Shown: one piece after another, positions 1-64,000 of the stretch
Position numbering within the stretch: the stretch's first letter is position 1
How the letters are laid out: every line of letters starts with the position of its first letter
DNA from: Candidatus Omnitrophota bacterium
GTDB taxonomy: Bacteria; Omnitrophota; Gorgyraeia; Duberdicusellales; 4484-171
Length of the DNA stretch: 64,000 bases
Assembly (NCBI GenBank): GCA_024231025.1
Contig: JAAEQW010000090.1
Span: 21,490-85,489 of the forward strand
Direction: 5' to 3'
Translations under genes and position numbers: made by a program
The notes under the pieces: generated by a model
What the model saw: the letters and a program-made list of their open reading frames with translations, nothing else
What the model was told of the DNA's origin: nothing
The model's database searches: none

Positions 1-69
1 GCGCTTTTAGTTTTTCGTTAAGTTAATACTTACCACTTACAACTTAAAACTAAGCACTGTATCCTACAT

Positions 70-666
70 CTATTCATGATGCCTTTCGTACTCTAAATCA
101 TCTTTGAGGGTAGTATTCTCTTCCTTCGTTTTTTCTAATTCTTCTTCCAAGCTATCTGTCAGCTGCTTTGCTTTTATAGCACTTTTTTCCAGCTCGGCCT
201 GTTTTGTTTTGATCGTATCAAGTTCTTCTTGCAAACGAGCGCACTGTTTGGCAATATTTTCTTTCTCCTTAATAAAGGAGTCAATATCATCCTCCAATGC
301 CGTTATTTTGTTAATTAGTTCTTCATTCTCTTCTTTTATGCCATCAATACCAGCATTATCCTGCCTTAACGTATTTAGTTGTGCTTCATAAATTTTCTTC
401 TGCTGATAAATCTTTTCAACTAATTCAGCTTCTTTTGCCTGTGCATTTTGAAGCTTCTTTTCAACAGCACTATAGTCGGCGCGAGTAGCAACAGATTCAC
501 CCCCTAAAGAAGAGACCTTCTCTTCTAAACCACTCATCCGTTCGCCTAGAGAATCGCTTTCGGTTATTTTTCTCTTAGATTTTCCGGATTCAATTACTGG
601 TGCGATAAATTCAAAAGCAACAAGCGCTATCGCCGCAAAAACAAGTATTCCAACAACTATAATCAT
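70..666 (-). CDS. Membrane-anchored coiled-coil protein (N-terminal TM helix, long heptad-rich Glu/Lys region)
   Basis: ORF translation: hydrophobic N-terminus MIIVVGILVFAAIALVAF followed by about 170 aa of E/K/L-rich coiled-coil-like sequence. No recognisable catalytic motif. Confidence 0.45.
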   Translation of the reverse strand: MIIVVGILVFAAIALVAFEFIAPVIESGKSKRKITESDSLGERMSGLEEKVSSLGGESVATRADYSAVEKKLQNAQAKEAELVEKIYQQKKIYEAQLNTLRQDNAGIDGIKEENEELINKITALEDDIDSFIKEKENIAKQCARLQEELDTIKTKQAELEKSAIKAKQLTDSLEEELEKTKEENTTLKDDLEYERHHE

Positions 667-739
667 TTACTCCTCCACAACAATAAACCTACCATCTCTG
701 TACTCAATATAAACCACGCCTTTTACAGCTACGCATTGT

Positions 740-905
740 CAAAAATTCCAAATTCCAATACACAAATTACAAACAAATTACCCGCCTGCCGGCGGGCAGG
801 CAATTCCAAATGATCAAAATATCAAACAAAATAAGACACTATTGTTTTGTTCATTGGATTTTTGGTAATTGGATATTGTTTGTGGTTTGTGATTTGTTAT
901 TTGGT
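740..905. repeat. Intergenic palindromic repeat element, copy A. It has AT-rich ACAAA(T)TAC arms around a GC-rich hairpin core CCCGCCTGCCGGCGGGCAGG, and its left and right arms are imperfect reverse complements.
   Basis: Direct reading: left arm caaaaattccaaattccaatacacaaattacaaacaaattac; right arm ttggtaattggatattgtttgtggtttgtgatttgttatttgg. The GC hairpin sits at 781-800. A related copy lies at 24655-24835. Confidence 0.55.
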
Positions 906-1052
906 ATTTCATTTTTCTATAAAGATTTCGGCATTATCTACTGCTAAAATTCTACCACTCCTTTGAAGTTTCCTCAACAAAAATTAAAACGCGATAAAGA
1001 TTGTAAAGATTATGAAAAAAAGATATAATAAAACTACCATTAAGGAGGGTAT

Positions 1053-1385
1053 ATGAAATTTAAAAAAATATTCGTTAAAAACGTGTGGTTCGAAATAATA
1101 GTTCTTTCTGTTGTTAATACAGTTTTACTGGGAATACTCATTTGGGGCTATAGCCTTTCATCAAGATTGCCGGCAATGCTGGTATTTTTGCTGTTTCTAT
1201 TCTCGGTAATTATTCACTCGTATAAGCACAAGTTTGAAAGCCTCCAGTTTGACCTTTCTAAAAAAGGTAAACTCATGATATTCATGCGTGCCTGCTTGCC
1301 ATACATACTGCAGACATTGCTCTACACGCAATGCGCTTTATTAGTGGCCTGGATATTGTTTAACATGAGTGCCGGCGGTAAGTAA
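1053..1385 (+). CDS. Small integral membrane protein (3 predicted TM helices), hypothetical
   Basis: The ORF has a strong AAGGAGG RBS 7 nt upstream of the ATG. The translation is dominated by hydrophobic helices. Confidence 0.4.
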   Translation: MKFKKIFVKNVWFEIIVLSVVNTVLLGILIWGYSLSSRLPAMLVFLLFLFSVIIHSYKHKFESLQFDLSKKGKLMIFMRACLPYILQTLLYTQCALLVAWILFNMSAGGK

Positions 1386-1386
1386 C

Positions 1387-1944
1387 CTATTTGCTGCCAT
1401 CAAACCAAAAATGATTTTTACGCGCTATAGATAAATCTACAATCTCATGTAGATCGGGAGCGAGCCGGAGGGCGTCGTAAATACTACGATCAAAAGTGCA
1501 AAGCTCAACATGTTTACCATAACGACCCTTAACCTCTTGAATAACTTCTACAAAATCTGAATCACCGGTAACTATAACGGCTACATCATATTGATTGGAA
1601 ACAGCCTTGGAAAACATGTCCAAAGCAATTTTCACATCAAGACCTTTTTGCATCCATGTCTTGCCGATATGCACTAGGCGACCAAGTTTAACTTCAAAAT
1701 AAGGAATACCCAACTTAAGTTGCCTGAAATATTCGTGCTGTTCCTGGTATGTTTGAGGATTTTCTGTTTTGCTAAATTCAGCAGAATAATAGTAACAACG
1801 AATCAACTTTCGTTTGCCGGTAATCCACCTTATTATGTTTTTCCAATCAATGTCTTTGCGCTTTATAGGCTTTTTTAAGCCCTTTAGATCCTTCATTTTC
1901 TGAACTACATATTCAGCATCAATAAAAATCATTACTCGTGTCAT
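1387..1944 (-). CDS. NYN-domain (LabA/YacP-like, PIN-related) putative nuclease
   Basis: Translation MIFIDAEYV...[24 protein letters not shown] matches the conserved acidic core of the NYN/LabA family. Confidence 0.65.
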
Positions 1945-2267
1945 TATTCCTCCTTTTGTTAAATAGCCAAATTACAAGGTGTAAATTCCAATATTTAATT
2001 ACCAAACCGCTTGCTTATCGGATATTTTTGGGCAAGTAGTGTTGATAAATAAAGACAAGAAGTAAAAATAGTTTTCCAGGCAGGCCCTGAGACCTTAAAA
2101 GCATGGTATCCGAAACGAAGTGAAGGATTTTTAAGGTCGAAGCGCCAACGAAAGTCATCGCTGGATGACTTAAGTGGTGCCAAGAAAATTGGTTTCTACT
2201 TCTTATTTAGTCTAGCATACATTTCTCCTTGCAGCAACTCACAATCCTGTGATATAATTCGTTTATC

Positions 2268-2714
2268 ATGTTAACAGACAAAATTTATCAAGACTACGTA
2301 ACTGCCTTAAAAGCAAAGAACAAACAAAAATCTGAATTCTTGAGTTTTGTTCGCGCCGCTTTTAAAAATAAATCTATCGAACTTAAAAAAGATTCTCTCA
2401 GTGATGATGAAATTTTGGCGGTTCTGAAAACTCAGAAAAAAAGACTTCAAGACACCAAAGACAGTGTTGCTTCATCCAAAAGGCAAGATTTAATCGAACA
2501 AGCAGAAAGAGAAATCACGATTCTCAATGAGTATCTTCCAAAAGCCATGGACGAGAGTGAACTCATAGAAATAATTGATAAAGTAATCCAAGAAACAGGT
2601 GCCTCATCCCCTAAAGATATGGGCGCTGTAATGAAAGAAGTTATCGCAAGATCAGCCGGTCGAGCCGACTCAAAAAAAATAAGCGAAATAGTAAAAACTA
2701 AACTTATCTCTTAA
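2268..2714 (+). CDS. yqeY: GatB/YqeY domain protein
   Basis: A 148-aa protein with the characteristic YqeY N-terminus (KIxxDxxxALKAKNK) and C-terminal GatB-like helical segment. Confidence 0.7.
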   Translation: MLTDKIYQDYVTALKAKNKQKSEFLSFVRAAFKNKSIELKKDSLSDDEILAVLKTQKKRLQDTKDSVASSKRQDLIEQAEREITILNEYLPKAMDESELIEIIDKVIQETGASSPKDMGAVMKEVIARSAGRADSKKISEIVKTKLIS

Positions 2715-2998
2715 TTCTGTTCGCCAGTCGAATCCTTCAACATACTCTGAATAAATTCACTTACCGGATGTGTTTTATTGTTGATGGCACTGTTAACTAA
2801 GGTGTCCAGCTTGCCCGGAGATTCTATGATGCGTCTTATTTTGTCGAGATTAAAATCAACTTCATTATTAAAATAATCTGCTAGATCGACCATAAATTGA
2901 TCGACGCTATAATTATTACAATAATCGCCAAGCTCAAAAAACTTTTCTTCTCTTTGCTTGCGACGAAATTGGATATCTTCGTTATCGTTATTTTTCAT
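2711..2998 (-). CDS. Hypothetical acidic protein (95 aa)
   Basis: ORF only. It overlaps its neighbours by 4 nt and 1 nt, which suggests translational coupling. No recognisable motifs. Confidence 0.3.
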   Translation of the reverse strand: MKNNDNEDIQFRRKQREEKFFELGDYCNNYSVDQFMVDLADYFNNEVDFNLDKIRRIIESPGKLDTLVNSAINNKTHPVSEFIQSMLKDSTGEQN

Positions 2999-5094
2999 TA
3001 TTTATTTTCGGCTCGTTTCTTATCTTCAATTACTTTCTCAGCTATTTCAAAAGGCACCTCTACGTATTTTTCAAAATGCATCGAATAACTTGCTCTGCCA
3101 CTAGTCAAAGAACGCAATGTTGTCGCATAGCCAAACATCTCAGAAAGAGGTGCCTCACAAGAAACAACCTGCGTGGACCCTTTTGTTTCTATTCCAAGTA
3201 CCTTGCCTCGCTTAGAGCATATGTGACCAACAACTGAACCTACATATTCTTCGGGTGTTGTAATCTCAAGTGACATGTGCGGTTCAAGCAAAACCGGTTC
3301 ACTCTTCATAAACGCCTTCTTAAAACACTCTCTAGCCGCAAGTTTAAACGCAAGTTCTGAAGAGTCAACTTCATGATATGACCCATCAACCAACTCAACT
3401 TTAACATCTACCACTGAAAAACCAGCGTATACGCCCTTTTTCATAACCTCAATTAAACCTTTCTCGATTGCTGGAATATATTCCTTAGGTATCGCCCCTC
3501 CCTTGATGCTATTAGTAAATTCAAACCCCTCTCCGGGTTTGGAAGGAGAAACGTTCATAACAACATGGCCATACTGCCCTCTTCCACCAGTTTGCTTAGA
3601 ATGCTTATACTCTTGCTCGATTGAATTAAGGATTGTTTCTTTAAAGGCAACTTTTGGCTGCCCAACATCAGCGACAACGCTAAATTCATGCTTTAATCTA
3701 TCAACAATAACCTCCAGATGCAGTTCTCCCATACCGGAAATTACTGTTTCCTCAGTTTCTTTATCGCTGTGTACACTAAAAGTAGGATCTTCCTCTGAAA
3801 GTTTCATTAAGGCCTTGCCAAGCTTATCCTGATCGGTACGACTCCCCGACTTAATGCTAATTGCAATTACCGGAGCAGGGAATTCAATTGCTTCCAAAAG
3901 AATCTGATTTTCTAAACAAGATAGTGTATCGCCTGTAACAGTATGATCCAACCCAATCGCCGCAGCAATATCACCAGCATAAATATTTGAACGACTTTCT
4001 CTTTGATTAGCATGCATCTGTAGAATCCTGCCGATCCGTTCTTTTCTGCCCTTGGTGACGTTAATAACATATGAACCTGCGTCCAACGACCCTGAGTACA
4101 CTCTAAAATAAACTAGCTTTCCCATATGCGGATCAGCTTGAACTTTAAAAGCAAGGGCTGAAAAAGGTTCACTATCGCAAGCATTACGTTTTAATTTTTT
4201 TTCCGGATCGTCAGGATCCGACCCCTCTACTCCAGGCAAATCTGCCGGTGATGGAAGATACGAAGTTACAGCATCAAGCAAGCGCTGAACCCCTTTATTC
4301 TTGAAAGCCGAACCGCAAAGAACAGGAACTATTTTGTTAGCAATCGTCCCTTTACGAATCGCAGCAATCAACTCATCCTTTTCTATTTTGTCTTCAGATT
4401 CTAAGTATTTCTCCATCAAAGTATCTTCAAGTTCAACTGCCTTCTCAACCATAATATGATGATAATCTTTGGCTACTTCTTTATAGTCATCTGGAATTTC
4501 TTCAACATGAAAATTCTTACCCATAGAATCATCGTCATAAATATAAGCCTTCATTTCTATAAGATCAATAATGCCATGAAAATTATCTTCGGCGCCAATA
4601 GGAATTTGCAAAGGAATAACATTCGCGCCTAAATCTGCTTCAATCGCCTTAACGACTGAAAAGAAATCCGCACCAACGCGATCCATCTTATTTATAAACG
4701 CAAGCTTAGGAACTTTATACTTATCTGACTGACGCCAAACAGTTTCAGATTGAGGCTCAACCCCTCCAACCGCACAAAAAATAGCTACTGCTCCATCTAA
4801 AATACGCAAACTCCGCTCAACCTCTACTGTAAAATCAACGTGCCCGGGGGTGTCGATAATATTAATGCGCCGGTCTTTCCAGTAGCAAGTTGTTGCCGCT
4901 GAGGTTATCGTAATCCCTCTTTCCTGCTCTTGCTTCATCCAATCCATTTGAGCTTTGCCATCGTGGACTTCACCTATCTTATGCGAGCGACCAGTATAAA
5001 ACAATATACGTTCAGTTACGGTGGTCTTGCCCGCGTCAATATGGGCCATAATGCCTATGTTTCTTACTTTTTCTAAATCAATCATTCGAGCCAT
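2998..5094 (-). CDS. fusA: Translation elongation factor G (EF-G)
   Basis: N-terminal G domain [17 protein letters not shown] and NKMD motifs; 698 aa; full EF-G domain architecture recognisable. It is not flanked by rpsL, rpsG or tuf. Confidence 0.9.
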
Positions 5095-5291
5095 AATATT
5101 ACTCTCCTTATCTTTTAAATTCCGTCATCAAATAATAAAATTCTAATATCTAAATGCGAAACCCTAAACAAATTCTAAGTTTGAATTTTGGTTATTGCTA
5201 AGAGGCGAGCCTGAAAAAATTATTTGTTAAAACCAGCGGATTTACAACACATTCCAAATTGCCTGCATAAAACTAGAGTTCGCCAATGAGC

Positions 5292-5456
5292 TTATCTGCC
5301 CTTTCTTTTGGCTTTTTCTCTCCTTTTTTGAGACGGCTTAACGTAATGTTGTCTTTCTCTATATTCTTTTAGAATACCTTCTCTTTTACACTGAACCTTA
5401 AACTTTCTCAATGCTCTTTCGAAATCTTCTCTTCTCTCGATCGTTACTTCTGCCAT
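5292..5456 (-). CDS. rpsU: 30S ribosomal protein bS21 (54 aa), copy 1. It is below the size cutoff of the supplied ORF track and was found by manual translation.
   Basis: Minus-strand translation MAEVTIERREDFERALRKFKVQCKREGILKEYRERQHYVKPSQKRREKAKRKGR is canonical bS21. Confidence 0.8.
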   Translation of the reverse strand: MAEVTIERREDFERALRKFKVQCKREGILKEYRERQHYVKPSQKRREKAKRKGR

Positions 5457-5569
5457 GTTTTTACCCCCATTAAATTAGGGAAAATTATACCGTACTTTCA
5501 GAATAATGCAATAAAAAAATCCCTTGAAAATTTCTTTGAAAAAAGGAGCGATTTTGGTATACTCTTACT

Positions 5570-6940
5570 ATGTTTACAGACATTGTTGCCAAACAACAGA
5601 ATTTTTTTTACGAAGGGTCAACAAAAAGCCTTTCATTTCGTGTTAAACAACTCCAAAAGCTAAAAAGTATAGTAAAAAGTAGCGAAAAGGATATTCTCAA
5701 GGCCCTAAAACAAGACTTAAATCGCCCTCCCCTCGAGAGCTATGCCTCAGAAGTCGGCTTCATTTTAAGCGAAATAAGCTACACCTTAAAGAATATTCAC
5801 AACTGGATGAGCCCTAAAAAAGTAAAACTACCAATTACTTACTTTGGAACAAAAGCCTTCATTGTGCCTGAACCGCTGGGATTAGCCTTGATTTTTGGCA
5901 CCTGGAACTACCCCTTTCTTTTATCGCTACTTCCTTTAGCAGGTGCAATATCGTCTGGTAATTGCGCCATTGTTAAGCCATCGGAATATGCCGCTACCTC
6001 ATCCAATATTATAAAAAAAATAATTAACGACAACTTTGATCCTGCTTTCATAACAGTTGCTGAAGGCGGAGTCACCGAAAGCGAAGCCCTACTTGCCCAA
6101 AAATTTGACTTTATATTTTTCACCGGTAATCCAAATATTGGGAAAATCGTAATGAGTGAGGCAGCAAAAACGCTTACCCCGGTAGCTCTTGAATTAGGCG
6201 GCAAAAGCCCTTGCATTGTGCACAAAGACGCAAATATAAAATTAGCTGCAGAAAAAATTGCTTGGGCAAAATTTATCAACGCCGGACAAACATGTGTCGC
6301 ACCTGACTATCTTTTAGTTCACAACCAAATAAAAGAAGAATTAATAAGACATATTAAAGAATACATAACAAAATTTTACGGAAAAAATCCTGCCGAAAGC
6401 CCTGACTACTGTCGGATAATTAACGAGAAACACTTTGACCGCCTCAGCGCATTTCTGCGTTCTGGAAACATTATAATCGGCGGACAAACCAATCGTGATA
6501 ATTTATATATCGCACCAACCGTAATTGATAACGTCTTCTCTCTTGAATCAGCAATAATGGAAGAGGAAATATTTGGTCCAATCATTCCAATTATTCCTTA
6601 CGAAGATATTCGTAGAGCCGTTTCGATAATCAGATCTAAACCAAAACCATTGGCTGCTTATATTTTTTGCGATGACTCAAACACAGAAAACTATATCCTT
6701 AATCGGGTCTCCTGCGGAAGTGTTTGCATAAATGATATTATGCTGCAAACTTCCACCTACGCCCTTCCATTTGGCGGGGTGGGAGAAAGCGGCATGGGTC
6801 GCTACCATGGTAAGGCTAGCTTTGACACCTTTTCTAATTTCAAAAGTATTCTTCAAGCACCAAAATCTTTTGACATTAAACTCAGATACCCGCCTTATAA
6901 AACGTCTAGTTTGAAAATTATGAAACTTTTCCTACGGTAA
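5570..6940 (+). CDS. NAD(P)-dependent aldehyde dehydrogenase (class 3-like)
   Basis: ELGGKSP catalytic-Glu motif, the GQTC segment and a Rossmann GxxxG region; 456 aa, typical of the ALDH superfamily. Confidence 0.85.
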   Translation: MFTDIVAKQQNFFYEGSTKSLSFRVKQLQKLKSIVKSSEKDILKALKQDLNRPPLESYASEVGFILSEISYTLKNIHNWMSPKKVKLPITYFGTKAFIVPEPLGLALIFGTWNYPFLLSLLPLAGAISSGNCAIVKPSEYAATSSNIIKKIINDNFDPAFITVAEGGVTESEALLAQKFDFIFFTGNPNIGKIVMSEAAKTLTPVALELGGKSPCIVHKDANIKLAAEKIAWAKFINAGQTCVAPDYLLVHNQIKEELIRHIKEYITKFYGKNPAESPDYCRIINEKHFDRLSAFLRSGNIIIGGQTNRDNLYIAPTVIDNVFSLESAIMEEEIFGPIIPIIPYEDIRRAVSIIRSKPKPLAAYIFCDDSNTENYILNRVSCGSVCINDIMLQTSTYALPFGGVGESGMGRYHGKASFDTFSNFKSILQAPKSFDIKLRYPPYKTSSLKIMKLFLR

Positions 6941-6960
6941 GAATTTTAAAGTCGTGCAGA

Positions 6961-7230
6961 TTATTTCTCTTTTATTATCGTAACTCTATCATTAAGAAAA
7001 TAAACATACGTATGCTTGTCGCCAAAATAATAATGCCAAATAGCATTTTGCCCCTTAAAAGAAACATTGTGCGGATTACCCAACATATTCATAACATCTG
7101 TTGTAGAAGAAGATTTTTCGATTTCGCCAAATGGTGTGTTATAGGCAATCGGCTTTTGCTGAGCATAGCAAGCAGACAAAAAAACTAAAAAGCACATCAA
7201 AACTAATTTATTAAAAATACTTTTTCTCAT
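6961..7230 (-). CDS. Small lipoprotein (signal peptide with LSAC lipobox)
   Basis: N-terminus MRKSIFNKLVLMCFLVFLSAC, with the lipobox Cys at the predicted cleavage site. It ends 1 nt before the upstream receiver gene (stop-start overlap). Confidence 0.4.
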   Translation of the reverse strand: MRKSIFNKLVLMCFLVFLSACYAQQKPIAYNTPFGEIEKSSSTTDVMNMLGNPHNVSFKGQNAIWHYYFGDKHTYVYFLNDRVTIIKEK

Positions 7231-7631
7231 TAACTTATTTGGTCTTCGGTAGCACGCATTACTCTAGAATAGGAAACAGCTTTTTCAATTAGTGAAGATA
7301 TTTTATCCATATCAAAAGGTTTGGTTATATAGTTATAGGCACCCAAGGCTAAAGCTTTATCAATCGTATCATCAGAAGGAAAAGCCGTCATGATAATGAT
7401 TACCAATTTAGAATCAGTTTCTCTAATTTTACTCAAAACAGATAAACCGTCAACACTCGGCATTCTTATATCAAGCATTACCGCATCATATTGATTATTT
7501 TCGATAGACTCTAACCCTTCTTCTCCAGAAGCAACAAAGACAACTTCATATTCTTCTTTAGTCAACCAATTGATTAAAGCTGTACCAACTGGTGTCTCAT
7601 CATCAATAATTAAAATTTTTCCTTTTTCCAT
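7230..7631 (-). CDS. Single-domain response regulator (CheY-like receiver)
   Basis: ILIIDDE...D(54-equivalent)...MPSVDG...T/K motifs of a REC domain; no output domain. Confidence 0.8.
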   Translation of the reverse strand: MEKGKILIIDDETPVGTALINWLTKEEYEVVFVASGEEGLESIENNQYDAVMLDIRMPSVDGLSVLSKIRETDSKLVIIIMTAFPSDDTIDKALALGAYNYITKPFDMDKISSLIEKAVSYSRVMRATEDQIS

Positions 7632-7645
7632 TTCTACTCTTTAAG

Positions 7646-8005
7646 CTAACTAGCGTCTACTGCTGCTTTTTTTCTGGCAATGCCATCTATGTACCCAATA
7701 ATTTTATTGCGAAAAAAAGAATCCATTTCAATAAACTTTGCACCAACCAAAAATCTAGAATTTATCTCTTTATTATCACTGCACCAAACCACTTCACTTG
7801 AAGCTGATATTGGTTTTTTAAATCCCGGAAGGCTGATGTCTAAACTAAGAAGCACCCCCGGTTCTAACTTTTGAAAAGTAGGGAAGCTCACCCCTCCACC
7901 TGAAATATCATCACTAGTAGCAGAACCACCCAAAAGAGCACCTGCCAGTCTATGGCTTACACGCAAAGGTTCATTTGCCCTAATAAATTCGCGACGTTCC
8001 ATCAT
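7646..8005 (-). CDS. PilZ-domain protein (putative c-di-GMP receptor)
   Basis: RREFIR (RxxxR) and DDISGGGVSF (D/NxSxxG) are the paired PilZ c-di-GMP binding motifs. Confidence 0.6.
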   Translation of the reverse strand: MMERREFIRANEPLRVSHRLAGALLGGSATSDDISGGGVSFPTFQKLEPGVLLSLDISLPGFKKPISASSEVVWCSDNKEINSRFLVGAKFIEMDSFFRNKIIGYIDGIARKKAAVDAS

Positions 8006-8062
8006 AAAACTATATTACTACACCAAACAACGCAATTCAACTTTTATTTGGATTTGACTCAT

Positions 8063-8401
8063 CTAAAGTTGATTAAAAATCATATTGTAATACGCAAAAA
8101 CCGATTTCAAAGAATTGATAAGCATCACCATCAAAGTAATACTTAAAACACTAACCACACCACTTACAATTATTTTTGTTTTTTGCGTATAACGAGGATT
8201 ATACCAAAGTAATGGCAAAGCAAAAGGCGCAAGAGGGCCAAGAGAAAGCAGCGTAATAACAAGTATGTGAGTTTTAAAATACCATTTAATCGGTTCCTTA
8301 TTGACTGACTGTTTCACTCGCGCATCTAAAAACTCACCACAATAACGGCATTTAATAGCTTCATCCTGAATCTCTTCGGCACAATAACGACATTTCTTCA
8401 T
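8063..8401 (-). CDS. Zinc-ribbon (CxxC..CxxC) membrane protein
   Basis: [24 protein letters not shown] zinc ribbon followed by two hydrophobic helices. The start is trimmed to the MKKC methionine rather than the longest ORF. Confidence 0.45.
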
Positions 8402-8434
8402 AATTGTTTTATTATAGCACCAGAGCAAAGGGCA

Positions 8435-8600
8435 GACAATAGACCATCAATAGACCAAAGACCATAGACAAGAGACCAGAGACAATCGATCTAGTTGTAA
8501 GTTATAGGTTTTAAGTTCGGAAAATTCCGGACCAGAGACCATAGACCGTTGGTCTAGCTATAAGTAGGGGCACAGCGCGCTGTGCCCTTGCGGACAATTT
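8435..8600. repeat. Intergenic repeat cluster: a run of AGACCA(T/A) direct repeats at 8-11 nt spacing plus a perfect 20-bp GC palindrome GGGCACAGCGCGCTGTGCCC
   Basis: Direct reading of tagaccatcaatagaccaaagaccatagacaagagaccagagaca ... ccagagaccatagaccgttggtctag. The palindrome is at 8564-8583. Confidence 0.5.
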
Positions 8601-8725
8601 CATTAAATAATACCTCGTTACCAAACCCCCAAAGGTAACGTGGTTTTCGGGTGTGTTGCTGGGTTGTATTAATTCCAAACGCTTGGTTTTTGGTTATTGT
8701 AATCTAGAGAAATATATTTCGCAAA

Positions 8726-8881
8726 TTACTTATATGCGGATCCACGATTATCTGCGGATAACATAATTACCAGTTTTCTGCTTTCTTCAATTTCGTAAAA
8801 AAAACGATATCCACCAATACGATATCGCCAGGTAGAAGGGGTATAGTTAGTAAGTTTTGGGTTAGCGGAAAACTGACGAGA
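8726..8881 (-). pseudogene. RelE/ParE-family toxin remnant: C-terminal roughly 50 aa only, with no start codon
   Basis: Minus-strand frame reads ...TWRYRIGGYRFFYEIEESRKLVIMLSADNRGSAYK*, which matches the conserved C-terminal half of RelE/ParE toxins. Upstream in frame are TGA TAA TAA stops and no ATG. Confidence 0.35.
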
Positions 8882-8887
8882 TTATTA

Positions 8888-9247
8888 TCACTCTCTGCCT
8901 TGGGTGCGGTTCATATCCTCTAATACATTCTGAATATCCACTTTTGTTTCAGGAATATTTTTAGTTATAATTTCCCAAACAATATCTAAATCAACTCCAA
9001 AATACTCATGGATTGTAATATTGCGTAGTCCGACCATCTTTTTCCAGGGTATATTTTGATATTTCTCCTTAATATCTTCGGGTACATTCCTTGCGGCTTC
9101 ACCGATAATTTCGATTTTGCGAATAACTGCATCCTCTACCATTTCATTCTCGGAAAAATCTTCATAAGATAAGCCTTTTATATATTCTTCAATCCTATTC
9201 ATCGCTCCTAATATATCTTCGATGAACAGTTTATAATTTCTTTTCAT
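8888..9247 (-). CDS. hepT: HepT-like (DUF86) HEPN-family toxin of a nucleotidyltransferase TA pair
   Basis: A 119-aa protein with the DUF86/HepT fold signature (EIIGEA...R(x)4HxY-like region, NITIHEY). It overlaps the upstream MNT gene by 4 nt. Confidence 0.7.
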   Translation of the reverse strand: MKRNYKLFIEDILGAMNRIEEYIKGLSYEDFSENEMVEDAVIRKIEIIGEAARNVPEDIKEKYQNIPWKKMVGLRNITIHEYFGVDLDIVWEIITKNIPETKVDIQNVLEDMNRTQGRE

Positions 9248-9534
9248 ACGTACACTACTTCTTTTAGAATCGCGTCTCTCAATTGGGGCTTTAAGGCTTT
9301 CTTTGTTACCAGGTCCACTTTAATTCCCAAAGCATCCTCTAGAAAATTCTTTAAATCGATAAACTCCCAACCTATTTTACCAGAGAATTCTACCAAAAGA
9401 TCAACATCGCTTTCTTCAGACGCTTCTCCATGGACAAAAGAACCAAAAATACCAATATTTTTTACTTTAAATTCCTTTTGTAACCGTGGAGTGATTTTTC
9501 TCAAAATTTGTGTTATCTCTTCTCTTGTTTTCAT
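9244..9534 (-). CDS. mntA: Minimal nucleotidyltransferase (MntA-like antitoxin)
   Basis: GIFGSFVHGEASEESDVDLLVEF is the classic GS..(x)n..DxD nucleotidyltransferase motif. Confidence 0.8.
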   Translation of the reverse strand: MKTREEITQILRKITPRLQKEFKVKNIGIFGSFVHGEASEESDVDLLVEFSGKIGWEFIDLKNFLEDALGIKVDLVTKKALKPQLRDAILKEVVYV

Positions 9535-9619
9535 TTTAACAGCTCCTTTCCAAACCTCAGCCTCATGGCATATATATTATACTCCGCATATATTGACTTT
9601 CAATGATTTTCCACAACAA

Positions 9620-12600
9620 TCACGCCGCAAGATCAAAGACAGGTTCTTCTTGTTCCTGATCAGCTTTTTTGAAATCACGCTCAATAGTAATGATTTGAAA
9701 TGTAAAGCCTTTGAAAGTTTTAATGTCAAAAGGAAGTGACTCAAAATTAGAAAATGGCGCAATGGAGCCACCTGTTTGCGACTCTTCATCTATCTCTAAC
9801 ATTTCTGGATTAAGATCAATACCGCCGGGATTGGTGTTTGGGAGTGTAGCGTCGACCTCTCCCCCGGCGGTTTGTTGTGCCGACGCTAAATAATCTAAAT
9901 GATTTTTCTTTTCATTATTTTGGTCAAACAAATTAGCCCCGACCAATGCTGGTCCTGCACTATTTTCTATAGAAGAATTTTGTTGAACGGTTAGAATTTG
10001 GTTACCATCAAACGCTTGTTTTAATTTATCCCAATAATTCTTTTCGCCTATAACCAATAGATTACCCTTTGTTTTTACTTCTGAGGATAAGCGCTTGGCA
10101 ATTTTGGAAAAATGATATCGATTCATCCAATAGCAGCTGACATATTCAGCGCAAGCAGTTACCACTTTGGTTCCAACAACTTCCCTGTTTTTAGCCTTCG
10201 TATGCATCGCTAAGATTTTCTCATCAGCAATTGTTCCATTGGATGATTGCGCGGCCCGAACCTCTCGATCCCACTCCATAAACAAATCGATCTCACCATA
10301 TTCTTTACACACCCTAAACAAATCATGCCTAATATCAACAAGTTGACGCCCCTCTGCTAAACTATCATCCAAAGATATAATTTTCTTGAAAAATCTAGAT
10401 GAGGTTGCGGCCAAATAAACCAGGGGTCCGTATAACGTTAAGAATGTATCCTCAATCTTGTTACGCTTAAATCCCAAATTCTCCATCTTAATCGTAAACG
10501 CATCGATCAAACCAACCAATTCGTTAATCCGCTCGAAACCACGGTCGCGCGTAAACCCTACCGCAGCAACATTACTAACGCCACCGCGGAGAAGCGCTTT
10601 TTTTATCGAACGCAATTGCTTTCTGTAAAGATGTGTTTGCCATTGGAAATTGAGATCAAGATCTAAAACAAGATCTTTAAAATACTGAGCATCACCATCA
10701 TCGTAAGCTTTGATTAAAAATTCTAGAAATTGACCGATATCCTGAGAAGCTTTCACAGGCTTAACAATAAAAACATCTTTCTTGTCTAGCGAATCTCGTT
10801 TTATCCCCAATTCATTTTTCCCAGATAATTCTCGAGCATATCTAGTCATGCCTAACAAATGGCACCCCCCAACAACAGTCATCGCAACACCATCCTTACC
10901 TACAATCCCGCTTGCTTCATGCAGCGTGTTTTCAATCATTGCCCGATCCCTATCTTTTGCCGATAACATAAAAAAGTTAAAAGAATCGCAATAATTACGA
11001 ATTACCCCCAATGGGATGCGTTCTTCTACACCAATCTCTTTCATAATTGCCAAAACTTCTTTCGAAGCAATTGAAGTCGATTGGCTCAAATCGTATAACC
11101 GATCAGACAAATCAATACTCTCTTTAGCGGTAAGAAATTCAACAATCTTCTTTCCATAATAAGCTGCAGCCTCTAAATAGACACTCGCTTCTTTACGCAG
11201 CAAATCATCATCGATAGCCACAAAATGCACCTGATCAATGAAATCCCTCATATGTACATGAAAATATCCTAGCACCCCGTAGGTAAGGAGAGTAAAATCA
11301 TCGGCAATCTCTTCAATATTATTTTCCAAGTAATTGACGATATCTTCTAAGTTTGAAACATTATTACCTTGCTTCTTTTTATCAGCAATGTAGATCCGGA
11401 CATTAGAAAAATGCGCCTGCATATTCGCGATAATATGCCGATGCCCATTGAGAGCTTCTTTCCGTACTCGTTCTACCCCCTGATGAGTTAATTCTAATCC
11501 CAACATAGCAAGTTTACCGCAAGCCGCTATCTCTCTAATCGTTTCTATATCTTTTTGTAACGAGTCCATCACCTTGCGTTCAGTTTGAAGTAAAGTGAAA
11601 AGATCCCAACAGTATCTCACGCTGGAAGCAGCATTGAGAACATTATTAGAAAGAGCCTTCTCAATCATGTCGTATTTTAAGGAATCGGCATGGCTATACC
11701 CTAATATCGCTAAGTCCCCTCCCGAAGCAATGCCTCCTCGAACATATCTAAGCACGCTATCATGATTTCGCACACTGCGATTACTGACACCGGAAGCTCT
11801 GGCAATAGCCTCTGACACCGGACCCACACCAAGGCTAACCGCTCCTACACCAGCCGCCTTAAAGAAACTCCTTCTGTTTATTTCCATCGGCTTTAGTATC
11901 TCAGCGCCTCTATCCTTATACTCAGCTTTAATCTCTGATAGATTGCGCTCAGTTACATCAACTTCAACATTGATCCCTATTTTCTCAAGCTTTTTCTCCA
12001 GGGCCTTGGCATTTTTACGGTCAAATGGATCAGCGTCAATCAAATATTCATATAGACCGTCTATCTTCTCTCCTTCAGGCAGGCGCTCATTAATCAACCT
12101 CTCAACATCCAATATTGTCATCATTAAACCGAGTGGCATATCCTCTTTCTTCAAAACTCCAGCAAAAGCTAAACCAAAAAAATTAGCCAACTCTTCTTCC
12201 TGCTCCTTCAATCCCTTAGAAAGCCTGCCAAAAAGACGCACTTCGTCGAACAAAGCATGGGCAGTTTCATGGCCATCAACAAAACGAATCGCTTCCTCCA
12301 GTGTTGGAACCCGACCAAATTTATCAGCAAGATCACTGAGCTGCTCTTCCAACTGCTTGCGATTCAAATGAACCCGCCGAATTAACCTACCATCCTCATG
12401 AAACCGAGCATGCAACCCGTGGATTATATTGGCGATGGTCAGTGGAGAAACTAGTGGTGGAAAATATTCAGTATCGGCGTCGGAAGTAACTGGCACAACT
12501 ACATCAGAGAGCCCTTCTTCATCGCTGGTAATTTGATGACTTCTTGAATTTGGATCAATATCGACCCTTGACGAAGGAATGCTAACAGCCTGGGACTTCG

Positions 12601-15600
12601 CACTCATAGCGGCTTTCTTTAATAATGTTTCCATATTAGAAAGCATCATCGATACTTCTTCGATGCTGTTGGCAGCAATAACATTATCTAAATCCGGCAA
12701 CTCCAGGCCTTCTGCTTTTAAATCGCTGGTTAACTCATTATTTAATTTTGCCATATATAATTGCTTACCGGCACCGCCATAATTCAAAACAATAACTTTT
12801 TTATTGTTTTTCAAAGCTACTACTGCTTCGTGAATGGTCCCTAAACTACCATTCAACACGATCATGACATCCGCCACCATTGCCATACCTACACGGCGCT
12901 GGTGCATATCCTTACCAATATATTGTACCGCTACTCGATTATTAGGAGATATCCTACTGTAACCAACAGCACTCATTCCTTGAGGTAATAAAGCAAAAAA
13001 CCGTTCATCACTATTCTGACTCAACGAACAAACCCCCTGATAAACATCTTTTCCTACCCCTGGAACACCACCGGTAAATACATAACCTTTATCTTTTACG
13101 TAATCAGCTAAGCATCTCCCTAATTCTTCTCCTATTGTAGGAGAGTAATCTGATGACGGGCTAACCGCGCCGATAACTCCAATCCTTATCCCTTCATACT
13201 CTTGCCGTATATATTCTGCTTGCCATTGTATTTCATCCCCTTCCTGATCGCTACGTCTTCGCGTTACGTCTTTTTGACCAGGAGGAATCTTTTCGTGAAA
13301 AAATATTTCTAGCAACCATCGAGTCGTATCTGGACTATCTACCCCTACCCCACTCGGCATAATCAACATTGGGTAATCATTCCCTTCAACACTATAACTA
13401 TTACCTATTTTAAGAATATCTTTCTGTTTTATTCCTGTTTGTTGAGCAAAGAAACTGGCGGCATTTCCTTTATTTACTTCCAAAGGCACTATATTCAGGT
13501 TAACTTCAGTATCAACTACTTTATATTTATGCATCAGACCTAAATCACCTAAAGCCATTTTTAAAGCAATAATCAACTCCTCCTTTTGCTCATTGGTAAC
13601 ATTATCTACAGCAATAATCGCTGAACGTTCAGTTACTTTAAAACCAAATTTCTCTAAATCCGTTGATTGTAATTTACCAACTATGCTTCTTCTATCCTGT
13701 GAATCAATAGCGTAACTGGTAAGGATCTCATCATTCCCTACGTCATAACACCCTGCCCCATTCTGCTCAAAAACATAAAGATTTTTTAATGCTTCTGAGT
13801 TTACTCTCCTGCGCATTCTTCTAACAAACACTTTATCTATCGACTTCGATCTGCCGCTTACAATACCCACCTTATACCCTGCCTCTAACATCCCGGCAAT
13901 TAAGTCTAAAATTTCACTGGATATTTTTTTCCCTCGAAGCTTCAAGGTGCCATCAATATCTAAGAGTACCCCACCGAACCTTTTATCTGCCCTAAAAGGC
14001 AAACTATCTAAATTATCTTTTTCAGCGACCGGCACTGCTCTTTGTTCATTCAAATCTACTAATCGCTCAACAATAGCAAATTGCCTTAGAAACTCATCTT
14101 CAAAAGTATGAGACGGATTTACTCCTTGACGGTTAACAACAAATCGTTTGCTGATATGATCATCGATGGAACCGCTAAGATGTTTATCCTGACCATTAAG
14201 CTGTCTCATGTAATCAGGCATATCCTGATTAGAAACATTGACAGCAGCAACAAACAGTCTCGATTGATTAATGGGATCTAATCCATCAATGCTGTCAGGA
14301 TTAAACGCCTCTGGCTTATCTCTCACTTGCCGATTTGACCATCGCCCACCCATAGTTACTGAAATATCGCTACGATTCATCGGATTATAATACTCACTTC
14401 TATAGGCATTGGCATCTCGATCTGGTATTGCTAATTCTTGCTTTAATCTTCTCAACTTATCTACAAATCTCATAATCATTTCATATGAAGAATAAACTTG
14501 ACCTTCATTACGTTGAGGATTGAAAAAATCCTGAAAATATTCCTGCTCTCTTAATTGATCCGCGCCTTCAATAAATTTGTCTCCTGCTAAAACATAATTA
14601 ATCAAAAGCATGACGTTAACAAAGGCTTTATGGGCATCAGGATAACGTGAACCACCTTGCACGTCACGCATAAAACTATTACTGCCGTCCATCATTACTA
14701 CTTCGGGTTGTTCTTTTAACATGAATCTTAAAGTATCATCATCGAAAAGCTGTTCTTTTCTTTTTGCACAAATAAGATGTTCATCATCATGGGCCTCAGT
14801 AGAACCAACCCTTACTTCAGCGATTTTTATCCCTAAGCTCTCTAAGCGAGTCTTTATTGGCGTCGCGAGAAACCAACCATAAGAAAAATTCGGCACGACT
14901 AAAACCTTTCGACCGGAATTTTTTAGAGCAACCACAAAGTCGAAGAACTTTTTCACCTCATAAGAAGTATAAGATAAGGCGGTTTTGGTTGAATCCTCCA
15001 CTTCATCTTGCGATAAACGGTTAAAATTCTCTAATATCTCCCTAAACCACTCAAAAGTATAAGTCTCTCGTTCTGACTCTCTCCCGCACTGACGAACATA
15101 CTCATTACAAAAACGACTATACTCTAAAGCTACTTTTAATTCATCATTAGGGTCAAAAGAATTATTAACTTGAGGATTATATACTCTCCAAATAGCCATC
15201 AAACTCTGGGGATCATTCGCCGCATCAATTCTTTGATTAAGAGTAGCCGAAGGATAAAATCCATTCTCTAAAAGCAATTTAGTATTTTCTACAAATTTCT
15301 GAGATATTTCATCTGACCGTAATGGCAATATAGAATCATAGGTAGAAGGATTATTTAATGCAGGTATAAATGTCTGTGATTGATGCAAAACCACAATAAA
15401 ATCACAAACGACCTCAAGATTTTCCTTGGTAACGAACTCGCTTTCAACTAATCTTTGCAGCATAGAGTACGCGGATTCTACTGTTTGTGCTGGTAAATGA
15501 TCCTTTACCTTTAGAGAAAATACAACTTCAACCATAATATCAAGGATGGCTTTTGCCTGGTTATTATCTGCAGCATGCAGCAATTTTTCTTTTAGAGACT

Positions 15601-18600
15601 CGAGATCGCTATATTCTAATCGAGGTTGGCTATGAATCAAACCAACACGCAATGCGTCGTAAAAAAATCTTCTACTATCATACTCAATACTATCGCCGGT
15701 TAAACCCAGAATAACCCTCGCTCTTTCCTTGGTGAACTCAACTTTACCGAAAAGACCCCTAAAAAATTCGAAATCACCAGATTTTTCATCCCAACAAGAG
15801 ATCAAAAGAGAAGCAAGTTGAATTTTTTCGAAACTACCATCTTCTGCCCAGCCAATAGCATCAATCAGCCCTCCAAATGAAAACGGCAAAAACGTAAGAA
15901 ATTCATTGCTTAAGATGCTAAACAAGCATTCTCGCGCTTGTGAATTTTGCACTTTACCAATTACTACCGCTAAATTATTAAATAAACTTGGATCTTTTCC
16001 GACTACATGCACTAAATCTTTCGCGATTCGTTTAGCTACCAAATTCTCACTTGAGATGCCTCCTTGAGAAACAATCCCGTCAATTGCTTTAACAATCAAA
16101 CCAGGATTACTAACTAATACCATGCCAATCCCAGCACCAACACGACCCTCTGTCCTTTCTACCACACTAAGTATAGTTTTGAAATCATCCTCATCGGGTC
16201 GCATCTGCTGATTACCAACGAGAGCGTGAGCAAAAACCGCGCTAAGCTCTCTTAAAGTTTCTTCATCTTCTGTGGTTGCTAATTTTGTAATAAAAATATC
16301 CTTGCTTGATTCAGTCAAAGAAACGTTCTCATTATTTTTGAGGAGGTTTTTTAAGACAGTGGCGGCTCTTTTTAAATCCTGCTCGTTATCAGCCCTGTCA
16401 ATTAAGACAAGTAGGTCTTCGGCATGATCTTGGCTGCTAAAACAGTGCCCGCAAACATAAGCGATCGCCGCTTTTGTTGAATCATTCTCTGTCTGGTTGA
16501 ATGATTGCGTCACTTTGTCGTTTAAACCAGAAAAATTAATAGCGTCTTCTTTAATTGCTCCGTAGCTGAAAGTCGCCGCCAAACGCCCATCAGTTTTTTC
16601 AAGCGCGGAAAGAATAGAGTCTACGTCTTCAGGGTCTAACCATTTATCTACTTTTGCTGCCCATGCTATATTAGGTAAAAGAGCCAGGATACTCTCTAAA
16701 TCTTCTTCATTTTCTTGATCACTAAACTCAGAGACAAGAGAGTTAAATTTGTTAAGAACGATTCTAAGACCTGCTTCGCTAATATTTAAATTATCCCTGT
16801 TTTTTTGCTTAATAATTGCCATCAAGATTGAAGATGCTTTAGCTAAAACCTGCTTGTTCTTCGAATCTCTTATTAAATTCAATAAAACTTCAAATTCTTG
16901 AGCATTAAACTTAGAAACAAATGGAAGAGCTATGTCGCGGCCAAGCGCATCATCGAGAACGGAAAGGATTGCTTCGCGCAAAGAATCATCACCAATACTA
17001 GCCAACGCACTGAGGATATCAGAAACTAAAGCTCTTGGCGCGCTACTGTCGCGAAATGCTGAACTAATAATACGCTCAAACCAATCAAAAGTAATCTTAC
17101 CCGATACGCTTAGGGTAATAAGATCAGAAATTAATTTAGAGACCGAATCATCTTTTTTGCCACGCCGTAAAACACTAATAAGAACAGATTCAACAGTACT
17201 TTTTAAATTTTCAAATTGAACATTATTAGTTGCTAAATCAACCATCTCCGCAAGCACATCAGGATTACACTCTAGGGCACCCTTAAACACCCAACCAAGA
17301 TGCTCTTTAGCCCTATCATCTACGGCTCTTTCGCGAGCCTGATATAATATCATTATTTGGTTACAATTAAGCTTAATTGCAGGATCGTCTCTATCTTGTT
17401 TTAAAGCTAGTGCGAGCGAACGCATAGTCGCATCATCATCTGAATTTTCTATCGCGGTCAAGATTCGAGTAGTAAAGCCCGGGTTGTATTTTACCGCCTC
17501 CCCTAAAACAAGCGCGTAGCAAACCTTGATTTCGTTCCTTTCAGGATCATGCGTTGATTGTTCCGATACTGAAAGAGCTAATTCAATTATGCGCGGATTA
17601 TTAGATAATAGCCGTTCTCCAATAGATTTATTCACCCCCCACATGTAATCATCTGAAACACCGACGAATATTCCAGCTAAAAGTGCCAGGTTTTCTGCGG
17701 TTTGTTCTAAATTATCACTAATAATCTCATCTTTAAAAACAAAAAAAGCAGAATTGAAAAAATCTTCAAGCCTCTGCTCATGGATAGATTCCCTTGTGCT
17801 ATTAGTATTCAGCACAACGCTCAACAGTTTATCGAGAATCTCATCTAAATTTTCTCTAGTTTGTTCTATACTATCTTCTACTATGATAATATCCTTTAAG
17901 GACGTAAGAAAATTGCTAAACAAGGGTTGAAGGTAACTTTCCGGCCCAGAAGCTTTTCGCTTAGGACTACTGGATCTTCGTATTTTATTGAGAAAAAATC
18001 TTAGCTCATTGCCGATCTCCTGTAAATTAGTAATCGTTTGTTTAGGGTCATCTTCTACAATAATCACATCTCTTAAGGAGGAAATACCGAGAAGTATGTA
18101 CTTTGCGTCATCGATCCCTGCTTTAGTACATAAATCTATTAATTCCTGTGGTAGCCCTTGTGAGTGTTTAATAATTTCCTGAAAACCAGAAGGAAGCTCG
18201 TCAAACGGTATGTCAGTAAAAGGATAGAGCTTTTGAAAGTATTCCGATTGCACTGAATTTCTCTGAGTCTGATTTTTTTTAATAAATGTAGTTAGGGCTT
18301 TATCGGGCCCGAGTAATTTTGGATACTCATCCGGCATAATTTGTTTGGCTGCTGCTCGCAGTAAATCATGGCCTGACGCTTTCGAAGAGAGCAATTTGTA
18401 ATTTTTAAAAGCACGCAAAAGAGCGTCACCCTCAATAGTCAATCGTGCCACCTCCGAATTTTGATTATTCTTTAAGACTAACTTCCCTTTAAGCCATCCG
18501 CGCTGAGTCAAAAACCTAAAAACTCTGTCTAAGCCAAAACCACACAATAGCTTGGCAATCGCCCCTTTCACTTCTATTTTTATTAATCCTCTCTTTAATA

Positions 18601-20428
18601 AATACTCGCCAATCTCATGCGTCAATGCCAAGCCTTTTAATTTTGGATCATTATAAATATCACGATAAAGAGCAATAAGATTCGGATTGTCCAAACCTTG
18701 TTCCCTGGCAAAACCAAATAAATCTTTAATTAACTTCAAAAAAGTAAAAAGTTTGGGTCTGTCTTTAGAAGGAAGTGTTTGAGCTAAATCCAATATCGCT
18801 AAAAAAAACTCAAGTCCAGTTTCCTGATCTCCAAGGTCCATTCGCTCAATACTCTCCCGAGCCAATAAAGCCGCATCAAGATCCTCCAAGTCAAGATCAA
18901 CCGCCCCCAACTTTTTCCCCTCACCATCAAACACCTCAACAACCCCCACGCTTCCTTCAACCTTAACCTCTCCTGCTACAGCCTGATTTCCGATTTGCGC
19001 AATATCGCCTGACTTATCCTTTGAAGAAACATCAGACGGCGATTCTTTGAGCTGACTACCAGAGACTAATGCCCCATCAATGCCATCAATTTTAATTTTT
19101 GCCATTGTTGGATGATCATCAGTTTCTTGTTTAATCAGTTGATCATGTTCTGAGCTTGTGCCAACTTCTAATTGGTCTGGAACCATTTTGACAATTTCTT
19201 CAAGACTCGCGCCCCCCGAATAATATCTGCGATTGAGTTTTTTATTTAAATGCGGATCAAAATCACGACGAATATAATTGTAAACACCTTTTTTGTAAGC
19301 TTCTAAATATTGGTTATAGATTTTCTCTTTTATCTCGGGGTCATCCCCTTCAACCCCGGCAATTTTGTTTTTGTCGAAATATATCTGGTCTAGGATGTTA
19401 GTCTTCGCTTCCGGGGACACGTACCGTTCTCGGCCTTCGGCCTGCGCTTCCCTGCCCGTCCGGCAGGCGGGCGGTACATGTCCCCGTGGGGTTTCGACAG
19501 TCTGGCGAAGCCGTTTCTTAAACCAGGTTGCCAAAATCAATGCATTATATATTTGACGTAATTGACTGAAAGACTGCCCATTGTTTACTTCTTCTTCGAT
19601 TGCCGGCAAGATCACTTCTTTTGCAATTTGGGTAGAAATATTATTAGAGGGCACGGCACGCCGTGCCCCTACGATGTTTTGTTTTTGGGCAACACCTGCC
19701 TGCCCGTCCGGAAGGCGGGCCTGCTGGTAGGCAAGGTAATCTTCTTCCAACATAATCTTAAGACGACTTTCTTTAACAAAGGCACGATTTCCTGCCTGAT
19801 GAACCACACATTTTTCAGGAACAATCCAAATCTTATTAAATGTATTAAGTGGTATTTTGGTTGTGCCATACAACTGATAGGCTCGACTATAAACCTTCTT
19901 CCAAAATTCCTTGCCTAATGGACTCTCCGGATAAGTTAAAGATGCGGTTAATTGCTTTAAAATATAATCTTCGCCTAAAAGATCGCGGCCCATATCAGTT
20001 AAGCCTAATTCGTAAGGAATTACGCTATCTTTTTCATAAGGCGAAAGATTAACCCAAAGGTCTTTTGCCGGAGTGGTTAACGAAGTAAGAAAATACTTTA
20101 TTAGTTGTTGGGTCTGAATCTTTAACTGCTCATCACTAAGGACCGCATCACCTTCATCAATAATAAAGCTAAATTTAAATGGGTCATTAGGCGAAAACTC
20201 TAAGCCCCGCAAGGTAATTGGCTCAAAATTGAGGGTAGTTTTGACAAGCTTAGTGGGAGCAGGCATATACTCCAATGCGGAAGTATAGCCCGGACGAACC
20301 AGATATGTGGAAAAAATAGATAGCAGAAAAACACATATAAAGAACCCGATTAGGGCTCGCAGTCGAATTCCCGCTCGTTTTTTATAGAATAGTAAAATCA
20401 TAAACCAAACACCATATAAATGTAACAT
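9620..20428 (-). CDS. Giant multi-domain protein (3602 aa). It has an N-terminal TM anchor plus a roughly 400-aa domain shared with the 38194-44445 protein. Downstream are long HEAT/ARM-like helical repeats, a HAD-IIB phosphatase-like domain (motif LLDIDGTL, about 13300-13990), a SLOG/LOG (TIGR00725-like) Rossmann domain (about 12770-13200), and a TraB/GumN/TIKI-like domain with GxxH...GxxH (about 10800-11750). A conserved C-terminal module is shared with the two other giants.
   Basis: One uninterrupted 10.8-kb ORF. The domain calls rest on motifs read from the translation: DIDGT; GGxPGxG...NGSLGTIHE; ILGYSH...VVGGCHLLG. The C-terminus is PGGIDLNPEMLEID...PFDIKTFKGFTFQIITIERD. Confidence 0.85.
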   Translation of the reverse strand: MLHLYGVWFMILLFYKKRAGIRLRALIGFFICVFLLSIFSTYLVRPGYTSALEYMPAPTKLVKTTLNFEPITLRGLEFSPNDPFKFSFIIDEGDAVLSDEQLKIQTQQLIKYFLTSLTTPAKDLWVNLSPYEKDSVIPYELGLTDMGRDLLGEDYILKQLTASLTYPESPLGKEFWKKVYSRAYQLYGTTKIPLNTFNKIWIVPEKCVVHQAGNRAFVKESRLKIMLEEDYLAYQQARLPDGQAGVAQKQNIVGARRAVPSNNISTQIAKEVILPAIEEEVNNGQSFSQLRQIYNALILATWFKKRLRQTVETPRGHVPPACRTGREAQAEGRERYVSPEAKTNILDQIYFDKNKIAGVEGDDPEIKEKIYNQYLEAYKKGVYNYIRRDFDPHLNKKLNRRYYSGGASLEEIVKMVPDQLEVGTSSEHDQLIKQETDDHPTMAKIKIDGIDGALVSGSQLKESPSDVSSKDKSGDIAQIGNQAVAGEVKVEGSVGVVEVFDGEGKKLGAVDLDLEDLDAALLARESIERMDLGDQETGLEFFLAILDLAQTLPSKDRPKLFTFLKLIKDLFGFAREQGLDNPNLIALYRDIYNDPKLKGLALTHEIGEYLLKRGLIKIEVKGAIAKLLCGFGLDRVFRFLTQRGWLKGKLVLKNNQNSEVARLTIEGDALLRAFKNYKLLSSKASGHDLLRAAAKQIMPDEYPKLLGPDKALTTFIKKNQTQRNSVQSEYFQKLYPFTDIPFDELPSGFQEIIKHSQGLPQELIDLCTKAGIDDAKYILLGISSLRDVIIVEDDPKQTITNLQEIGNELRFFLNKIRRSSSPKRKASGPESYLQPLFSNFLTSLKDIIIVEDSIEQTRENLDEILDKLLSVVLNTNSTRESIHEQRLEDFFNSAFFVFKDEIISDNLEQTAENLALLAGIFVGVSDDYMWGVNKSIGERLLSNNPRIIELALSVSEQSTHDPERNEIKVCYALVLGEAVKYNPGFTTRILTAIENSDDDATMRSLALALKQDRDDPAIKLNCNQIMILYQARERAVDDRAKEHLGWVFKGALECNPDVLAEMVDLATNNVQFENLKSTVESVLISVLRRGKKDDSVSKLISDLITLSVSGKITFDWFERIISSAFRDSSAPRALVSDILSALASIGDDSLREAILSVLDDALGRDIALPFVSKFNAQEFEVLLNLIRDSKNKQVLAKASSILMAIIKQKNRDNLNISEAGLRIVLNKFNSLVSEFSDQENEEDLESILALLPNIAWAAKVDKWLDPEDVDSILSALEKTDGRLAATFSYGAIKEDAINFSGLNDKVTQSFNQTENDSTKAAIAYVCGHCFSSQDHAEDLLVLIDRADNEQDLKRAATVLKNLLKNNENVSLTESSKDIFITKLATTEDEETLRELSAVFAHALVGNQQMRPDEDDFKTILSVVERTEGRVGAGIGMVLVSNPGLIVKAIDGIVSQGGISSENLVAKRIAKDLVHVVGKDPSLFNNLAVVIGKVQNSQARECLFSILSNEFLTFLPFSFGGLIDAIGWAEDGSFEKIQLASLLISCWDEKSGDFEFFRGLFGKVEFTKERARVILGLTGDSIEYDSRRFFYDALRVGLIHSQPRLEYSDLESLKEKLLHAADNNQAKAILDIMVEVVFSLKVKDHLPAQTVESAYSMLQRLVESEFVTKENLEVVCDFIVVLHQSQTFIPALNNPSTYDSILPLRSDEISQKFVENTKLLLENGFYPSATLNQRIDAANDPQSLMAIWRVYNPQVNNSFDPNDELKVALEYSRFCNEYVRQCGRESERETYTFEWFREILENFNRLSQDEVEDSTKTALSYTSYEVKKFFDFVVALKNSGRKVLVVPNFSYGWFLATPIKTRLESLGIKIAEVRVGSTEAHDDEHLICAKRKEQLFDDDTLRFMLKEQPEVVMMDGSNSFMRDVQGGSRYPDAHKAFVNVMLLINYVLAGDKFIEGADQLREQEYFQDFFNPQRNEGQVYSSYEMIMRFVDKLRRLKQELAIPDRDANAYRSEYYNPMNRSDISVTMGGRWSNRQVRDKPEAFNPDSIDGLDPINQSRLFVAAVNVSNQDMPDYMRQLNGQDKHLSGSIDDHISKRFVVNRQGVNPSHTFEDEFLRQFAIVERLVDLNEQRAVPVAEKDNLDSLPFRADKRFGGVLLDIDGTLKLRGKKISSEILDLIAGMLEAGYKVGIVSGRSKSIDKVFVRRMRRRVNSEALKNLYVFEQNGAGCYDVGNDEILTSYAIDSQDRRSIVGKLQSTDLEKFGFKVTERSAIIAVDNVTNEQKEELIIALKMALGDLGLMHKYKVVDTEVNLNIVPLEVNKGNAASFFAQQTGIKQKDILKIGNSYSVEGNDYPMLIMPSGVGVDSPDTTRWLLEIFFHEKIPPGQKDVTRRRSDQEGDEIQWQAEYIRQEYEGIRIGVIGAVSPSSDYSPTIGEELGRCLADYVKDKGYVFTGGVPGVGKDVYQGVCSLSQNSDERFFALLPQGMSAVGYSRISPNNRVAVQYIGKDMHQRRVGMAMVADVMIVLNGSLGTIHEAVVALKNNKKVIVLNYGGAGKQLYMAKLNNELTSDLKAEGLELPDLDNVIAANSIEEVSMMLSNMETLLKKAAMSAKSQAVSIPSSRVDIDPNSRSHQITSDEEGLSDVVVPVTSDADTEYFPPLVSPLTIANIIHGLHARFHEDGRLIRRVHLNRKQLEEQLSDLADKFGRVPTLEEAIRFVDGHETAHALFDEVRLFGRLSKGLKEQEEELANFFGLAFAGVLKKEDMPLGLMMTILDVERLINERLPEGEKIDGLYEYLIDADPFDRKNAKALEKKLEKIGINVEVDVTERNLSEIKAEYKDRGAEILKPMEINRRSFFKAAGVGAVSLGVGPVSEAIARASGVSNRSVRNHDSVLRYVRGGIASGGDLAILGYSHADSLKYDMIEKALSNNVLNAASSVRYCWDLFTLLQTERKVMDSLQKDIETIREIAACGKLAMLGLELTHQGVERVRKEALNGHRHIIANMQAHFSNVRIYIADKKKQGNNVSNLEDIVNYLENNIEEIADDFTLLTYGVLGYFHVHMRDFIDQVHFVAIDDDLLRKEASVYLEAAAYYGKKIVEFLTAKESIDLSDRLYDLSQSTSIASKEVLAIMKEIGVEERIPLGVIRNYCDSFNFFMLSAKDRDRAMIENTLHEASGIVGKDGVAMTVVGGCHLLGMTRYARELSGKNELGIKRDSLDKKDVFIVKPVKASQDIGQFLEFLIKAYDDGDAQYFKDLVLDLDLNFQWQTHLYRKQLRSIKKALLRGGVSNVAAVGFTRDRGFERINELVGLIDAFTIKMENLGFKRNKIEDTFLTLYGPLVYLAATSSRFFKKIISLDDSLAEGRQLVDIRHDLFRVCKEYGEIDLFMEWDREVRAAQSSNGTIADEKILAMHTKAKNREVVGTKVVTACAEYVSCYWMNRYHFSKIAKRLSSEVKTKGNLLVIGEKNYWDKLKQAFDGNQILTVQQNSSIENSAGPALVGANLFDQNNEKKNHLDYLASAQQTAGGEVDATLPNTNPGGIDLNPEMLEIDEESQTGGSIAPFSNFESLPFDIKTFKGFTFQIITIERDFKKADQEQEEPVFDLAA
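19411..19489. repeat. GC-rich palindromic element inserted in-frame in giant gene 1. Its inverted arms CCGGGGACACGTACCG / CGGTACATGTCCCCG flank a nested GCCCGTCCGGCAGGCGGGC hairpin. It is translated as ...PRGHVPPACRTGREAQAEGRERYVSPE...
   Basis: The arms are exact reverse complements except for one mismatch. GC content is far above the surrounding gene. The paralogous giant 2 has no insert at this position. Confidence 0.6.
19649..19722. repeat. Second in-frame GC-rich palindromic insert in giant gene 1. It contains the GGGCACGGCACGCCGTGCCC hairpin plus a CTGCCCGTCCGGAAGGCGGGC hairpin and is translated as ARLPDGQAGVAQKQNIVGARRAVP.
   Basis: Both hairpin types also occur intergenically, at 8564-8583 and at 781-800 / 24757-24777. 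The paralog (giant 2) carries a different palindromic element at the equivalent position. Confidence 0.55.
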
Positions 20429-20552
20429 TTAATATACGAAAAAACCACAAAATTAGCTTGTTTTTAAAGGATTTTTGAAATCGCTTCCAAAATTATGGAC
20501 AACGTCTTAAATGTTATTATTGGACGATGATCAAAAATACTAACGAGTAAAT

Positions 20553-20581
20553 TTGACATTGGGATAAAATTATGGCATAAT
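20553..20581 (+). promoter_or_regulatory. Sigma70-like promoter (TTGACA, 17 nt spacer, CATAAT) placed 9 nt before the ATG of the AAA ATPase gene, implying a leaderless or near-leaderless mRNA
   Basis: TTGACA at 20553-20558, CATAAT at 20576-20581, ATG at 20591. There is no room for an RBS. Confidence 0.45.
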
Positions 20582-20590
20582 TTACGTAAG

Positions 20591-21700
20591 ATGGAACGCT
20601 ATCTTAATAATCAAATACTAAAAGATCTCGAGAAAAAAATGGTTTTTCTTGGTGGACCACGACAAGTAGGAAAAACTACTCTTGCTTTACAAATTATCGA
20701 TAACAAGCGAAATTACCTCAATTGGGATATTGCTGAACATCGGGAGAAGATCCTTAAACGCGAATTACCTCCCGGAAACCTTCTCGTTTTTGACGAAATT
20801 CACAAATATCGTTCGTGGCGCAACTACATAAAGGGCCTTTATGACTTACGCCACAATGAACAAAAAATACTCATTACTGGAAGCGCACGCCTGGATTTGT
20901 ACCGCTTCGGAGGAGATTCCCTGCAAGGTAGATACCATTATCTCCGGCTTCATCCCCTATCAATAGCAGAACTTAAAATCACAAAGCAAAAAGACTTTCT
21001 GGCCCTGCTCAACTTGGGTGGATTTCCAGAACCATTTTTAGGTGGATCGCAAATAGAAGCTAAGCGTTGGTCGCGGGAATACCGCACGCGGCTTCTACAA
21101 GAAGATATTTTATCTTTAGAGCGAATACATGATATCGGTAATTTGGAGCTACTTACCTTGCGCCTTCCAGAACTTGTAGGAAGTCCTTTATCATTAAATG
21201 CCTTACGAGAAGATCTACAGACAAGTCACAAAACTATTACTCGCTGGATGGACGTTCTTGAGCGCACCTACGCAATCTTTAGGCTTCTCCCTTTTGGTGC
21301 GCCGCAAATACGCGCAGTTAAGAAAGAGCGTAAACACTATCATTTTGACTGGTCTCTAATTCCAGAACAATCTTACCGTTTTGAAAATATGGTTGCGTCA
21401 CACCTCTTAAAGTGGGTGCATTTTCAAGAAGACACAGAGGCACGTAATCTAGAGCTCCGATATTTCCGAAATATGGATGGGCAAGAAGTAGACTTTGTAA
21501 TTACCGAAGATAAACAGCCAATTCTACTTATTGAATGTAAATTGACCGACACTAAAATAAGCAGGCCGTTAAAATACCTTAAATCACGCTTTCCAAAAAG
21601 TAAAGCCTGGCAAATTCATGCCTCTGGTTCTAAAGATTATCAAACCTTCGAGGGCATTCGCGTCTGCCCTGCATTAGCATTTTTACGTACGCTCATTTAG
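20591..21700 (+). CDS. AAA+ ATPase with C-terminal DUF4143-like domain (COG1373 family)
   Basis: Walker A LGGPRQVGKTT and Walker B LLVFDEIH; a winged-helix/DUF4143-like C-terminal half typical of this family. Confidence 0.75.
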   Translation: MERYLNNQILKDLEKKMVFLGGPRQVGKTTLALQIIDNKRNYLNWDIAEHREKILKRELPPGNLLVFDEIHKYRSWRNYIKGLYDLRHNEQKILITGSARLDLYRFGGDSLQGRYHYLRLHPLSIAELKITKQKDFLALLNLGGFPEPFLGGSQIEAKRWSREYRTRLLQEDILSLERIHDIGNLELLTLRLPELVGSPLSLNALREDLQTSHKTITRWMDVLERTYAIFRLLPFGAPQIRAVKKERKHYHFDWSLIPEQSYRFENMVASHLLKWVHFQEDTEARNLELRYFRNMDGQEVDFVITEDKQPILLIECKLTDTKISRPLKYLKSRFPKSKAWQIHASGSKDYQTFEGIRVCPALAFLRTLI

Positions 21701-21779
21701 TTTTTTCACCAAAATAGCCCCATTTTTCCCTTGCCAAAACACCAAAATATGATATAACCATATTTACAAAGGAGAAATT

Positions 21780-21947
21780 ATGGCAGAAGTAAGAATTGAA
21801 GGAAATGAAAGTTTCGAAAAAGCACTAAGAAAATTCAAGGTTCAGTGCAAAAGAGAAGGTATTTTAAAAGAGTTTAAAGAAAGACAGTATTTTACTAAAC
21901 CGTCTCAAAAAAGGAGGGAGAAAGCGAAGAAGAAGAAAAGGCGGTAA
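21780..21947 (+). CDS. rpsU: 30S ribosomal protein bS21 (55 aa), copy 2. It is below the size cutoff of the supplied ORF track.
   Basis: Translation MAEVRIEGNESFEKALRKFKVQCKREGILKEFKERQYFTKPSQKRREKAKKKKRR. AGGAGA RBS 6 nt upstream of the ATG. About 75% identical to the 5292-5456 copy. Confidence 0.8.
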   Translation: MAEVRIEGNESFEKALRKFKVQCKREGILKEFKERQYFTKPSQKRREKAKKKKRR

Positions 21948-21992
21948 CGGGGTTTTTGTTTGTTGAAACATAAGTTAAAGGGAGAAAAGTTG

Positions 21993-22274
21993 ATGGAAGA
22001 ACAGAAAAAAATTTACATGGGAAATTTGGAATTCGGCGTTACAGAAGATGATATCAAAAAATTATTAACCGAAAAAGGCATAACTCCAACTGCAGTAAGA
22101 GTGATAACCGATAAATTTACCGGAAGATCTAAAGGTTTTGGGTTCGCAGAATTCGACACTGAAGAAGAAACCGAAAAAGCAATTGAAGCTTTAAACGGTC
22201 AAGATCTAAACGGACGCGCATTGCAAGTAAACAAAGCTCGCAAAATGAAACCGCGTGATGATTTTGGAAATTAA
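21993..22274 (+). CDS. RRM-type RNA-binding protein (glycine-poor Rbp-like)
   Basis: RNP2 IYMGNL and RNP1 KGFGFAEF motifs. GGAGA RBS before the ATG at 21993; the ORF track starts earlier at a TTG. Confidence 0.8.
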   Translation: MEEQKKIYMGNLEFGVTEDDIKKLLTEKGITPTAVRVITDKFTGRSKGFGFAEFDTEEETEKAIEALNGQDLNGRALQVNKARKMKPRDDFGN

Positions 22275-22299
22275 GACAGAAGACAAAAGTTAACTACTC

Positions 22300-22334
22300 A
22301 AAAAGCCCCGAGATTTCGGGGCTTTTTTTATTTT
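22300..22334. terminator. Bidirectional rho-independent terminator between the convergent RRM and ABC-F genes
   Basis: aaaaAGCCCCGAgatTTCGGGGCTtttttttatttt: a GC stem flanked by an A-run on one side and a T-run on the other. Confidence 0.65.
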
Positions 22335-24232
22335 AGAAATTTCGCTTTTAATTTATTAATTTTAACTTCAATAGCAAGAATATCCTCGTTAAGCTTTTTA
22401 ACCATCATTTTATATTCGTTAACCACTTCGCTTCCATGCCGAGGATTATCAACAACTCGTGCTTTAACATTTCGATCGGTCTTAAGTTTTTCTTGCTTCT
22501 TTCTTAGGCCCTTTATTTTCTTAGAAATCAAAGCATTTTGTTCGTTTTTTGTATCTTCCTGTAGCTTTACTCCGTTAGTCGCTAATGCTTCTTTCTCTTT
22601 ACTGGTAACATAACGGCTCTTTGCTTTGCCTTTCTTGGAGGTATCTTTAGTTTGACTCTTCTTGCGCAAATAGTAATCAAAATCACCAGGAAATTTCTTA
22701 ATCTGACCATCCTCTACCTCAAACACCGTATTAGCAACCGACCGCACAAAATAAATATCGTGGCTAATAAAAACTAATGTTCCCTGATATTGCGTCAAAG
22801 CTTTGACAAGCGCATCTACCGCATCAACATCAAGGTGAGTTGTTGGCTCATCAAGCAGCAAAAAATTTGGCGCTTCAATTAAAAGTTTAGCCATAATCAA
22901 GCGGCTTTTTTCTCCACCCGATAAAATTTTTACCTTCTTATCAACATCATCTCCGCTAAACAAAAACATGCCAAGAATCGTACGAACAGTTTCTGTCTTT
23001 ACGTCAGCTGGAGATGCCGATAACGCCTCGTCTAAAACATTGCGATCTTCATTTAAAACATCCATTCGTGTTTGAGAAAAATATCCAGTGCTGATATTGT
23101 GCCCAAGAGCGCGTGTTCCGCTGTCTGCATCAATTACTCCAGCAAGAATTTTAAGAAGGGTTGATTTTCCGGCACCATTAACACCAGAAAAAACTGCTCT
23201 TTCTCCATTTATAACCTCAAAATCAATATCTTTATAAACCTCGATATCCCCATAAGATTTAGAAACTTTTTTTAAATCTACCACGCGGTACCCACTACGC
23301 TGCGTCGGCGGGAATTTAAAAGTACGAATACTATCTCGACGATCAGGAGGGATCACAATCTCTTGCATTTTTTCTAAAACTTTACGTTTCGCGCGCACCT
23401 GCGATGCTTTATTGGGTTGAGCATGAAAACGCTGAATGAAACCTTCTAGTTGTTTGCGTTTTTTTTCTTGTCGATCAAATTGCTTTAGTGCATGGCTACG
23501 ACGCTGATCTTGAATATCGCGATAGTGTTGATAATTACCTTTTACTTTATTTATTTTACCAAATTCCAAAACCAAAGTATAATTTGTTACTTCGTTAAGA
23601 AAAACTTGGTCATGCGAGACCATAATAAATGTTCCGTTGTAACTGGAAAGATAATCCTTAAACCAAAGAGCAGCATTTAAATCAAGATAATTTGTAGGCT
23701 CATCTAAAAGAAGGCAATCGTAATTTCCAGTTAAAAGCCTTGCTAGCAGCGTACGCATTTGCCAACCTCCACTCATTTCTTTAACTGGGCGATTAAAGTC
23801 GGCTTGTGAAAATCCAAGACCGCTTAGAATTTTTTTGGCTTTATACTCTAACTTAAAATATCCTAGCATTTCCAATTCATGCAGAATGTCTCCATAACGA
23901 TGAGAAGCCGTTTGGTTGTTTGCCTCTAATTTATTTTTCTCTTTTTTAAGTTTAACAATTGTTGGGTCGCCTTCAACCACTTCTTGCAGAACTGTATGAT
24001 TAGAAGGAAATTTTGACTCTTGCGGAAGATACCCAATGCGCGTGCCCTTATTGATTTGAATCCTGCCCGATGAGATCTCTATCTCACCGAGAATAAGATT
24101 AAACAAAGTTGACTTTCCCGCTCCATTTGGACCGATAAGGCCAATTTTTTCTCCTCTAGTAATAGATAAAGAAACTTCCTCAAAAAGCGCTCGCTTCCCA
24201 TAAGTTTTTGAAACATTACTTATTGCAATCAT
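22328..24232 (-). CDS. ABC-F family ATPase (two tandem ABC ATPase domains, no TMD; translation-factor-type ABC protein)
   Basis: Two Walker A motifs (GPNGAGKST, GVNGAGKST), two LSGG signature motifs, a long inter-domain linker and a basic C-terminal coiled-coil tail. Confidence 0.85.
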   Translation of the reverse strand: MIAISNVSKTYGKRALFEEVSLSITRGEKIGLIGPNGAGKSTLFNLILGEIEISSGRIQINKGTRIGYLPQESKFPSNHTVLQEVVEGDPTIVKLKKEKNKLEANNQTASHRYGDILHELEMLGYFKLEYKAKKILSGLGFSQADFNRPVKEMSGGWQMRTLLARLLTGNYDCLLLDEPTNYLDLNAALWFKDYLSSYNGTFIMVSHDQVFLNEVTNYTLVLEFGKINKVKGNYQHYRDIQDQRRSHALKQFDRQEKKRKQLEGFIQRFHAQPNKASQVRAKRKVLEKMQEIVIPPDRRDSIRTFKFPPTQRSGYRVVDLKKVSKSYGDIEVYKDIDFEVINGERAVFSGVNGAGKSTLLKILAGVIDADSGTRALGHNISTGYFSQTRMDVLNEDRNVLDEALSASPADVKTETVRTILGMFLFSGDDVDKKVKILSGGEKSRLIMAKLLIEAPNFLLLDEPTTHLDVDAVDALVKALTQYQGTLVFISHDIYFVRSVANTVFEVEDGQIKKFPGDFDYYLRKKSQTKDTSKKGKAKSRYVTSKEKEALATNGVKLQEDTKNEQNALISKKIKGLRKKQEKLKTDRNVKARVVDNPRHGSEVVNEYKMMVKKLNEDILAIEVKINKLKAKFLK

Positions 24233-24618
24233 CGTATTGTAATTACCTGTCCCCGATTAACCATTCCTTCTATTTTATACTTAAACCATGCCTTTAGAAG
24301 ATTGCGAGTAAACGGAATTAACCCCACAAATCCAAGACCATCTGTTATAAAGCCCGGCGTTAAAAGCAGCAATCCACTGCAAAGAATAATTACTCCGTCT
24401 AAAACTTTATCAGTTGGCATAACTCCGCGATTAATATCGTTTTGAATTCTGTATAGGGTAAGAAGCCCCTGAAGCTTAGCCAGGTATGCTCCGGTTATCC
24501 CAGTAAAAATTACAATTGCAATAGTAGCACCAAGCCCAATATATGAACCAACTTTGATCAATAAAACAAGCTCCAAAGCCGGAACAAGAGTAAATAATAA
24601 AATTAAATAGCCTAACAT
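24229..24618 (-). CDS. fxsA: FxsA-family cytoplasmic membrane protein
   Basis: Two N-terminal TM helices and the conserved LLLTPGFITDGLGFVGLIPFTR segment. Confidence 0.6.
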   Translation of the reverse strand: MLGYLILLFTLVPALELVLLIKVGSYIGLGATIAIVIFTGITGAYLAKLQGLLTLYRIQNDINRGVMPTDKVLDGVIILCSGLLLLTPGFITDGLGFVGLIPFTRNLLKAWFKYKIEGMVNRGQVITIR

Positions 24619-24654
24619 GATTGCCTCCTTGATTGTTTATTGACTCTGTCAAAA

Positions 24655-24835
24655 ATCTCAAGCTCCAAACATCAAATCACAAACAAATCACAATAACCAA
24701 AAAATCCAATTTCCCAAACAGTTTTAATTATTTGGTAATTCGAAATTGAATACTGTTTGCCTGCCCGCCGATGGGCGGGTAATTCGTAATTTGTAATTTA
24801 TTATCTGGCATTTCATTTTTTTATAAAACTTTTGA
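24655..24835. repeat. Intergenic palindromic repeat element, copy B. It has AAATCACAAACAAATCAC arms and a CCTGCCCGCCGATGGGCGGG hairpin core, and is related to copy A at 740-905.
   Basis: Over the first roughly 45 nt (tgtcaaaaat(c/t)...cacaaacaaat(c/t)ac) and the terminal ggcatttcatttttt, the two copies are about 80% identical. Confidence 0.55.
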
Positions 24836-24861
24836 CATTGATCAGTTATTAGAGTAAGACT

Positions 24862-25842
24862 TTAAATACGGCATTTCGTTATCTTTGATAATTGTTTTTT
24901 ATTCTTATCAACCACCTCAACGCACGCCTTATAACCTTGCCAAACAATTTCACGCGCGCGATAAAACTCTAGCGTTGCAATATGGTCAGTGGCAGGAGTT
25001 ATTATTAAATCTGCCGCTTGAGATGTAGTCTTAACAACTTGATACTCCATAGTATAAAGCGCGTTTAGTATAGTTTCAAAAATAGACGGTATACCTTTTC
25101 GCTCTTCAATCTCCTTTACGTCAATGAAATTTTTAACAAATCCTTTTATACTACCAAATAAATCTCTATTGCCACTAAGCTTAACTACCCCTTCGTTAAC
25201 TGTTTTTGAAGCAGCACTTGCTTTTTCTGTCAGTAAAGACTGGCCAGATGTAACATTTGAAAAAGACTTAGGTTTTTTAACTACGTCTGAGGCTAAAATA
25301 AAATCTGCTCCTTTTTGACGTAAAACATTAGCCGGAAGCGGATTGACTATTCCTCCATCAATTAGAACCCGACCGTTATGGCTTACCGGAGTAAAAATTG
25401 CCGGAATCGATATGCTTGCGCGAACCGCTTTCACAACTGAGCCTTCATTTATTATTACTTCTTCACCGGTTTGAATATCGGTAGCAATAATCCACAGTGG
25501 TATTTTTAAATCTTTAAAATCAATATCACCAATTAGTAATTTCAAAAATTCCTCAACTTTATTGCCGGAAACGAACCCCTGAAACAAAAAAAAGAAATTC
25601 GGATCAGCAAGCTTTAAAATATTCTTAAAATCAAGAGCTAACACAATTTCCTCAAGCCCCTTGACTTCAAGATGTTTGGCGTAATAGGCTCCAACTAAGG
25701 CCCCCATGCTTGTGCCAGCAATCATATCAATTGCAATACCGCTTTCGCCTAAACCGTTCAAAACACCAATATGAGAAAGACCACGCGCCGCTCCACTTCC
25801 TAAGGCCAAGCCAATTTTTTTTCTCTTGTGTTTAAATATCAC
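24862..25842 (-). CDS. Patatin-like phospholipase
   Basis: Oxyanion GSGAARG, nucleophile elbow GTSMG and a downstream DGG catalytic Asp motif. Confidence 0.8.
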   Translation of the reverse strand: MIFKHKRKKIGLALGSGAARGLSHIGVLNGLGESGIAIDMIAGTSMGALVGAYYAKHLEVKGLEEIVLALDFKNILKLADPNFFFLFQGFVSGNKVEEFLKLLIGDIDFKDLKIPLWIIATDIQTGEEVIINEGSVVKAVRASISIPAIFTPVSHNGRVLIDGGIVNPLPANVLRQKGADFILASDVVKKPKSFSNVTSGQSLLTEKASAASKTVNEGVVKLSGNRDLFGSIKGFVKNFIDVKEIEERKGIPSIFETILNALYTMEYQVVKTTSQAADLIITPATDHIATLEFYRAREIVWQGYKACVEVVDKNKKQLSKITKCRI

Positions 25843-26560
25843 TTTTTAATTTACTCCAAAATTCTTGCCAGGGAAATTTTTTACCAGGACATTCGGTTCT
25901 GGCGCTTTTTACCCGACCATGGCCAATAATGCGACTCTTTGGTATTCGATAATACCTACGCAAGCGATTAACCAAGTAAGCTAAAGATTTTAATTGTTTC
26001 GCAGATACGCGATCTTCGCTGAAATTTCCTACCAAACAAACGCCTATCGCCTTAGTGTTCATATTTGCTGCCTTGCAATGTGCTCCATTTTGCTGTTTTA
26101 TCCAACGCCCTGATACTTCAATCTGACCATTGTTTTTGCCCTTGGTGCCGTTATCAATAACAAAGTGATACCCTAATCCATTCTCAAAACCACGAGCATT
26201 GTGTGAACGATTAAAACTAAGAGCATTACCAGTGTCAGTCGCACTATGGTGAATTATAATGTATTTCCATTTTGCGCAAGGATACAAGGGCACAACAGGT
26301 CTTATTGGTGCAGCGTCTAATATTTTAAGAGTTTGACCTATCTTGAGTTTAGAGGTACACAAATTATTGTTGCGCATGATATCTTTAATCGAAACATCAT
26401 ACATCTTACTTATTCGCCAAAGAGTTTCACAAGGCGCAACGGCATGATACGTGTCCATTCTAACTTGCGGCCCCGAAGGAATATGTGTTACCCACAAAAC
26501 CTGCCCACTTGCACAAGAAGTCAAAAACAACACACAAACTAATAGTAATATTTTCTTCAT
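25832..26560 (-). CDS. Secreted LysM-domain N-acetylmuramoyl-L-alanine amidase (Amidase_2 / AmpD-PGRP fold)
   Basis: Signal peptide MKKILLLVCVLFLTSC, a LysM segment (YHAVAPCETLWRISKMY) and amidase_2 motifs (IIHHSATD, GYHFVID). The start is trimmed to MKKILLL; the gene overlaps the feoB stop by 4 nt. Confidence 0.7.
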   Translation of the reverse strand: MKKILLLVCVLFLTSCASGQVLWVTHIPSGPQVRMDTYHAVAPCETLWRISKMYDVSIKDIMRNNNLCTSKLKIGQTLKILDAAPIRPVVPLYPCAKWKYIIIHHSATDTGNALSFNRSHNARGFENGLGYHFVIDNGTKGKNNGQIEVSGRWIKQQNGAHCKAANMNTKAIGVCLVGNFSEDRVSAKQLKSLAYLVNRLRRYYRIPKSRIIGHGRVKSARTECPGKKFPWQEFWSKLKSDI

Positions 26561-28626
26561 CCTAACCCCAACAACAAACCACCCTGATAAATAATAAAAG
26601 AAAACATCCAAGCAACAACGGTAGTATAGAATACCGCAAATATTGACCAACGCCAAGAGCCAGTTTCTCGTTTTATAACCGCAATCACAGCCGCACATGG
26701 CATATAAAGCAGGATAAAAACCATCAGCGAATAAACGCTAAGTTTAGTAAAAAGTTTCCTGCCTTCTTGATCAATAGCATTTTGCAATTTTACACGCAAA
26801 GCTTCTCCGGACTCATTGTCACCAACCGAATGGACTGTTCCCAAAGTAGCGATTATAACTTCTTTTGCGCCAAAGCCGCCGATTAATGCCACTGATGTTC
26901 TCCAATCAGCAAAACCCAGAGGCTCAAAAACGGGTGTTATGGCTTTGCCAATTTTACCGGCATAACTTTGTTCTAGCTGCTTTGATTTAATGTCATGATT
27001 GTGCGGAAAATTACTTAAAAACCAGATTGCAACACAAGCAACAAATATAATTGTTCCCGCTTTTTTCAAATAAGCCGAAACCATATCCCACACATGAATC
27101 AATAACCCTTTTAATGCTGGAAGTCGATAAGGCGGGAGCTCCATAACAAATGCATTAGCTTCTCCGCGAAACATATAATTACGAAATATTTTTGCCATTA
27201 TTATCGCTACAACTATTCCAATCAAATAAAGTGAAAACAAAACATTCCCAGCTGCTTCTTGTGAAAAAAACGCCGCAATGAACAATGTATACACAGGAAG
27301 ACGTGCACCACAACTCATAAAAGGATTAACCAAAATAGTAACTAATCGATCTCTCTTATCATTAATCGTGCGCGTTGCCATAATTGCCGGCACATTGCAA
27401 CCAAACCCTAAGAGCATCGGAATAACAGAACGCCCATGCAGCCCTAATTTATGCATGAAACCATCCATAATAAAGGCTGCTCTAGCCATATATCCCGAAT
27501 ACTCCAAAAAGCCCATTGCTAAAAACAATAAAAAAATTATTGGCACAAAAACTAAAACGCTTCCTACTCCACCAATTATTCCGTCAACTACCAAAGATTG
27601 AATTGCTCCCCCCACAGGCAAAAACTTTACTGCTAAGTTAGCTAAAAAATTTTGACCGTTTTCGATTAATGCTACCAGCGGCTCACTTAAAACAAAAGTA
27701 AACTTAAATACGGACCACATCAGGACCAAGAATATGGGCAAACCCACCACTCTATTGATAAGCAATTTATCAATTTGATCAGATGTGGTATGGCGCAATT
27801 CATAACTTCTAACAACAGCCTCAGAACATGCTCCGCTTATGTATCCATATCGTTTATCTGCAAATATAGCCTCTAAATCATCGCCAAACATCACTTTAAG
27901 ACGTTTAACGCTTTTGGCAATCACTGCCACAAGTTCATTGCTGCAGGAACCATTGATTGCCTTCTTGCTAACATCATCATCGCCTTCTAGTAGCTTAATC
28001 GCAAGCCAGCGCGATGAATATCTTTTAGCTAATCTATCATCTTTTCGTATAACTTCTTCTATCTTTTCTATCTCCTCTTGTATTTTAGAACCATACGTTA
28101 TAGTATAATCATTGCAAGCAGGCTTTTCCTTGAAAACTCTAATTACCTCATCAAGAAGTTCGTTCAAGCCTTTCTTTTTGTTAGCCGTCGTAGTAATAAT
28201 TACAGTACCCATAAGTTGAGAAAGCTTATCTAAGTCCATCACATCAACTTCTCTTTGCGCTAGATCGTACATATTAAAAGCTAAAATTAAAGATAAATTC
28301 AACTCCATGAGTTGGGTAGTAAGATATAAATTCCTTTCAAGGTTGGATGCATCAATAATGTTGACCACTACATCCGGTTTTTCATCAATTATGAAGTTAC
28401 GAGCAACAATCTCATCAATTGAATGCGCAGTTAAACTGTATATCCCCGGTAAATCGACTAATTTTATTTGATACCCCTTATATTTAAAAACGGCTTGTTC
28501 CTTTTCTACAGTTACTCCAGGATAATTACCAATGCGTTTGCGCGATCCAGTAAGGCTATTAAAAATGGTAGTTTTACCTGAGTTAGGATTACCCGCTAAA
28601 GCAACGGTTATTGTTTTATTAGACAT
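26557..28626 (-). CDS. feoB: Ferrous iron transporter FeoB
   Basis: N-terminal G domain (ALAGNPNSGKTT, DLPG, NxxD) followed by a polytopic membrane domain; 689 aa. Confidence 0.9.
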   Translation of the reverse strand: MSNKTITVALAGNPNSGKTTIFNSLTGSRKRIGNYPGVTVEKEQAVFKYKGYQIKLVDLPGIYSLTAHSIDEIVARNFIIDEKPDVVVNIIDASNLERNLYLTTQLMELNLSLILAFNMYDLAQREVDVMDLDKLSQLMGTVIITTTANKKKGLNELLDEVIRVFKEKPACNDYTITYGSKIQEEIEKIEEVIRKDDRLAKRYSSRWLAIKLLEGDDDVSKKAINGSCSNELVAVIAKSVKRLKVMFGDDLEAIFADKRYGYISGACSEAVVRSYELRHTTSDQIDKLLINRVVGLPIFLVLMWSVFKFTFVLSEPLVALIENGQNFLANLAVKFLPVGGAIQSLVVDGIIGGVGSVLVFVPIIFLLFLAMGFLEYSGYMARAAFIMDGFMHKLGLHGRSVIPMLLGFGCNVPAIMATRTINDKRDRLVTILVNPFMSCGARLPVYTLFIAAFFSQEAAGNVLFSLYLIGIVVAIIMAKIFRNYMFRGEANAFVMELPPYRLPALKGLLIHVWDMVSAYLKKAGTIIFVACVAIWFLSNFPHNHDIKSKQLEQSYAGKIGKAITPVFEPLGFADWRTSVALIGGFGAKEVIIATLGTVHSVGDNESGEALRVKLQNAIDQEGRKLFTKLSVYSLMVFILLYMPCAAVIAVIKRETGSWRWSIFAVFYTTVVAWMFSFIIYQGGLLLGLG

Positions 28627-28855
28627 TTTTCACCAACACCTTCTGAGCCATCTTAAACCCAAGAGCAAGTCGTATGCTGCCAACCATAATCACGCATGGA
28701 CCACCCTTATGCGATTGCAAAACCTTAAATCTCACTCCTTCATTTAAGCCCATATCAGCAAGCCTACGCTTAGAAGTTTTACCTCCTGCGATAGACACAA
28801 AAACAACTTCCTTACCTATTGCGATATCAGCTAAAGTTAATATTTTTTCTTTCAT
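28619..28855 (-). CDS. feoA: FeoA-domain protein
   Basis: A 78-aa SH3-like FeoA fold (LxxLxxGxxV.....G.....RLxxMGL..G). It sits immediately upstream of feoB and overlaps it. Confidence 0.75.
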   Translation of the reverse strand: MKEKILTLADIAIGKEVVFVSIAGGKTSKRRLADMGLNEGVRFKVLQSHKGGPCVIMVGSIRLALGFKMAQKVLVKNV

Positions 28856-28867
28856 CTCATTTGTTTA

Positions 28868-29266
28868 TTAGAGCTGACCCATAGATTTTATAAACTCTGT
28901 AAGCTTATTAAATGTTTGCGGACTTATTGTATGTTCCATGCGACAAGCATCCTCGCTTGCGGTTTCAAAGTCAACACCCAAAATTTCATTTAGAAATTTA
29001 ATAAGCATATCATGGCGACATTTAACACTTTTGGCAAGCTTCTGCCCTTGTAAAGTAAGCTCAACGTAACCGTAACGTTCATGCACTACTAATCCGTTAC
29101 TAGAAAGTATCGCCAAGGCTCCGCTAACACTGGGAGTTTTAACCCTCATGAGACGGCTTATATCCTTAACCCGAACCACTCCTTTTTGTTCGCTCAATAA
29201 AGCGATCACTTCCAGATAATCTTCCATACTTGAGGTTATTTTTTTTTCTTTCATAATCTTAGGCAC
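28868..29266 (-). CDS. DtxR/MntR-family metal-dependent transcriptional repressor
   Basis: N-terminal wHTH (MEDYLEVIALL...VRVKDISRLMRVKTPSVS) and a metal-site helix (CRHDMLIKFL), directly upstream of feoAB. Confidence 0.75.
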   Translation of the reverse strand: MPKIMKEKKITSSMEDYLEVIALLSEQKGVVRVKDISRLMRVKTPSVSGALAILSSNGLVVHERYGYVELTLQGQKLAKSVKCRHDMLIKFLNEILGVDFETASEDACRMEHTISPQTFNKLTEFIKSMGQL

Positions 29267-29329
29267 ATCTTTCTTTGTTAGTTAAGCCTAACATATTTAG
29301 TAAAAGATGTCAATTCATTCTCAAGGTGA

Positions 29330-29884
29330 TTAAGCCTTATTATTTAAGGAAAACATATTGCAGAAAAGATAGCCCTGCTCGATAGCATCTTCAAGGGCAA
29401 CGTGACTTTTTTTACACTTATCAAACCACTCTTTCGGCATTGTAGTTTTTGTGATTTGGTGAAATGGTTTTTTCATCATCGCCATTGCATAGCTCTTGAT
29501 ATCAAGAGCTACATAAGAAAATGGATTGCTGCCGGTAAACTTAATTAAGTACCAACTAATAAATGAAAAATCAAAAGATGCCGGATAACCCACAAATACC
29601 GGCGTTGCTCCTAGGCTGGTTAACCAATTAGAGTAATTTTGCATTGCTTTATTCGGCGGTTGCAAATTGCTGCGGCAAGCCTGCCACGCCTCAGCTTGCG
29701 TGCTCCACCACTGCATGGTGTCGTGGTCCTCTTTGGCAGAAGGTAAAGTTTCTAGATTTACACTAAATGTTGAGATTATTCTTTTATCAAGAGTAAATGC
29801 CGCCGAACCAAAACTAAGCATTGAATATTCGCCGGGGATAGGGCCATCTGACTCGACATCAGTACTTACATAAATTTCTTGCAT
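29330..29884 (-). CDS. DEDDh-type 3'-5' exonuclease-like protein
   Basis: Exo I-like DVESDG near the N-terminus and an H-x4-D motif (HVALEDA) near the C-terminus. The assignment is tentative. Confidence 0.45.
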
Positions 29885-29886
29885 AT

Positions 29887-30333
29887 TTAATCAACACAGG
29901 GAAATTGCTCGTTGCATTCTTGAACGCAAACCTTAGGATTTTCAAAATAAGAAAAAGTACGCAACCCACTCTCTAAATCAAAATGTATTTTAACTGGCAC
30001 ACAGCTTGCGCAAACGAATTCAGATCTTTGCGCTTTTAGACTGCCCTTTTCTTTATATTCCTCTCCCGGCTCAGCAATAATCGGTATGATTTGCCCATCC
30101 ACGCAATTGTCTTTGATCTTAATATAAACTGGAGCCTTACCTATGTATTTGTAACCAATTTTAATAATTGCATCGCAGGTTGCATCAATTTCAAGCACCC
30201 CCGGAGCATACTCGGATACGATTTCAATAGATTCTGAAGCTAATTCGTCTGCGTCATAACAATTGCTTTGCGCAAAAACAGTTGATCCAATTAAAACCAA
30301 GCCGAAAATAGCTAATAATACATTCTTAAACAT
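29887..30333 (-). CDS. Secreted Cys-rich protein (signal peptide), hypothetical
   Basis: Signal peptide [21 protein letters not shown] and at least 8 Cys residues in the mature part. The start is trimmed to the signal-peptide Met. Confidence 0.4.
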
Positions 30334-30359
30334 AACCATCTCCAAATATAATTGAAAGA

Positions 30360-30632
30360 TTAAGTATTGTGTCCCGGAATTTTGGGAATTTTGCAATTGT
30401 TTTTGCAATTACCCTTTGTTAGCCCAGCCCCTTTGAACCACTCATCGATTTCCTCTTTTGACCAACCCATCTCTTGGGCAAAAAGCGCATAATATTTTTC
30501 TTTTGCATCATGTAATTTTCGAAAAGCACTTTTAAAGACAGGATCACCTGGGTCAGCACTATCGACTATCGCATCAACCTTATCCCTAAGTTCGATAAAA
30601 TCATTTAAAGCTTTTTGAGTAGCTTGCTTCAT
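30360..30632 (-). CDS. Hypothetical 90-aa protein
   Basis: ORF only. Confidence 0.3.
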   Translation of the reverse strand: MKQATQKALNDFIELRDKVDAIVDSADPGDPVFKSAFRKLHDAKEKYYALFAQEMGWSKEEIDEWFKGAGLTKGNCKNNCKIPKIPGHNT

Positions 30633-30648
30633 TTTGTTAAAATCCTTT

Positions 30649-32073
30649 TTACTTTTTCTTTAATTTTTTATCTTTTCCCGCCGATTGCTTATATTTTCGA
30701 TCAAAAGATCCAACATACATTGCTCGCGGACGAAATATACGATTATGTTTGAGATATTCCATAACTCTGGCGGTCCAACCAGCTGCCCGACTGACCGCAA
30801 AAATCGGTGTAAAAAAGTCAGGTGGAATACCTAGGCAAGAATAGACAATTCCCGAATAGAAATCAACATTAGGAAAAATCCCTTTTTTGGCGCCAAGTGT
30901 TGAAATAACTTCTTTCTCTAAAGCCTTGGCTATTGAAAGCATCGTTTTCGCTTGCGCATCGCCGCCTTCATTAACTAAGTGCTCTGCTAATGGACCTAGC
31001 ACCCTTGCCCGAGGATCATAAGCCCTGTAAACTCTGTGGCCAAAACCCATAATTTTCTTTTTCTTTGCACGAGCGTGTTTGTACCAAGATGCAACATTAG
31101 AAACAGAACCAATTTCTTCCAGCATTTTAAGAACTTCTTCATTAGCACCGCCATGAAGCGGCCCGCTTAAAGCAGCGATTCCGGAACCCATGGCAAGATA
31201 TATGTCAGATAATGTTGACGCAACAACCATTGTTGCAAAGGTACTTGCATTCATGCCATGATCAGCATGAAGAATTAACGCAACGTCCATAACCCGCTCT
31301 TCAACGGGAGTTGGTTTTTTACCGGTTATCATATAAATCAAATTTGCCGCATGGCTCAATTCTGGATCAAACGCAATCGGTAAAAACCCCTGACGGATTC
31401 TTGCAACTGCACCAGCAACCGAAGAAACACCTGAGATTAAATGATAGCACGCTGGATACCCTTCCGGAGGATGCAAATCTAGACCAGCATCTTTAGATTC
31501 TTTGACTCCTTTTTTAAATTCATATATAGCATGCTCTTCTCCCATGGGAATAGTTTCCATAGGAATGGAATCTTCATCAGCGCTAATAATTTTGGAACGA
31601 TCAGGTATGTAGTCTGGGCTATCGGCATAGGTGCACTCGTAACGCATAAAATTTGTTCCCGCACGTAAAGCCGCCATGGCACTCATTGTTCGAATCGGAA
31701 ACCCCATTAAAGTGCCAATGGTATTTGGTATATTGCGATATTCAATGAGCTTCTCATTAAAAGAGCTCAACTGCGGTTTCGTGGGAAGATTACCATGGAG
31801 AAGCAAATAGGAAACCTCTTCAAACGTGGAATAAGCGCATAAATCAAATATGTTATAACCTTGGTAGATTAATTCACCCTTGGACCCATTAACATATCCA
31901 ATTTTGCTTTCGCAAGCGATCGCGCCTTCAAGACCCGGACCGACCACGCAATCAACCGGCCATTTAACAGGCGCAGCGAATGCCGGTTCAATGTCACCCT
32001 TGGTTTCCTTGTGAGCCTTTTTCTCTGCATCAACAATAAGTTTGGTAATTTTCTTTGTTTTCACATGTTTCAT
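30649..32073 (-). CDS. gltA: Citrate synthase
   Basis: Signature GFGHRVYRAYDPRA (G-[FY]-G-H-x-[IV]-x-[RK]-x2-D) plus the catalytic His/Asp context; 474 aa. Confidence 0.85.
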   Translation of the reverse strand: MKHVKTKKITKLIVDAEKKAHKETKGDIEPAFAAPVKWPVDCVVGPGLEGAIACESKIGYVNGSKGELIYQGYNIFDLCAYSTFEEVSYLLLHGNLPTKPQLSSFNEKLIEYRNIPNTIGTLMGFPIRTMSAMAALRAGTNFMRYECTYADSPDYIPDRSKIISADEDSIPMETIPMGEEHAIYEFKKGVKESKDAGLDLHPPEGYPACYHLISGVSSVAGAVARIRQGFLPIAFDPELSHAANLIYMITGKKPTPVEERVMDVALILHADHGMNASTFATMVVASTLSDIYLAMGSGIAALSGPLHGGANEEVLKMLEEIGSVSNVASWYKHARAKKKKIMGFGHRVYRAYDPRARVLGPLAEHLVNEGGDAQAKTMLSIAKALEKEVISTLGAKKGIFPNVDFYSGIVYSCLGIPPDFFTPIFAVSRAAGWTARVMEYLKHNRIFRPRAMYVGSFDRKYKQSAGKDKKLKKK

Positions 32074-32211
32074 AATTACATCTCCGCCTCAAATGCCAAC
32101 ACCATTACAAAGTAACATCCCCTTCTGGACTATTATATTAGTACAAAACACTTCCAGATGCAACCTATTTTAAATAGGATTACCGTAAAATCATTAGCGA
32201 ATGGCGATATT

Positions 32212-32619
32212 TTAGCGGCGATTAAGAACTTCTTCTATTTTTTGATGTAACTCCTCGGACCGAAAAGGTTTACGTATATAATCATCACTTGAAGATTTAA
32301 CACTATTTATAATGTCGGGGATACGCATCGCAGTACAAAAAATAACCGGTATATTCTTTGTAGTTTCTTTAGACTTAAGGCGACGATGCACCTCAAAACC
32401 ATCCAAATCAGGCATATTAATATCAAGCAGTATTATATCGGGTTTGCTTTTGGAAACTTTCGTTAAGGCTTCTCTGCCGCCAGAAGCTTCTTCAACTTCA
32501 AAATTTCTCCTGGCCAACATCAACCCCATCAACGACCTTACTTCATTTTCATCGTCAACAATTAAAATTTTGGAAACTTGTTGTTCTACATCCATGTTTT
32601 TCCTTTTATCTAATAGCAA
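32212..32619 (-). CDS. Single-domain response regulator (CheY-like)
   Basis: The ILIVDDE...DINMPDLDG...K receiver motifs. Confidence 0.8.
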   Translation of the reverse strand: MLLDKRKNMDVEQQVSKILIVDDENEVRSLMGLMLARRNFEVEEASGGREALTKVSKSKPDIILLDINMPDLDGFEVHRRLKSKETTKNIPVIFCTAMRIPDIINSVKSSSDDYIRKPFRSEELHQKIEEVLNRR

Positions 32620-32836
32620 CCTCGGATTCCTGCATTTCTCGATAGGTATTTATAAGAAACTTCCTAAACTTCTGAAGACCATCATAAGTTAAGGCAGTAG
32701 TTATGCGATGTTTTCCCTTAACTGAGATAGTCAAGTGCCGGTTTATGTCGCGTCCTCCGGGGTAAACCATTAAAGGAATACAAATTGCTTCACTTTTTTC
32801 GTCTTCTAAATTTTCGGTTTTTGCTTTTTGCGACAA
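32606..32836 (-). CDS. Hypothetical 76-aa protein upstream of the receiver gene, overlapping it by 14 nt
   Basis: ORF only. Confidence 0.3.
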   Translation of the reverse strand: MSQKAKTENLEDEKSEAICIPLMVYPGGRDINRHLTISVKGKHRITTALTYDGLQKFRKFLINTYREMQESEVAIR

Positions 32837-32978
32837 TGCCTTCTCCTGTTTAAATTAAGTATACACCCCAAACACACCACTATTATACTCACATCAATAT
32901 TTTTTTCAACAAAAAATTCAGAATAACTTCAAAAAATTAACCGCTACTTAATCTGCTGCGAAAAGATCAAAGAAATAT

Positions 32979-33380
32979 TCATTCATCTTCCTGCTTTTTT
33001 GGTAAGCTCTCACTTAAAACACGATGAATTTCTTCTAACAAATATTTCGGGTTAAACGGCTTCGTTACATACCCTTGAACTTTTAATTCTGATATTGCTT
33101 TTAGTCGATCATAGTATTCACCTTTGGCAGTAACCATAATAATCGGAATATGACCAGTAGCAAGAGTGGCTCTTAATTGCCGTCCGGCACTAAATCCGTC
33201 GGTTTCAGGCATGGCAACATCTAAAAGTATTAAATCCGGTTGCTGCTCTATAGCAAGTTTTATGCCAAGTTCCGCGTTTAGCGCACCAATAACTTCGTAA
33301 CCGTTAGCAACCAACCTTTCAGTTACTATTTTTTGAATATCATAACTATCATCAATGTATAAAATTTTTGCTTTAGCCAC
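32979..33380 (-). CDS. Single-domain response regulator (CheY-like)
   Basis: The ILYIDD...DVAMPETDG...K receiver motifs. Confidence 0.8.
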   Translation of the reverse strand: MAKAKILYIDDSYDIQKIVTERLVANGYEVIGALNAELGIKLAIEQQPDLILLDVAMPETDGFSAGRQLRATLATGHIPIIMVTAKGEYYDRLKAISELKVQGYVTKPFNPKYLLEEIHRVLSESLPKKQEDE

Positions 33381-33403
33381 GAATAAACTCCCGCTATAAA
33401 GTA

Positions 33404-33898
33404 TTACTTTATGTTTCTTATGGAATTCTGAGCAGTATCATGTTTGTTTTTTAAAAGATTTGATATAGTTTGATATGCTCGGTTTTCTTTCTGCATATTT
33501 TCCTGCTGCTTTTCGCCAATTAAATTTGGATATGGAACCGGCACAGGTGCTGGAGGTGTTTTGGGTGATGGCGTTTTACAAACATTAGGAGTTGAATCGG
33601 TCCCGCCAGATGAATCGTCAGATGAATCGCCTGAATCACCACCGCCTCCGGCAGATGCACCAGTCGTAAGTCCTCCAAGAAAAGATGTGTCCGGCTTAAA
33701 GCTATTTACATCAATCCCCTTAAAGGCTTCACTTGCATGCTCTGAAAGGTCAGTTAAATGTTCACTTTGCTGCGGGGGGTGTGAAGCATCTTCCTTTGAA
33801 GTGCTTTTCTTTAAGGAGCTTTTTATTTTGTCGTAAACACCAGCTGAAGCAGAATTAATAAAAAACACAGCCACAAACATTGTTAACAATAATTTCAT
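33404..33898 (-). CDS. Secreted Gly/Ser/Asp/Pro-rich low-complexity protein
   Basis: Signal peptide MKLLLTMFVAVFFINSASA. The mature part contains GGGDSGDSSDDSSGG and PPAPVPVP tracts. Confidence 0.4.
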   Translation of the reverse strand: MKLLLTMFVAVFFINSASAGVYDKIKSSLKKSTSKEDASHPPQQSEHLTDLSEHASEAFKGIDVNSFKPDTSFLGGLTTGASAGGGGDSGDSSDDSSGGTDSTPNVCKTPSPKTPPAPVPVPYPNLIGEKQQENMQKENRAYQTISNLLKNKHDTAQNSIRNIK

Positions 33899-34018
33899 AT
33901 TTATAATCCTCCCTTCAACACCCATAGTATAACTTGCACCTAATTAAAATCAAGATTTTTCTCTCACAATAAACACTAACAAAATCAAAAAATTTTATAT
34001 TTTGCGTGATCCCAATGT

Positions 34019-34396
34019 TTACGGTTTAACCCATGTAATGTTTCGATAATGGTTAATACGTTTGAGCGTTTTATTGCAATCAAGCACAATACATACCGCA
34101 TCTATTCTGCACTGTTTGAGATAACCTTTCCAGGTAATATAAGCTTTTGCGTTCCAAATTAGCTTATTTATTTTTTTACGATTAAAAGACTCCTCAGGAG
34201 TACCAAACTGATCTCCAACTTTTGTTCGCACTTCAATAAAAACTAACACCCCTTTATGTCGAGCAATTAAATCGATTTCTGAATATTTAGTTCGGTGATT
34301 TTGTTCAATAACGCGGTATCCTTTTTTCTGCAGATATTTTTTGGCAAGTGCTTCTCCTTTACGACCAATTTCTAAATTTTCCTTTTTCACAAACAC
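34019..34396 (-). CDS. yraN: YraN-family (UPF0102) endonuclease
   Basis: A 125-aa protein with GEALAKKYLQKKGYRVIEQNHR...EIDLIA...FIEVRT, typical of YraN. Confidence 0.75.
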   Translation of the reverse strand: MFVKKENLEIGRKGEALAKKYLQKKGYRVIEQNHRTKYSEIDLIARHKGVLVFIEVRTKVGDQFGTPEESFNRKKINKLIWNAKAYITWKGYLKQCRIDAVCIVLDCNKTLKRINHYRNITWVKP

Positions 34397-34430
34397 CTTT
34401 TATTGCTAAGTAATTGTGTGTGACTTCATC

Positions 34431-35978
34431 CTAAAAATGAACATTCTCATTTTTTTCGCAAGAACGATATTGCAACGCTTCAGCCATGTGGGAAGCTGAT
34501 ATCTCTTTGACACCTTCTAAATCACTAATCGTTCGGGCAACTCTAATCATCTTATAGTAAGAACGTGCTGAAAGATTAAAATTGGCGCCAGCTTTAATAA
34601 GAATCTGGCTCACTTCCCTAGAAAGATAACAATATTTTTTAATCTGCTTATTGCCCATTTCAGCATTAGTGTATATTGTTTCGCTGCTAAAACGTTTTTG
34701 TTGTATTTTTCTTGCCATTATTATTCGCTCTCTTATTACTTTTGAAGACTCCAGAAAATCAGGCGCCTTATCATCACAAGAAAGTTCTTTAATATCTACT
34801 ACTGGCACCTCAACGCAAAGATCAATACGGTCTAAAATCGGACCAGAAATTTTTTTTCGATACCGTTCTATTTCTCGTTGCGTGCAAATGCAAGTTTTTT
34901 TAGGATGAAGCAAGTATCCACACGGACATGGATTAGCTGAAGCAATTAATGTAAAACGAGAAGGAAAAGTAGCTTTATCCCTACTGCGGCAAAGTGTAAT
35001 GCAGCCGTCTTCTAGTGGCTGTCTTAATGATTCTAAAGCTAGGCGAGAAAATTCATTGAACTCATCTAAAAAAAGTACTCCTCGATGGGCTAAACTAATC
35101 TCTCCAGGCTTTAGCCTACTTCCTCCGCCGATAAGACCGGCATTAGAAGTTGTGTGATGCGGCGTACAAAAAGGACGAGTTTTAATAACTGAGCCTTGCG
35201 GAGGAATGCGCCCAGAAGCAGAATAAATTTTGGTTACTTCTAGCGACTCTTTTTCACTCAATGAAGGTAAGATTCCAGGAAATGCCCGAGCCAACATTGT
35301 TTTGCCTGAGCCCGGACTTCCTATCATAAAAAGATTATGACCACCCCCAGCAGCAATCTCCATCGTTCTTTTAGTTTGTTCCTGACCCAAAACATCACTC
35401 ATATCAAATTCAGCTTCACTAACTTCTTCTTTGCTGTCATTCTCTTTATGTGTTACTGGTTTAAAATCAATTTGTTTACAAAAAAATAACACTAGCTGTG
35501 TAAGACTTTCTACAGGGTACACATTAACCCCTTTGATAATCGAAGCTTCGTTAGCTGAAGAGTGCGGAACAAATATGTTGTTGACTCCTCTTTCTTTGGC
35601 AAATAGTGCAAGCAGTAATGCACCTTTGGTATGACGCAGCGTTCCGTCTAAAGAAAGCTCACCAAAAAATAAACTTCTTTCTGGTAATTTACAACCTATA
35701 ACTGTTGCCAAAATTCCTACGGCAATCGGCAAATCATAAAATGACCCCTGTTTTGGTACATCTGCTGGAGCCAAGTTAACCACAATTCGTCTTTCTGGAA
35801 ATTTAATATCAGAGTTTATGATTGCAGTTCTCACTCTTTCTTTACTCTCGGCAACAGCTTTGGTTGGTAAACCTACAATCTCAAACGCAGGAAGCCCTCG
35901 CTGGGCAACATTTACCTCAACCTCCATTGCCACAGTATGAAGACCCAAATTTAAAGCTGACGCTACTTTTACTAACAT
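34431..35978 (-). CDS. comM: YifB/ComM Mg-chelatase-like AAA+ ATPase
   Basis: An N-terminal Lon-like ChlI domain, Walker A GSPGSGKT, Walker B LFLDEF and a C-terminal ComM helical domain. Confidence 0.85.
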   Translation of the reverse strand: MLVKVASALNLGLHTVAMEVEVNVAQRGLPAFEIVGLPTKAVAESKERVRTAIINSDIKFPERRIVVNLAPADVPKQGSFYDLPIAVGILATVIGCKLPERSLFFGELSLDGTLRHTKGALLLALFAKERGVNNIFVPHSSANEASIIKGVNVYPVESLTQLVLFFCKQIDFKPVTHKENDSKEEVSEAEFDMSDVLGQEQTKRTMEIAAGGGHNLFMIGSPGSGKTMLARAFPGILPSLSEKESLEVTKIYSASGRIPPQGSVIKTRPFCTPHHTTSNAGLIGGGSRLKPGEISLAHRGVLFLDEFNEFSRLALESLRQPLEDGCITLCRSRDKATFPSRFTLIASANPCPCGYLLHPKKTCICTQREIERYRKKISGPILDRIDLCVEVPVVDIKELSCDDKAPDFLESSKVIRERIIMARKIQQKRFSSETIYTNAEMGNKQIKKYCYLSREVSQILIKAGANFNLSARSYYKMIRVARTISDLEGVKEISASHMAEALQYRSCEKNENVHF

Positions 35979-36844
35979 ACTTTCTCCTGAATAAAATGGT
36001 ATTTATCTTTTTCTTTAGTCACTATACCTCGTAATTGCATAAGCGAAAGTGTGGCTCCTAAATCGGAAATTGAAATATTCACTAGACGAGATAGTGTGTC
36101 AATATCTTTTGGTTCTTGAGTCAATTTATCTATAATACCCCGTTCCAATTTATTTAAGCCTGCAGCTGAGAAACGATTCATCGAATATTCTTGATAGTTT
36201 AAGCCATAATTTACCAGTATGTCATTAGCATCGCTTGCTAGATCAGCTCCATTTTTAATAAGCTGTAAAGTGCCTTGCGAAAGTGAAGATGTAATCGGAC
36301 CGGGAACCGCCAATAGCTTGCGATTAAATTTTTTAGCCAGATCAGCAGTAATTAACGAACCGCTATCAAAACCGGCTTCAACAACTAATACCGCTTTTGA
36401 TAAACCAGCGACGATCCTATTTCTTTTCGGAAAAATCCAAAGCGCGGGAGGATGATTGGTTTCTAGCTCAGAAATAATGAGTCCGTTGGCTGCTATTATT
36501 TCCTCATACAGTTTTTTCTGATGACTAGGGTGAATCACATCAATACCACAGGGCATAACCGCAATAGTTTTGCCGCCAACTGAAAGCGCTGCTCGATGTG
36601 CTTGTGCATCAACCCCATACATAAATCCCGAAACAATGGTCACCCCCATTGAGGCAATCTTTGCTACTAATTCATTGGTAGCGCGTCGGCCATAGCCGGT
36701 CATCTGCCTTGCCCCGACTACTGCTAAACAATTTTTAAAAAGTTTGCTGTCCCATTTACCCTTGTAGTAGAGTTGTTGGGGTGGATCACTAATCTGCTTT
36801 AGCAAGCTGGGGTATCTTGAGCTGCTAATCTTTACTGTTTTCAT
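35972..36844 (-). CDS. dprA: DNA processing protein DprA (Smf)
   Basis: Rossmann-like DprA core (AVVGARQMTGYGRRAT...IVSGFMYGVDAQAHRAAL) and a C-terminal winged-helix (DML1-like) region. Confidence 0.85.
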   Translation of the reverse strand: MKTVKISSSRYPSLLKQISDPPQQLYYKGKWDSKLFKNCLAVVGARQMTGYGRRATNELVAKIASMGVTIVSGFMYGVDAQAHRAALSVGGKTIAVMPCGIDVIHPSHQKKLYEEIIAANGLIISELETNHPPALWIFPKRNRIVAGLSKAVLVVEAGFDSGSLITADLAKKFNRKLLAVPGPITSSLSQGTLQLIKNGADLASDANDILVNYGLNYQEYSMNRFSAAGLNKLERGIIDKLTQEPKDIDTLSRLVNISISDLGATLSLMQLRGIVTKEKDKYHFIQEKVC

Positions 36845-37088
36845 AAGCGGATAGCACTGCTTGCTGAAGAGCTTCGCGAACCGAATCGGTTAAAGGAAAA
36901 ACACTGTTATACCATTTACCATCTTTGCCTTGCTCACGCGGTACACCTACAAACAAACCGTTCTTACCATCAACTACACGAAATCCCTTCACTAAAAATT
37001 CATCTGAAATAGAAACATCGCACATAGCTTTTGTCGCTCCTTTTCCGTCAAGTTTGTGAAATTTTGTTACCTTGAAATTCAAAACCAT
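36825..37088 (-). CDS. spoVG: SpoVG-family protein
   Basis: An 87-aa protein; the DVSISDEFLVKGFRVVDGKNGLFVGVPREQ segment matches the SpoVG core. Confidence 0.7.
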   Translation of the reverse strand: MVLNFKVTKFHKLDGKGATKAMCDVSISDEFLVKGFRVVDGKNGLFVGVPREQGKDGKWYNSVFPLTDSVREALQQAVLSAYENSKD

Positions 37089-37405
37089 CTCGCACCTCCT
37101 TTGTTTTCACTTAATAAAAGAAACATCCTATCCAGAAATAACACATTCTATGACATTTGTCAAGGAAATATAACATTTTTTTGTCAGATAACAGGTAACG
37201 GAGGTACCTTTTGCAAGTATTCCAATGCGAAGAAGTTATAAGCTTAACCTCGCAATTAAAAATATAGATGTGTTTTTGCATGGATACGGCTTAAAAGAAA
37301 ATTTCTTTTAAACGTATAGGTTATTGGGAATCAACTTGTTGCAAAGGGTATCTCTAATTTGAAAGGATTTGGGTGAGTTCGTCTTCGCAATTATTAAAAA
37401 AGTGA

Positions 37406-37807
37406 TTACGTAGTGGTTGAAGATATTTTGGGTAAAACAAAATCTCGAATTTGTTTAGCCATTTCAATACTTGCAATAGCTTCTTTGCTGGTGGGAATAT
37501 AAAAATCATCGGGGTATCTTACTTCAACGGCAAAAAATGATAAATTACCCACGCTAAGGTTGAGGAATTCTTTATTTTCTTTCGCACAAAGTTCAATTAA
37601 ATATTCCAAATTATGGGTTTTTCCAAAATCTACGGCTTTAAAAACTAAATAGGCTTTCAGATATTTTTCAATAGCTTGCTGACAATGAAAACATATCGCC
37701 TCTGTAACCCGCTGTTTTTCTTCTATGGCATTCTCATGCTCAGCTACCTTCAAATCATTATCAGCTTTATCAACCCATCTTTTCAAATATTCCTGCTTAC
37801 CTGTCAC
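37406..37807 (-). CDS. HEPN-domain protein (toxin partner of the upstream MNT)
   Basis: All-helical 133-aa protein with an R-x(4-6)-H-like HEPN region (EVRYPDDFY). It overlaps the MNT gene by 4 nt. Confidence 0.65.
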   Translation of the reverse strand: MTGKQEYLKRWVDKADNDLKVAEHENAIEEKQRVTEAICFHCQQAIEKYLKAYLVFKAVDFGKTHNLEYLIELCAKENKEFLNLSVGNLSFFAVEVRYPDDFYIPTSKEAIASIEMAKQIRDFVLPKISSTTT

Positions 37808-38115
37808 AAGACTACTCCTTCGCCTAAAGCATTCCGCACGATACTACCTGGCTTGTCTTTCAAATACTCAATATCGTCTTTGTCTTTCACAACAACATCA
37901 GCATCAATAAGATCACCGGCAAATTTTTTACGTAAAAGTGTAGCCAGCCGAATTTTTTCAGTTATCGAGATATGCCCAGAAAGAATTAACAATAGATCAA
38001 AATCGCTATATCTTGTCTGGTCACCCCTGGCCCTCGAACCAAAAAGAATAACCTTATCATAATCAACCGCGGCTAAAGATTTTAAAATTTTCGTTTTTAA
38101 CTCTTTCGATACCAT
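37804..38115 (-). CDS. Minimal nucleotidyltransferase (MNT antitoxin)
   Basis: LFGSRARGDQTRYSDFDLLLI is the GS...DxD nucleotidyltransferase motif. Confidence 0.8.
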   Translation of the reverse strand: MVSKELKTKILKSLAAVDYDKVILFGSRARGDQTRYSDFDLLLILSGHISITEKIRLATLLRKKFAGDLIDADVVVKDKDDIEYLKDKPGSIVRNALGEGVVL

Positions 38116-38193
38116 ATTCCACCTCTAATTAGTAACATTATATCATGTTCCTTAACGAATCCAACTATGAATCTCAAAGAACTCAAAGAACTT

Positions 38194-41100
38194 TTACCGC
38201 TCAACCGGCAAAAGCATCTGGGTGAGTTCGCTTGAGGAGATGTCTTCGATTGAGGTAACGGTGAAGATTAATCCTTCATAGCTAAACGTAGGGGCGCCGC
38301 TTGTCTGCGCCCGCTTCACAAAAACCCCCTCCCCTTCGGTTTGGAGGTTGAAGTTTTTGCGTAGCATGTCGATGCCACCGACACCACCATTATTCTCAGG
38401 AAAAGTAACTTCATAGACATACCCCGAAAAACGTAAACTTCTCCTGCAATCTACATAATGTTGCCTTTCTATTTTAACACCTTCATATTCCGGTTGGCTT
38501 AACAATTCTTTTATCAAACTATCGACCTTTTTAAATTCCGTGCTTAAGCCATAGGTTCCAGCTACAATTTTTCCTCCTGGCTTCACTACCCTTAAAGCCT
38601 CCTCTAGTACCTCCTTAGGGTGGGATACCGGAAACAGATCAGAGAGAACACCAGTTGAGGTCATCACAACATCTTGACTATGATCGGCTAACTCTTTCGA
38701 CTTAGACCTTTCTCCCGCTGAAAATTCACCTAAAATGTGCTTAATCTCTCCTTTCAATTCCTTTCTAAAAAAAGGCTTCTTTAAAAAGATATCAGCAGCA
38801 TCTTTACTCATTAAATGCGCTCGAGGGTCTAAACTGTACGCAATATAATCAATCTCTAAAGTTGATGTAACTACCCCTAAACAACCTAAAGGATAGGTAC
38901 CATCTATCCCAACATCAACAACTGAATCACCACTTTTTAATCCGAGCCCATTTAAAAAACTAACTACCTCCTTCCAATCATCTCCCCCCTTTATGCGCTT
39001 AAATCTTCGGATTGCAAAATCATCTTTGGTTCGTTTTTTAATAATCACACCCTTAGGTTCCTCCTGCCTGGATGAACCGCCCCGGGAATGGATTGCTGCT
39101 GGTGGCTTAAGTGGTCTCTTGCCTTTCTTGGGCTTGCCGTTACCCACACCTGGCGCTTGGAGAAAATCACCCCGCCAAGGTTTGCCTGAAATTCGTCGAC
39201 CAGCATCAGCCGGAGCAGGCAAACCTTCATTTTCAAGTTTCAAGAACTGATCCTTTATCTCCTCGCTCATAACCTTAAGGTATTCAGGCTGATTGAATAT
39301 CCAGTGACTAGCGCCTTCAATTACTATCTTTACGGTCTCTATCTCTTCGCCCTTGCTGTTATGAAATTTCCTATCCTCTATCTGATAGGGAAATCGAAGT
39401 TCACCAGAAATGCTAATAATTCTTCTTAAATGTGGATTGTCTATAATCTTTTTTGCCTTATTCAACATCACCCCTTCTATTGCAACGATAGTTGAAACTG
39501 GATATTTTTCTTGCTCAATCGCCTGAATCCATAAATCAAAACCAGCGCTATAGGCAACAGGAATAAATGGTTTTTCAGATAGTTGTTTAGGTATTTTTTC
39601 AGTTATTTCTCTCACCAGCTGCTTGCGCTTAAAAAGGTATCTATGAATATCTAAGACTCGCCTAATTTCTTTAAATATCGCGTTTTTCGGCCATTTCTCG
39701 CTTCGTTCAAACAGCGAAACACTATACACCTCTTTTGCTTGATTTGCTAATAGCTTGAAAAAACCTTCCATATATTCTGGCAATCCACTCCCCCAATTTT
39801 CCACCCCATTCGAAACCACAAAAGGCGAAGAACTATTGGTTAAAGAAAAACCAGAACCGTCCGTTTTATTGATTTCATAAATATATCCATTAAAATCTAA
39901 CCCTTCTCTATAATTAACATAATTTGGTTCTCCCACCCTAATACCTTCGTATTCCGGTTGGCTTAGTATCCTTTTTATCAATCTCTCAACTCTTTCGAGT
40001 TCAGGTTTCATGCCATAAGTTCCTGCTACAATTTTCCCTCCTGACTTCACTACCCTTAAAGCTTCCCTTAGCGCCTCTTCGGGATTGGAATCCGGTGCCG
40101 GATCAGAAAAAACACCAGTTAGGGTTATCACAACATCTTGACTATGATCGGCTAACTCTTTTGACTTAGACCTTTCTCCCGCTGAAAATTCACCTAAAAC
40201 ATATTTAATTTTTCCTTTCAATTCTTTTCTAACCAAAGGATTCTCTAAGAACATTTCGGCAATATTTTCACTTTTTTCATGCGGTCCACGCTGCAATCCA
40301 TACCCCACATAATTAATTCCTAAGCTTGACACGACTAACCCTAAATAACCCGAGAAATGAACCCCCTCAACCCCAACATTAGTAATTGAATCACCGTTTT
40401 TTACTCCTAACTTATTTAATAATCCAACCGCTTCTTGCCATGCCCTTTCGCTTTTTATATTATTAAATATTCCCAAATCCTCAAGATCCTCTGCAGTCGG
40501 TTTATCCGCAATCGCACCATCAATCTCTTTAATCGGCATAATTATAGTAAATGTTGTGCCGTGGTTTTGGGAATCTTCTTCAATATGGCGGCTTTTGACA
40601 TTGATTGTTGCGCCTAAATCATCGATAAGCTCTTTAACTATTGATAAGCCAATTCCGGTACCAAGATTACCTTTGGTAGTTTTGCCTTCTTGAAAGATCC
40701 AGCCATCTTTTAGTTTATCTTCAAAGATACCAATACCATTATCGGTGATTGAAATGATTACGTTATTATCGGTTTGTTTTACACTTGCGCTAACTTCCCC
40801 CTGATAAGGCTCATCCTTGATTTGCTCACACTCCCTAGTCGCATACGCAGCATTATCAAATAAGTTGCTCCAAATAAAATCAAGCTGGATTGCGTTAGCC
40901 TCCATCTGGACACTGTCATTACGCGACATTTGCCAATCAACCTTTTTGTAAATATTGCGATACCTCTCTAACGCACTATACAGAGATTCCCCGACACCTA
41001 CTATTTTCATTTCGGCAGAGTCGTCAATGGCATCTTTTAGATCTTCTAGAGCATCCAAAGCACCTTGCCCTCTTCGTCTGACCTCCAGTATGGTATCGAT

Positions 41101-44100
41101 CATTTCATCCAACTTTCTATCCAACTTCTTATCATCACTACCAGCTAAGTCACCTTTAATCAATTGAAGAAAATTAATTACTTCTTCTTTCGAATCTATT
41201 ATTTCCTCTAATTGCGTAATTAAATCTACGACTATTGCGTAAACTAAAGATGGGAAATCTAACCTCACAGTTAAGTTGAATATGGCAAAGGTAGAGGCAT
41301 CGACGATGTTTCTGAGATTTGTTTTTAATCTTTCACTTTTTCTCGATAATTTTTCCCCTAATTCAATCCTTTTATCATCTTTATTTTCGCTTTCCCTTAA
41401 CTTTTCCAATACCGAATCAATAAGTCCAAAATCAAAAACACTAGGCATTATTCCATGTGAGTACGATTTTAGACCGATTTTATCAATTAACGCCTTAATC
41501 GTTGTCGGTGGATTAGGATAACCTTTTGATTTTAACTCAAGCCTGCTTAAGATAATCAAATAATCTATGCTATCCTCTGAAGATGTTGTTACAGCTTCTT
41601 CCTGATCGTACATATATTTAAAATAAATTAAGTACTTTTTAAGATAATCTTTCTCCTGCTCATCTAACTTTCGCTCACTTGAAATCTCACGTAATTTTTC
41701 CAGATTAATAATGCGTTCTTTTATAAGATAATAACTTTTTACTCTTTCAAATTGCTCCTTTACATAAACCATATCATCATCGATAGGATGTTTGGGGTAG
41801 AGTTCTTCCATGTAAGTAATTAAATCCTGCAAGCCGCTTTTCTCTTTGTCAGCTTCCCAATCATCCTGATAACCATCGGGAATATTTTCAAAAACATACC
41901 CCATAATCTTTGCTAAACTATAAATGTCCCAAGAAGGATAACGAGGGTAAAACCTTAATCCACTCGGAATAAAACTATCCATCCCTGAGCGCCTAGGCAT
42001 TGCACCAATCGGCGCAACGAATTGAGGATCAATCATTCCAACTCGCCTTTCTTGATTAACGATTATATTGCGCGGATTAACATCACCAACAACAAGCTTT
42101 TGTTTGTGAACGTTTTCGCAAAAGCTGAGAACTTTGGCAAAAACATCAATTTGTTCAACAACAGAAAAACTACCAAAAATCTCTCCCACCTCAAACCAGC
42201 TATCAACAACTTGATAACCTTCTATTTTAATTACCTTTTTTCCAATTTGTTGACCACCAGAGATATTCTCCTCAGTCATCTGAAGATTACCATCTTCATC
42301 AACACCCGCTCCTTCTTTTTTTAACTGTGAAAACCCCGGCATATCGAGTTGATTAAATTTGACCAGAGTTCTTAACTCGCGCATATTCATTTTATTTTCT
42401 AATGCCAGGATGCTTTCGCCTTCTTTCCTATATCCACCACCAGAAACTTTACAAAAAATTGCATCATCATCAGAAAGAGAATAAATAGTAGAATACCCTC
42501 CAACACCTAACACAGACCTACCTAACGTATTGACAATTGCATTGGTAAAGTACGGGCTAAGTAGCGGATCGTTTTTTATTGCATCTAGATAATATTGCCG
42601 AACTTGTGCAGCGCTTGTGTGAACCGGCAATGGTTCATGCTCTGAGAAAGTATACTTTATCGCAGCAGTTTCTTCTTTAGTAAGTTGTGGCGTTTTTAAA
42701 GAAGGGAAATTATCCAAAATGGTCCAAAGCCCTCTCGCACTTATGCTTTTAAAATAATCCGGTAAGTAATACCTGCTATCGTCTTCGCAAACCATTCCTA
42801 CATCTGATAAGATTTGTAGTGAATTATTTACCCCTTTATCATGTCCGATCGCTACCATTTCACGCTCAAACCCTTCAAGCGTTTTAGCCTTATCTTTAAA
42901 GATTTTATTCCTCATCATATACCCTAAAAGAACATCCGGAGTCACTTCCAAAATGGAATCAGAAACCGACCCACCACGGGGATGGTTTGCTGCTGGTGGC
43001 TTAAGTGGTCTTTTGCCTTTTTTGGGCTTGCCGTTGCGCGCACCTGGCGCTTGGGGAGAATCCCCTCGCCGAGGTTTACCTGAAACTCGAGGGCGAGATT
43101 CAAGAGAAATAGAACCGTTCCTATTTTCATCAACTGTTCGGCCAGAAGCAATAATTCTTTTGGCTTTGGTGGCAGAAAACATGCCAGAAGCAACGGCATC
43201 GCTAATATTTTGTGCGACTTTCAAGTTGTTCGGTAAAGAAATAAAATTGCACCCTCCGGAGAAATATTTTCGGTTGATGCGTTTGTGAGTTGTTGGGTCG
43301 CGTTCGGGTTTTATGTAATTGTAGACGCCTTTTTTGTAGGCTTCGACGTAAAGATTATAGATTTTATCTTTGGCGCCTTTGCCTTCTAGGTCAATGCCTT
43401 TTATTTTGCCTTGATCGATGTAATGTTGATAGAAGGTATCTTTGAACTTCTCTTTGAACCATACCGCAAGGATTAGGGAATGATAGATTTGACGCAAGCG
43501 TGCGAAATTCTTCCCGTGATTTACGTCGTGGGATATTTTAGGAAGGATTGTTTCGCGCATCAGGCGAGATGTTATTTCATTTACTTCCGGGGACACGTAC
43601 CGATCCCCGACTACGTCGGGACTTCCGGTACATGTCCCCGTCCGATCCGGTACATGTCCCCGTGCAACATAATCGTCCTCAAGCATTACCTTCATCGTGG
43701 CTTCGGTGATATAGGCGACATCTTTATTTTCATAGACTACGCTTTTATCGGGCGTGATCCAAACCTTGTTAAAGGCGTTGATGGATAAATCAGAGACGCA
43801 AAGTTTTGCGTCTCTACAGTCTTCATAAACCTTTTCCCAATAATCTTTTCCGGTTTCACTCTCTGGATAAGTTAAAGAAGACAAAAGCTGCTTCAGAATA
43901 TAATCCTGACCCAACAGATCCTTTCCTAGATCGGTTAGGCTCAAATCATCTGGAGCAACTCTTGTCTTTTCGTAGGGAGACAAGTTAACCCACAATTCCT
44001 CTTCAGGAAGGGTCAAACCTGCCAAAAAATACCGGATAAGACGGCTTGCTTCCTCTTGGTTAATATCTTCCTGATTAGCGGTGTCAACGATAAATTCAAT

Positions 44101-44445
44101 ATTTAGAGGATTCTCAGGGTCAAAGCGCAACCCTTTCAATACAGAGTAAGAATAATCCTGGGATAACGGAAGTAACTTAGTTGGAGATGGTAAATTATAC
44201 GCATGAGCGTGACTTATCGCGCCCTTGCCCTTAAGGCGCAGCAATCCCGGCAACCTGCCCCGATCGAATAGTCGGGGAATCGCTGCCGCCAATATTGCTA
44301 CCGCCACAAAAACAGCAATTACCCGAAAAGGTACAGACCCCTTCCTTAATGTAATTTTTCGAATCACAATTTGTCTCCCTACAAATAAAAAAGCATGGAT
44401 CTCGCCTCCCCAGGCATAAATCCATGCTTCCCTAATATATACCAT
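38194..44445 (-). CDS. Giant multi-domain protein (2083 aa). It has the N-terminal TM anchor and roughly 400-aa domain shared with giant 1. A basic Pro/Gly/Lys-rich linker is followed by a eukaryotic-like protein kinase domain (VVGDVNPRNIIV, about 41800-42900), a HATPase_c (GHKL) domain (about 40520-40950), a class I SAM-methyltransferase-like domain, an alpha/beta-hydrolase-like domain, a second copy of the linker and methyltransferase-like domain, and the shared C-terminal module.
   Basis: Continuous 6.25-kb ORF. The motifs read are: glycine loop GVGGYSTIY; catalytic D-x-N-P-x-N; N-box LFDNA; G1 DNGIGI; G2 GTGIGLS; methyltransferase motif I VVDVGIDGT and motif III VVKPGGKIV. Confidence 0.85.
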   Translation of the reverse strand: MVYIREAWIYAWGGEIHAFLFVGRQIVIRKITLRKGSVPFRVIAVFVAVAILAAAIPRLFDRGRLPGLLRLKGKGAISHAHAYNLPSPTKLLPLSQDYSYSVLKGLRFDPENPLNIEFIVDTANQEDINQEEASRLIRYFLAGLTLPEEELWVNLSPYEKTRVAPDDLSLTDLGKDLLGQDYILKQLLSSLTYPESETGKDYWEKVYEDCRDAKLCVSDLSINAFNKVWITPDKSVVYENKDVAYITEATMKVMLEDDYVARGHVPDRTGTCTGSPDVVGDRYVSPEVNEITSRLMRETILPKISHDVNHGKNFARLRQIYHSLILAVWFKEKFKDTFYQHYIDQGKIKGIDLEGKGAKDKIYNLYVEAYKKGVYNYIKPERDPTTHKRINRKYFSGGCNFISLPNNLKVAQNISDAVASGMFSATKAKRIIASGRTVDENRNGSISLESRPRVSGKPRRGDSPQAPGARNGKPKKGKRPLKPPAANHPRGGSVSDSILEVTPDVLLGYMMRNKIFKDKAKTLEGFEREMVAIGHDKGVNNSLQILSDVGMVCEDDSRYYLPDYFKSISARGLWTILDNFPSLKTPQLTKEETAAIKYTFSEHEPLPVHTSAAQVRQYYLDAIKNDPLLSPYFTNAIVNTLGRSVLGVGGYSTIYSLSDDDAIFCKVSGGGYRKEGESILALENKMNMRELRTLVKFNQLDMPGFSQLKKEGAGVDEDGNLQMTEENISGGQQIGKKVIKIEGYQVVDSWFEVGEIFGSFSVVEQIDVFAKVLSFCENVHKQKLVVGDVNPRNIIVNQERRVGMIDPQFVAPIGAMPRRSGMDSFIPSGLRFYPRYPSWDIYSLAKIMGYVFENIPDGYQDDWEADKEKSGLQDLITYMEELYPKHPIDDDMVYVKEQFERVKSYYLIKERIINLEKLREISSERKLDEQEKDYLKKYLIYFKYMYDQEEAVTTSSEDSIDYLIILSRLELKSKGYPNPPTTIKALIDKIGLKSYSHGIMPSVFDFGLIDSVLEKLRESENKDDKRIELGEKLSRKSERLKTNLRNIVDASTFAIFNLTVRLDFPSLVYAIVVDLITQLEEIIDSKEEVINFLQLIKGDLAGSDDKKLDRKLDEMIDTILEVRRRGQGALDALEDLKDAIDDSAEMKIVGVGESLYSALERYRNIYKKVDWQMSRNDSVQMEANAIQLDFIWSNLFDNAAYATRECEQIKDEPYQGEVSASVKQTDNNVIISITDNGIGIFEDKLKDGWIFQEGKTTKGNLGTGIGLSIVKELIDDLGATINVKSRHIEEDSQNHGTTFTIIMPIKEIDGAIADKPTAEDLEDLGIFNNIKSERAWQEAVGLLNKLGVKNGDSITNVGVEGVHFSGYLGLVVSSLGINYVGYGLQRGPHEKSENIAEMFLENPLVRKELKGKIKYVLGEFSAGERSKSKELADHSQDVVITLTGVFSDPAPDSNPEEALREALRVVKSGGKIVAGTYGMKPELERVERLIKRILSQPEYEGIRVGEPNYVNYREGLDFNGYIYEINKTDGSGFSLTNSSSPFVVSNGVENWGSGLPEYMEGFFKLLANQAKEVYSVSLFERSEKWPKNAIFKEIRRVLDIHRYLFKRKQLVREITEKIPKQLSEKPFIPVAYSAGFDLWIQAIEQEKYPVSTIVAIEGVMLNKAKKIIDNPHLRRIISISGELRFPYQIEDRKFHNSKGEEIETVKIVIEGASHWIFNQPEYLKVMSEEIKDQFLKLENEGLPAPADAGRRISGKPWRGDFLQAPGVGNGKPKKGKRPLKPPAAIHSRGGSSRQEEPKGVIIKKRTKDDFAIRRFKRIKGGDDWKEVVSFLNGLGLKSGDSVVDVGIDGTYPLGCLGVVTSTLEIDYIAYSLDPRAHLMSKDAADIFLKKPFFRKELKGEIKHILGEFSAGERSKSKELADHSQDVVMTSTGVLSDLFPVSHPKEVLEEALRVVKPGGKIVAGTYGLSTEFKKVDSLIKELLSQPEYEGVKIERQHYVDCRRSLRFSGYVYEVTFPENNGGVGGIDMLRKNFNLQTEGEGVFVKRAQTSGAPTFSYEGLIFTVTSIEDISSSELTQMLLPVER
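43587..43663. repeat. GC-rich palindromic element inserted in-frame in giant gene 2, translated as RGHVPDRTGTCTGSPDVVGDRYVSPE. Its left arm CCGGGGACACGTACCG is identical to the giant-1 element at 19411. Its right arm CCGGTACATGTCCCCG is tandemly duplicated.
   Basis: Direct reading. The identical 16-mer contrasts with the otherwise diverged paralogous flanks. Confidence 0.6.
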
Positions 44446-44537
44446 TTTTTATATATAAAATCAAGGTAAGCGACAATCAGGGGCACTCTTTGTAACTACC
44501 TGAACATGAAGAGGTTATAGGTCTAAATTATAATTTG

Positions 44538-45260
44538 TTATATTTTCTCGAGGCAGGCATCCGACACCCATGCTACTTTACCATCGCTACGTTTTAACTT
44601 ATACCACCCTTGCTTATGGTCAAGAATTAAGACTTTTTGACCCTCGTAAAGGGTAAAATGAGTTGTTGCCATATCAAGTGGTTCAAACTTAGCTTGCACG
44701 TCTGAAGAAATTACCACTGCCTGGCTATTTAAAAATTCAAGCTTTGCCTTAAGCAAAAACGATCCACCAAATAAAATAATTACCAAAATCACAGCAGTAA
44801 AAATAAATCTAAATCGATTTACCTTATTAATAAAGCAAAAAGCTAATGCGCAAACTAAAGCAATAAAAACAAAAGAAAGAAAAACGCTTACCCCATCAAT
44901 GGGAAAATCACCAATTACCCTCATAAACCAAGGCTTCCGCTCAGTAACATTATGCTTTAATAACGATGATACATAATTATAATTTGCCACCAGATCAGCA
45001 TCATGCGGCATAATTCGCTTTGCCCTCTCATAATATAACACCGCCTTAGCCAATTTGCCTTGCTTAACATAGCAATTACCGATATTATAATGAAGATTAC
45101 CACTCACTTTTTTGAGGCTCAATATCTTTTGATATTCTAACAGTGCCTTAGAGTATTGACCTTGAGCATAAAAATCATTTCCACGCTGAAAATCACCTCT
45201 CTCTTGGGCATAACCGCTTAATACCGCAAAAAACAATATAAGTATAAAAATCTTTTTCAT
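44538..45260 (-). CDS. batE: BatE-like TPR protein with C-terminal SH3b domain
   Basis: Signal peptide, TPR repeats, a TM segment and a C-terminal SH3-like region (KVLILDHKQGWYKLKRSDGKVAWV). It is the last gene of the Bat operon. Confidence 0.55.
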   Translation of the reverse strand: MKKIFILILFFAVLSGYAQERGDFQRGNDFYAQGQYSKALLEYQKILSLKKVSGNLHYNIGNCYVKQGKLAKAVLYYERAKRIMPHDADLVANYNYVSSLLKHNVTERKPWFMRVIGDFPIDGVSVFLSFVFIALVCALAFCFINKVNRFRFIFTAVILVIILFGGSFLLKAKLEFLNSQAVVISSDVQAKFEPLDMATTHFTLYEGQKVLILDHKQGWYKLKRSDGKVAWVSDACLEKI

Positions 45261-47071
45261 AATTTAACTCTTTCTAGATAATCAACTATCTCTCTTAATT
45301 GATCAAACGACAACTGCATACCCACCTTATCAACCGCACCCGCTGCAAACCGAGCCATATCGCAAGCCTCAAACAATTGCCTCATTTTATCTATGATATT
45401 TTTGTCGATACCTCCTAAAACAGCAATCTCATCAACAAAATTTATGGTAATTCCAGCAGAAGCAAGATGAAATTTATCACCCAAATACTCCTGCAAAGTC
45501 TTAAACGCAATATTATAAAAATCCTGAGATTTGCCCGAAACCATTAGATGCCTAGCTCGATTGATCCCAATTTTCGCCTTTTTTGGAGCTTGAAGTCTGC
45601 GCGCATAACGACTATCGGTTCTTAGTCGTTTGGTTTCTAAGAAAACTACTGCTGCAACAGCCGCAATGAAAACAATTAAAAAATGAAATATTATAAATCC
45701 TAATTTATTGTGCAAATAATGATCTTTCCTTCTAAGTTGACCGACATCCTCTTTAATATAAACTATATCCTCACCTACAACATCCTTGGCATAAGTTACA
45801 CCGCCATCGCCCGATTCAAACATTTGTGCCTCATCTAAAATCGTACCGCCTTCAACAACGATCGCTGTTGGCTCATTAGTAATTGTCAAATATTCGCCCA
45901 CCTTAGGATTAAAAAAAGAAAAACCTATAGCCGGCATCTCATTAATCGTGCTCTTTTTAGGAATCACCACCTGCTCAAAAAGTTTACCACTCGAGGTTGA
46001 TGTTACTTGCGGATCATAAATTTTGAAATCATCTCCTAAGTTAAGATCGATCAAATTAACTGTTTTGAAATTTCCATCTCCTGAAACTACCATTTTTAAA
46101 GTAATCGGATCGCCAACTTTAACTTTTTTTGGACTTATCTCTACATCAAAATTAAAATCACCAACAGCTCCATTAAAATTATCAGGCTTACCGGCAACCG
46201 GTAAATCTTTTATTTCAATATTTTCTTCAGGTGCAGATAAATTAAGTGGGTATCTTTGGTAATTGGCAAAAAAATTGTCAAATATATTTCCACCAAAAAA
46301 TCCTGAACCAAAAAAATCATCATCAAACGCAGATGACTTCCTTCTTCGTTTTTCAACTATCAAGTTACAATTTAAACCTACTGGTCCAAAAACAATACTT
46401 CCTGAGCGCAAAGCAAAAACATCAGTTGAAAATTCAATAACATCATAATTAATGCCATTCATTCTTTCCTTGTATTGCCTGGGCTGACTAAAATCACCCA
46501 CAATGATGCCATCTTTTGGAATCTTTGGATATTGGATATCCCTTATCCCTAAATTATCGACGTAAAGCTTAACTTTTAGCGGTATAATTTCATTAACATA
46601 GGCTTTATTTTTACCTAATTCAGCAACTATAAATGCCCTATCTTCTAAATCATAGCTCTCTTGAGGTTGAGAACCCCCCCCTGATGCGGCTATTTTATTT
46701 GCAACCTCTATGTTAACGGGTAGCGAAGAATAGTCGATGCCCTTATGATTAATGGTAATCGAAGGAATCACAAAGCTGCCCTCTTTTAAAGGGATTAAAA
46801 TATAGTTGTGAGTTATCGAGCTTGAAACTTGCCCATTAACAATTGACATTTTGGTTGATGGTCCTAAATACCGCACGTCAAAACCATCAATTTCCGGCAG
46901 CTGCGGTCTTTCGATGCTTCCAATGCCGCCAAAAGTAAGGCTCAATGTTGCAGTTGATCCGATTGAAACTCCACTACGATCAACACTAGCCTCAAAGCTA
47001 ATATCTGCGGCTAAAAGTGTCATACTTAACAATAAGAATAAAAGTACAAAAAACTTGCTCTTCACTACCAA
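45257..47071 (-). CDS. batD: BatD-like protein (oxygen-tolerance operon; large exported beta-rich protein with a C-terminal TM)
   Basis: Its size, signal peptide, C-terminal TM helix and position between the TPR proteins of a vWA/MoxR operon match BatD. Confidence 0.65.
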   Translation of the reverse strand: MVVKSKFFVLLFLLLSMTLLAADISFEASVDRSGVSIGSTATLSLTFGGIGSIERPQLPEIDGFDVRYLGPSTKMSIVNGQVSSSITHNYILIPLKEGSFVIPSITINHKGIDYSSLPVNIEVANKIAASGGGSQPQESYDLEDRAFIVAELGKNKAYVNEIIPLKVKLYVDNLGIRDIQYPKIPKDGIIVGDFSQPRQYKERMNGINYDVIEFSTDVFALRSGSIVFGPVGLNCNLIVEKRRRKSSAFDDDFFGSGFFGGNIFDNFFANYQRYPLNLSAPEENIEIKDLPVAGKPDNFNGAVGDFNFDVEISPKKVKVGDPITLKMVVSGDGNFKTVNLIDLNLGDDFKIYDPQVTSTSSGKLFEQVVIPKKSTINEMPAIGFSFFNPKVGEYLTITNEPTAIVVEGGTILDEAQMFESGDGGVTYAKDVVGEDIVYIKEDVGQLRRKDHYLHNKLGFIIFHFLIVFIAAVAAVVFLETKRLRTDSRYARRLQAPKKAKIGINRARHLMVSGKSQDFYNIAFKTLQEYLGDKFHLASAGITINFVDEIAVLGGIDKNIIDKMRQLFEACDMARFAAGAVDKVGMQLSFDQLREIVDYLERVKL

Positions 47072-47907
47072 TCCTTTAACACCTTAATTGCCTTACCCTT
47101 ATTTAGCTCTTTGGTATAAAGCCCCCTGGGCTCGGCTTGCTGACGATAATCTTCTAACAACATTTGAGCCTGTTGAGCGCTCATCGCTTGGGCATCATTT
47201 TTACCTGAACCACTATCATTTTGCGCACCATCTTCTTTGTTTGATTCGGATAACTGTTGGTTGCGATTCTCATCAGTTTGCTGTTGCTGGCTATCGCTTT
47301 TGTCTTGTTGCTTTTGCTCCTTGGGGCTCTGCTTTGGCTGTGAGCCTTGTTCTTGCTGCGGGTTCTGCTTTGGCTGTGATTCTTTTTGTTGATCTTTATT
47401 TGAATCACATTGCTTATTTTCTTGTTGTTGTATTTTTTCCTGCAAGCGCTTAAGCTCTTCTTCCACTAAATCATAATTATACTGAGCATCTTGGCTTTCG
47501 TCATCACTTTCTATAATTTTTTTGTAATGACTCAGAGAGCGTTTTAGTAAATCGACTGCGGCGGTCAGATTGCTATCTTCATGCGCTGCTCCATGCATAT
47601 ATTCAGAATTAGCAAGATTATAAAATGATTTTTTTTGCAAATCTTCGCTTTCTGAAATAATTGCCTTTTGAAAATGTTCAATCGCACGAGAAAAATCTTC
47701 CATTTTGTATAACGCTGCACCAAGATTAAAATTTATTAAATCTGATTCGGGCCGCTCACTCAAGGCCTGACTATATTTGCTTTCGGCTTTGTCGAATTCG
47801 CCATTATTGTATAATACATTGCCTTGATTTATTTTTCCGCGTAAAGATGCCGCTTGAATCGGAAAAGCAATAGTCAAAGTAATTATTATCAAATAGACAT
47901 TTTTCAT
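47065..47907 (-). CDS. batC: BatC-like TPR protein with a Gln/Lys-rich low-complexity tail
   Basis: Signal peptide, TPR repeats, then a QQENKQ...QPKQNPQQEQGSQPKQSPKEQKQQ tract. Confidence 0.6.
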   Translation of the reverse strand: MKNVYLIIITLTIAFPIQAASLRGKINQGNVLYNNGEFDKAESKYSQALSERPESDLINFNLGAALYKMEDFSRAIEHFQKAIISESEDLQKKSFYNLANSEYMHGAAHEDSNLTAAVDLLKRSLSHYKKIIESDDESQDAQYNYDLVEEELKRLQEKIQQQENKQCDSNKDQQKESQPKQNPQQEQGSQPKQSPKEQKQQDKSDSQQQQTDENRNQQLSESNKEDGAQNDSGSGKNDAQAMSAQQAQMLLEDYRQQAEPRGLYTKELNKGKAIKVLKDW

Positions 47908-48902
47908 ATTTTTCTTCTTCTGTCAACAAAAGTATTCACCAGTAACAACATAAGAGCAATCATCAAAGGTATCTGAAAACGCTCAGTATAAAGCTTGCTC
48001 TTTTCTTCTTTTATATTGCGCTTTTCAAACTTTGAAAGTTTTTTCTCATAAAGCGATACCAAACCAAAATCGGCACCACCCGCACGCACATAAGCCGCCT
48101 TAGTGCTAGAAGATATGTATTTAAGAAGCTCTTCGTTTAATCTTGATTTAACAACGTTACCGTCATTATCTTTTAGAAACATTTTTTTGCCATTCTCATC
48201 GGTTAATTGTATTAGCTCACCATCTTGCGAACCAATACCTAGACAAAATATTTTTACCCCTTCAGCTTTAGCCTTATTAACAAGTTTCTCTAAAACGCTG
48301 CGATTGTGGTCTTCACCATCGGTTATTATTATCATAATTTTATATTTGCTTTCGCCTTCATCGTAACTTTCAAGCGCAGTGCTAATAGCCGAAGCTATCG
48401 ATGTCCCACCAATAGGAATAGAGTTTACATTTAAGTCATCAAGAGCCAGCAAAAATCCGCCATAATCAGCGGTTAAGGGGCACTGTAAAAAAGCACTTCC
48501 GGCAAAGCCCACCAAACCAATGCGATCGCCGTTCAATTTACTTATTAAATCACGTATCGCCAACTTTGAACGAAGCAAGCGATTAGGCGCAACATCACTG
48601 GCTAACATACTTTTTGATGTATCAACAGCAATTATGACGTCTAATCCTCTTCGTTGAATTGGAAGCCATTTAAATCCCGCTTGGGGTCGCATTAACGCCA
48701 ATAACGAAAAAATAAAAACTAAGACAATTAAAAAGCCCTTTAGCTTATGGTTACTCACAGAATAAGCAATTCTAGGAAGCAACTTCATATCAACAAAAGA
48801 GCTAATATCCTTTTTGCGTTTTTTAGCCGCCCAATATAAAAATATTACTACAGCAAATACTGCCCAAAACATATTGATAAAATAAAAATGACCAAATCTC
48901 AT
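47904..48902 (-). CDS. batB: vWA-domain protein BatB
   Basis: Two N-terminal TM helices and a vWA MIDAS motif (DTSKSM...TDG). Confidence 0.8.
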   Translation of the reverse strand: MRFGHFYFINMFWAVFAVVIFLYWAAKKRKKDISSFVDMKLLPRIAYSVSNHKLKGFLIVLVFIFSLLALMRPQAGFKWLPIQRRGLDVIIAVDTSKSMLASDVAPNRLLRSKLAIRDLISKLNGDRIGLVGFAGSAFLQCPLTADYGGFLLALDDLNVNSIPIGGTSIASAISTALESYDEGESKYKIMIIITDGEDHNRSVLEKLVNKAKAEGVKIFCLGIGSQDGELIQLTDENGKKMFLKDNDGNVVKSRLNEELLKYISSSTKAAYVRAGGADFGLVSLYEKKLSKFEKRNIKEEKSKLYTERFQIPLMIALMLLLVNTFVDRRRKI

Positions 48903-48903
48903 A

Positions 48904-49899
48904 TTATGGTAACACCCGTAAAACCGTATTAGTTAAAATTACCTCCATTAAAAGCAAAATTAAAGCCGGCAACAAAAACCAACTAAATAACTCCTTATGG
49001 CGCATAAAGCCTTTGTCTTGGATTATTGTTTTTTCCAAACTGTCAATCTCCTTATATATTTCACGCAGCGATTCGGTATCAACCGCTCGATAATATCTGC
49101 CTTCGGTCTTTTGCGCAATTTGACGCAATAATTCTTCATCCAAGGGTATTTCCACATTGCGATACGCCTGCCGACCAAAAAGATCATTCACCGGATACGG
49201 CACCAGCCCCTCACTCCCAACACCGATGGTATATATTTTTATACCTAAAGCCGCAGCAGCTGCCGCAGCCGTTTGAGGCGATATTTCTCCGGTGTTATTT
49301 ACACCGTCGGTTAATAGTATAATTATTTTGCTCTTAGCCGCTGTATTTTTAAGACGATTAACCGACGAAGCTATTGCCGAACCAATGGCAGTACCATCTT
49401 CAATAACGCCTATTTCTACTCTTTTTAAATTAGAAGATAGCCAATCATAGTCTAAAGTTAACGGGCAAACCGTGTAAGCTTTAGCAGCAAAAGCCACTAG
49501 ACCAATGCGATCATGTTCTCGCATAGTTATAAAATCATCAACCACACCTTTAACTGCATCTAAACGATTGCTTCTTGATGATCCGCGATTAAAATCTTCA
49601 GCCAGCATACTCCCTGATGAGTCAATCGCAAGGGCAATATCAATGCCCTCGGTTTCTAAATTGCTTATCTCAAGTGGCAGTCGGGGTCGCGCCAAAGCAA
49701 ACAAAAACAAAACAACCACTAGTAATCTTAAAAAAATAAGATTCTCCGCACACACAACCCTTAAGCCAGGTTTAAAATCTTTTACTAAATCTTTTGATGA
49801 AAATTTTAGACTGTTTACTCTTTTGTGGTTTCGCATCCATAGCGCGCCTAAAACAACAACGGGTACGAAAGCTAAAATTAAAACATCTTTAAAAATCAT
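48904..49899 (-). CDS. batA: vWA-domain protein BatA
   Basis: N-terminal TM, vWA MIDAS motif (DSSGSM...TDG) and a C-terminal TM. Confidence 0.8.
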   Translation of the reverse strand: MIFKDVLILAFVPVVVLGALWMRNHKRVNSLKFSSKDLVKDFKPGLRVVCAENLIFLRLLVVVLFLFALARPRLPLEISNLETEGIDIALAIDSSGSMLAEDFNRGSSRSNRLDAVKGVVDDFITMREHDRIGLVAFAAKAYTVCPLTLDYDWLSSNLKRVEIGVIEDGTAIGSAIASSVNRLKNTAAKSKIIILLTDGVNNTGEISPQTAAAAAAALGIKIYTIGVGSEGLVPYPVNDLFGRQAYRNVEIPLDEELLRQIAQKTEGRYYRAVDTESLREIYKEIDSLEKTIIQDKGFMRHKELFSWFLLPALILLLMEVILTNTVLRVLP

Positions 49900-50390
49900 G
49901 TCTTTAGCCTTTCGGAAGTATCCCCTATAAGCTTATAGGCGCAACTTAAGCTTTTTTCCATTTCTTCCGTTTGTGGATCGTACTTAGCAAATTTAACCAT
50001 ATCGCAATGGTTTAAAAAGTCCTTTAACATGTTTTTATTTTCAACACCAATACTGTCAAAACTAACAAGATAAAATAAAAATTCCTCAGTAGTCATTTCC
50101 GGCGCTCTAATGTCGAAACGATCTTCAAGATATGTTCTAACTATCAAAGAAAGTTCAACATAATAAGGCACAACACTTAAATTTTTATTTTTAAGTCTGT
50201 CCAATGCTTCCAAAGCCAAAACATAAGCTGGTATTTTTGGTTTAATATCAAGTGGTTTTTCTTTTTTCCGATGCTTTTTAATAATAAAAAATACGACAAC
50301 ACCTATTACAGCTAATATGATTAGGGCAATCAACCAAGCGTAATTAAGCCCAAAATTTATCGGTCCTTTTATATCTTTTAATTCAACCAT
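49896..50390 (-). CDS. Small membrane protein (DUF4381-like position in the Bat operon)
   Basis: One TM helix; its placement between the DUF58 gene and batA matches the conserved operon architecture. Confidence 0.45.
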   Translation of the reverse strand: MVELKDIKGPINFGLNYAWLIALIILAVIGVVVFFIIKKHRKKEKPLDIKPKIPAYVLALEALDRLKNKNLSVVPYYVELSLIVRTYLEDRFDIRAPEMTTEEFLFYLVSFDSIGVENKNMLKDFLNHCDMVKFAKYDPQTEEMEKSLSCAYKLIGDTSERLKT

Positions 50391-50391
50391 A

Positions 50392-51270
50392 TCATGAGAG
50401 TCTTTTTTCTCGTATCCTAAAAAATTTAATCAATTCTTTTTCGTAAGGGTTATCACTTCTTACATCAATCATATCTACACCTGATAAACGCAAAAGCCGC
50501 TTGCGCTCATTTATGCGCTGATAAGCTTGTTGTTTATATTTATTAATTATTTTTTTGTTGTTAGTATCAACTGTTAAAACACTATCGGTTTCAAAGTCAC
50601 GCAAACACAACAAGCCAACGCTGGCAAGCTCCATTTCACGAATGTCAGTAATGCTTATTGCCACAATGTCATGGCGCTTATTGGCTACGGTTAGTGATCG
50701 CTTAAAATCAGGAGCAAAAAAATCAGATATCAAAAAGCATACACTTTTTCTCTTTATTACTCGATTTAAATAATCAAGAGCCATATTAATATCTGTGCCT
50801 TTTCCCTGGGGCTTGAAATATAACGCCTCTCTTATGACTCTTAAAACATGGCCCAAGCCTTTTCGCGGCGGAATAAATTTCTCTATCCTATCGCTGAATA
50901 TGATGAGACCAACCTTGTCGTTATTCTTAATTGCCGAAAGAGCCAAAACCGAACAAAGCTCAGCAGCTAATTCACTTTTTAATTTATTAGTCGAACCAAA
51001 ACGGCAAGATGCTGAAACATCCAACACCAACATAACTGTCATTTCACGCTCTTCGACAAACTTTTTTATGTATGGATGCCCCATACGCGCAGTAACATTC
51101 CAATCGATTGATCGCACATCATCGCCAGGTTGATACGCACGGACTTCGTCAAACTCCATGCCTCGGCCCTTAAACACACTGTGATACTGCCCACCAAAAA
51201 CATCCGTAACCATGCGTGAGGTGGTTATTTGAATACGCCTTACTTGCTTTAATACTTCTTTAGGTATCAC
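50392..51270 (-). CDS. DUF58-domain protein (vWA-like partner of MoxR)
   Basis: Conserved DUF58 core with a vWA-like fold lacking a complete MIDAS; immediately downstream of moxR. Confidence 0.75.
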   Translation of the reverse strand: MIPKEVLKQVRRIQITTSRMVTDVFGGQYHSVFKGRGMEFDEVRAYQPGDDVRSIDWNVTARMGHPYIKKFVEEREMTVMLVLDVSASCRFGSTNKLKSELAAELCSVLALSAIKNNDKVGLIIFSDRIEKFIPPRKGLGHVLRVIREALYFKPQGKGTDINMALDYLNRVIKRKSVCFLISDFFAPDFKRSLTVANKRHDIVAISITDIREMELASVGLLCLRDFETDSVLTVDTNNKKIINKYKQQAYQRINERKRLLRLSGVDMIDVRSDNPYEKELIKFFRIREKRLS

Positions 51271-52259
51271 GGTACTTCTATTTCTTCAAATACTCTTTTT
51301 ATAATGCCTTCTGATGTTTTCTCTTGCGCTTCCGCCTCATAACTTACTGCGATCCTGTGCCTTAAAACATCGAAACCAACCGACTTTACATCCTGAGGAG
51401 TTACATAGCCCCTGCCTTGGATAAAGGCATAAGCCTTAGCAGCTAAAGTAAGGCATATGCTTGCACGCGGAGAAGCACCGTATTGAATAAGCTCAACTAA
51501 ATCATTTAGTTTATACTTTTGCGGATCTCTGGTAGCAAATACAACATCCAATATGTACTTCTCTATTTTTTCATCTAAGTAAACTTCATCAACTACACCA
51601 CGAGCACGTATAATATCATCGGGTGTGACTATATTCTCAACTTTTATTTTTTTATCAGTGAAACTCATGCTTTTAAGAATTTTGTGTTCGTCCTGCCACG
51701 AAGGATAAGTGACATTTACCTTCAACATAAACCTATCAAGTTGAGCTTCAGGCAAAGGATAAGTGCCTTCTTGTTCGATCGGATTCTGAGTAGCCAAAAC
51801 TAAAAACGGATTATCAAGTTTAAAAGTCTCTTCGCCTATTGTAACTTGACGCTCTTGCATCGCTTCTAGAAGTGCGCTTTGCACCTTAGCCGGTGCGCGA
51901 TTTATCTCATCGGCTAATATAATGTTAGCGAAAATCGGCCCTTTTTTAACTGAAAAACTACCCTCTTTAGGGTTATAAATGAGTGTTCCAATAAGATCTG
52001 CCGGTAAAAGATCGGGGGTAAACTGCAAACGCTGAAACTTGGTTTTAATCGCTTGAGAAAGCACACTTACCGATAAAGTCTTAGCCAAACCGGGCACACC
52101 TTCAATCAAAATATGTCCGTTAGCTAAAAGGCCAATTAGAAGGCGATCGATAAGATCCTTTTGACCAATAATAGTTTTTGATATCTCCATTTTTAAAGCT
52201 TCTACAAATGCGCTCTCCTTTTTGACTTTTTCATTAATAACCGTAATTCCTTCCGACAT
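51267..52259 (-). CDS. moxR: MoxR-family AAA+ ATPase
   Basis: GHILIEGVPGLAKT Walker A, ILADEINR Walker B and a MoxR-type C-terminal domain. Confidence 0.9.
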   Translation of the reverse strand: MSEGITVINEKVKKESAFVEALKMEISKTIIGQKDLIDRLLIGLLANGHILIEGVPGLAKTLSVSVLSQAIKTKFQRLQFTPDLLPADLIGTLIYNPKEGSFSVKKGPIFANIILADEINRAPAKVQSALLEAMQERQVTIGEETFKLDNPFLVLATQNPIEQEGTYPLPEAQLDRFMLKVNVTYPSWQDEHKILKSMSFTDKKIKVENIVTPDDIIRARGVVDEVYLDEKIEKYILDVVFATRDPQKYKLNDLVELIQYGASPRASICLTLAAKAYAFIQGRGYVTPQDVKSVGFDVLRHRIAVSYEAEAQEKTSEGIIKRVFEEIEVP

Positions 52260-52424
52260 AAAACACCTCCTGATGTAGTCTTACGGGCATAATCTTACTA
52301 AAATTATACCCGATTGATTTAATATCGCTTACACAGATTAATTATTTCATTAATTATTGGGAATTTAGAATAAGATAAGAACCAAAAAAACAGTTAAACC
52401 CGTAGCTCATTGGAACTCAAGCTA

Positions 52425-52814
52425 TTATAAGGGGTGTCCCTTTTTTCTTAACACTGTTTCTACTTTCTCTAGTAACACTTCCGGACGATAAGGCTTTATC
52501 ACATACCCTTTTGCCCCAACCTCAGCTATTGCCTGCAGCACATCATTATGCTGGCCCTTTGCAGTAACCATAATGATTGGTATATCTTCGGTTACTGGAT
52601 TTTTTTTCAATTTGCTACCAGTTTCAAAACCATCCATGCCCGGCATCGAAATATCTAAAAGTATTAAATCCGGCTGCTCACTTTCAGCTTTCTCTAAAGC
52701 CTGCATTCCATCTAAAGCAGTAACAACGCTATAATCATTGGCTTGCAGCCTTAATTGTACCATTTCGACAATATCAGGATTATCATCAACTACTAAAATT
52801 TTTGCTCTAGCCAT
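52425..52814 (-). CDS. Single-domain response regulator (CheY-like)
   Basis: The ILVVDDNPD...DISMPGMDG...K receiver motifs. Confidence 0.8.
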   Translation of the reverse strand: MARAKILVVDDNPDIVEMVQLRLQANDYSVVTALDGMQALEKAESEQPDLILLDISMPGMDGFETGSKLKKNPVTEDIPIIMVTAKGQHNDVLQAIAEVGAKGYVIKPYRPEVLLEKVETVLRKKGHPL

Positions 52815-52817
52815 GCG

Positions 52818-53180
52818 TCACTCCCCAATCAATACCTTTTCAACCCTAGCGATTAGCTTTTCTGGATCAAAAGGTTTTACAATATAATCTTTTATCCCCT
52901 CAATTTCAAACAAATCTTTCATTTTATCTTTCGCGGTAAGAATAATAATTGGCATACCTCGTGTAGCTTCATCAGCTTTTATTTCTTTTACAAAATTATA
53001 CCCGTCTAGTTTAGGCATTGCAATATCTAAAAGTATTAAATCAGGTTTTTCACTTTTAGCCTTCTCAAGCCCTATCGCCCCATCAAGCGCAACCGATACG
53101 CTATAGCTATTTGCTTCCAAGCGCAACTTCAAAACCTCTACAATATCAACTTCATCGTCTACTACCAAAATTTTCTTCAT
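52818..53180 (-). CDS. Single-domain response regulator (CheY-like)
   Basis: The ILVVDDEVD...DIAMPKLDG...K receiver motifs. Confidence 0.8.
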   Translation of the reverse strand: MKKILVVDDEVDIVEVLKLRLEANSYSVSVALDGAIGLEKAKSEKPDLILLDIAMPKLDGYNFVKEIKADEATRGMPIIILTAKDKMKDLFEIEGIKDYIVKPFDPEKLIARVEKVLIGE

Positions 53181-53206
53181 TGCAAACCCCCAAATTAACT
53201 CACACT

Positions 53207-55006
53207 TTACAACAAATAATCCACCAGTCTTTTGATCTGCGCCAAATCAAATGGTTTACCAACCATTGGTATAGCTTTTCGCTTTATATATTCATCTAGT
53301 TTTTCAATCTCCACTTCATATCCCGACATGATTAAAATCGGAATATTTTCGGTATCCACGTTTTCTTTAAGCCTGCCAACCACTTCATAACCGCTCATCT
53401 TCGGCATATTCATATCAAGCATTATTAGATCAGGTGGCTCAGCTATTATTTTATCTAGAGCTTCTTGCCCATCGTTGGCTTCTCTGAAATTAACATATCC
53501 CGTTTCTTGCAAAATTCTTATTAGAGAATTCACTATTGTCGGCTCATCATCAACAACCATTATTGTCTTTTTCAATCTCTCAGCTTTTTCATTGGTTAAA
53601 CCGCCCTCACACTTCTTGAGCAAATCGTCAACTGTGCTACCATCTCTAGGGTAAATTGCATTTCCGTAAGAAAAATTTATTGGAGGTTTTTCTTCAATCT
53701 CAAAAACAACTTTTTTTATTACATGCTTTAATTTCGCATTAACCTCTACAATGCTAACCGTATCAGCTTCTACCACAACAACCATTTTATCTTCCGCTAT
53801 CTCGTTTATAAACTCTCCGCTTCTTAGTTCGCCTTTCAAAGCTTGCAATATGATAGAAGAAATTTCCCGCGCCTTATCTTGCCCGAAGGTTTTCTTTAGA
53901 TGGTCGTAATTGTTTATTTTAAAAAGAATCATAGAAAGCTCTTCACCAATCTCACAAGCTAAAGCAATCTTATTGTTCGTCATCTCATGCAGTGCTTTCT
54001 GTTCAGTATATTTTGGTATAGTAAAAGAAAATTTCGCCCCTTTGTCTTTTCTACTCGTCACTCGCATTTTTCCCCCTTGAGCCTCTATGATACCTTTGGA
54101 AATCGCCAAACCAAGCCCTGTGCCCTTTGCCCCGGGGCCATTTTTTCTTCCAAATTGCTGGAATTTATTGAATACCTTAGTCAAATCCCCCTCGGCAATT
54201 CCATAACCGGTATCAGCTACTGAACACTCCATGCAGTTTTCTTGCTCAATAAGAAAAATTTTTATGTATCCATCATCAGTAAACTTAATGGCATTGCTGA
54301 TCAAATTCACTAAAATCTGCATTGTCTTATCTTTATCTGCATAAACTTTTACGTCTTTTTCAAGCAATTCGCTACTCAATTGTAAACCCTTCTTGCCGGC
54401 TTGTGTAGAAAAATTAGATATCGCATCCGTGATTAATTCTGCCATAGACACCGATTCTTTGTTCATCTGGATTTTTCCGGACTCTATTTTAGACACATCT
54501 AAGAGATTGTTAATTATGCGAATTAATCGATCAATATTTCTTAAGCTATTAGCTAAGGCGTTTCTTTGTTTTTCTGTAGTTTCACCAAGCAATCCTTCAA
54601 AAACTAAAGAAGTTGCTTCTTTTATGGGGGTTAGAGGGGTGCGCAATTCATGAGAAACCGTATCAATAAAATCATTTTTAAGCTGGTCGAGCTTCTGAAG
54701 TTCATTGTTTTTTTGTTCAAGTTGATTATATAGAGTATTAATGCCCTTTTTCGTCTTATCTAATGCCCAAACTTGTATTTCCAGTTCATCCTTGGCTTCA
54801 GAAAGCTGCTTTGTTCTGTCTTGCACTCGACTTTCCAACTCTTTGTTGAGGTCGTCAAGCTTTTTGGATTTTTTCTCAAGATCGGCATATAGAGTCTTGA
54901 TTTCCTGACTCGTTTTGTCTCTGCCCCACTTAGAATCATCCAATTCCTTTTTGCAAAGGCGCAATTCCTCTTCGAGTGTTTTAATCTTTTCTTTATCGCT
55001 ATTCAC
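53207..55006 (-). CDS. Hybrid sensor histidine kinase: N-terminal coiled coil, HisKA, HATPase_c, a divergent middle domain and a C-terminal receiver. It has a GTG start.
   Basis: H-box SHELRTPL, N-box and G1/G2 motifs (DTGYGI, GTGLGLAI), and a C-terminal REC (MVVDDE...LDMNMPKMSG). No TM helix, so it is cytoplasmic. Confidence 0.8.
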   Translation of the reverse strand: MNSDKEKIKTLEEELRLCKKELDDSKWGRDKTSQEIKTLYADLEKKSKKLDDLNKELESRVQDRTKQLSEAKDELEIQVWALDKTKKGINTLYNQLEQKNNELQKLDQLKNDFIDTVSHELRTPLTPIKEATSLVFEGLLGETTEKQRNALANSLRNIDRLIRIINNLLDVSKIESGKIQMNKESVSMAELITDAISNFSTQAGKKGLQLSSELLEKDVKVYADKDKTMQILVNLISNAIKFTDDGYIKIFLIEQENCMECSVADTGYGIAEGDLTKVFNKFQQFGRKNGPGAKGTGLGLAISKGIIEAQGGKMRVTSRKDKGAKFSFTIPKYTEQKALHEMTNNKIALACEIGEELSMILFKINNYDHLKKTFGQDKAREISSIILQALKGELRSGEFINEIAEDKMVVVVEADTVSIVEVNAKLKHVIKKVVFEIEEKPPINFSYGNAIYPRDGSTVDDLLKKCEGGLTNEKAERLKKTIMVVDDEPTIVNSLIRILQETGYVNFREANDGQEALDKIIAEPPDLIMLDMNMPKMSGYEVVGRLKENVDTENIPILIMSGYEVEIEKLDEYIKRKAIPMVGKPFDLAQIKRLVDYLL

Positions 55007-55013
55007 AATTTAT

Positions 55014-55042
55014 ATTATACTGTTGTGAAATTTTGCGTCAAC
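55014..55042 (-). promoter_or_regulatory. Sigma70-like promoter (TTGACG, 17 nt, TATAAT) ending 7 nt before the GTG start of the histidine kinase, implying a leaderless transcript
   Basis: Minus-strand reading: TTGACG-caaaatttcacaacag-TATAAT-ataaatt-GTG. Confidence 0.4.
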
Positions 55043-55055
55043 TTTTTTGCTTTCC

Positions 55056-55637
55056 TTATTTGGGAATATTTTTTAGGTGCAAAAAATCTTTTGCGAGGAT
55101 GGATTTTTTATTCATATCATAAGTTATAACCGCCGGATGAAACATCGGCATAATTTTAACTCTGCCATAAGAAGCAGGCGCTATAAAAACACTGCCATGA
55201 ATTTTTGTTATGCCTTGCACTTTAGCTTCGAGTCCAAATTTTTTTAAAATATAGGAGGTGGCAAAATTACCCAAACAACATATAATACTCGGACGTATAC
55301 GCTCAATTTGTTGGTCTAAGTAAGGAGTGCAAGCAATTATCTCATCACTTTGAGGATTCCTATTCTTAGGCGGGCGGCATTTTAAGATGTTACCGATAAA
55401 AACTTCTTCTCGCTTTAGACCTGCATGCCCTAGAAGTTCATCCAACTGAGCACCGGCTTTACCGCAAAAAGGCCTGCCTTGGGCATCCTCATTTGCCCCC
55501 GGTGCCTCTCCGATAAACATAACCGAAGCCGACAAATCCCCCTCACCAACAACAGCATTAGTGCGAGTCAAGCCCAAAGAACACTTGCTGCAAGTGGATA
55601 TCTGCTGATTAAGCTCTCCGATGTCTGCTAACTCCAT
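55056..55637 (-). CDS. Uracil-DNA glycosylase, family 4
   Basis: GEAPGANEDAQGRPFCGKAG motif and the overall family-4 UDG architecture. Confidence 0.8.
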   Translation of the reverse strand: MELADIGELNQQISTCSKCSLGLTRTNAVVGEGDLSASVMFIGEAPGANEDAQGRPFCGKAGAQLDELLGHAGLKREEVFIGNILKCRPPKNRNPQSDEIIACTPYLDQQIERIRPSIICCLGNFATSYILKKFGLEAKVQGITKIHGSVFIAPASYGRVKIMPMFHPAVITYDMNKKSILAKDFLHLKNIPK

Positions 55638-55788
55638 ACAGTTATTGTATTACAAAAATAAATTTTATCAACTTTTGAAAAGGAATCTCTCAGTTAATAC
55701 ACTCGCCAAACCCGAGGTAACTCAAACCATCTCCGGAATTTCGCCCGAACTTTTCTAGGTGAAACAAGAAAGACCTGACCCCTTTCCC

Positions 55789-58700
55789 CTATGTTGGTGT
55801 TCGTTCAATGCGAATAATTTGGAAAGTAAATCCTTGAAAAGTCTTAATATCAAAAGGAACAACAAAATCCCCACTGTAGGGGCGGCGCTTGCGTCCGCCG
55901 GCATCCTGCACGCCGACATTTTGCACAGTCACCTCATCTATGTTAAGCATCCCTGCACTAATATCAATACCGCCGGGGGTAGTAGTTACTTCGTTAGACT
56001 CGGCGCCGACAGATTTTTTCCCGGCGGTTATAGCCGGCGCGAATGAAGACAGCTTCCGTTGAGCAATTTTATAAAACATCTCCTCATACTTACCCCACTC
56101 ATCCTTATGAAAATCCTCATACTCCTCGGCAAGAGCTTCTAGCTGCTCAAAGCTCATGCGCTCGATTACCCAAGCATGATACGGGGTAAGTTGGGTTTCG
56201 TTTTCGCTGAAGTATCGCTTCTGACGTTGGGCGGCAACATCATGCTCCTCTTCGTCGATATGTTCCGTCCACTCATGGTCAATTACCTCACCCAGAGCAA
56301 AAAAGGTAAAATTATCTTGGTTGATATAATTGGAATTAACGATTATTGATAAGCTGCCATCTTCTTCTTGCCGACCGCAAGCATCCATGGTTTCAGGCAG
56401 CTGGCTAGATAGATAAACTCTGATCTGGCGGTTTCTAAACTTATCAGCATCTTCCATATCCATTGGAGAAGATCTTAGAAATTCGATTAGTGTTTCTTTA
56501 TCGAAGTTTAATTCTTGCCGAGGATCAACCAACTCTTCAAACTGCCCATCAGAAAGCTTTGGTTCCGACACATCAATAACTCTGCGGCTGGGACGTTTTA
56601 GGGGGCCGGGTTTTGATTTACGGGTGTAGGCGATATGTCCTAGAAGGTTTTTGTAGATGCTTTGAGCGATCACTGAGAAATCTTTTTCTTTTGAACTTAC
56701 CTCAGCGGCCGCATACAAACTGAAGAGATGATTGCGATCGATGCTTACCCCTTTATCAGTTAAAGAGTATCCTTCGTCTAATTTGATCTCCCCTGAATCA
56801 TGAAGAGTGCGAAGAATATCTTGCTGCTCCTTAGTCAATAGTTCGATTAAATTTTCGACTAAGCTTCTATCATAAAACTCAAGCAAACGCTGGCCTTCTT
56901 CTGGAGAAGCTACTTTGACATACGTTTTAATCATCCGCAACAATTCAAAGAGATTACGATTATATCGATTTGTTTCTGGTAGAGCATCATTCTCCAAAAC
57001 AGCTTTGATCACCCTACCCACAAAAGGCTCAAAGAGCTCTCGGGCACCTTCTCTAACCCCTTTCATATCCTTTATTTCGTTAAGAACCACGTCCTTCTCT
57101 CTTTGAGAAAGATTGACCTCAGAAGCAAATTCCTCAAATGCAGTAATATCTCGATCGTACTCAGCGATCACATCCACCAATAAATCAAAGATCTCTTCTC
57201 CAGGACTCTTAGCAATATTGAGCAAGGCACCATCTTTGGAAATTTTTAAATCCAAAGGTAGAGAAAAAATCTTACCTAAATTAAGAGAAATGTTGATATC
57301 TCTTCCTAATTGCTCGCCGATATCAGCTTTATAACGATTGGTGCTAAAAATATAGTGCACTAATGACTTGTTTGCTTCTAATTCACTGACCCCTAAAGTT
57401 TTTAATCCGGCGGCAAAATCTGCATAGAGCGGGTCGCGATCATTCCAATTGCGCGGGAGATTGTCCATGGCAATCGGTATAAGCTTCAAAAAAAGTTTAG
57501 GGTTAAGTTCAGTATACTCGCCCCAATGCATAATCACAAAGGCGGTAAATAATCCTAGCAACTCGGAATCGCGAAGTTGCCTCTCAATCTCCTCAGGGGT
57601 TTGATCCTCTAAGCTGCTAAAAAGACTGGCTAATGCAAAATTGCGCGTTTGATCATCGCCGTAGCGAAATACCTGCGCAAAGACTTCCAAGCGTGCCTGC
57701 CAAGGGATTCTTGAAAACACACCTCTAGTCACTGTATTTATCTTATTGGTGGTTTCTGGGTCCTCAACGATTTTAAGTACAGTTGAAAGTAGCACCGCGT
57801 AGAAACTAAGTTCTTCTTTGCTTGCCTCAAGCTCTTCAAGGACTAAAAACCCTTCAGCTAATATTTCGTCTATCCACTCATTGGCTTTCCTACTCTGGGT
57901 AGCTTCAATAAGAGTAACTACGCTTCGAGCGGCAGAGATAAAACGAGGGATATTGGTTAAGTCGATATAAGTTTCTGTTCGTCGCAATTGCCTAGCCACG
58001 GCCATAGCTTCTTTGTGGCGTTTTCGATAACGCTGATAAAGCTTGTCAATCTTTTTAGCTTCACCTGAATCTGCAACCTGACGGCTATGGAGCTCTTCTA
58101 CCTTCAACGCTTCTATTTGCTTTCGTTCATCTTGCATAAATTCAATAGTTTGCTCTCCGACCTCCCAAAAAGTTTTGTCAGTAATTTGTGCGATATCCTC
58201 ATCATCGAAGATATTAACAAGCACACCAAAAGCGTTGGAGTAATGTTTTTCATCAAAAGGCTTATTCATATCACGAAAATCAAAGACAGAAGTAGTTTTG
58301 GCGATCAAGATATAAAGTTCATTTTTGATCTCCTTGAGAGAATCCTCGTCAATAAAAGGTCTGTAAAAGATCCCCATCGCTTCCATACCTAACGCTCGAT
58401 TCTGACTGAAAAACTCACTCGCCTGTTTCTTAATAATCTTAACTATAAAACCAACGGCATCATCCCGAGCAACAGAATCCATACTTAGAAGAAACTGCCC
58501 TACAAATGTAGGTAACCGTCCTGGCTCAAGGGCAAGAAAGATCGGCTCAAGTTTTTGAAAAAATTCTTTCCGCAATCTTTCATCATCGATAAACGGCATA
58601 TATTGCGTAACTAAGCTACTAATTAAATTCTCGATATCTTGCTGGTTTGGCATCCGACTTTCTTGGGGTTCTTCTTGGTCTTGAGCCCTATCTATTTTTC

Positions 58701-61700
58701 CAATTGCCACCTCGGCTTGATAACGAACCGCTTCGTAGTCATCATTTTTTTTCAATTTACCAAGCATTGGGAGTGCTGCCCAAGCTGCTATGCCAAACTC
58801 TCCTAAAGCCCTAGCACTATTTGCACGAACAAGTTCATCACTATCCTCTAACGCTATAATCAAAGCTGACGTGGCTTTTTTAGCTGCGGGGCCGATATCT
58901 CCAAGAATCTTGGCACTTTTAGCACGCACCACCGGATCAGGATTGTTTAACGTCTCAATTAAACCATCAATCATAGCCTGATCTATACTCACATCTTCTA
59001 AACTATTCTCTATCTTCTCAATTGCCTTCTGGGCTGCGGTGCGAACAAAGTCTTTAGAATCATTCTTTGCTAATTTGCGAAGCTGCACGAGTGCAGGTTC
59101 TGCTGCGGGGCCGATATAACTTAAAGCCCAAGCGCTACCTTCACGAGTATCGTGGTTGCTATCTTCTAATGTACTAATCAATAATAGCATGACCTCATCT
59201 GATACGGAGCCAATTTGCCCCAAAGCCCAACTACTAACCATACGAACCTTTGCTTTTTGATCTGCCAATCTCTCAATCAAATCTGGCACCGCTTTCTTTG
59301 CAGCAAGACCAATCCTCCCAAGAGCAGTCGCACTATCGGAACGAACATTATAATCAACATTCTCTAATCCTCTAATCAATCTATCAATTTCAGCTTCTTC
59401 AACGCTGGCATCCTCTGCTGATCCCTTCTCTATCTTCTCGATTGCCTCTTGGGCTGCGGTGCGAAGTTTTTCGTTGAAACCCTGCTTTGATAAATCGCTA
59501 AGACGCGTAAGTGTAGGTTTTGCGGCGGGGCCGATTTCTCCAAGAGCCCAGGCGCTGTTGTAACTAACGTCATTATTTTTATCGGTCAATGTTCCAATCA
59601 AATCTGACACGGCCTCTTTTGCTGCGGGGCCGATATCTCCAAGAGCCCCGGCGCTGTTTTGACGAACATTCTCATCTTCATCCTTCAAGGCTTCAGCCAA
59701 AGCGGACACTGCCTCTTTTGCTGCGGGGCCAATTTTTCCAAGAGCCCCGGCGCTATTACTACGAACAGACTTATTTTCATCCTTCAAGGCTTCAATCAAA
59801 GCGGACACTGCTTCTTTTGCTGCGGGGCCAATATCTCCAAGAGTCCCGGCGCTATTCCTACGAACAGACTTATTTTCATCCTTCAAGGCTTCAATCAAAG
59901 CGGACACTGCTTCTTTTGCTGCAGGGCCAATATCTCCAAGAGTCCCGGCGCTATTGGCGCGCACCTTGAAATCAGGATCCTTCAATGCCTCAATCAATGC
60001 TGACACAGCAGGTTTTGCTGCGGGGCCGATCTTGCCTAAAACCCTGGCGCTATCCTTACGAACCTTAGGGTCAGGGTCCTTTAGCCCTTTAATCAATCTA
60101 TCAACTTCAGCATCTTCAGTACCTACACTCTCTGACCCCTTCTCTATCTTCCCAATCGCCTCTTGGACTGCGGTGCGAACCTCTTCATCGGGATCATTCT
60201 TTGCTAATTTGCGAAGACGCACAAGTGCCGGTTCTGCTGCGGGGCCGATTTCTCCAAGAGCAGTAGCGCTATTGGCGCGAACAACCCAATCTTTATCCTT
60301 CAAGGCCTCAATTAAAGATGACACAGCAGGTTCTGCGGCGGGGCCGATCTGTCCTAAAGCCCAAGCGCTATTCCAACGAACATACTTATTTCCATCCTTC
60401 AAGGCTTTAGTCAAAGCTGATATGGCCTCTTTTGCGGCGGGGCCGATCGCTGCAAGAGCTCTGGCGCTGTTGACGCGTACCTTGGAATCAGGATCCTTCA
60501 ATACATCAATCAATGCTGACACAGCAGGTTTTGCTGCGGGGCCGATCTTGCCTAAAACCCTGGCGCTATCCTTACGAACCTCAGGGTCAGGGTCCTTTAG
60601 CCCTTTAATCAATCTATCAATTTCAGCATCTTCAACGCCGGCATTCTCTGCTGATCCCTTCTCTATCTTCTCGATTGCCTCCTGGGCTGCGGTGCGAACA
60701 AATTCTTCAGAATCATCCTTTGCTAATTTGCGGAGCTGCGCAAGTGCAGGTTTTGCTGCGGGGCCGATTTCTCCAAGAGCCCAGGCGCTATGGCTGCGAA
60801 CAACCTTATCTTCATCCTTCAATGCTTCAGCCAATGCCAACACGGCCTCTTCTGCTGGGGAGCCAACCCCTCCAAGAGCATCGGCGCTATCGGCACGAAC
60901 CTCAGGATCAGGGTCCTTTAACCCTCTAATCAATCTATCAACTTCAGCATCTGTTGTCGATGTCTTTGCTTTCAAAGTGCCAAAGATCTTTATTGTAATT
61001 TTGCTCTGGCTGATATCGCCTAAGGCTTTTTTGACCTCATCGAGTGGGATTTGGATTTCATTCTGACCAGGGTCAACGGAAGTAACATAGATATAACCTT
61101 CACTAAGCCCCTCGCCTGAAAATTCAATAACAATATATTCTTCTCCAATTCCAAATCCATAATGATTAATAGCATAGCTACCCTCTAACTCGGAGAAATA
61201 CTGGCCATCATGTGTCTCGTAAGTAATCTCTCCTTTTTTCTTGATCTCTGCAATAGTCTCTGGTATTTTTGCTACATCTGTTAGTCCAACTGATCCTGCT
61301 ACCATGGCATGCACTGATCGACCAGAATCATTATAAATGGCGTTGAATATTATCTCAAGATCGGGTTTACCCTTCTCTTTGTGCGCTGCGGCTGATTGGG
61401 GGGATTTTTCTTTTTTAACTACTTTTTGATCACCGAGTTTTTGGGCTGCCATTAAGGCAAGCCTTGCGTAAAGATCCTTAACTTTCTGCTGATCTGGTAC
61501 TGAAGCGGAAGCCAAATCAGCCCTTGTCGGGCTACCAAAGCCATTTACTAAGCTGCCCTTAACGTACTTATCAAAAAACTCTTGTCGTTTCTGGTAACCA
61601 CCAGTATACATAGTGTCGTCTGAAACATTCCCCGTCTGCAAAAAATTAAGATAATCCTTCGTAAACAGACCATAAGAAAGGTCGTTAATATTTAACCATT

Positions 61701-64000
61701 CAAGAATAATATCATTGTCAAAAAAGATGGGAAGTAAGCTATCGTAATACTTACCACTTGACCCCCATTTCTCTTCTGAGGTATCGCCAACCAAAAGACT
61801 AACGATATTAACCGGTGAGTCAATTTGTTGATTGACATAGTTAACTATCGCCTGGTATCGAGGTAAGTCTTTCTTTTTGATCGAGGTAAGTGTCTCATCT
61901 ACATGTCGCAAAATGACGACTAGTTCGGATTCACGCCAAGGTCTAAATAACTCTGAATTAATTTCCACCGAGAATTTGGGTAATTTCAGACAATGACCTT
62001 GCAGACTATGTTTCTGACTGATATACATCCATATTTTTGCGGGATGTGTTTCTGTATCCAAGTTTATGGGGTCTATACTAGTTGATCCTGGGGAAATTTG
62101 TTCTTGATAGCGCTGACTTAAATTACTGGCGGCATTAAAGATGTCATTGAGGACTCGGTAGTCAATTGTTTGGGCATTGTTTTCATAAGAAGTGATTACA
62201 TCGCTTAAGACACCGAGACCCTCGGACAAATCAAGACTAGCTACAACTTGCTCAATCGCCTGAGCCAAAGCAAAATCCTCTATCCCTATGCCTGGATGAA
62301 GAGCAAGCATCTGCTCTACTAGACTATAATCTGGTAAGGGGGCGGCTTTTGCTAAATTACGCAAGGAGTCTTCTAGCTCTTTCTGTTGAGAGAGAAATTC
62401 CTCCTTTGCTTTACCAACGGCGGTCTTTGAATGTTTCTTGAGACGCTCTATCTCTTCGTTCAACTCAAACATTCTTTCCTCTAGAGGTGATCGAGAAACT
62501 TCTTGTTCGGGTGGTTTGATATTTTCTTGTGAATCTTGTTGGCCCATTAATCTTTCATCATCCTGTTCAACATCAGAAGTTAAATCAACCTCTATCCACC
62601 CACCCCCCTTAGGATCCATAACTTCAAAGATCGCATGGCCTTCAGAGCTAAAAAGCTGCTTATTCCCATTTGCGTCCGATACCCCGGTAACTATTCTGGC
62701 GGGGATCCCTAAATAGCGGGCCAATAGCATGCCATACATCGCCAGAACAGAACATTGCGCAGTAATCTTTTCTCTTTGATCGAATGATTCGTCATCGAAG
62801 CCATGATTCAACCACCTGGCTGGGGGCACGCCAAACATCTTACCGGTTTCAATCCCCAACGAATAACGAAACCGATCAGCGATAATTCTAATGACCCCTT
62901 CAAGCCTAGTATTAAAATCTAATCTTCTAAACCTATCCAAGCGCTCTTTTAAAATATCCGGGGGCTGATCATCTTCGGGGAATTGCAAATAGTGTTCGAT
63001 AAGCTCCTCAACAGCCTGGAAGGTTTTGTTGGGCTTGCGATAATCTATCCTGTAAGAGACTCTCTTTGTTTCAGAACTTGATCCATCAAAATGAAGAATA
63101 ATGGTCCCATAACTATCCTGAGAAGAAGTAAACTTGTGGCTAGACTCAATGCTATCGATATCGATAGTGGAATTACTATCTGCCATCAATATCATGGTGT
63201 TGCCTACAACTTCTCTTGCAATCGTATTGGTTCTGCCTGTTTTTTCTCCTTGAGGAAGATCTTCAAAAGGCAATTCTGCCTGACGAAGGCGCCCATTTTC
63301 AACTACTGAATAGACTGCTTCTCGTAAAAAATTCACATTCTCTCTGGAGGTGGCGATAAGTGGCCCTTTCTCCTTTATCTGTCCACCTTCAAAATCGCTA
63401 TCTGGCAATGCCATGCCGCGAGGTTGATAAACCTCTACCACCTCTTCATAAGCACTTACCCCTAAAGCTTGACCACCAGATTTGATAACCTCTGCAAGTT
63501 GCGAAGCTTCAAGATAAGGAAGCCAAAACAAGATATGTCTGGGGGCATCACCACTTAAATAATAAAGTTCTTTAGCTTGTCCAACCGCAGAATCAAAAAT
63601 TGAGAACTCTTGATCACCGTCAATGCTATCTTCCTCTAAATCTCCCGCCAAATTGACCGCTGAACCAGCAAGACTTCCAGCAACGATCGCCATCGCCGAA
63701 TAACCAACCTTGCTCTTACGGAAACGATCAAAACCAGTACCTTTAGGACCTACCGAATCCAAAGAAGATTGGTAACGCTCCAGATTCTCGATGTAATTTT
63801 TAAGAAACTCTCTTCTGCGAAGCAACTTCTGATTTTCCGGATTAAAATCAAGTTCGGATTCGGCTTGCTCTTCTAAGTTACGGTATACTTCTAATCTTGC
63901 TTCGATCAACTTTCTCTGCCGGTCAAATACTTCTTGGCGCTGGGCCTGAATCTTGACAGCCCCTTCTTGATCATCCTCCCAATACTTTAGCGAATCTTCA
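55789..64000 (-). CDS. Giant multi-domain protein (more than 2730 aa; the reading frame stays open to the window edge, so the N-terminus is outside the window). It has a transglutaminase-like Cys protease domain (CSVLAMYGMLLARYLGIPARIV...GHAIFEV...GWIEVDLT, about 62550-62770), a coiled coil, about 25 tandem 31-aa PBS-lyase-type HEAT repeats (about 58540-60960) and a long helical region. It ends in the C-terminal module shared with giants 1 and 2 (GGIDISAGMLNIDE...PFDIKTFQGFTFQIIRIER).
   Basis: Continuous ORF; the listed Met is really a TTG and the upstream codons stay open to position 64000. The Cys-His-Asp transglutaminase triad context was read directly. The HEAT unit is ...LKDxDxxVRxxAAxALGxIGPAAKxAVxAL.... 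Confidence 0.85.
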   Translation of the reverse strand, partial: EDSLKYWEDDQEGAVKIQAQRQEVFDRQRKLIEARLEVYRNLEEQAESELDFNPENQKLLRRREFLKNYIENLERYQSSLDSVGPKGTGFDRFRKSKVGYSAMAIVAGSLAGSAVNLAGDLEEDSIDGDQEFSIFDSAVGQAKELYYLSGDAPRHILFWLPYLEASQLAEVIKSGGQALGVSAYEEVVEVYQPRGMALPDSDFEGGQIKEKGPLIATSRENVNFLREAVYSVVENGRLRQAELPFEDLPQGEKTGRTNTIAREVVGNTMILMADSNSTIDIDSIESSHKFTSSQDSYGTIILHFDGSSSETKRVSYRIDYRKPNKTFQAVEELIEHYLQFPEDDQPPDILKERLDRFRRLDFNTRLEGVIRIIADRFRYSLGIETGKMFGVPPARWLNHGFDDESFDQREKITAQCSVLAMYGMLLARYLGIPARIVTGVSDANGNKQLFSSEGHAIFEVMDPKGGGWIEVDLTSDVEQDDERLMGQQDSQENIKPPEQEVSRSPLEERMFELNEEIERLKKHSKTAVGKAKEEFLSQQKELEDSLRNLAKAAPLPDYSLVEQMLALHPGIGIEDFALAQAIEQVVASLDLSEGLGVLSDVITSYENNAQTIDYRVLNDIFNAASNLSQRYQEQISPGSTSIDPINLDTETHPAKIWMYISQKHSLQGHCLKLPKFSVEINSELFRPWRESELVVILRHVDETLTSIKKKDLPRYQAIVNYVNQQIDSPVNIVSLLVGDTSEEKWGSSGKYYDSLLPIFFDNDIILEWLNINDLSYGLFTKDYLNFLQTGNVSDDTMYTGGYQKRQEFFDKYVKGSLVNGFGSPTRADLASASVPDQQKVKDLYARLALMAAQKLGDQKVVKKEKSPQSAAAHKEKGKPDLEIIFNAIYNDSGRSVHAMVAGSVGLTDVAKIPETIAEIKKKGEITYETHDGQYFSELEGSYAINHYGFGIGEEYIVIEFSGEGLSEGYIYVTSVDPGQNEIQIPLDEVKKALGDISQSKITIKIFGTLKAKTSTTDAEVDRLIRGLKDPDPEVRADSADALGGVGSPAEEAVLALAEALKDEDKVVRSHSAWALGEIGPAAKPALAQLRKLAKDDSEEFVRTAAQEAIEKIEKGSAENAGVEDAEIDRLIKGLKDPDPEVRKDSARVLGKIGPAAKPAVSALIDVLKDPDSKVRVNSARALAAIGPAAKEAISALTKALKDGNKYVRWNSAWALGQIGPAAEPAVSSLIEALKDKDWVVRANSATALGEIGPAAEPALVRLRKLAKNDPDEEVRTAVQEAIGKIEKGSESVGTEDAEVDRLIKGLKDPDPKVRKDSARVLGKIGPAAKPAVSALIEALKDPDFKVRANSAGTLGDIGPAAKEAVSALIEALKDENKSVRRNSAGTLGDIGPAAKEAVSALIEALKDENKSVRSNSAGALGKIGPAAKEAVSALAEALKDEDENVRQNSAGALGDIGPAAKEAVSDLIGTLTDKNNDVSYNSAWALGEIGPAAKPTLTRLSDLSKQGFNEKLRTAAQEAIEKIEKGSAEDASVEEAEIDRLIRGLENVDYNVRSDSATALGRIGLAAKKAVPDLIERLADQKAKVRMVSSWALGQIGSVSDEVMLLLISTLEDSNHDTREGSAWALSYIGPAAEPALVQLRKLAKNDSKDFVRTAAQKAIEKIENSLEDVSIDQAMIDGLIETLNNPDPVVRAKSAKILGDIGPAAKKATSALIIALEDSDELVRANSARALGEFGIAAWAALPMLGKLKKNDDYEAVRYQAEVAIGKIDRAQDQEEPQESRMPNQQDIENLISSLVTQYMPFIDDERLRKEFFQKLEPIFLALEPGRLPTFVGQFLLSMDSVARDDAVGFIVKIIKKQASEFFSQNRALGMEAMGIFYRPFIDEDSLKEIKNELYILIAKTTSVFDFRDMNKPFDEKHYSNAFGVLVNIFDDEDIAQITDKTFWEVGEQTIEFMQDERKQIEALKVEELHSRQVADSGEAKKIDKLYQRYRKRHKEAMAVARQLRRTETYIDLTNIPRFISAARSVVTLIEATQSRKANEWIDEILAEGFLVLEELEASKEELSFYAVLLSTVLKIVEDPETTNKINTVTRGVFSRIPWQARLEVFAQVFRYGDDQTRNFALASLFSSLEDQTPEEIERQLRDSELLGLFTAFVIMHWGEYTELNPKLFLKLIPIAMDNLPRNWNDRDPLYADFAAGLKTLGVSELEANKSLVHYIFSTNRYKADIGEQLGRDINISLNLGKIFSLPLDLKISKDGALLNIAKSPGEEIFDLLVDVIAEYDRDITAFEEFASEVNLSQREKDVVLNEIKDMKGVREGARELFEPFVGRVIKAVLENDALPETNRYNRNLFELLRMIKTYVKVASPEEGQRLLEFYDRSLVENLIELLTKEQQDILRTLHDSGEIKLDEGYSLTDKGVSIDRNHLFSLYAAAEVSSKEKDFSVIAQSIYKNLLGHIAYTRKSKPGPLKRPSRRVIDVSEPKLSDGQFEELVDPRQELNFDKETLIEFLRSSPMDMEDADKFRNRQIRVYLSSQLPETMDACGRQEEDGSLSIIVNSNYINQDNFTFFALGEVIDHEWTEHIDEEEHDVAAQRQKRYFSENETQLTPYHAWVIERMSFEQLEALAEEYEDFHKDEWGKYEEMFYKIAQRKLSSFAPAITAGKKSVGAESNEVTTTPGGIDISAGMLNIDEVTVQNVGVQDAGGRKRRPYSGDFVVPFDIKTFQGFTFQIIRIERTPT
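58540..60960. repeat. Tandem 93-bp coding repeats (the HEAT-repeat array) with several units near-identical at the nucleotide level
   Basis: Recurring strings such as gctgcggggccgatatctccaagag(c/t)cccggcgctatt and ttcatccttcaaggcttcaatcaaagcggacactgc at 93-bp phase. Adjacent units at about 59600-59950 are more than 90% identical. Confidence 0.7.

Follow-up and report, generated by a model that had tools for sequence, protein, structure and literature searches.

Conserved head and tail modules bracket variable enzyme cargo in a family of large, putatively exported Omnitrophota proteins

Described systems and how the family compares

Cargo proteins of the T9SS of Bacteroidota start with a Sec signal peptide, whose cleavage site is often followed directly by a Gln, and they join highly diverse cargo to a short conserved C-terminal module, with many paralogues per genome. 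The protein family described here is like them in these respects, its N-terminal Sec signal peptide being assigned by rule-based calls. T9SS CTDs are about 80-100 residues long and the tail of the family is shorter, at ~65 residues; the tails of the three members studied (G1, G2 and G3) had no match in Pfam or NCBIfam, including the T9SS CTD models TIGR04183 and TIGR04131. The family also differs from T9SS cargo in belonging to another phylum and in possessing a conserved N-terminal head, which T9SS cargo lacks.

TpsA proteins are likewise very large and variable and have a conserved domain behind the signal peptide, namely an N-terminal TPS domain of ~250 residues which acts as the secretion signal of a very long variable passenger. 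The TPS domain is a right-handed beta-helix, whereas the family head is predicted by AlphaFold to be an alpha/beta domain with three hairpins and has no TPS (Haemagg_act) match in Pfam even at E 10. TpsA proteins lack a conserved C-terminal tail, and a TpsB/Omp85 partner was absent from the neighbouring genes scanned against Pfam and did not recur at 79 family loci. In RTX adhesins (LapA/MpIBP type), which can be giant, an N-terminal retention module, a variable middle and a C-terminal signal of ~60 residues follow each other much as in the family. However, T1SS substrates lack a Sec signal peptide, and the middle of the RTX adhesins consists of adhesin repeats rather than enzymes; no RTX/HemolysinCabind match was found by Pfam in G1-G3. 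The pattern of sortase/exosortase-type sorting signals (LPXTG, PEP-CTERM, GlyGly-CTERM), in which a short motif precedes a TM helix and basic residues cluster at the C-terminus, is absent from the family tails.

Polymorphic toxins (Rhs, CDI, MafB) share with the family a constant N-terminal region, variable domains and multi-copy, often tandem genes, and the original prediction for this DNA had drawn that analogy. It fails, because the variable part of the family is central and a second conserved module stands at the extreme C-terminus. Polymorphic toxins end in a variable toxin and are followed by an immunity gene, whereas the cargo here is of a housekeeping type: Pfam revealed metabolic and signalling enzymes and no recognised toxins among the payloads, and no downstream gene, immunity-like or transporter, recurs at the 79 loci and in the DNA analysed here.

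Omnitrophota are widespread, uncultured and ultra-small, and are thought to be predators or parasites. The role and location of their large multi-enzyme proteins pose a puzzle, which the family shares with the giants of West-Roberts et al. 2023 (10.1101/2023.11.21.568195) and of 10.64898/2026.06.07.730766: enzymes of a cytoplasmic type are predicted outside the cell. The multi-enzyme content itself (methyltransferase, HATPase_c, HAD, HD and metabolic enzymes) is also common to both. The giants of these two papers exceed 10-30 kaa, are rich in TM helices and bear SecA-DEAD and C39 domains; G1-G3 measure 2.1-3.6 kaa, and Pfam and hydrophobicity analysis found in them none of the 'Archaeovorin'/dockerin-type traits (>30 kaa, numerous TM helices, SecA-DEAD, C39, dockerin/TSP3). 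The N-terminal regions of Omnitrophota giants were reported to 'generally lack identifiable domains' (10.1101/2023.11.21.568195), and no shared head or tail module is named in either paper.

Head, cargo and tail

The window, a stretch of 64,000 nt of Omnitrophota DNA, encodes the giant proteins G1 and G2 and part of a third family member, G3 (Table 1), whose N-terminus, where a head is expected, lies outside because the reading frame passes the window end. The architecture is fixed: a signal peptide is followed by an alpha/beta head of ~330 residues, a hypervariable cargo and a tail. Computation shows the homology of heads and tails, their strict co-occurrence and fixed positions, the Sec-type features of N-termini, the lack of additional TM-like segments in most cargos and the diversity of the cargo, and the arrangement recurs in thousands of Omnitrophota proteins in which head and tail bracket the cargo behind a Sec-type leader.

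Table 1. Positions of the family proteins and their parts in the window
Feature	Residues	Position	Strand	Basis
G1, giant protein	3602 aa	9620-20428	minus	
G1 signal-peptide-like segment	1-51	20276..20428	minus	hydrophobicity scan, family statistics, translation
G1 head domain	52-410	19199..20275	minus	BLASTP vs G2, invariant columns, AlphaFold2
G1 variable cargo	411-3530	9839..19198	minus	Pfam, NCBIfam
G1 tail module, NPGGIDLNPEMLEIDEE...PFDIKTFKGFTFQIITIER	3531-3584	9677..9838	minus	tail HMM, alignment
G2, giant protein	2083 aa	38194-44445	minus	
G2 N-terminal leader	1-82	44200..44445	minus	hydrophobicity scan, translation
G2 head domain	83-402	43240..44199	minus	BLASTP, HMM, homologue alignment
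G2 variable cargo		38392..43239	minus	Pfam, NCBIfam, PADLOC, direct repeat D4
G2 tail module, GVGGIDMLRKNFNLQTEGEG...YEGLIFTVTSIEDI	2019-2076	38218..38391	minus	tail HMM, alignment
G3, third family member		55789..64000	minus	stop-to-stop ORF open at window edge; Pfam
G3 tail module, TPGGIDISAGMLNIDE...PFDIKTFQGFTFQIIRIER		55801..55986	minus	BLASTP vs G1 tail, tail HMM

A comparison of residues 1-500 of G1 and of G2 by BLASTP gave a single alignment (G1 55-423, G2 85-411; 40% identity, 61% positives, E 9e-95). The homology spans ~370 residues, in agreement with the proposed length of about 400, and the motifs quoted at the time (LWVNLSPYEK, DLLGxDYILKQLxxSLTYPES, FNKxWIxPxK and IYNxYxEAYKKGVYNYI) are found in both proteins. 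The segment then singled out, 19200-20428, corresponds to aa 1-409 of G1 and does contain the signal peptide and the head, but the similarity ends slightly further on, at an invariant ...R(K/R)Y(F/Y)SGG. The head start is conserved as LNLPxP, and 29 columns are invariant across 100 homologues; the invariant polar residues are N127, E132, D154, Y155, K158, K199, N282, R291, Q292, K304 and Y374.

As had been suspected, the head is an undescribed domain in the resources queried (Pfam, NCBIfam, PDB, Foldseek and the literature on Omnitrophota giant proteins). It matched nothing in Pfam even at E 10, nor any family in NCBIfam, nor the PDB by sequence profile, and Foldseek searches of PDB and BFVD returned no significant structural analogue and no known sorting domain. 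The AlphaFold2 model (pLDDT 84.5, pTM 0.80) predicts a mixed alpha/beta fold in which six long helices combine with three hairpins, a confidently modelled and apparently new fold.

The head profile matched 8,395 representatives of 50%-identity clusters at E<=1e-3, 6,854 of them at E<=1e-30, and two family searches gave 1,087 and 1,397 matches. The similarity is shared by thousands of homologues; the quoted motifs are not of low complexity, and many of them stay invariant in the 100 homologues aligned. The proposal of a common N-terminal domain fused to variable payloads is borne out by a large family with diverse cargo. Among the 150 head matches listed, the match starts within the first ~40 residues and is a single stretch in all but one (149/150); the head-bearing proteins span 0.4-5.3 kaa. 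At least 573 head loci were found in species-representative genomes, and the 79 that were kept are nearly all titled Omnitrophota or PVC-group; the family is almost entirely confined to Omnitrophota. Several MAGs have at least five family genes each, and tandem copies are common: more than one head ORF is present at 19 of these 79 loci. In the flanking 10 kb on each side of the loci, no gene for secretion or sorting recurs; when 1,123 neighbour ORFs from the loci and the window were clustered, only response regulators and histidine kinases recurred, and a Pfam scan of the neighbours within the window indicated housekeeping genes.

The C-terminal homology of the giants, including the G3 tail, had no part in the original prediction. 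The tail, present in G1, G2 and G3, has the consensus GGIDL…NLQ…GFxPVIINIxP…LLG. The G1 and G3 tails are 42% identical by BLASTP (E 2e-17), while the HMM match of the G3 tail is weaker (8.2e-5). Of 68 complete head ORFs, 61 have the tail at their very C-terminal end, and it was found in 112 of 133 long representatives, with a median end 12.5 residues before the C-terminus. A tail without a head occurs in nine ORFs, all of them truncated (at a locus end, at a scaffold gap or by a frame break), and in G3, which the window end cuts. Neither the sequence nor the fold of the tails was matched in Pfam, NCBIfam or PDB. No tail segment reaches a Kyte-Doolittle mean of 1.6, and the C-terminal ends are acidic or polar.

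Between the two modules lie 0 to about 4,800 residues of cargo. That the payloads are wholly different, as had been stated for G1 and G2, is confirmed by BLASTP of G1 aa 431-3523 against G2 aa 421-2012 (best E 2.7) and by their distinct Pfam contents. G1 has a HAD-IIB phosphatase (aa 2155-2360) and a SLOG/LOG-like domain (aa 2414-2561), the rest of its cargo being mostly without annotation in Pfam and NCBIfam. G2 has a kinase-like region with weak PADLOC kinase-type matches (aa 758-806) and, by Pfam and NCBIfam, a HATPase_c domain (aa 1185-1306); the part of G3 inside the window has a transglutaminase core and ~17 HEAT repeats by Pfam. Thirty members yielded 21 Pfam families, nearly every one found once. 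The cargo is mostly of a cytoplasmic type (PGK, isocitrate lyase, malate synthase, acyl-CoA ligase, kinases, HATPase_c, methyltransferases, HAD, LOG), and a TM-like segment is absent from 179 of 228 cargos.

The N-terminal leader

At a threshold of 1.6 for the 19-residue Kyte-Doolittle mean, G1 and G2 each contain one hydrophobic segment in the entire protein, at aa 26-44 and aa 38-56, respectively, in keeping with the single N-terminal helix noted before; the in-window part of G3 has none. Signal peptides were called from simple rules (flank charge, hydrophobic core and a small-x-A|Q site) and not by SignalP. Positive charge was greater on the N-side flank than on the C-side flank for 210 of the 213 N-termini (mean net charge +3.2 compared to about 0), and a small-x-A|Q site was found 5-10 residues ahead of the head (LNLPxP) in 194 of 257 members (75%). 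Because of this positive N-side charge and this site, the leader is read as a cleavable Sec signal peptide, which it probably is in most members. Across the family, a signal peptide is thus likelier than the TM anchor that had been assumed.

In the G1 leader, the n-region is basic (KKRAGIRLRA), the hydrophobic core is 19 residues long and cleavage is predicted at TSA|LE. The G2 leader is atypical: a long basic stretch extends past the hydrophobic core, and the possible cleavage site AHA|Y follows ~25 residues after it. As this site is unusually distant from the core, G2 may remain anchored as a signal anchor.

Possible roles of the head and tail

One possible explanation, to which we give about an even chance, sees these modular proteins as exported by Sec, and the head and tail as sorting or retention modules for an envelope pathway. 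The proteins would be threaded through SecYEG, and signal peptidase I would remove the leader in most members. The head and tail would then act as constant recognition or retention modules by which a shared envelope machinery sorts the variable enzyme cargo, the outcome being outer-membrane export, display on the surface of the cell coat or transfer to a host or prey cell; the head would thus be a carrier or anchor, outside the enzymatic payload. A periplasmic or extracellular site is awkward, because the cargo enzymes normally need cytoplasmic cofactors (ATP, CoA, SAM). This cofactor-dependent cargo speaks against a sorting role, as do the lack of a recurrent machinery gene, the atypical leader of G2 and the abundance of invariant polar residues in the head, a pattern equally typical of an active or ligand-binding site. 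A sorting role of the head and tail is testable, and phylogenetic profiling against the presence of the two modules could reveal the machinery; two HMMs, one for each module, provide a census tool with which all substrates encoded by a given genome can be picked out. We regard it as unlikely that head and tail label the substrates of a new pathway for export or delivery, specific to Omnitrophota, that carries hundreds of different metabolic and signalling enzymes of a cytoplasmic type from the ultra-small cells onto the cell coat or into host or prey cells; if true, it would constitute a new effector-delivery class with its own N- and C-terminal signals.

An alternative scenario, also improbable, is that the proteins are cytoplasmic multi-enzyme proteins tethered to the inner membrane by an uncleaved anchor, the head being a membrane-proximal scaffold that gathers the diverse enzymes at the membrane, in a cell of very small size. 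The ATP-, CoA- or SAM-dependent cargo and the long basic stretch in the G2 leader are in line with this scenario, and so is a published interpretation according to which the Pfam 'Module 1' proteins (methyltransferase, HATPase_c, GNAT, HAD, HD) could sit at the cytoplasmic face (10.64898/2026.06.07.730766). It is opposed, however, by the positive-inside rule, which predicts the opposite orientation for 210 of 213 members, and by the small-x-A|Q site directly ahead of most heads, and a tether alone leaves both the 330-residue invariant head and the conserved C-terminal tail unexplained.

The head and tail could instead form one unit, an enzyme or a ligand-binding domain, into which the cargo is inserted; the constant part would then hold the conserved biochemical activity, modulated by the cargo. 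Their strict co-occurrence agrees with such a unit, as do the invariant polar head residues and the invariant GG at both junctions (...YFSGG at the head end, GGID... at the tail start). A natural protein of 438 residues even consists of head and tail joined by a 9-residue linker and no cargo; its gene is complete and stands in tandem with one for a 1,110-residue member. The pLDDT of 58-88 for the tail in the AlphaFold model of this protein indicates that the tail is not disordered. Against this, the last head hairpin lost confidence in that model compared to the head-only model, mean-field DCA of 216 head-tail pairs yielded gap artefacts alone, and Foldseek matched no known enzyme fold. We consider a single head-tail unit rather doubtful, and sorting modules remain our preferred reading.

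It is very improbable that the head acts on membranes as a translocation module which, with a distant likeness to the ClyA/Nhe/Mak alpha-pore-forming toxins (elongated helical bundles with a hydrophobic beta-tongue), inserts into the membrane of a target cell and delivers cargo into host or prey: ClyA-family toxins (NheA, MakA, MakB, MakE, HblL1 and ClyA) are among the best Foldseek matches of two independent models, Omnitrophota have been proposed to be predators or parasites and cytoplasm-type cargo would be sensible within another cell, but these matches fall short of significance (E 0.3-5, probability <=0.08, TM-score about 0.1), and a hydrophobic hairpin or helix is absent from the head, in which no segment after the leader reaches a Kyte-Doolittle mean of 1.6, the long hairpin at aa 200-227 being charged.

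Repeats were also seen within the family genes of the window. Direct repeat D4 reflects an internal duplication in the G2 cargo, comprising two SAM-methyltransferase modules, and a 44-nt DNA repeat (D7) is common to the G3 and G1 tails.

The head and its family

The N-terminal domains of two giant proteins of the window, G1 and G2, described in the original prediction as a common and hitherto undescribed module carrying variable payloads, were aligned. Homology was found between G1 aa 55-423 and G2 aa 85-411 (40% identity, E 9e-95), an alpha/beta domain of about 330 residues referred to here as the head; all motifs quoted in that prediction were found in both proteins, and none is of low complexity. 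Between their conserved ends, the two proteins show no relationship (best BLASTP E 2.7 for this middle part, the cargo), and the head had no profile or significant fold match; the proposed arrangement was borne out.

Other genomes, which it had been proposed to search for proteins starting with this domain, proved rich in them. With G1 aa 1-427 as the query, 1,087 proteins were retrieved (41-58% identity across the matches listed); those named were nearly all from Candidatus Omnitrophota/Omnitrophica MAGs, and one was labelled Auribacterota, another PVC phylum. A head profile built from 100 sequences and scored against 1.84 billion cluster representatives matched 8,395 proteins at E<=1e-3, 6,854 of them at E<=1e-30. 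In the 150 matches listed, which are 420 to 5,312 aa long, the head match starts within the first ~40 residues, and it is a single stretch in 149. When one genome per species was considered, the head was encoded at no fewer than 573 loci, and among the best 80 of these several MAGs contributed four or more each. The titles of the 79 loci kept are mostly Omnitrophota, the exceptions being ~26 assemblies named 'uncultured Planctomycetales', one 'Planctomycetales bacterium' and one plain 'bacterium'; 19 of the 79 contain more than one head ORF, frequently arranged in tandem. The G1 head is closer to heads of other genomes (up to 61% identity among the matches listed) than to that of G2 (40%), indicating that the G1/G2 paralogy is old. 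The architecture spans the phylum, and the similarity between G1 and G2 is its visible tip.

Features of the giant proteins and their surroundings in the window
Feature	Position	Strand	Description
G1	9620-20428	minus	ORF, 3,602 aa; cargo: HAD-IIB phosphatase and SLOG/LOG-like domain (Pfam, NCBIfam)
G2	38194-44445	minus	ORF, 2,083 aa; cargo: kinase-like region, HATPase_c, two methyltransferase modules (Pfam, NCBIfam)
G3	55789 to window end	minus	ORF, at least 2,736 aa, frame still open at base 64000; cargo: transglutaminase core (aa 384-442) and long HEAT-repeat array (Pfam)
BatA-D/MoxR-type operon	44538-52259		complete, between G2 and G3: MoxR AAA ATPase, DUF58 protein, two VWA proteins, TPR proteins, BatD
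Repeat array in G3	58784-60945		99-nt period, encodes HEAT repeats (Pfam HEAT_2, E 5.5e-111)
Duplication in G2	38410-38709 and 39874-40173		300 nt, 75% identity; the two methyltransferase modules
Direct repeat in G2	39074-39208 and 42968-43102		135 nt, 83% identity
Tat-signal-like motif in G1	11813-11881		aa 2850-2872
Palindromic element	19415-19483 (G1) and 43591-43659 (G2)	minus	69 nt, 23 codons; G1 aa ~316-338, G2 aa ~263-285

A C-terminal tail coupled to the head

A second conserved module, overlooked in the original prediction, was found in the final ~60-70 residues, which are similar in G1, G2 and the third giant, G3 (42% identity between G1 and G3, E 2e-17), and align with the C-termini of many database matches. 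The consensus of this tail is GGIDLxxxxLNLQxxxxGxxIxFxxDPxxLxxLxxxxGFxPVIINIxPxxNLxxLLG. An HMM built from the C-termini of the giants and their database matches detected it at the extreme C-terminus in 61 of the 68 ORFs of the retrieved loci that are complete and bear a head, and as a single copy in each of 112 out of 133 long representatives, where it ends a median of 12.5 residues before the stop. Only ten ORFs had a tail without a head. Nine of them are cut at the locus end, contain scaffold gaps or lie past a frame break that separates them from a head ORF; the remaining one is G3, truncated where the window ends. To reach the G3 N-terminus, the adjacent UDG protein was looked up by exact identity and a 60-nt stretch of DNA was matched exactly against a metagenome collection; neither gave a hit. 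With the tail-only cases explained and the tail so frequent in head proteins, the coupling of head and tail is tight, and G3 almost certainly belongs to the family as its third member in the window. Mean-field DCA of 216 natural head and tail pairs (Meff 184) yielded only gap and terminal-column artefacts as head-tail coevolution, and hairpin contacts were not recovered.

The cargo between the two modules measures 9 to 4,838 residues (median 969). The shortest belongs to P0051, a natural member of 438 aa encoded by a complete gene on a 32-kb contig and followed in tandem by a member of 1,110 residues. Both cargo borders carry an invariant Gly-Gly, with the head ending in ...R(K)YFSGG and the tail starting with GGID(L/F), as in G1 ('SGG' at aa 404-406, 'GGID' at aa 3535-3538) and likewise in G2 and the family. 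Possible roles are as structural turns, as joints left by recombination or as processing sites of the double-glycine type; other Omnitrophota giants are reported to carry C39 peptidase domains (10.1101/2023.11.21.568195). A prepilin-type signal was considered for the tail motif 'KGFTFQIITIE' of G1 and G3 and rejected, as the Glu is at +9, not +5, and is missing from the family consensus GFxPVIINIxP.

Leader, cargo and candidate function

G1 and G2 each have one strongly hydrophobic segment, at the N-terminus, and none elsewhere. In 213 full N-termini the net charge averages +3.2 before the hydrophobic core and ~0 after it, the N-side flank being the more positive in 210. An x-x-A|Q site lies 5-10 residues ahead of the conserved LNLPxP start of the head in 194 of 257 members, with a small residue (A, S, V, G or T) at -3 in ~90% and most often an aromatic one (Y, F or H, 54%) at -2. 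By these sequence rules the leader reads as a Sec signal peptide, predicted to be removed in most members, with the whole polypeptide exported, and 'TM-anchored', the earlier description, is probably not right. G1 matches the pattern (TSA|LE after residue 51). The G2 leader is atypical: a possible AHA|Y site comes only after a stretch of ~25 mostly basic residues beyond its core, and for this reason G2 may stay anchored in the membrane. Of the cargos, 179 of 228 lack any TM-like segment. There is firm support for an anatomy in which a Sec leader precedes a head at the start of the mature protein, a hypervariable soluble cargo and a C-terminal tail, and for many ancient paralogues per genome.

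The most economical explanation for this anatomy, which we regard as an even call, is that a shared envelope machinery would recognise head and tail, as the constant parts, for export, retention or display, and that the middle would supply the variable function; it is in this sense that we infer a carrier role for the head. When 1,123 neighbour ORFs from the 79 loci and the window were clustered all against all, the only conserved partner to emerge was the ubiquitous response-regulator/histidine-kinase superfamily. No family other than these two-component regulators recurs within 10 kb of the 79 loci; dedicated machinery, if any, must be encoded elsewhere in the genome. In the window the giants are surrounded by ordinary housekeeping genes (EF-G, aldehyde dehydrogenase, ABC-F ATPase, patatin, amidase, FeoB, citrate synthase, ComM, DprA, the BatA-D/MoxR operon, UDG and a hybrid histidine kinase); GC content is 36-45% and GC skew is negative throughout. 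No connection of the BatA-D/MoxR-type operon with the giants was seen.

Pfam analysis of 30 full-length members (48.6 kaa, E<=1e-5) identified only 21 families, nearly all in one member each, and the bulk of the cargo sequence is without annotation. The families include phosphoglycerate kinase, isocitrate lyase, malate synthase and UDP-glucose pyrophosphorylase; a set of acyl-CoA ligase, acyltransferase, dehydratase, enoyl-CoA hydratase and PPTase; and Ser/Thr kinases, PP2C, methyltransferases, M48 peptidase and HEAT repeats. The range is widened by the Pfam tags precomputed for shorter members: HD, HAD, metallophosphatase, GNAT, shikimate dehydrogenase and a zeta-toxin-type kinase. The analogy to polymorphic toxins is not well supported, and the annotated enzymes are of cytoplasmic type, a paradox raised by West-Roberts et al. 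for far larger Omnitrophota giants (10.1101/2023.11.21.568195) and discussed in a 2026 preprint (10.64898/2026.06.07.730766). Such cargo would suit an inner-membrane tether with the cargo in the cytoplasm, but the charge bias and cleavage motif of the leader argue against it, and we consider this scenario unlikely. We give a similarly low probability to a model in which head and tail make up a single functional unit and the cargo is an insertion in it; this model is favoured by the almost cargo-less P0051, by the invariant polar residues and by the GG found without exception at the two junctions.

The envelope-machinery reading resembles, in its logic, T9SS cargo (signal peptide and C-terminal domain), TpsA proteins (N-terminal secretion domain) and RTX adhesins (N-terminal retention module and C-terminal signal); the defining features tested were not found, which places the family outside all three. 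Papers on Omnitrophota (including 10.1101/2023.11.21.568195 and 10.64898/2026.06.07.730766) describe giant or long multi-enzyme proteins whose N-terminal regions have no identifiable domains, or in which few domains are annotated; a shared head or tail module is named in none of them. G1-G3 differ from the 'Archaeovorin' type in lacking SecA-DEAD, C39 and dockerin domains and multiple TM helices, and the domains of their cargo match the set called 'Module 1' in the 2026 preprint (10.64898/2026.06.07.730766).

Head and tail had no match in Pfam, even at E 10, or in NCBIfam and PADLOC, nor did the head match the PDB by sequence profile. A confident AlphaFold2 model of the head from the 100-sequence alignment (pLDDT 84.5, pTM 0.80) comprises three beta-hairpins (aa 72-91, 200-227, 384-403) and six long helices; its low-confidence loops (aa ~240-260, ~312-345) correspond to variable, insertion-prone parts of the alignment. 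In the P0051 model (pLDDT 72.9 overall) the tail scores 58-88 and is therefore predicted to be ordered rather than disordered. Foldseek searches of PDB and BFVD with both models gave nothing significant (best E 0.25-0.4, TM-scores ~0.1). ClyA-family pore-forming toxins and PX domains recurred among the top non-significant matches, but the head has no hydrophobic hairpin, so that this resemblance is a lead only and a ClyA-like translocator is highly improbable. A lytic-transglycosylase reading of the head motifs was discarded, as it had neither fold nor profile support.

Repeats and in-frame inserts

The G2 duplication suggests that cargo can grow by tandem module duplication. Deep within G1, the motif 'NRRSFFKAAGVGAVSLGVGPVS' resembles a twin-arginine signal (NCBIfam TIGR01409, 16.6 bits against a cut-off of 16.7) and may be what remains of a Tat-exported protein that once stood on its own before its capture as cargo.

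The palindromic element, with ~14-nt terminal inverted repeats (GGGGACAYGTACCG ... CGGTACGTGTCCCC), is in frame in both heads ('GHVP...RYVS') and sits in different variable loops. Its RNA hairpins have energies of -48 and -46 kcal/mol (z -4.6), and a 12-mer of it is present 5 times where 0.08 would be expected, always at the G1 and G2 sites; the element was found in none of the 79 related loci. It resembles RPEs, the palindromic mobile elements that sit in frame in genes of Rickettsia. At the peptide level, short inserts such as 'VGNGRDRSL' or 'VGTGRDLSL' recur at differing positions in the heads of other members and may, by analogy, derive from small DNA elements repeatedly landing in frame in variable head loops.

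The direct repeat of G2 encodes a basic Pro/Gly/Lys-rich linker, 'SGKPxRGDxxQAPGxxNGKPKKGKRPLKPPAAxHxRGGS', one copy directly after the head and the other ahead of the second methyltransferase module. Its RNA folding is nothing special, and the repeat could be a linker that is mobile, or else a remnant of the duplication of a module.

Follow-up and report, generated by a model that had tools for sequence, protein, structure and literature searches.

The gene considered here lies on the minus strand of the window (the whole stretch of 64,000 nucleotides that was analyzed), as do all of its features given with coordinates below. Its open reading frame (ORF; 38194..44445) encodes 2083 aa when counted from ATG and ends in a stop codon at 38194-38196 that overlaps a terminator-like hairpin (38190..38215), the latter assigned by consensus match only. 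At NCBI, a protein of 2057 aa from a Candidatus Omnitrophica metagenome-assembled genome (MAG), GY858_01490, matches the ORF product with 100% identity, which upholds the ORF proposed in the initial annotation while pointing to a shorter product. Specifically, no Shine-Dalgarno sequence precedes the ATG at 44445, whereas AGGGAGA stands ahead of a GTG at 44367 that coincides with the NCBI start; because these two lines agree, the true start is probably this GTG, for a protein of 2057 aa. The 6.2-kb ORF is unbroken in DNA of 38–42% GC, and the gene product is intact at ~2,057 aa. Neighboring genes comprise a Bat/MoxR operon and an MNT/HEPN pair, and a hybrid HK-GGDEF-REC gene and two receiver genes are found at most 10–12 kb away.

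Enzyme-like domains and orphan regions

A divergent Hanks-type protein-kinase-like domain spans aa ~641-880 (41806..42525), with a glycine loop GVGGYSTIY at 647-655 and VVGDVNPRNIIV at 785-796. While Pfam Pkinase searched directly against this protein gave no match, NCBIfam models of the kinase part of LanL (E 1e-8) and of LanKC (E 1e-6) matched over the domain, its family profile matched PknA/PknB (E 4e-21), and all eight weak homologues scanned against Pfam displayed a Pkinase domain over the matched stretch. The eukaryotic-like kinase suggested by the initial annotation is thus supported, and so is the conservation of its catalytic residues, with all five (K666, E690, D788, N793, and D806) retained without substitution. 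Since this set is complete, the kinase is probably active. In common with Hanks-type kinases (PknA/PknB) and the kinase domains found in lanthionine synthetases of classes III and IV, it has the G-loop, the Lys, the alphaC Glu, both catalytic residues (Asp and Asn), and an Asp of the DFG type. Unlike PknA/PknB-type kinases, however, the domain is divergent enough to escape Pfam, displays VGD for HRD and DPQ for DFG, includes an N-lobe insert of ~70 aa, and sits inside a far larger chain. An exhaustive phmmer search of aa 495-1185 against 1.84 billion representatives recovered the protein itself and nine weak matches, i.e., eight kinases and one spurious repeat match; at the level of sequence comparison, the exact domain chain is an orphan.

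Downstream in the chain, a HATPase_c (GHKL) ATP-binding domain at aa 1185-1306 (40528..40893) was identified, as initially annotated, from a profile match (E 1.2e-16; 61.6 bits for a cut-off of 26.4) and intact N (NLFDNA), G1 (DNGIGI), and G2 (GTGIGLS) boxes. Profile searches of the protein yielded no HisKA/DHp match and no receiver, HAMP, PAS, or other sensor domain, and no histidine occurs from aa 998 to 1286. Because the DHp phospho-acceptor region is missing, this is not a classical histidine kinase: two-component sensor histidine kinases share the HATPase_c catalytic domain and its three boxes, but here these come without HisKA/DHp, phospho-acceptor histidine, sensor domain, or cognate regulator. 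Judging from these motifs, the GHKL domain is not a classical two-component sensor.

Two methyltransferase-fold domains, MT1 (aa 1312-1526; 39868..40512) and MT2 (aa 1801-2014; 38404..39045), are duplicates of each other (E 1e-73). PF08241 matched two stretches of the protein (35.2 bits for a cut-off of 21.2), with the match covering the C-terminal half of the profile only, and both domains are homologous to a methyltransferase-annotated protein, P0044 (E 1e-23). The fold and family of the two SAM methyltransferase-like domains initially proposed are therefore sound, but their SAM-binding motifs are atypical, both in motif I (NVGVEGVH in MT1, DVGIDGTY in MT2) and in the motif-II acid, with no acid ending strand 2 in MT1. 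Between the two copies, dN/dS was 0.48, rising to 0.57 within their SAM-binding half. From these comparisons, MT1 and MT2 are a tandem duplication with atypical SAM-binding motifs and relaxed constraint.

The remainder of the chain includes a basic, Pro-rich linker repeat present as copy A (aa 453-495; 42961..43089; SGKPRRGD...KPKKGKRPLKPPAA...RGGS) and copy B (aa 1751-1791; 39073..39195; 86% nucleotide identity to copy A), along with three orphan regions; orphan sequence totals ~900 aa. No family or homologue was found for aa 496-640, ahead of the kinase (42526..42960); P0125, a candidate relative of this region, was rejected as a spurious repeat match. The region at aa 881-1184 (40894..41805) is coiled-coil-like and charged in composition, as assessed by eye, and has no phospho-acceptor His at the DHp place. 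Finally, aa 1527-1745 (39211..39867) had been read as an alpha/beta-hydrolase. The strings AYSAGF (1631-1636) and GASHW (1711-1715) are indeed there, but searches yielded no Pfam, NCBIfam, or PDB-sequence match and no homologue, and a single-sequence AlphaFold model, with a pLDDT of 42, was too poor to be of use, which leaves the hydrolase reading unsupported and the domain unassigned.

Conserved terminal modules of a large protein family

Ahead of this cargo is a ~330-aa N-domain (aa 79-407; 43225..44211) with invariant motifs WVNLSPYE, DYxLKQ, LRQIY, and (R/K)YFSGG, in which this member keeps every family-invariant residue. More than 2,388 proteins match solely aa ~79-407 (15–22% of the query), always at their own N-terminus, and with varied cargo, including TIM, enolase, PGK, PGM, PPDK, GAPDH, Pkinase, HATPase_c, HEAT, and methyltransferases. 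Family paralogues bear the same types of cargo as this protein in other orders, for instance HATPase_c then Pkinase in P0069. At least 585 family loci were confirmed in species-representative genomes, and the best 80 of these all came from MAGs of Omnitrophota type, in which a genome carries several loci. Within the window, a 3602-aa giant shares the N-domain at 41% identity. The N-domain had no Pfam, NCBIfam, or PDB sequence match, and its confident structural model (pLDDT 79.6, pTM 0.75), in which beta-hairpins are mixed with long helices, had no Foldseek match in PDB or BFVD. An in-frame palindromic DNA insert (aa ~260-287, RGHVP...RYVSPE; 43585..43666; hairpin z = -4) falls in a low-confidence loop of this model (pLDDT <50, model residues 241-253).

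At the opposite end, 13 aa from the C-terminus, the protein carries a C-module (aa 2022-2070; 38236..38382; GGIDM...EGLIFTVTSIED) corresponding to a ~50-aa family consensus, "GGIDL...GFxPvIinI". This module was detected in 95 of 123 sequences (~80% of members examined), always 3–40 aa from the C-terminus, and in all three giants of the window; alignments thus indicate that it is real and conserved. Searches with it returned no Pfam, NCBIfam, or PDB sequence match. Both modules occur together on 58 ORFs in the 80 loci, and most exceptions are locus-edge cuts or split genes. The third giant of the window has the C-module, while leader and N-domain are absent from its visible ORF; judging by analogy to loci L053 and L064, its gene may be split. 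Across the 80 loci, no gene, secretion machinery included, is conserved beside family members. The main finding, directly observed, is the family itself: an N-domain and a C-module that recur across thousands of proteins of Omnitrophota, each genome having several. As delineated by homology searches, this family is very large, multi-copy, and Omnitrophota-restricted, and the two modules bracket exchangeable enzyme cargo.

Leader topology and competing interpretations

The N-terminal membrane anchor of the initial annotation corresponds to a single hydrophobic segment (aa ~39-58; 44272..44331), with none elsewhere in the 2083-aa protein. A basic n-region (IRKITLRKGSVPFR; 5 K/R within 15 aa) precedes it, and a 25-aa basic spacer with 6 K/R follows, terminating in A80-H-A82 at the place of the SPase-I-like site in family leaders. 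Across the family, the stretch ahead of the hydrophobic region has a median of 4 K/R and 0 D/E. A break rich in Pro, together with A-x-A, lies 4–6 residues ahead of the conserved LPxP with which the N-domain starts. A small-x-small site was found in 104 of 117 leaders; the hydrophobic region is too short to score as a transmembrane (TM) helix in 45 of 121, and internal TM-like segments are absent from 112 of 121 members. Family leaders hence look like cleavable Sec signal peptides, which makes export or envelope display the favored reading for the family. For this member, cleavage is doubtful because the hydrophobic region stops 25 residues before the AXA and the spacer includes 6 K/R, and its orientation can be read less clearly than that of the family at large.

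From these features we infer the topology (via sequence heuristics), the export, and the roles of both modules, and tentatively propose, with a probability of about 0.45, that a Sec-type leader, N-domain, and C-module surround swappable enzyme cargo that is exported and acts at the envelope, the kinase being probably active. The leader would insert N-in/C-out via Sec, which would place the N-domain and the entire TM-free cargo on the extracytoplasmic side. With its long and basic spacer, this member would remain tethered, while most paralogues would be released at the AXA site. The two terminal modules may then represent shared handling devices, i.e., for sorting, anchoring, or assembly of any cargo between them, and the cargo could work at the envelope or target material from a host or prey. 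An export-tag role of the C-module, as initially suggested, fits its C-terminal conservation and the Sec-like leaders, with export itself putative.

The cargo runs counter to export, since kinase, GHKL, SAM methyltransferase, and glycolytic domains need ATP, SAM, or phosphorylated intermediates, which are not expected outside the cytoplasm. Alternatively, the hydrophobic segment may only anchor the protein to the inner membrane, with N-domain, cargo, and C-module all cytoplasmic, so that the family would concentrate metabolic and signaling enzymes at the membrane and the terminal modules would dock or oligomerize. Such an arrangement would provide the cytoplasmic cofactors needed by Pkinase, HATPase_c, and methyltransferases here, and by TIM, enolase, PGK, GAPDH, and PPDK in paralogues, and is consistent with the long, basic post-TM spacer of this member and with the third giant bearing a C-module without a hydrophobic leader. 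The accessible text of bioRxiv 10.64898/2026.06.07.730766 likewise interprets long Omnitrophota proteins of the 'TM-only' type as anchored in the membrane, with their domains in the cytoplasm. We nevertheless consider this tether unlikely, if still a serious contender, as most leaders display the full cleavable Sec anatomy (basic n-region, short hydrophobic region, Pro break, and A-x-A before the N-domain) rather than that of N-out anchors, many have too short a hydrophobic region for a TM helix, and the basic n-region, in this member included, favors an N-in orientation.

In a further alternative, the chain would have arisen as domains were rampantly shuffled and duplicated within a paralogous family that evolves fast, with cargo reduced mostly to degenerate scaffolding of little enzymatic function. 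The dN/dS values and atypical motifs of MT1 and MT2, the extent of orphan sequence, the palindromic element inside the N-domain, and the split family genes at other loci all point this way; yet dN/dS is still <1, the long ORF is unbroken, and the kinase catalytic residues, GHKL boxes, and invariant N-domain residues are all kept, making such decay improbable. Even less probable is the membrane-tethered signaling hub of the initial annotation, i.e., a one-off machine whose kinase, histidine-kinase-type ATPase, and methyltransferases would cooperate, for instance in a chemotaxis- or two-component-like relay. The intact kinase residues and HATPase_c boxes, NCBIfam histidine-kinase alignments reaching ~70 residues upstream of the ATP-binding domain, and the regulator genes in the vicinity are compatible with a relay. 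However, the protein offers neither a DHp histidine nor receiver or sensor domains, the nearest regulators are non-adjacent, and no partner gene is conserved across the 80 loci. Moreover, the same modules bear unrelated cargo in thousands of paralogues, suggesting that the chain is a cargo mix and not a dedicated pathway.

Comparison with known systems

The preferred reading, exported cargo between two handling modules, follows the same bracket logic as cargo of the type IX secretion system (T9SS), which combines a Sec leader and a conserved C-terminal module with diverse cargo and many paralogues per genome. T9SS belongs to the Bacteroidota/FCB group; its cargo has no conserved N-domain, whereas this family does, and the C-module here is ~50 aa, with no T9SS CTD model matched in Pfam or NCBIfam. 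TpsA/CdiA two-partner secretion, polymorphic toxins, and oomycete CRN effectors (PMC5289972) similarly have a long, variable, and often enzymatic C-terminal part behind a signal peptide and an N-terminal trafficking domain that is conserved. However, these systems do not have a conserved C-terminal module, and cargo here consists of metabolic and signaling enzymes rather than toxins. Profile searches of this protein matched no TPS or toxin-trafficking domain, and its N-domain is predicted to form helices and hairpins instead of a beta-helix. To our knowledge, LapA-like adhesins of type I secretion are the only kind in which a giant variable protein is bounded at either end by a conserved module, namely an N-terminal retention module and a C-terminal secretion signal. 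These adhesins are not known to have a Sec leader and carry RTX and Ig-like repeats, neither of which was detected here with Pfam or NCBIfam.

The closest setting is the same phylum. As far as the accessible text of two reports goes, 'Archaeovorin'-type giants (West-Roberts et al. 2023, bioRxiv 10.1101/2023.11.21.568195) and proteins of the 'Module 1' signaling architecture (bioRxiv 10.64898/2026.06.07.730766) also combine many unrelated enzymes on one membrane-associated chain. The proteins treated there have at least 10,000 aa, with C39/S8 peptidases and numerous TM helices, and are accompanied by a T2SS-like locus upstream and PilZ genes downstream. By contrast, this protein is 2 kaa long, with one hydrophobic segment and without T2SS-like or PilZ neighbors, and the accessible portions of both reports make no mention of the bracketing N-domain and C-module. 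The repertoires, as described there, overlap in HATPase_c, the PF08241 methyltransferase, and kinases, and, in paralogues, in HEAT, PPDK, and PGM. Overall, the initial annotation's view that this architecture had not been described stands for the exact chain, an orphan by phmmer, but not for its kind, which is known from P0069 and from long multi-enzyme Omnitrophota proteins.

Gene and family architecture

The protein examined here is encoded by the minus-strand ORF 38194..44445 and comprises 2083 aa, numbered below from the ATG at 44445. At ~40% GC, an unbroken frame of 6.2 kb does not arise by chance, and NCBI holds a 100% identical protein of 2057 aa from a “Candidatus Omnitrophica bacterium” MAG (GY858_01490). 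No ribosome-binding site precedes the ATG; AGGGAGA precedes a GTG at 44367, which is the NCBI start and agrees in alignment with where the closest paralogues begin. A terminator-like hairpin (consensus match only) overlaps the stop codon, and the gene has the same GC content as its flanks.

Homologue comparisons relied on local HMMER over 126 retrieved proteins and on an exhaustive search of representatives. The whole-protein search returned >2,388 matches, each spanning only 15–22% of the protein, and the part in common was delimited by local HMMER to aa 79–407, found at the N-terminus of the targets without exception. In the studied protein, this N-domain of ~330 aa directly follows the leader, shares 38–57% identity with 51 aligned members, and keeps all invariant motifs. 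The cargo of the family matches includes glycolytic and PEP-related enzymes (triose-phosphate isomerase, enolase, phosphoglycerate kinase and mutases, GAPDH, PEP-utilising enzymes), signalling and modification domains (Pkinase, PP2C, HATPase_c, methyltransferases), as well as HEAT repeats, ABC1 with an M48 peptidase, radical SAM proteins, and glycosyltransferases. At the other end, an iterated HMM identified a C-module of ~50 aa (consensus pGGIDLnP..lnLqtqG...GFtPvIinI.Pit) in 95 of 123 sequences, in all of them 3–40 aa from the C-terminus; the copy in the studied protein occupies aa 2022–2070, 13 aa before the end (E 1.3e-13 against the family HMM). Neither module has a sequence match in Pfam, NCBIfam, or PDB.

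In species-representative genomes, at least 585 family loci were confirmed, the best 80 of which all derive from Omnitrophota-type MAGs, with several loci per genome. These 80 loci contain 101 ORFs with an N-domain, 58 of which carry both modules, while most ORFs with the N-domain or C-module only are either truncated at the edge of the locus or form neighbouring halves of one split gene. Complete members among the best 80 loci range from 727 to 3535 aa, with a median of 1519 aa. At two family loci (L053, 2520–7232, and L064, 5751–12991), an N-domain-only ORF is followed 42–178 nt further on by a C-module-only ORF on the same strand; these pairs are split or frameshifted family genes. Within the window, the C-module is present in all three giant proteins. 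The 3602-aa giant (9620–20428, minus strand) combines it with the same N-domain (41% identity to that of the studied protein) and with a HAD-type hydrolase (aa 2155–2261) and an SLOG/LD-cluster4 domain (aa 2414–2561), most of its chain being unannotated. The third giant (2706 aa; 55789–63909, minus strand) pairs the C-module with a transglutaminase core and many HEAT repeats. The visible ORF, with its start 91 nt from the window end, includes neither leader nor N-domain, and by analogy with the split genes of L053 and L064 a different frame further upstream may encode the N-terminal part.

Domain assignments along the chain

When aa 495–1185 were compared exhaustively (phmmer) with 1.84 billion representatives, ten proteins were recovered, i.e., the protein itself and nine weak matches (best E 3.7e-8). 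The exact chain is thus an orphan; its kind is already known. A kinase-like domain had been proposed in the initial annotation. Pfam Pkinase gave no direct match to the protein and RIO1 reached only E 0.1; in NCBIfam, aa 765–866 matched the kinase parts of the class IV lanthionine synthetase LanL (E 1e-8) and of the class III enzyme LanKC (E 1e-6), with weak matches to Bud32 and PknB. Pfam Pkinase covered the matched stretch in all eight scanned homologues of the nine weak ones, and the joint profile matched PknA/PknB at E 4e-21, so that NCBIfam, the homologues’ domains, and the joint profile agree on a kinase. The ninth, P0125, was rejected as a spurious repeat match, a seven-fold match of aa 566–615 to an Ig/cadherin-repeat T9SS adhesin. 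Downstream of the glycine loop (aa 647–655), invariant alignment columns hold E690, D788, N793, D806, and D840; visual inspection places K666 (FCKVS) opposite the YK motif found in most homologues, in a column that is not invariant. A check for substituted catalytic residues found the beta3 Lys, alphaC Glu, catalytic-loop Asp and Asn, and DFG Asp all retained. Judged from these comparisons, the domain is a very divergent Hanks-type kinase domain with none of the five catalytic positions substituted.

The GHKL assignment was confirmed by a clear match to HATPase_c (PF02518, E 1.2e-16, 61.6 bits for a cut-off of 26.4), with intact ATP-binding boxes (N, NLFDNA; G1, DNGIGI; G2, GTGIGLS). A histidine kinase has, in addition, a HisKA/DHp domain whose phospho-acceptor histidine precedes the N box by ~110 aa. 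Pfam profile searches found no HisKA-type domain in the protein, and aa 998–1286 are devoid of histidine, the sole one within aa 900–1286 being H997, ~200 aa upstream of the N box. This is therefore an ATP-binding domain without a canonical phospho-acceptor. Pfam also detected no receiver domain in the chain, and the adjacent genes, BatE and an MNT/HEPN pair, include no cognate regulator. The protein thus shares the HATPase_c boxes with two-component histidine kinases, whereas the DHp domain, acceptor histidine, and regulator are absent.

For the two proposed methyltransferases, the fold was upheld and the SAM-binding motifs were not. PF08241 passes its cut-off (35.2 vs 21.2 bits), although in each copy only the C-terminal half of the profile (positions 54–95) matches. 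The two domains, MT1 (aa 1312–1526) and MT2 (aa 1801–2014), are full-length duplicates of each other (E 1e-73) and are homologous to P0044, a methyltransferase-annotated family member (E 1e-23). Motif I is expanded to NVGVEGVH in MT1 and DVGIDGTY in MT2, compared with DVGTG in P0044, and both depart from the E/DxGxGxG pattern, while the acid that closes strand 2 (FDL in P0044) is replaced by G in MT1 and by S in MT2. The two copies differ with a dN/dS of 0.48, which rises to 0.57 over the SAM-binding half. The predicted methyltransferase fold therefore holds for both domains, whereas SAM-dependent catalysis by either appears doubtful.

Between these duplicates, the alpha/beta hydrolase placed at aa 1527–1745 is unsupported: two short strings, AYSAGF and GASHW, are all that exists of it. 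The region has no sequence match in Pfam, NCBIfam, or PDB even at E 10, and local HMMER found no homologue of it among the 126 related proteins. Its single-sequence AlphaFold model has a pLDDT of 42, too low to judge a Ser-acid-His geometry.

Genomic neighbourhood and repeats

Immediately upstream on the same strand lies a complete Bat/MoxR aerotolerance-type operon (44538–52259, minus strand) encoding a MoxR AAA protein, a DUF58 protein, a 164-aa protein of unknown function, BatA, BatB, a TPR protein (BatC), BatD, and a TPR-SH3 protein (BatE). Directly downstream is a toxin–antitoxin-type pair of an MNT nucleotidyltransferase and a HEPN protein (37406–38115, minus strand), with DprA and ComM-like genes also on this side. 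Across the 80 loci, no conserved neighbour such as secretion machinery or a protease was recurrent, the commonest being a receiver domain (10/80), so that the position of the studied gene beside the Bat/MoxR operon is probably incidental. Elsewhere in the window, a 599-aa hybrid protein (53207–55006, minus strand) joins HisKA, HATPase_c, GGDEF, and receiver domains on one chain, and a 173-aa protein (33404–33925, minus strand) adjoining two receiver genes matches a Tox-PAAR-like domain weakly (E 1e-5, short of the Pfam threshold).

A palindromic DNA element whose arms read GGGGACAYGTACCG occurs in frame within the N-domain of two of the giants, at different positions of the domain (43585–43666, minus strand, and 19408–19488). 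The window contains five exact copies, where 0.08 would be expected, and the z-score of the hairpin is -4. In the studied protein, the element encodes RGHVP...RYVSPE and falls in a low-confidence loop of the N-domain model. Similar-looking peptide inserts, including VGARSPRPGRGNPAPT and VGANNYSPA, are found in the same N-domain region of other members, and such inserts look like small palindromic repeats tolerated within coding sequence. The studied gene also contains, twice, a 43-aa basic, proline-rich linker with an RGD tripeptide (SGKPRRGD...KPKKGKRPLKPPAA...RGGS; 42961–43089 and 39073–39195, minus strand; 86% nucleotide identity). It was rejected as a dispersed element, both copies being in this gene, with no further one in the rest of the window or the 80 related loci.

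Membrane topology, interpretation and known systems

The N-terminal anchor proposed earlier corresponds to a single hydrophobic segment at aa ~39–58, with none further along the chain. Across the family, leaders (117–118 examined) have a median length of 42 aa and a median of four K/R with no acid ahead of the hydrophobic stretch, followed by a Pro-rich break, Ala enrichment at -7/-6, and the N-domain start (L/F/Y)(N/G)LPxP(G/T); a small-x-small site is present in 104 of 117. Such features are consistent with the anatomy of cleavable Sec signal peptides. Since an internal TM-like segment is absent from 112 of 121 members, the whole cargo should reside on one side of the membrane. The studied protein keeps A80-H-A82 at the family position, but a basic spacer of 25 residues separates this site from the end of its hydrophobic region, so that an uncleaved N-in/C-out anchor would be expected, a prediction less certain than the topology of the family as a whole.

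The initial annotation had envisaged a secreted or surface multi-enzyme effector or a membrane-tethered signalling hub. Its observations are partly confirmed, as four of the five domain assignments stand (anchor, kinase, GHKL, and methyltransferase folds) and the hydrolase does not, and its interpretation is partly supported. We favor, with a probability of roughly 45%, a reading in which the protein belongs to a modular cargo family that is exported or displayed on the envelope. The main rival, to which we give less credence, tethers the family on the cytoplasmic side; it keeps substantial weight because it is difficult to see why enzymes that depend on ATP or SAM would be exported. Omnitrophota are ultra-small bacteria, many of which apparently depend on, or prey upon, other cells. 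An extension of the export reading that we put forward only tentatively is that the N-domain and GGIDL C-module are what an undescribed pathway for protein sorting, secretion, or display recognises throughout the Omnitrophota. Polymorphic enzyme cargo would by this route reach the cell surface or enter host or prey cells, and the studied protein would be one kinase-carrying effector. Complete glycolytic enzymes would be exported in this way alongside kinases and methyltransferase-like domains.

The importance of these observations rests on the family and not on the studied chain itself. Oversized Omnitrophota proteins have so far been unexplained, and a large share of those of 0.7–3.5 kaa follow one plan of leader, N-domain, any enzyme, and C-module, which reduces the problem to a single testable question, namely the role of the terminal modules and the side of the membrane on which they act. 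If the family is exported, ATP- and SAM-dependent as well as glycolytic enzymes would be delivered outside the cell, pointing to host or prey manipulation; if it is cytoplasmic, it would represent a new mode of membrane-based metabolic organisation. In both cases, two abundant domains have neither a Pfam nor an NCBIfam entry.

Among known secretion signatures, Pfam and NCBIfam searches of the whole chain, the N-domain, and the C-module found no T9SS CTD, RTX repeats, or TPS domain. Long, multi-enzyme, membrane-associated Omnitrophota proteins combining HATPase_c, PF08241 methyltransferases, kinases, and sugar-metabolism enzymes have been described (bioRxiv 10.1101/2023.11.21.568195; 10.64898/2026.06.07.730766), in studies that treat proteins of ≥10,000 aa. 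No mention of the shared N-domain or C-module was found in their accessible parts, and the bracketing modules appear undescribed. The ‘Archaeovorin’-type giants (West-Roberts et al. 2023, bioRxiv 10.1101/2023.11.21.568195) are characterized there by many TM helices, a C39/S8 peptidase near the N-terminus, an upstream T2SS-like locus, and a downstream PilZ. In contrast, the protein studied here is 2 kaa long, with one hydrophobic segment and no peptidase match, and its gene is surrounded by a Bat/MoxR operon, an MNT/HEPN pair, DprA, and ComM.

Follow-up and report, generated by a model that had tools for sequence, protein, structure and literature searches.

Putative in-frame insertions of a REP-type DNA hairpin in two paralogous giant genes of a Candidatus Omnitrophota bacterium

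Introduction

In the REP/REPIN-RAYT systems of E. coli and Pseudomonas, dispersed short imperfect palindromes flank a single-copy Y1/HUH gene (PMC3116915, PMC3479197, PMC5581495). Di Nocera et al. (2013) gave the name TIRYT to tyrosine transposase genes flanked by inverted repeats, observed a GGGGWSAS motif in these repeats and described moderately abundant repeat families, some of which are self-complementary (PMC3733652). Quentin et al. (2018) placed most TIRYTs in subclass 2.1 of the TnpA-REP proteins (PMC6006769). Palindromes residing within genes have already been described as well. Di Nocera et al. cover both the Rickettsia palindromic elements (RPEs), for which they report no associated transposase gene, and the GTAG/CGTC REPs that lie inside genes in Opitutus terrae and Thauera (PMC3733652).

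In the present study, we analysed two hairpin elements, designated E1 and E2, which lie in two giant genes within a 64-kb window (the whole stretch of DNA that was analysed) of an Omnitrophota genome. The initial annotation of this DNA proposed that E1 and E2 share an identical left arm within strongly diverged paralogous coding sequences, and it took this identity as a sign of recent mobility or gene conversion of an element independent of its host gene. E1 and E2 probably arose independently, each as an in-frame insertion of a REP-type DNA hairpin with a 13-bp stem.

Results

Two giant genes with paralogous N-terminal domains

The window is AT-rich, with a GC content of approximately 38%, and its minus strand carries nearly every gene. 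The two giant genes and their N-terminal domains are as follows:

9620-20428, minus strand: giant 1, 3602 aa
38194-44445, minus strand: giant 2, 2083 aa
19202-20266, minus strand: giant-1 N-terminal domain (aa 55-409), a paralogue of the giant-2 domain, hosting E1 and a linker insert
43243-44193, minus strand: giant-2 N-terminal domain (aa 85-401), hosting E2 in a hypervariable linker after MLEDDYVA

The N-terminal approximately 350 residues of giants 1 and 2 exhibited 41% amino acid identity (E 4e-81), indicating that they are paralogous. The domain has 1126 database homologues, the named ones being mostly from Candidatus Omnitrophota, and a Foldseek search found no relative of it in the PDB. 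The coding DNA of the two domains exhibited 51% nucleotide identity over 350 aligned codons and 35% identity at third positions, and the longest word common to both outside the elements was 14 nt, in agreement with the strong divergence that had been noted for the surrounding coding sequence.

Sequence and fold of E1 and E2

The two elements and the parts of E2 are as follows:

19412-19486, minus strand: E1, hairpin element in giant 1, 75 nt (25 codons), with arms at 19412-19426 and 19472-19486
43588-43662, minus strand: E2, composite hairpin element in giant 2, 75 nt (25 codons), encoding the peptide RGHVPDRTGTCTGSPDVVGDRYVSP
43588-43640, minus strand: canonical 53-nt unit of E2, composed of the 5′ arm, GGAAG, the inner hairpin CCCGAC-GTA-GTCGGG, GATC and the 3′ arm
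43648-43662, minus strand: extra upstream copy of the sense-strand 5′ arm in E2, which forms a 22-nt duplication with the spacer at 43641-43647

On the plus strand of giant 2, CCGGGGACACGTACCG at 43587-43602 is followed, after 22 nt, by CCGGTACATGTCCCCG at 43625-43640, and a second CCGGTACATGTCCCCG occupies 43647-43662, with TCCGAT (43641-43646) between both copies. The right arm is thus present twice, as the initial annotation stated, though the interval given there, 43626-43661, lacked one base on either side. The left arm of E2 is indeed identical to 19411-19426 in giant 1, and the right arm, a point absent from the initial annotation, is also identical to 19472-19486 in giant 1. On the sense strand, E1 and E2 share exact words of 17 nt (CACGGGGACATGTACCG) and 19 nt (CGGTACGTGTCCCCGGAAG), compared to 14 nt outside the elements, so that the identity is confined to the elements as claimed. 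Within the elements, it is confined to the arms; the 45-nt interior of E1, with two small hairpins at 19432-19442 and 19451-19467, is unrelated to that of E2.

With up to three mismatches allowed, the 15-mer arm had seven matches in the window compared to 0.53 expected, and none of 100 shuffled sequences reached seven, which excludes a chance origin of the arm matches. The GGGGACAYNT sites in the 64 kb correspond to the five exact arms of E1 and E2 and to no others, and the copy number of the element in the window is two. Two weaker arm-like matches, at 3834-3848 and 32316-32330, had no partner arm and were treated as chance. A repeat search with a 9-nt seed missed the element because a mismatch splits the arm.

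The stem of E1 and E2 consists of 15 bp with one G·T mismatch, and this single arm difference appears as a C·A mismatch on the plus strand and as a G·U wobble on the minus (mRNA) strand. When folded as RNA, E1 and E2 reached -48.1 kcal/mol (z = -3.9) and -45.7 kcal/mol (z = -4.1), respectively, and over all folds the elements surpassed shuffled sequences with z = -3.6 to -4.1. The antisense strand folded about equally well. In E2, two 5′ arms compete for one 3′ arm. No match to Rfam 15 was obtained in the whole window at the gathering threshold, and searches up to E = 10 returned chance-level hits only. Both elements are in frame and stop-free, the peptide encoded by E1 being RGHVPPACRTGREAQAEGRERYVSP, and they show no sign of removal, so that a reading as an intron, an intein or a translational bypass was dropped.

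The initial annotation had named target-site duplications and a conserved insertion motif as signatures to be sought at the element borders. Reading the flanks directly, we found no target-site duplication abutting E1, E2 or the related copies in loci L214 and L139 described below, the sole direct-repeat candidate at E1 being AGACT, at distances of 12 and 7 nt. The sole border common to E1 and E2 is a C before the stem and GGAAG after the stem, which is a feature of the hairpin family. No GTAG tag is present at the foot of the two hairpins, both of which read C followed by GGGGACA.

Insertion sites in the host domain

E1 lies after WFKKRLRQT, approximately 60 residues beyond the position of E2 in the domain alignment. 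The flanking domains are paralogous, as the initial annotation assumed, but at the insertion points themselves this does not hold, since the two elements occupy different positions in the domain. The E1 site was empty in 120 of the 122 aligned homologues, with residues present there only in giant 1 and P0120, and the content of the linker differed in every homologue. Giant 1 carries an insert of its own in this linker:

19647-19733, minus strand: GC-rich insert distinct from E1, lying in the linker of giant 1 at the site that corresponds by homology to that of E2

This insert holds the module CCCGCCTTCCGGACGGGCAGG at 19699-19719, which is also present inside E1 at 19451-19471, and a GTAG-tagged REP hairpin at 19647-19672, which represents a family separate from that of E1 and E2. 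Neither the module CCCGCCTKCCGGACGGGCAGG nor the GTAG hairpin of the window was present in any of the fetched loci. In an AlphaFold2 model of giant 1 residues 41-430 (pLDDT 85, pTM 0.83), the linker insert and E1 formed low-pLDDT coil between confident helices.

Other Omnitrophota homologues of the domain carried a variant hairpin, GGGGACATGTTC...GAACGTGTCCCC, in the same linker and the same frame (L245), an unrelated palindrome in the linker as well as at the E1 site (L244), or still other palindromes in the linker (L249 and L250). Furthermore, the same hairpin family was found in frame at a third site of the same domain (L214) and in frame inside a Tgt-like gene (L139). L214, L139 and L245 are low-GC contigs, and their in-frame copies are in the same phase as E1 and E2. 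As unrelated elements occupy the same sites, insertion tolerance is the simplest explanation of these sites.

All five sense-oriented copies within open reading frames were inserted between codons in the same phase (CGG GGA CAY GTA CC...), which has a probability of approximately 0.003 under uniform choice for six cases that are not all independent. The wobble strand was the sense strand in five of the six copies within open reading frames.

Two further observations concern the host domain. Many of its homologues carry the annotation "partial", possibly because assemblies break at repeats of this kind. E1 and E2 share a single domain family with copies from other genomes, a concentration for which passive tolerance may not fully account.

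The hairpin family in other genomes

By sequence and structure, E1 and E2, both located in loops of the host domain, belong to a hairpin family with a 13-bp stem, GGGGACAYGTACC / GGTACRTGTCCCC, and a conserved G·T mismatch. At least 120 metagenome contigs from many environments, with GC contents of 0.42-0.72, contained the full element with exact arms. True hairpins were found at 44 of the 120 named-genome loci listed by an arm-only 15-mer scan, many of the listed single-arm matches coming from high-GC genomes and being probably due to chance. The named hosts of true hairpins included Caulobacter, Caulobacteraceae and Maricaulis, along with Aminicenantes and other Acidobacteriota, Planctomycetota, and Syntrophaceae/Smithellaceae (Desulfobacterota). 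On high-GC contigs, the hairpins were intergenic and sometimes very dense, with 18 arms in 3.7 kb in one case (L126). Among 2.9 million viral contigs, three carried the hairpin; BLAST searches of plasmid and phage collections with the consensus element returned no match, and a mobile vector was not found. A full-text search of a literature library for both 13-mers found no paper containing them.

In its commonest form, which is also the minimal one, the family consists of a 29-nt hairpin with a loop of 3 nt; 91 of the 219 unique elements are of this type. The Y/R asymmetry was identical in 181 of the 219 unique perfect-arm hairpins, compared to approximately 108 expected from the arm frequencies, indicating that the mismatch is a conserved feature. 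The flank consensus places GAAC before the stem and GTTCT after it, with a T-rich 3′ side on the wobble strand (NTTCTT). The 53-nt core of E2 (43588-43640) matched a 15-member subfamily with the layout A-GGAAG-hairpin-GATC-A′, usually followed by GGAA, several members of which are from Planctomycetota and Desulfobacterota genomes and the others from further contigs. The inner stems of this subfamily covary (CCC/GGG, CTGC/GCAG, CCGC/GCGG and CCCGAC/GTCGGG).

Over all loci, the clusters comprised 129 simple hairpins, 30 adjacent pairs and 46 three-arm forms, the latter amounting to approximately one fifth. The extra arm of the three-arm clusters almost always copies the neighbouring arm, usually together with its flank and loop, and the upstream copy often runs into the opposite arm for a few bases and ends after GGTAC or GGTACGTG. 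E2 is thus a standard variant of the family, since the three-arm layout with a copied neighbouring arm is recurrent. The 53-nt unit and the 22-nt duplication of E2 add up to 75 nt, the length also found in E1, while the 53 nt alone would shift the reading frame. We infer that the duplication makes E2 tolerable in the 2083-codon gene, though other compensating indels are also possible.

Because at least four other phyla have the 13-bp stem in the same invariant form, the arm identity between E1 and E2 is uninformative as to the date of copying, and recent mobility, which the initial annotation had drawn from this identity, does not follow from it. The identical arms reflect constraint on the stem rather than a short time since copying. 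The independence of the element from its host gene, also proposed there, is supported by the empty E1 site in nearly all homologues and by the occurrence of the hairpin in unrelated genes and intergenic DNA of other genomes.

Association with a tyrosine transposase

In other genomes, the hairpin family is tied to a RAYT/TIRYT-type tyrosine transposase. The genes next to the hairpins were mostly unrelated housekeeping genes according to neighbour clustering. In a motif scan, four of the 164 loci chosen by hairpin (L057, L152, L156 and L220, one of them from a Caulobacter genome) encoded mutually homologous Pfam Y1_Tnp proteins with 46-90% identity, and at these loci the distance between hairpins and coding sequence does not exceed approximately 150 nt, three of the four loci having hairpins on either side of the gene. 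In L251 and L254, which were picked as homologues by protein alone, a hairpin lies 17-43 nt upstream of the start codon. At these six loci from Aminicenantes, Caulobacter and other bacteria, hairpins directly flank the RAYT gene, which is the REPtron layout.

The proteins are short (approximately 200 aa), Y1_Tnp is the only Pfam domain found in them, and in NCBIfam they match REP-associated tyrosine transposase alone, with scores below the equivalog cut-off. At E ≤ 1e-10, the transposase subfamily comprises 3632 homologues. Aminicenantes rank highest among those with a name, and an Omnitrophota and an Elusimicrobia member exhibit approximately 55% identity. The genes in L241 (Omnitrophota) and L252 (Elusimicrobia-type) are flanked by related but different inverted repeats, GGGGACACATCACTTAATT, and the flanking repeat of L241, TTCCGGGGACAC..., has 12 nt in common with the arm of the window, in keeping with the GGGGWSAS motif published for repeats next to TIRYT genes. 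A motif scan of the 64-kb window found no Y1/HUH transposase gene.

Discussion

Identical arms in diverged paralogues mimic recent transfer, and in the present case they point to a stem constrained across phyla. We propose that E1 and E2 arose as separate insertions of a REP-type hairpin in the following way. A transposase would recognise the folded hairpin in single-stranded DNA, with the mismatch marking the strand, as in IS200/IS605 and REP-RAYT systems, and would cut and rejoin DNA without making target-site duplications. By the same analogy, E1 and E2 may have been mobilised by such a transposase in their own genome. Several observations weigh against this proposal: the 64-kb window contains no transposase gene and no more than two copies of the element, the Omnitrophota homologue in L241 is flanked by a different, if related, repeat, the GTAG tag of classical REPs is lacking, and the known copies are concentrated in one domain family. 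In an AT-rich, gene-dense genome, the surviving copies would be those that are stop-free, have a length that is a multiple of three and lie in tolerant surface loops, and they would therefore be read through as approximately 25 extra residues. The doubled arm of E2 would represent the common partial tandem duplication of the family, by which a frame-breaking 53 nt becomes 75 nt.

A transfer of the element from one giant to the other, through gene conversion or ectopic recombination of their paralogous N-terminal domains, would account for the identity of the arms and of 2-5 flanking bases in domains of common descent. However, the two copies lie approximately 60 residues apart in the domain alignment, their interiors share nothing, and the 51% identical flanks contain no conversion tract. 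Furthermore, the identical stem also occurs in other phyla, so that the arm identity requires no transfer between the giants, and the conversion suggested in the initial annotation is highly improbable. A selected peptide module is hardly credible either: though the sense-oriented copies within open reading frames are all in one frame, encoding RGHVP...RYVSP, these inserts are absent from nearly all homologues, are modelled as disordered coil and have unrelated interiors, which argues against selection at the protein level.

The hairpins may also be viewed as RNA structures kept for ribosome pausing between domains or as RNase or stability sites, the G·U wobble being an RNA feature. The wobble on the sense strand in five of the six copies within open reading frames, all in the same codon phase, the folding of the sense strand at -46 to -48 kcal/mol (z approximately -4) and the T-rich tail (NTTCTT) after the wobble strand in other genomes are consistent with such a role. 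Nevertheless, with the E1 site mostly empty and the linkers all different, no conserved role in the gene family is visible; the antisense strand folds about as well, Rfam contains no match, and the same mismatch is present in copies flanking the transposase gene, rendering an mRNA role unlikely. It is very unlikely that E1 and E2 represent miniature transposons of another type, for instance MITEs that depend on a DDE transposase, or palindromes that arose locally through replication slippage, with the transposase link being coincidental in this genome. The window contains no transposase gene, and the many partial tandem duplications in the family are typical of slippage. However, target-site duplications next to the elements are absent, no larger element ends in these arms, and an origin in place cannot account for a 13-bp stem that is identical in five phyla. 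The association with the transposase, moreover, held in both directions, at loci chosen by hairpin and at loci chosen by protein.

It is conceivable, though doubtful, that at least five phyla have a single hairpin-transposase pair in common, either transferred between them or retained in them, whose 13-bp stem is invariant and whose G·T mismatch is fixed, and that in AT-rich Omnitrophota this pair serves as a recurrent loop builder, entering one domain family at several sites, always between codons and in the same orientation. If this is true, insertion would be subject to a bias of codon phase or to one coupled to transcription, or else the encoded peptide would be under strong selection. The hairpin sequence described here appears to be previously unlisted, and it is linked to a RAYT/TIRYT-type transposase in several poorly studied phyla; in the giant genes of Omnitrophota, such repeats supply loop sequence that is translated. 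The identity of the stem across phyla provides a test case for the recognition of hairpins by transposases and for whether REP systems are always vertically inherited.

Comparison with known systems

Like MITEs and palindrome-associated elements derived from IS200/IS605, E1 and E2 are small, structured elements of a non-coding kind and presumably moved in trans, but they lack a longer body enclosed by terminal inverted repeats, and neither a target-site duplication nor an IS-derived interior is present. The family resembles TIRtrons at the level of the motif, since the start of the plus-strand arm, GGGGACAC, fits GGGGWSAS, and in the L241 and L252 genes, which are flanked by single inverted repeats. 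In contrast to TIRtrons, the flanks of the Aminicenantes and Caulobacter genes are complete local hairpins and not arms of a long-range inverted repeat, and the proteins are short, with Y1_Tnp as the only Pfam domain found.

The E1/E2 family has in common with REP/REPIN systems a short imperfect palindrome, often as dimers or clusters, copies of which directly flank a single-copy Y1/HUH transposase gene in other genomes, a strand polarity that derives from a stem mismatch, and the absence of target-site duplications. Copies are dispersed and can be dense in other genomes, with up to 18 arms in 3.7 kb, as against two elements in the 64-kb window. It differs from them in having no GTAG (or CGTC) tag, in its longer stem of 13-15 bp and in the score of its transposases below the NCBIfam equivalog cut-off. 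Furthermore, classical REPs are lineage-specific, whereas the stem of the E1/E2 family is common to several phyla, and REP/REPIN sequences are extragenic, whereas E1 and E2 lie in frame within long open reading frames, their high-GC relatives being intergenic.

E1 and E2 share with the RPEs and the intragenic REPs of Opitutus and Thauera the in-frame insertion of palindromes in intact genes, with approximately 20-30 residues added and, in some cases, two insertions in one gene. They appear to belong to different sequence families, and the likeness to RPEs is one of analogy and not of membership. The host in the present study is a member of Omnitrophota and the targets are giant genes, and what is beyond the ordinary for in-frame intragenic REPs is the invariance of the stem across phyla together with the phase bias of the insertions.

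Codon phase and half-hairpin arrays

An identical codon phase (RGHV...VSP) was exhibited by every one of the five family hairpins that lie within ORFs in sense orientation, namely E1 and E2, the elements in giants 1 and 2 of the window; L214 3129–3180, at a third site in the same domain family; L139 1460–1505, in a Tgt-like gene; and L245, in the P0038 linker. The hairpin arms contain no stop codons in any of the six frames, yet the sense in-ORF copies keep this one phase, and the sole antisense in-ORF case was that of locus L175. In locus L126, positions 3284–3462 comprised one complete hairpin and then five 30-bp units in tandem, each consisting of a single hairpin arm and its flank (TTTCTTGCAGACCCTCC GGTGCGTGTCCCC). 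Half-hairpins of the E1/E2 family can thus grow into arrays.

Domains of the giant proteins

Three giant proteins are encoded in the window:

9620–20428, giant 1
38194–44445, giant 2
55789–63909, giant 3

The N-terminal domain of giant 1 (residues 41–430; window 19139–20308, − strand) was conserved in Omnitrophota, with 1126 homologues, and its AlphaFold2 model was confident (pLDDT 85, pTM 0.83). The domain had no match in Pfam and none in the PDB by Foldseek (best E 0.14). It precedes many different C-terminal domains in the proteins that carry it. One C-terminal module is common to all three giants (giants 1 and 3 have it as PGGID...FDIKTF.GFTFQII.IER, giant 2 in a diverged form), and giants 1 and 2 additionally share the N-terminal domain. 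The middle parts differ among the three (HAD/SLOG; histidine-kinase ATPase and methyltransferases; HEAT repeats and transglutaminase). In another Omnitrophota genome (L244, encoding the homologue P0120), the linker and the E1-equivalent site, both insert-bearing in the window's giants, are occupied by a palindrome of about 80 nt (AGCGTATAGCG...CGCTATCCGCT) that is unrelated and peculiar to that genome.

Other repeats in the window

A second repeat family in the window, consisting of GTAGGGGC followed by a hairpin, belonged to the classical REPs with a GTAG tag, with six matches found versus 0.6 expected, including:

8564–8591, +, intergenic
19647–19672, −, giant 1 linker, encoding VGARRAVP
38288–38312, +, antisense within the giant 2 C-terminal module
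55876–55900, +, antisense within the giant 3 C-terminal module

The two antisense copies lie at near-equivalent positions, immediately ahead of the common motif F..TF.GFTFQII.

A 21-nt module, CCCGCCTKCCGGACGGGCAGG, occurred twice in giant 1, with none expected by chance:

19451–19471, −, nested inside E1
19699–19719, −, in the giant 1 linker insert

The module was absent from every fetched locus. It has the appearance of a third small hairpin repeat, one able to reside within another element.

Repeats flanking transposase homologues

In L241, from Omnitrophota, a nucleotidyltransferase/HEPN pair adjoins the transposase homologue gene, and further GGAATTCC-rich repeats are present. The low-GC Omnitrophota and Elusimicrobia-type homologues (L241 and L252, respectively) were flanked by inverted GGGGACACATCACTTAATT copies, at 9928–9966 and 10651–10689 in L241 and on either side of 1501–2154 in L252, instead of by local hairpins.

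Follow-up and report, generated by a model that had tools for sequence, protein, structure and literature searches.

A 4,029-residue Omnitrophota protein with a transglutaminase-like core and a block-structured HEAT array that probably grew by duplication

The region described here is likely to be the central part of one membrane-anchored protein of 4,029 aa, in which a transglutaminase-like core is combined with blocks of HEAT repeats and the repeat array has grown by duplication. Within the window (the whole 64,000-nucleotide stretch of DNA that was analysed), both elements are carried by an ORF at positions 55789–63909 of the minus strand, which stays open to 63999. The core and the array of the original prediction were found to be real, while several of its details (unit length, unit count, identities between units and the gene ends) had to be corrected.

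Gene, protein layout and transglutaminase-like core

The part of the gene inside the window runs from 55789 to 63999 (minus strand, stop codon at 55789–55791) and is otherwise free of in-frame stops as far as base 63999, leaving the reading frame intact across 8.2 kb. All of the in-window residues (2,736 of 2,736) are identical to the C-terminal part, residues 1294–4029, of P0002, which is the NCBI hypothetical protein MCP4652057.1 from a Candidatus Omnitrophica/Omnitrophota MAG (taxonomy as named by NCBI). Hence, the window lacks the first 1,293 residues, or one third of the gene, and since the frame is open at the window edge, the true start would lie ~3.9 kb beyond base 64000. The gene had originally been taken as complete; it is instead cut by the end of the window, and the full product has 4,029 aa. 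The 90% sequence cluster of MCP4652057.1 has a single member (n = 1), the protein has no close public relatives, and metagenome scans revealed no copy of the transglutaminase-HEAT gene. The only collinear homologue is P0007 (3,696 aa), which BLASTP aligned with P0002 in three blocks.

The full-length protein displayed the following order of elements: (i) an N-terminal anchor, (ii) a module of ~400 aa located outside the window, (iii) a second hydrophobic stretch, (iv) the transglutaminase-like core, and, after ~545 residues, (v) 22 HEAT units followed by (vi) a helical region, (vii) a module that we refer to as HEWTEH and (viii) a C-terminal tail. Hydrophobic segments were localized only to residues 16–34 and 616–659. 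Since the ~3,370 residues after the second stretch possess no further hydrophobic segment, they would all be placed on one side of the membrane; as to which side this is, the charged flanks of the second stretch are at odds with what the N-terminal anchor, taken at face value, would indicate. The helical region (57454–58392, minus strand), downstream of the array, has no known domain and no Pfam or PDB sequence match, and its 25% identity to P0007 places it in the conserved backbone. The HEWTEH module (…LPxTMDA…EVIDHEWTE…H…AAxRQ…LTPYH…), which spans ~190 aa and is unannotated, occurs twice with 39% self-identity, copy 1 at full-length residues 422–642, outside the window, and copy 2 at 56050–56610 (minus strand). 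It is also present in P0003–P0006 and P0008, and neither Pfam nor the PDB returned a match to it. The protein ends in a tail, PGGIDI…PFDIKTFQGFTFQIIRIERTPT (55792–55977, minus strand), which the window's other two large proteins also carry.

The transglutaminase-like core matches Pfam PF01841 (Transglut_core) at 62584–62760 on the minus strand, with scores of 35.2 and 36.6 bits against a gathering cut-off of 23 (E values of 1.6e-8 and 6.1e-9). These limits agree with the Cys-His-Asp core that had been proposed at about 62550–62770, and the triad is intact. A profile search of PDB sequences returned transglutaminases as 15 of 17 matches, occupying ranks 1–15, each of them weak (E values of 0.034–0.5). 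Alignment to the solved enzymes predicted the catalytic triad as Cys at 62752–62754 (C1709), His at 62635–62637 (H1748) and Asp at 62584–62586 (D1765), all on the minus strand. In the alignment with TgpA (PDB 6g49), the three residues pair with those of the C…HAW…D motifs, and in the alignments with three factor XIII sequences C1709 pairs with the GQCW cysteine; we take these residues of TgpA and factor XIII to be the catalytic or active-site ones. All three residues are kept in P0007, to which the block surrounding the core (62473–63543, minus strand) is 38% identical by BLASTP. TgpA of Pseudomonas aeruginosa is the best PDB sequence match; the motifs C…GIPARxV…HAx.E…W…D.T can be aligned, and TgpA is likewise membrane-anchored. 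The similarity to TgpA and to other bacterial PF01841 proteins (e.g. 3isr) is nonetheless confined to ~80 residues (E value of 0.034), their flanking domains are unrelated, and TgpA has no HEAT array. The structural model of the non-repeat parts (the N-terminal model) reached a pLDDT of 35.8, too low for interpretation.

The domain had been called a protease, and we judge the chance that this is a mislabel to be only a little short of even. The domain would then be a non-enzymatic or non-protease module, with a cross-linking transamidase, amidase or binding fold as examples. Its best structural relatives by sequence are the cross-linking transglutaminases TgpA (6g49), factor XIII and TG2, and the PF01841 superfamily is diverse in its chemistry, including transamidases, PNGase-type amidases and proteases. 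The version of this reading in which the fold is catalytically dead is unlikely, because the triad is intact and has also been kept in P0007. As for the remaining versions, sequence alone favours no single chemistry: protease is just one among several chemistries of the superfamily, and the triad by itself separates none of these from another.

Terminal modules shared by the large proteins

An N-terminal module that has not been described before and a C-terminal tail, GGIDL…FQGFTFQIIxIE, recur in each of the window's three large proteins. The tail was defined by the pattern GGID[LIM]-x(25-45)-PFDIxxFxGFTFQIIxIE, located within 25 residues of the stop. It ends all three large window ORFs and P0003, a paralogue from the same MAG, as well as large ORFs in three other MAGs. 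The N-terminal module, which corresponds to residues 1–422 of P0002 and hence lies outside the window, is 52% identical to g1 and 41% identical to g2, and an identity of 54% was observed between g1 and L003. N-terminal hydrophobic anchors occur in all three large window proteins. Neither the module nor the tail is represented in Pfam or NCBIfam. The payloads found with them consist of HAD and SLOG, HATPase and methyltransferase, transglutaminase and HEAT, ResIII/DEAD helicase and HEAT, or TPR.

These observations could also be explained if a dedicated sorting or assembly pathway used the three large proteins as cargo carriers. The module and the tail would then be the constant functional parts, acting as export, anchoring or docking signals, and the transglutaminase/HEAT portion would be just one interchangeable payload. 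This reading, which we consider possible though on the doubtful side, is favoured by the distribution of the tail, by the preservation of the N-terminal module, by payloads that are entirely unlike one another between two kept ends, and by the absence of both ends from the domain databases. Against it, partner machinery was not found, and the conserved neighbours of L002 and L003 are housekeeping genes (EF-G, QueA and PurH). Moreover, the tail has neither a hydrophobic anchor nor a match to a known sorting motif, and the family is thin, as only ~8 tail-bearing sequences are known. The cargo-carrier reading complements a membrane-anchored transglutaminase-HEAT protein and does not exclude it.

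Organization and growth of the HEAT array

The HEAT array spans positions 58681–60951 of the minus strand and is made up of 22 units in five blocks of 3, 5, 7, 4 and 3. That the repeats are of the PBS-lyase HEAT type, as originally predicted, was borne out by HEAT_2 (PF13646; 363.5 bits against a cut-off of 27.7, E value of 5.5e-111) and HEAT_PBS (PF03130; 122.7 bits against 20.9, E value of 4.6e-37). The array does lie within the span of 58540–60960 first proposed for it, the parsed limits being narrower. The TRF period of 99 and the manual parse concurred on a unit of 33 aa (99 nt), which replaces the earlier figure of 31 aa. Similarly, the earlier count of about 25 units is replaced by 22, comprising 17 canonical units that were recognized by a unit HMM, with none elsewhere in the protein, and five divergent block-end units of 30 aa that were added by eye.

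The parse into five blocks agrees with the about five super-repeats noted before. In each block the head unit is distinct and the end unit divergent, and linkers of 6–7 residues join the blocks. On the minus strand, block 1 (60652–60951) has three units, namely a head, one internal unit and an end, which are supported by the manual parse, the unit HMM and the helical hairpins of the AlphaFold model; block 2 (60133–60630) has five units, and its head (60520–60630) is 98% identical at the nucleotide level to that of block 3; block 3 (59419–60114) has seven units and holds units 11 and 12 (59707–59904) together with the period-99 array detected by TRF. Block 4 (59002–59397; four units) is more diverged and block 5 (58681–58980; three units) the most diverged, both being defined by the manual parse and the unit HMM. 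The common block ending that had been described applies exactly to blocks 1 and 3, which end in AQEAIEKIEKGS, whereas variants were found in block 2 (VQEAIGKIEKGS), block 4 (AQKAIEKIENS) and block 5 (AEVAIGKIDRAQ).

An identity as a phycobiliprotein lyase was rejected, with scores far under the NCBIfam equivalog cut-offs for CpcE (122.8 vs. 330), CpcF (65.2 vs. 220), CpeY (88.9 vs. 600) and NblB (97.8 vs. 300). The protein is therefore not a bilin lyase, and the name PBS-lyase denotes the repeat type only, which is all that the array has in common with the lyases. The array carries the signature LxxxLxDxDxxVRxxAAxALGxIG of PBS-lyase-type HEAT repeats and of the alphaRep proteins, designed binders that were derived from such repeats (PDB 6fsq, 4xl5 and 6bzx), and is 34–44% identical to the alphaRep chains in the fold search; unlike these, its unit is 33 rather than 31 aa and it is split into five capped blocks.

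The AlphaFold single-sequence model of the array was all-alpha with paired helices throughout, at a mean pLDDT of 69.6 (moderate confidence), and dips in confidence coincided with the four linkers between the blocks (residues 112–118, 285–290, 522–529 and 661–668 of the model). Foldseek assigned a probability of 1.00 to alphaRep, CAND1, importin-beta and PR65, and the best fold matches were the alphaRep designed HEAT proteins, CAND1, importins, SF3B1 and PR65. The predicted structure consists of the stacked helix-turn-helix hairpins expected for HEAT. The variable positions of the unit are 10, 12, 13, 16, 20 and 24. Variation falls largely on the x positions of VRxNSAxALGxIG (16, 20 and 24), on the second helix, and positions 10, 12 and 13, ahead of the conserved VR, are equally variable. 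Units 11 and 12 differ in three residues, at positions 16, 20 and 24, which presumably form the face randomised in designed alphaRep binders. We infer that the HEAT blocks may be protein-binding platforms; they would keep partners or substrates close to the thiol enzyme domain, which would in turn cleave or cross-link envelope or target proteins.

The array had been said to contain several adjacent units that are more than 90% identical. Just one such adjacent pair exists, units 11 and 12, which share 95% of their nucleotides (5 of 99 differ) and 91% of their amino acids; with three residue differences, they are near rather than exact duplicates. Apart from them, only the non-adjacent units 4 and 9, which head blocks 2 and 3 and lie 516 nt apart, exceed 90% (98%), and the remaining pairs compared, i.e. 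internal, head and end units each within their own class, are 52–89% identical. The longest exact repeats are 76 nt, beginning at 60581 and 60065, and 65 nt, beginning at 59922 and 59823. The 99-nt register, the unequal block sizes and the near-identical pairs with exact runs support growth by tandem duplication. Single 99-nt units as well as entire blocks would have been duplicated in tandem and in frame, the youngest events probably being those that gave rise to the pair 11/12 and to the near-identical heads of blocks 2 and 3. The exact repeats left behind by these events, 65 and 76 nt long, could still let the array gain or lose 33 or 172 residues without a shift of frame. No such variant has been seen, and length polymorphism of the array is mechanistically plausible. 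P0007 has the transglutaminase core, no Pfam HEAT and ~610 fewer residues in the interval; since it keeps the transglutaminase block without the array, we argue that the two are separable modules.

It is improbable that the near-identical units are an artefact of a short-read assembler that collapsed or mis-joined a longer or different array. The sequence is admittedly a MAG contig, the window and the NCBI protein stem from one assembly and hence are not independent copies, and units 11 and 12 differ at so few positions. Set against this are (i) longest exact repeats that fall below the usual Illumina read length, (ii) the intact reading frame, (iii) units that can all be distinguished from one another and (iv) a regular block architecture, with heads, ends and linkers in register. 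With a single metagenome assembly, near-identical units such as 11/12 could be under-counted.

By analogy with prokaryotic conflict systems that use repeat sensors (PMC7159879), the array could be viewed as a hypervariable sensor that resembles an immune receptor and is coupled to a protease effector, a highly improbable reading that draws on the amount of unit variation at surface positions, the youth of some units and a MoxR-vWA gene set 3.5 kb away, and that is disfavoured because the protein is membrane-anchored and has no NTPase or STAND module, most units are too divergent to have been kept homogeneous, and the MoxR, DUF58, VWA, BatA, BatD and TPR genes are a standard Bat-type operon, with sensor kinase and uracil-DNA glycosylase genes between it and the transglutaminase-HEAT gene.

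The strand opposite the array (plus strand, 59954–61066) does contain the 370-aa Ala/Ser-rich ORF that had been called spurious (Ser 18.6%, Ala 16.5%). This ORF matched no Pfam family of its own, whereas the opposite frame carries the HEAT_2 match (E value of 5.5e-111). In codon-shuffled arrays, antisense open runs averaged 227 aa (sd 71), and the observed 429 aa was reached in 1% of the shuffles. The antisense ORF is no gene but arises as a by-product of the repeat.

Relation to the long proteins of Omnitrophota

Giant proteins of Omnitrophota have been described as Archaeovorins, encoded by a gene of >90,000 bp and exceeding 30,000 aa, with a domain set of glycosyltransferases, methyltransferases, glycosyl hydrolases, peptidases, NUDIX and frequent HEAT; HEAT_2 is the most frequent domain in the giant proteins of this phylum (West-Roberts et al., 2023; 10.1101/2023.11.21.568195). 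HEAT "tandem-repeat scaffolds" are a recognised class of long proteins, and 80% of long-protein sequence clusters are singletons (10.64898/2026.06.07.730766). The protein described here shares with the giants its phylum, HEAT_2 and an N-terminal region without a known domain, and the domains found in the large proteins next to it, namely HATPase_c, methyltransferase, HAD and Lysine_decarbox/SLOG, are all common in giants; like most clusters of long proteins, it is a sequence singleton. In contrast, its 4,029 aa are far under the study thresholds (>30,000 aa, the Archaeovorin length, and at least 10,000 aa), it has just three hydrophobic segments where the giants have many, and SecA-DEAD, C39 and glycosyltransferase domains are absent from it. 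HEAT and a possible thiol peptidase are the only members of the Archaeovorin domain set that it carries. A term search of both publications found no mention of a transglutaminase core. We conclude that the protein is an ordinary representative of the HEAT-rich long multidomain proteins of Omnitrophota, an already known kind.

A wider proposal, which we advance tentatively and regard as unlikely rather than likely, is that the transglutaminase-HEAT protein belongs to an undescribed family, together with its two large neighbours and with large proteins from at least three further MAGs. In such a family, a conserved, membrane-anchored N-terminal module and a conserved C-terminal tail of ~60 aa (GGIDL…PFDIKNFQGFTFQIIKIE) would bracket freely exchangeable enzyme or scaffold payloads, and the HEAT array would be a recently expanded, lineage-specific insert. 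If this were true, it would imply that the long proteins of Omnitrophota are sorted, docked or assembled by a pathway specific to the lineage.

Full-length product of the Giant 3 gene

The third large protein of the window, Giant 3, was listed as a minus-strand ORF (55789-63909) that starts at TTG and encodes 2,706 aa. Translation from base 63999 showed that this frame is free of stops as far as the window edge, so the gene is truncated there. With the last 963 residues of Giant 3 as the query, exhaustive HMMER searching recovered a full-length record, P0002, of 4,029 aa, the last 2,736 residues of which are identical to the in-window translation (0 mismatches); hence the part encoded in the window corresponds to residues 1294-4029. 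The original prediction had taken Giant 3 to be complete, yet about one third of the protein lies outside the window. P0002 is NCBI MCP4652057.1, annotated as "hypothetical protein GY858_01555"; it is encoded on an 89,766-bp contig of a Candidatus Omnitrophica/Omnitrophota MAG and is the sole member of its 90% cluster.

Word-indexed searches with either end of Giant 3 (1,016 aa at the N-terminus, 963 aa at the C-terminus) gave zero homologues; the exhaustive HMMER search alone yielded P0002 together with six partial relatives. A second copy of the gene was found neither in the protein collections nor in the contig collections. The first metagenome scan for it was empty, and the second yielded a duplicate of L002 (a contig of another MAG) and L005, which was discarded as a spurious high-GC, PEP-CTERM-like contig. 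The GC content of the gene was 42-45% throughout (56001-64000) vs. 36-41% in the remaining window, a rise that extends beyond the Ala/Gly-rich HEAT array.

The transglutaminase-like core

A Transglut_core domain was identified by Pfam at 62584-62760 on the minus strand (35-37 bits vs. a cut-off of 23). The single Giant 3 sequence produced zero matches at this core when compared with PDB chains. With a two-sequence profile built from Giant 3 and P0007, the 3,696-aa homologue that is the only one collinear with P0002, 15 of the 17 PDB hits (ranks 1-15) were transglutaminases, each of them weak (E 0.034-0.5); the hits included TgpA (6g49), factor XIII, TG2, protein 4.2 and a putative cysteine protease (3isr). 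Three Giant 3 residues, Cys (in AQCSVLA), His (in GHAIFEV) and Asp (in IEVDLT), were aligned with the C…HAW…D residues of TgpA, and the factor XIII alignments paired the Giant 3 Cys with the active-site cysteine of GQCW. All three residues are kept in P0007. The predicted transglutaminase-like Cys-His-Asp core was therefore borne out by the Pfam score, the aligned triad and its conservation. The "protease" label attached to it was not confirmed, since the transglutaminase-like superfamily also includes transamidases and amidases, and these chemistries are indistinguishable by sequence.

The collinearity of P0007 with P0002 was localized to three blocks, at P0002 residues 716-1169, 1446-1802 and 3163-3475, the second of which includes the core and is 38% identical between the two proteins. 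Between the second and third blocks P0007 is shorter by approximately 610 residues, and no Pfam HEAT match was found in it. Retention of the core in a homologue without a Pfam HEAT match speaks for enzyme core and HEAT array, which lie 545 residues apart in Giant 3, being separable modules. For residues 101-1016 (window numbering), AlphaFold gave an unusable model with a pLDDT of 35.8.

Composition and evolution of the HEAT array

The array was matched by HEAT_2 (E 5.5e-111), HEAT (E 5.4e-79), HEAT_EZ (E 3e-68) and HEAT_PBS (E 4.6e-37). A manual parse resolved 22 units at 58681-60951 (minus strand), rather than the anticipated 25 or so, and arranged them in five blocks of 3, 5, 7, 4 and 3 units, in agreement with the proposed five super-repeats. 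The repeat period reported by Tandem Repeats Finder was 99 nt, which together with the parse corrects the unit from 31 to 33 aa. Each block displayed the following organization: (i) a head unit, …D/EAEIDRLIxGLKDPDPxVR…, (ii) one to five internal units of 33 aa with the consensus SxLIxxLKDxDxxVRxNSAxALGxIGPAAKxAV, and (iii) a divergent 30-aa end unit, …LRKLAKxDxxxxVRTAAQEAIEKIEKGS. The HMM built from internal units found 17 units, namely the heads and internals, and none elsewhere in the 4,029 residues; the five end units were missed because of their divergence.

The single-sequence AlphaFold model of the array consisted of helical hairpins throughout (mean pLDDT 69.6), with drops in confidence that coincide with the four inter-block linkers. 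Based on these dips, the array is better described as five HEAT modules strung together than as one solenoid. Foldseek matched the model best to alphaRep designed HEAT proteins (34-44% identity), followed by CAND1, importins, SF3B1 and PR65. NCBIfam bilin-lyase models scored far below their cut-offs on Giant 3; hence "PBS-lyase" here denotes a type of repeat and not a function.

Within the unit, the framework L3, L7, D9, V14, R15, S18, A19, L22, G23, I25 and G26 is near-invariant, and positions 10, 12, 13, 16, 20 and 24 are the most variable. To create binders, alphaRep libraries randomise the x positions of VRxxAAxALGxIG, and positions 16, 20 and 24 of the present unit fall among them. The variation pattern would thus fit a role of the array as a binding scaffold.

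Several adjacent units had been predicted to exceed 90% nucleotide identity. This holds for a single adjacent pair, units 11 and 12 (59707-59904), which are 95% identical and differ by three residues, at positions 16, 20 and 24; otherwise, the 12 internal units share 52-86% pairwise nucleotide identity. Comparable similarity was observed between the non-adjacent heads of blocks 2 and 3 (98% identity, 516 nt apart), and the best pair of end units is 89% identical. The longest exact repeats are 76 nt long at a spacing of 516 nt and 65 nt long at one of 99 nt. By these identities, the array carries two young duplication or conversion events. As both spacings are divisible by three, recombination between the exact runs would remain in frame and would gain or lose 33 or 172 residues, which makes the proposed length polymorphism mechanistically reasonable. 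Evolutionary lability of the array is indicated by three indirect observations: the unequal unit numbers among blocks, the collinearity of P0007 in three blocks, and the absence from P0007 of a Pfam HEAT match and of approximately 610 residues between the second and third of them. As a case of repeat polymorphism Giant 3 is unproven and ordinary. Its array is an example caught soon after two duplication events.

The plus-strand ORF opposite the array (59954-61066; Ser 18.6%, Ala 16.5%) matched zero Pfam families and sits opposite a frame with overwhelming HEAT domain evidence. Codon-shuffled arrays already gave antisense open runs with a mean of 227 aa (sd 71), and the observed run of 429 aa was matched in 1% of the shuffles. 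A long run is expected where a stop-free unit is repeated; the antisense ORF is a by-product of the repeats, and its dismissal as spurious is upheld.

Shared end modules and the long proteins of Omnitrophota

Hydropathy analysis of P0002 revealed hydrophobic segments only at residues 16-34 and 616-659. With no such segment thereafter, the entire in-window part is placed on a single side of the membrane, although a hydropathy plot cannot say which. Residues 1-422 of P0002 resemble the N-termini of both other large ORFs in the window, with 52% identity to g1 (9620-20428, 3,602 aa) and 41% to g2 (38194-44445, 2,083 aa). This N-module comes after a hydrophobic anchor (minus strand, 19070-20401 in g1 and 43222-44253 in g2; also L003:6690-7650, on a contig of another MAG), with 41-54% identity among g1, g2, L003 and the P0002 N-terminus. 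A tail of approximately 60 aa, GGID[LIM]…PFDIKTFxGFTFQIIxIE, is common to all three large ORFs of the window (minus strand; Giant 3, 55792-55977; g1, 9623-9829; g2, 38197-38382) and ends large ORFs in three other MAGs (L001:8207-8380, L002:9980-10150 and L003:9905-10075); it also occurs in P0003, a paralogue from the same MAG. A word-indexed search with the tail profile gave one weak match, P0001. A further module of approximately 190 aa (…EVIDHEWTE…H…AAxRQ…LTPYH…), which may be a candidate metal binder, is present twice in P0002, at 56050-56610 (minus strand) and at residues 422-642, and also in P0003-P0006 and P0008. None of these three modules had a counterpart in Pfam, NCBIfam or PDB; PDB sequence searches with the N- and C-terminal parts and with the HEWTEH-module profile were all empty, and the literature searched held no relevant paper on the "GGIDL" tail.

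The payloads are wholly different: HAD and SLOG in g1, HATPase and methyltransferase in g2, and TPR in L002. The tail-bearing ORF of L001 (L001:29-8410, at least 2,793 aa) carries a ResIII/DEAD helicase and HEAT repeats; the helicase is a cytoplasmic-type enzyme, and simple hydropathy would put the family outside the cytoplasm. At L003:6690-10123, overlapping ORFs of 747 aa (N-module) and 397 aa (tail) look like a single gene of approximately 1,140 aa broken by a frameshift, which, if unsplit, would be smaller than every other family member and would carry hardly any payload.

No export machinery could be linked to the tail-bearing genes, whose shared neighbour is EF-G, the others being housekeeping genes. 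Between the second and third large genes lies a complete Bat-type operon (44538-52259, minus strand) comprising MoxR AAA, DUF58, a small ORF, two VWA/BatA-like genes, TPR, BatD and TPR. A conflict-system reading based on the nearby MoxR-vWA genes was rejected, since this operon is of a standard type and Giant 3 contains no NTPase. A hybrid sensor gene (53207-55006, minus strand; HisKA, HATPase, GGDEF-like and receiver domains, with a long coiled-coil N-terminus) is located directly downstream of a uracil-DNA glycosylase gene (55056-55637).

HEAT_2 is the commonest domain of the very long multidomain proteins of Omnitrophota, which frequently contain HATPase_c, HAD, Lysine_decarbox and TPR as well (10.1101/2023.11.21.568195). 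A 2026 preprint describes a class of "tandem-repeat scaffolds" with one HEAT example among them, and reports that the nucleotide tandems of long proteins are mostly decayed and that the majority of these proteins are sequence singletons (10.64898/2026.06.07.730766). Giant 3 matches the pattern of both studies on a smaller scale, although it falls below their length criteria and lacks the SecA, C39 and glycosyltransferase content of their proteins. A term search of both found no mention of the transglutaminase core, and a literature search on transglutaminase-HEAT fusions gave nothing specific. Because it fits this published picture at smaller scale, we rated Giant 3 as a member of the already known HEAT-rich long proteins: it would be a membrane-anchored scaffold with a putative thiol enzyme, whose HEAT array would have grown by tandem duplication.

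Long proteins rich in HEAT repeats are a hallmark of the Omnitrophota, members of which are thought to be predators or epibionts. With 4 kaa, one enzyme core and five separable HEAT blocks, Giant 3 could be expressed piecewise and tested. Its main interest lies in the shared end modules, a side observation from few sequences, which may be the handle through which such long proteins are sorted.
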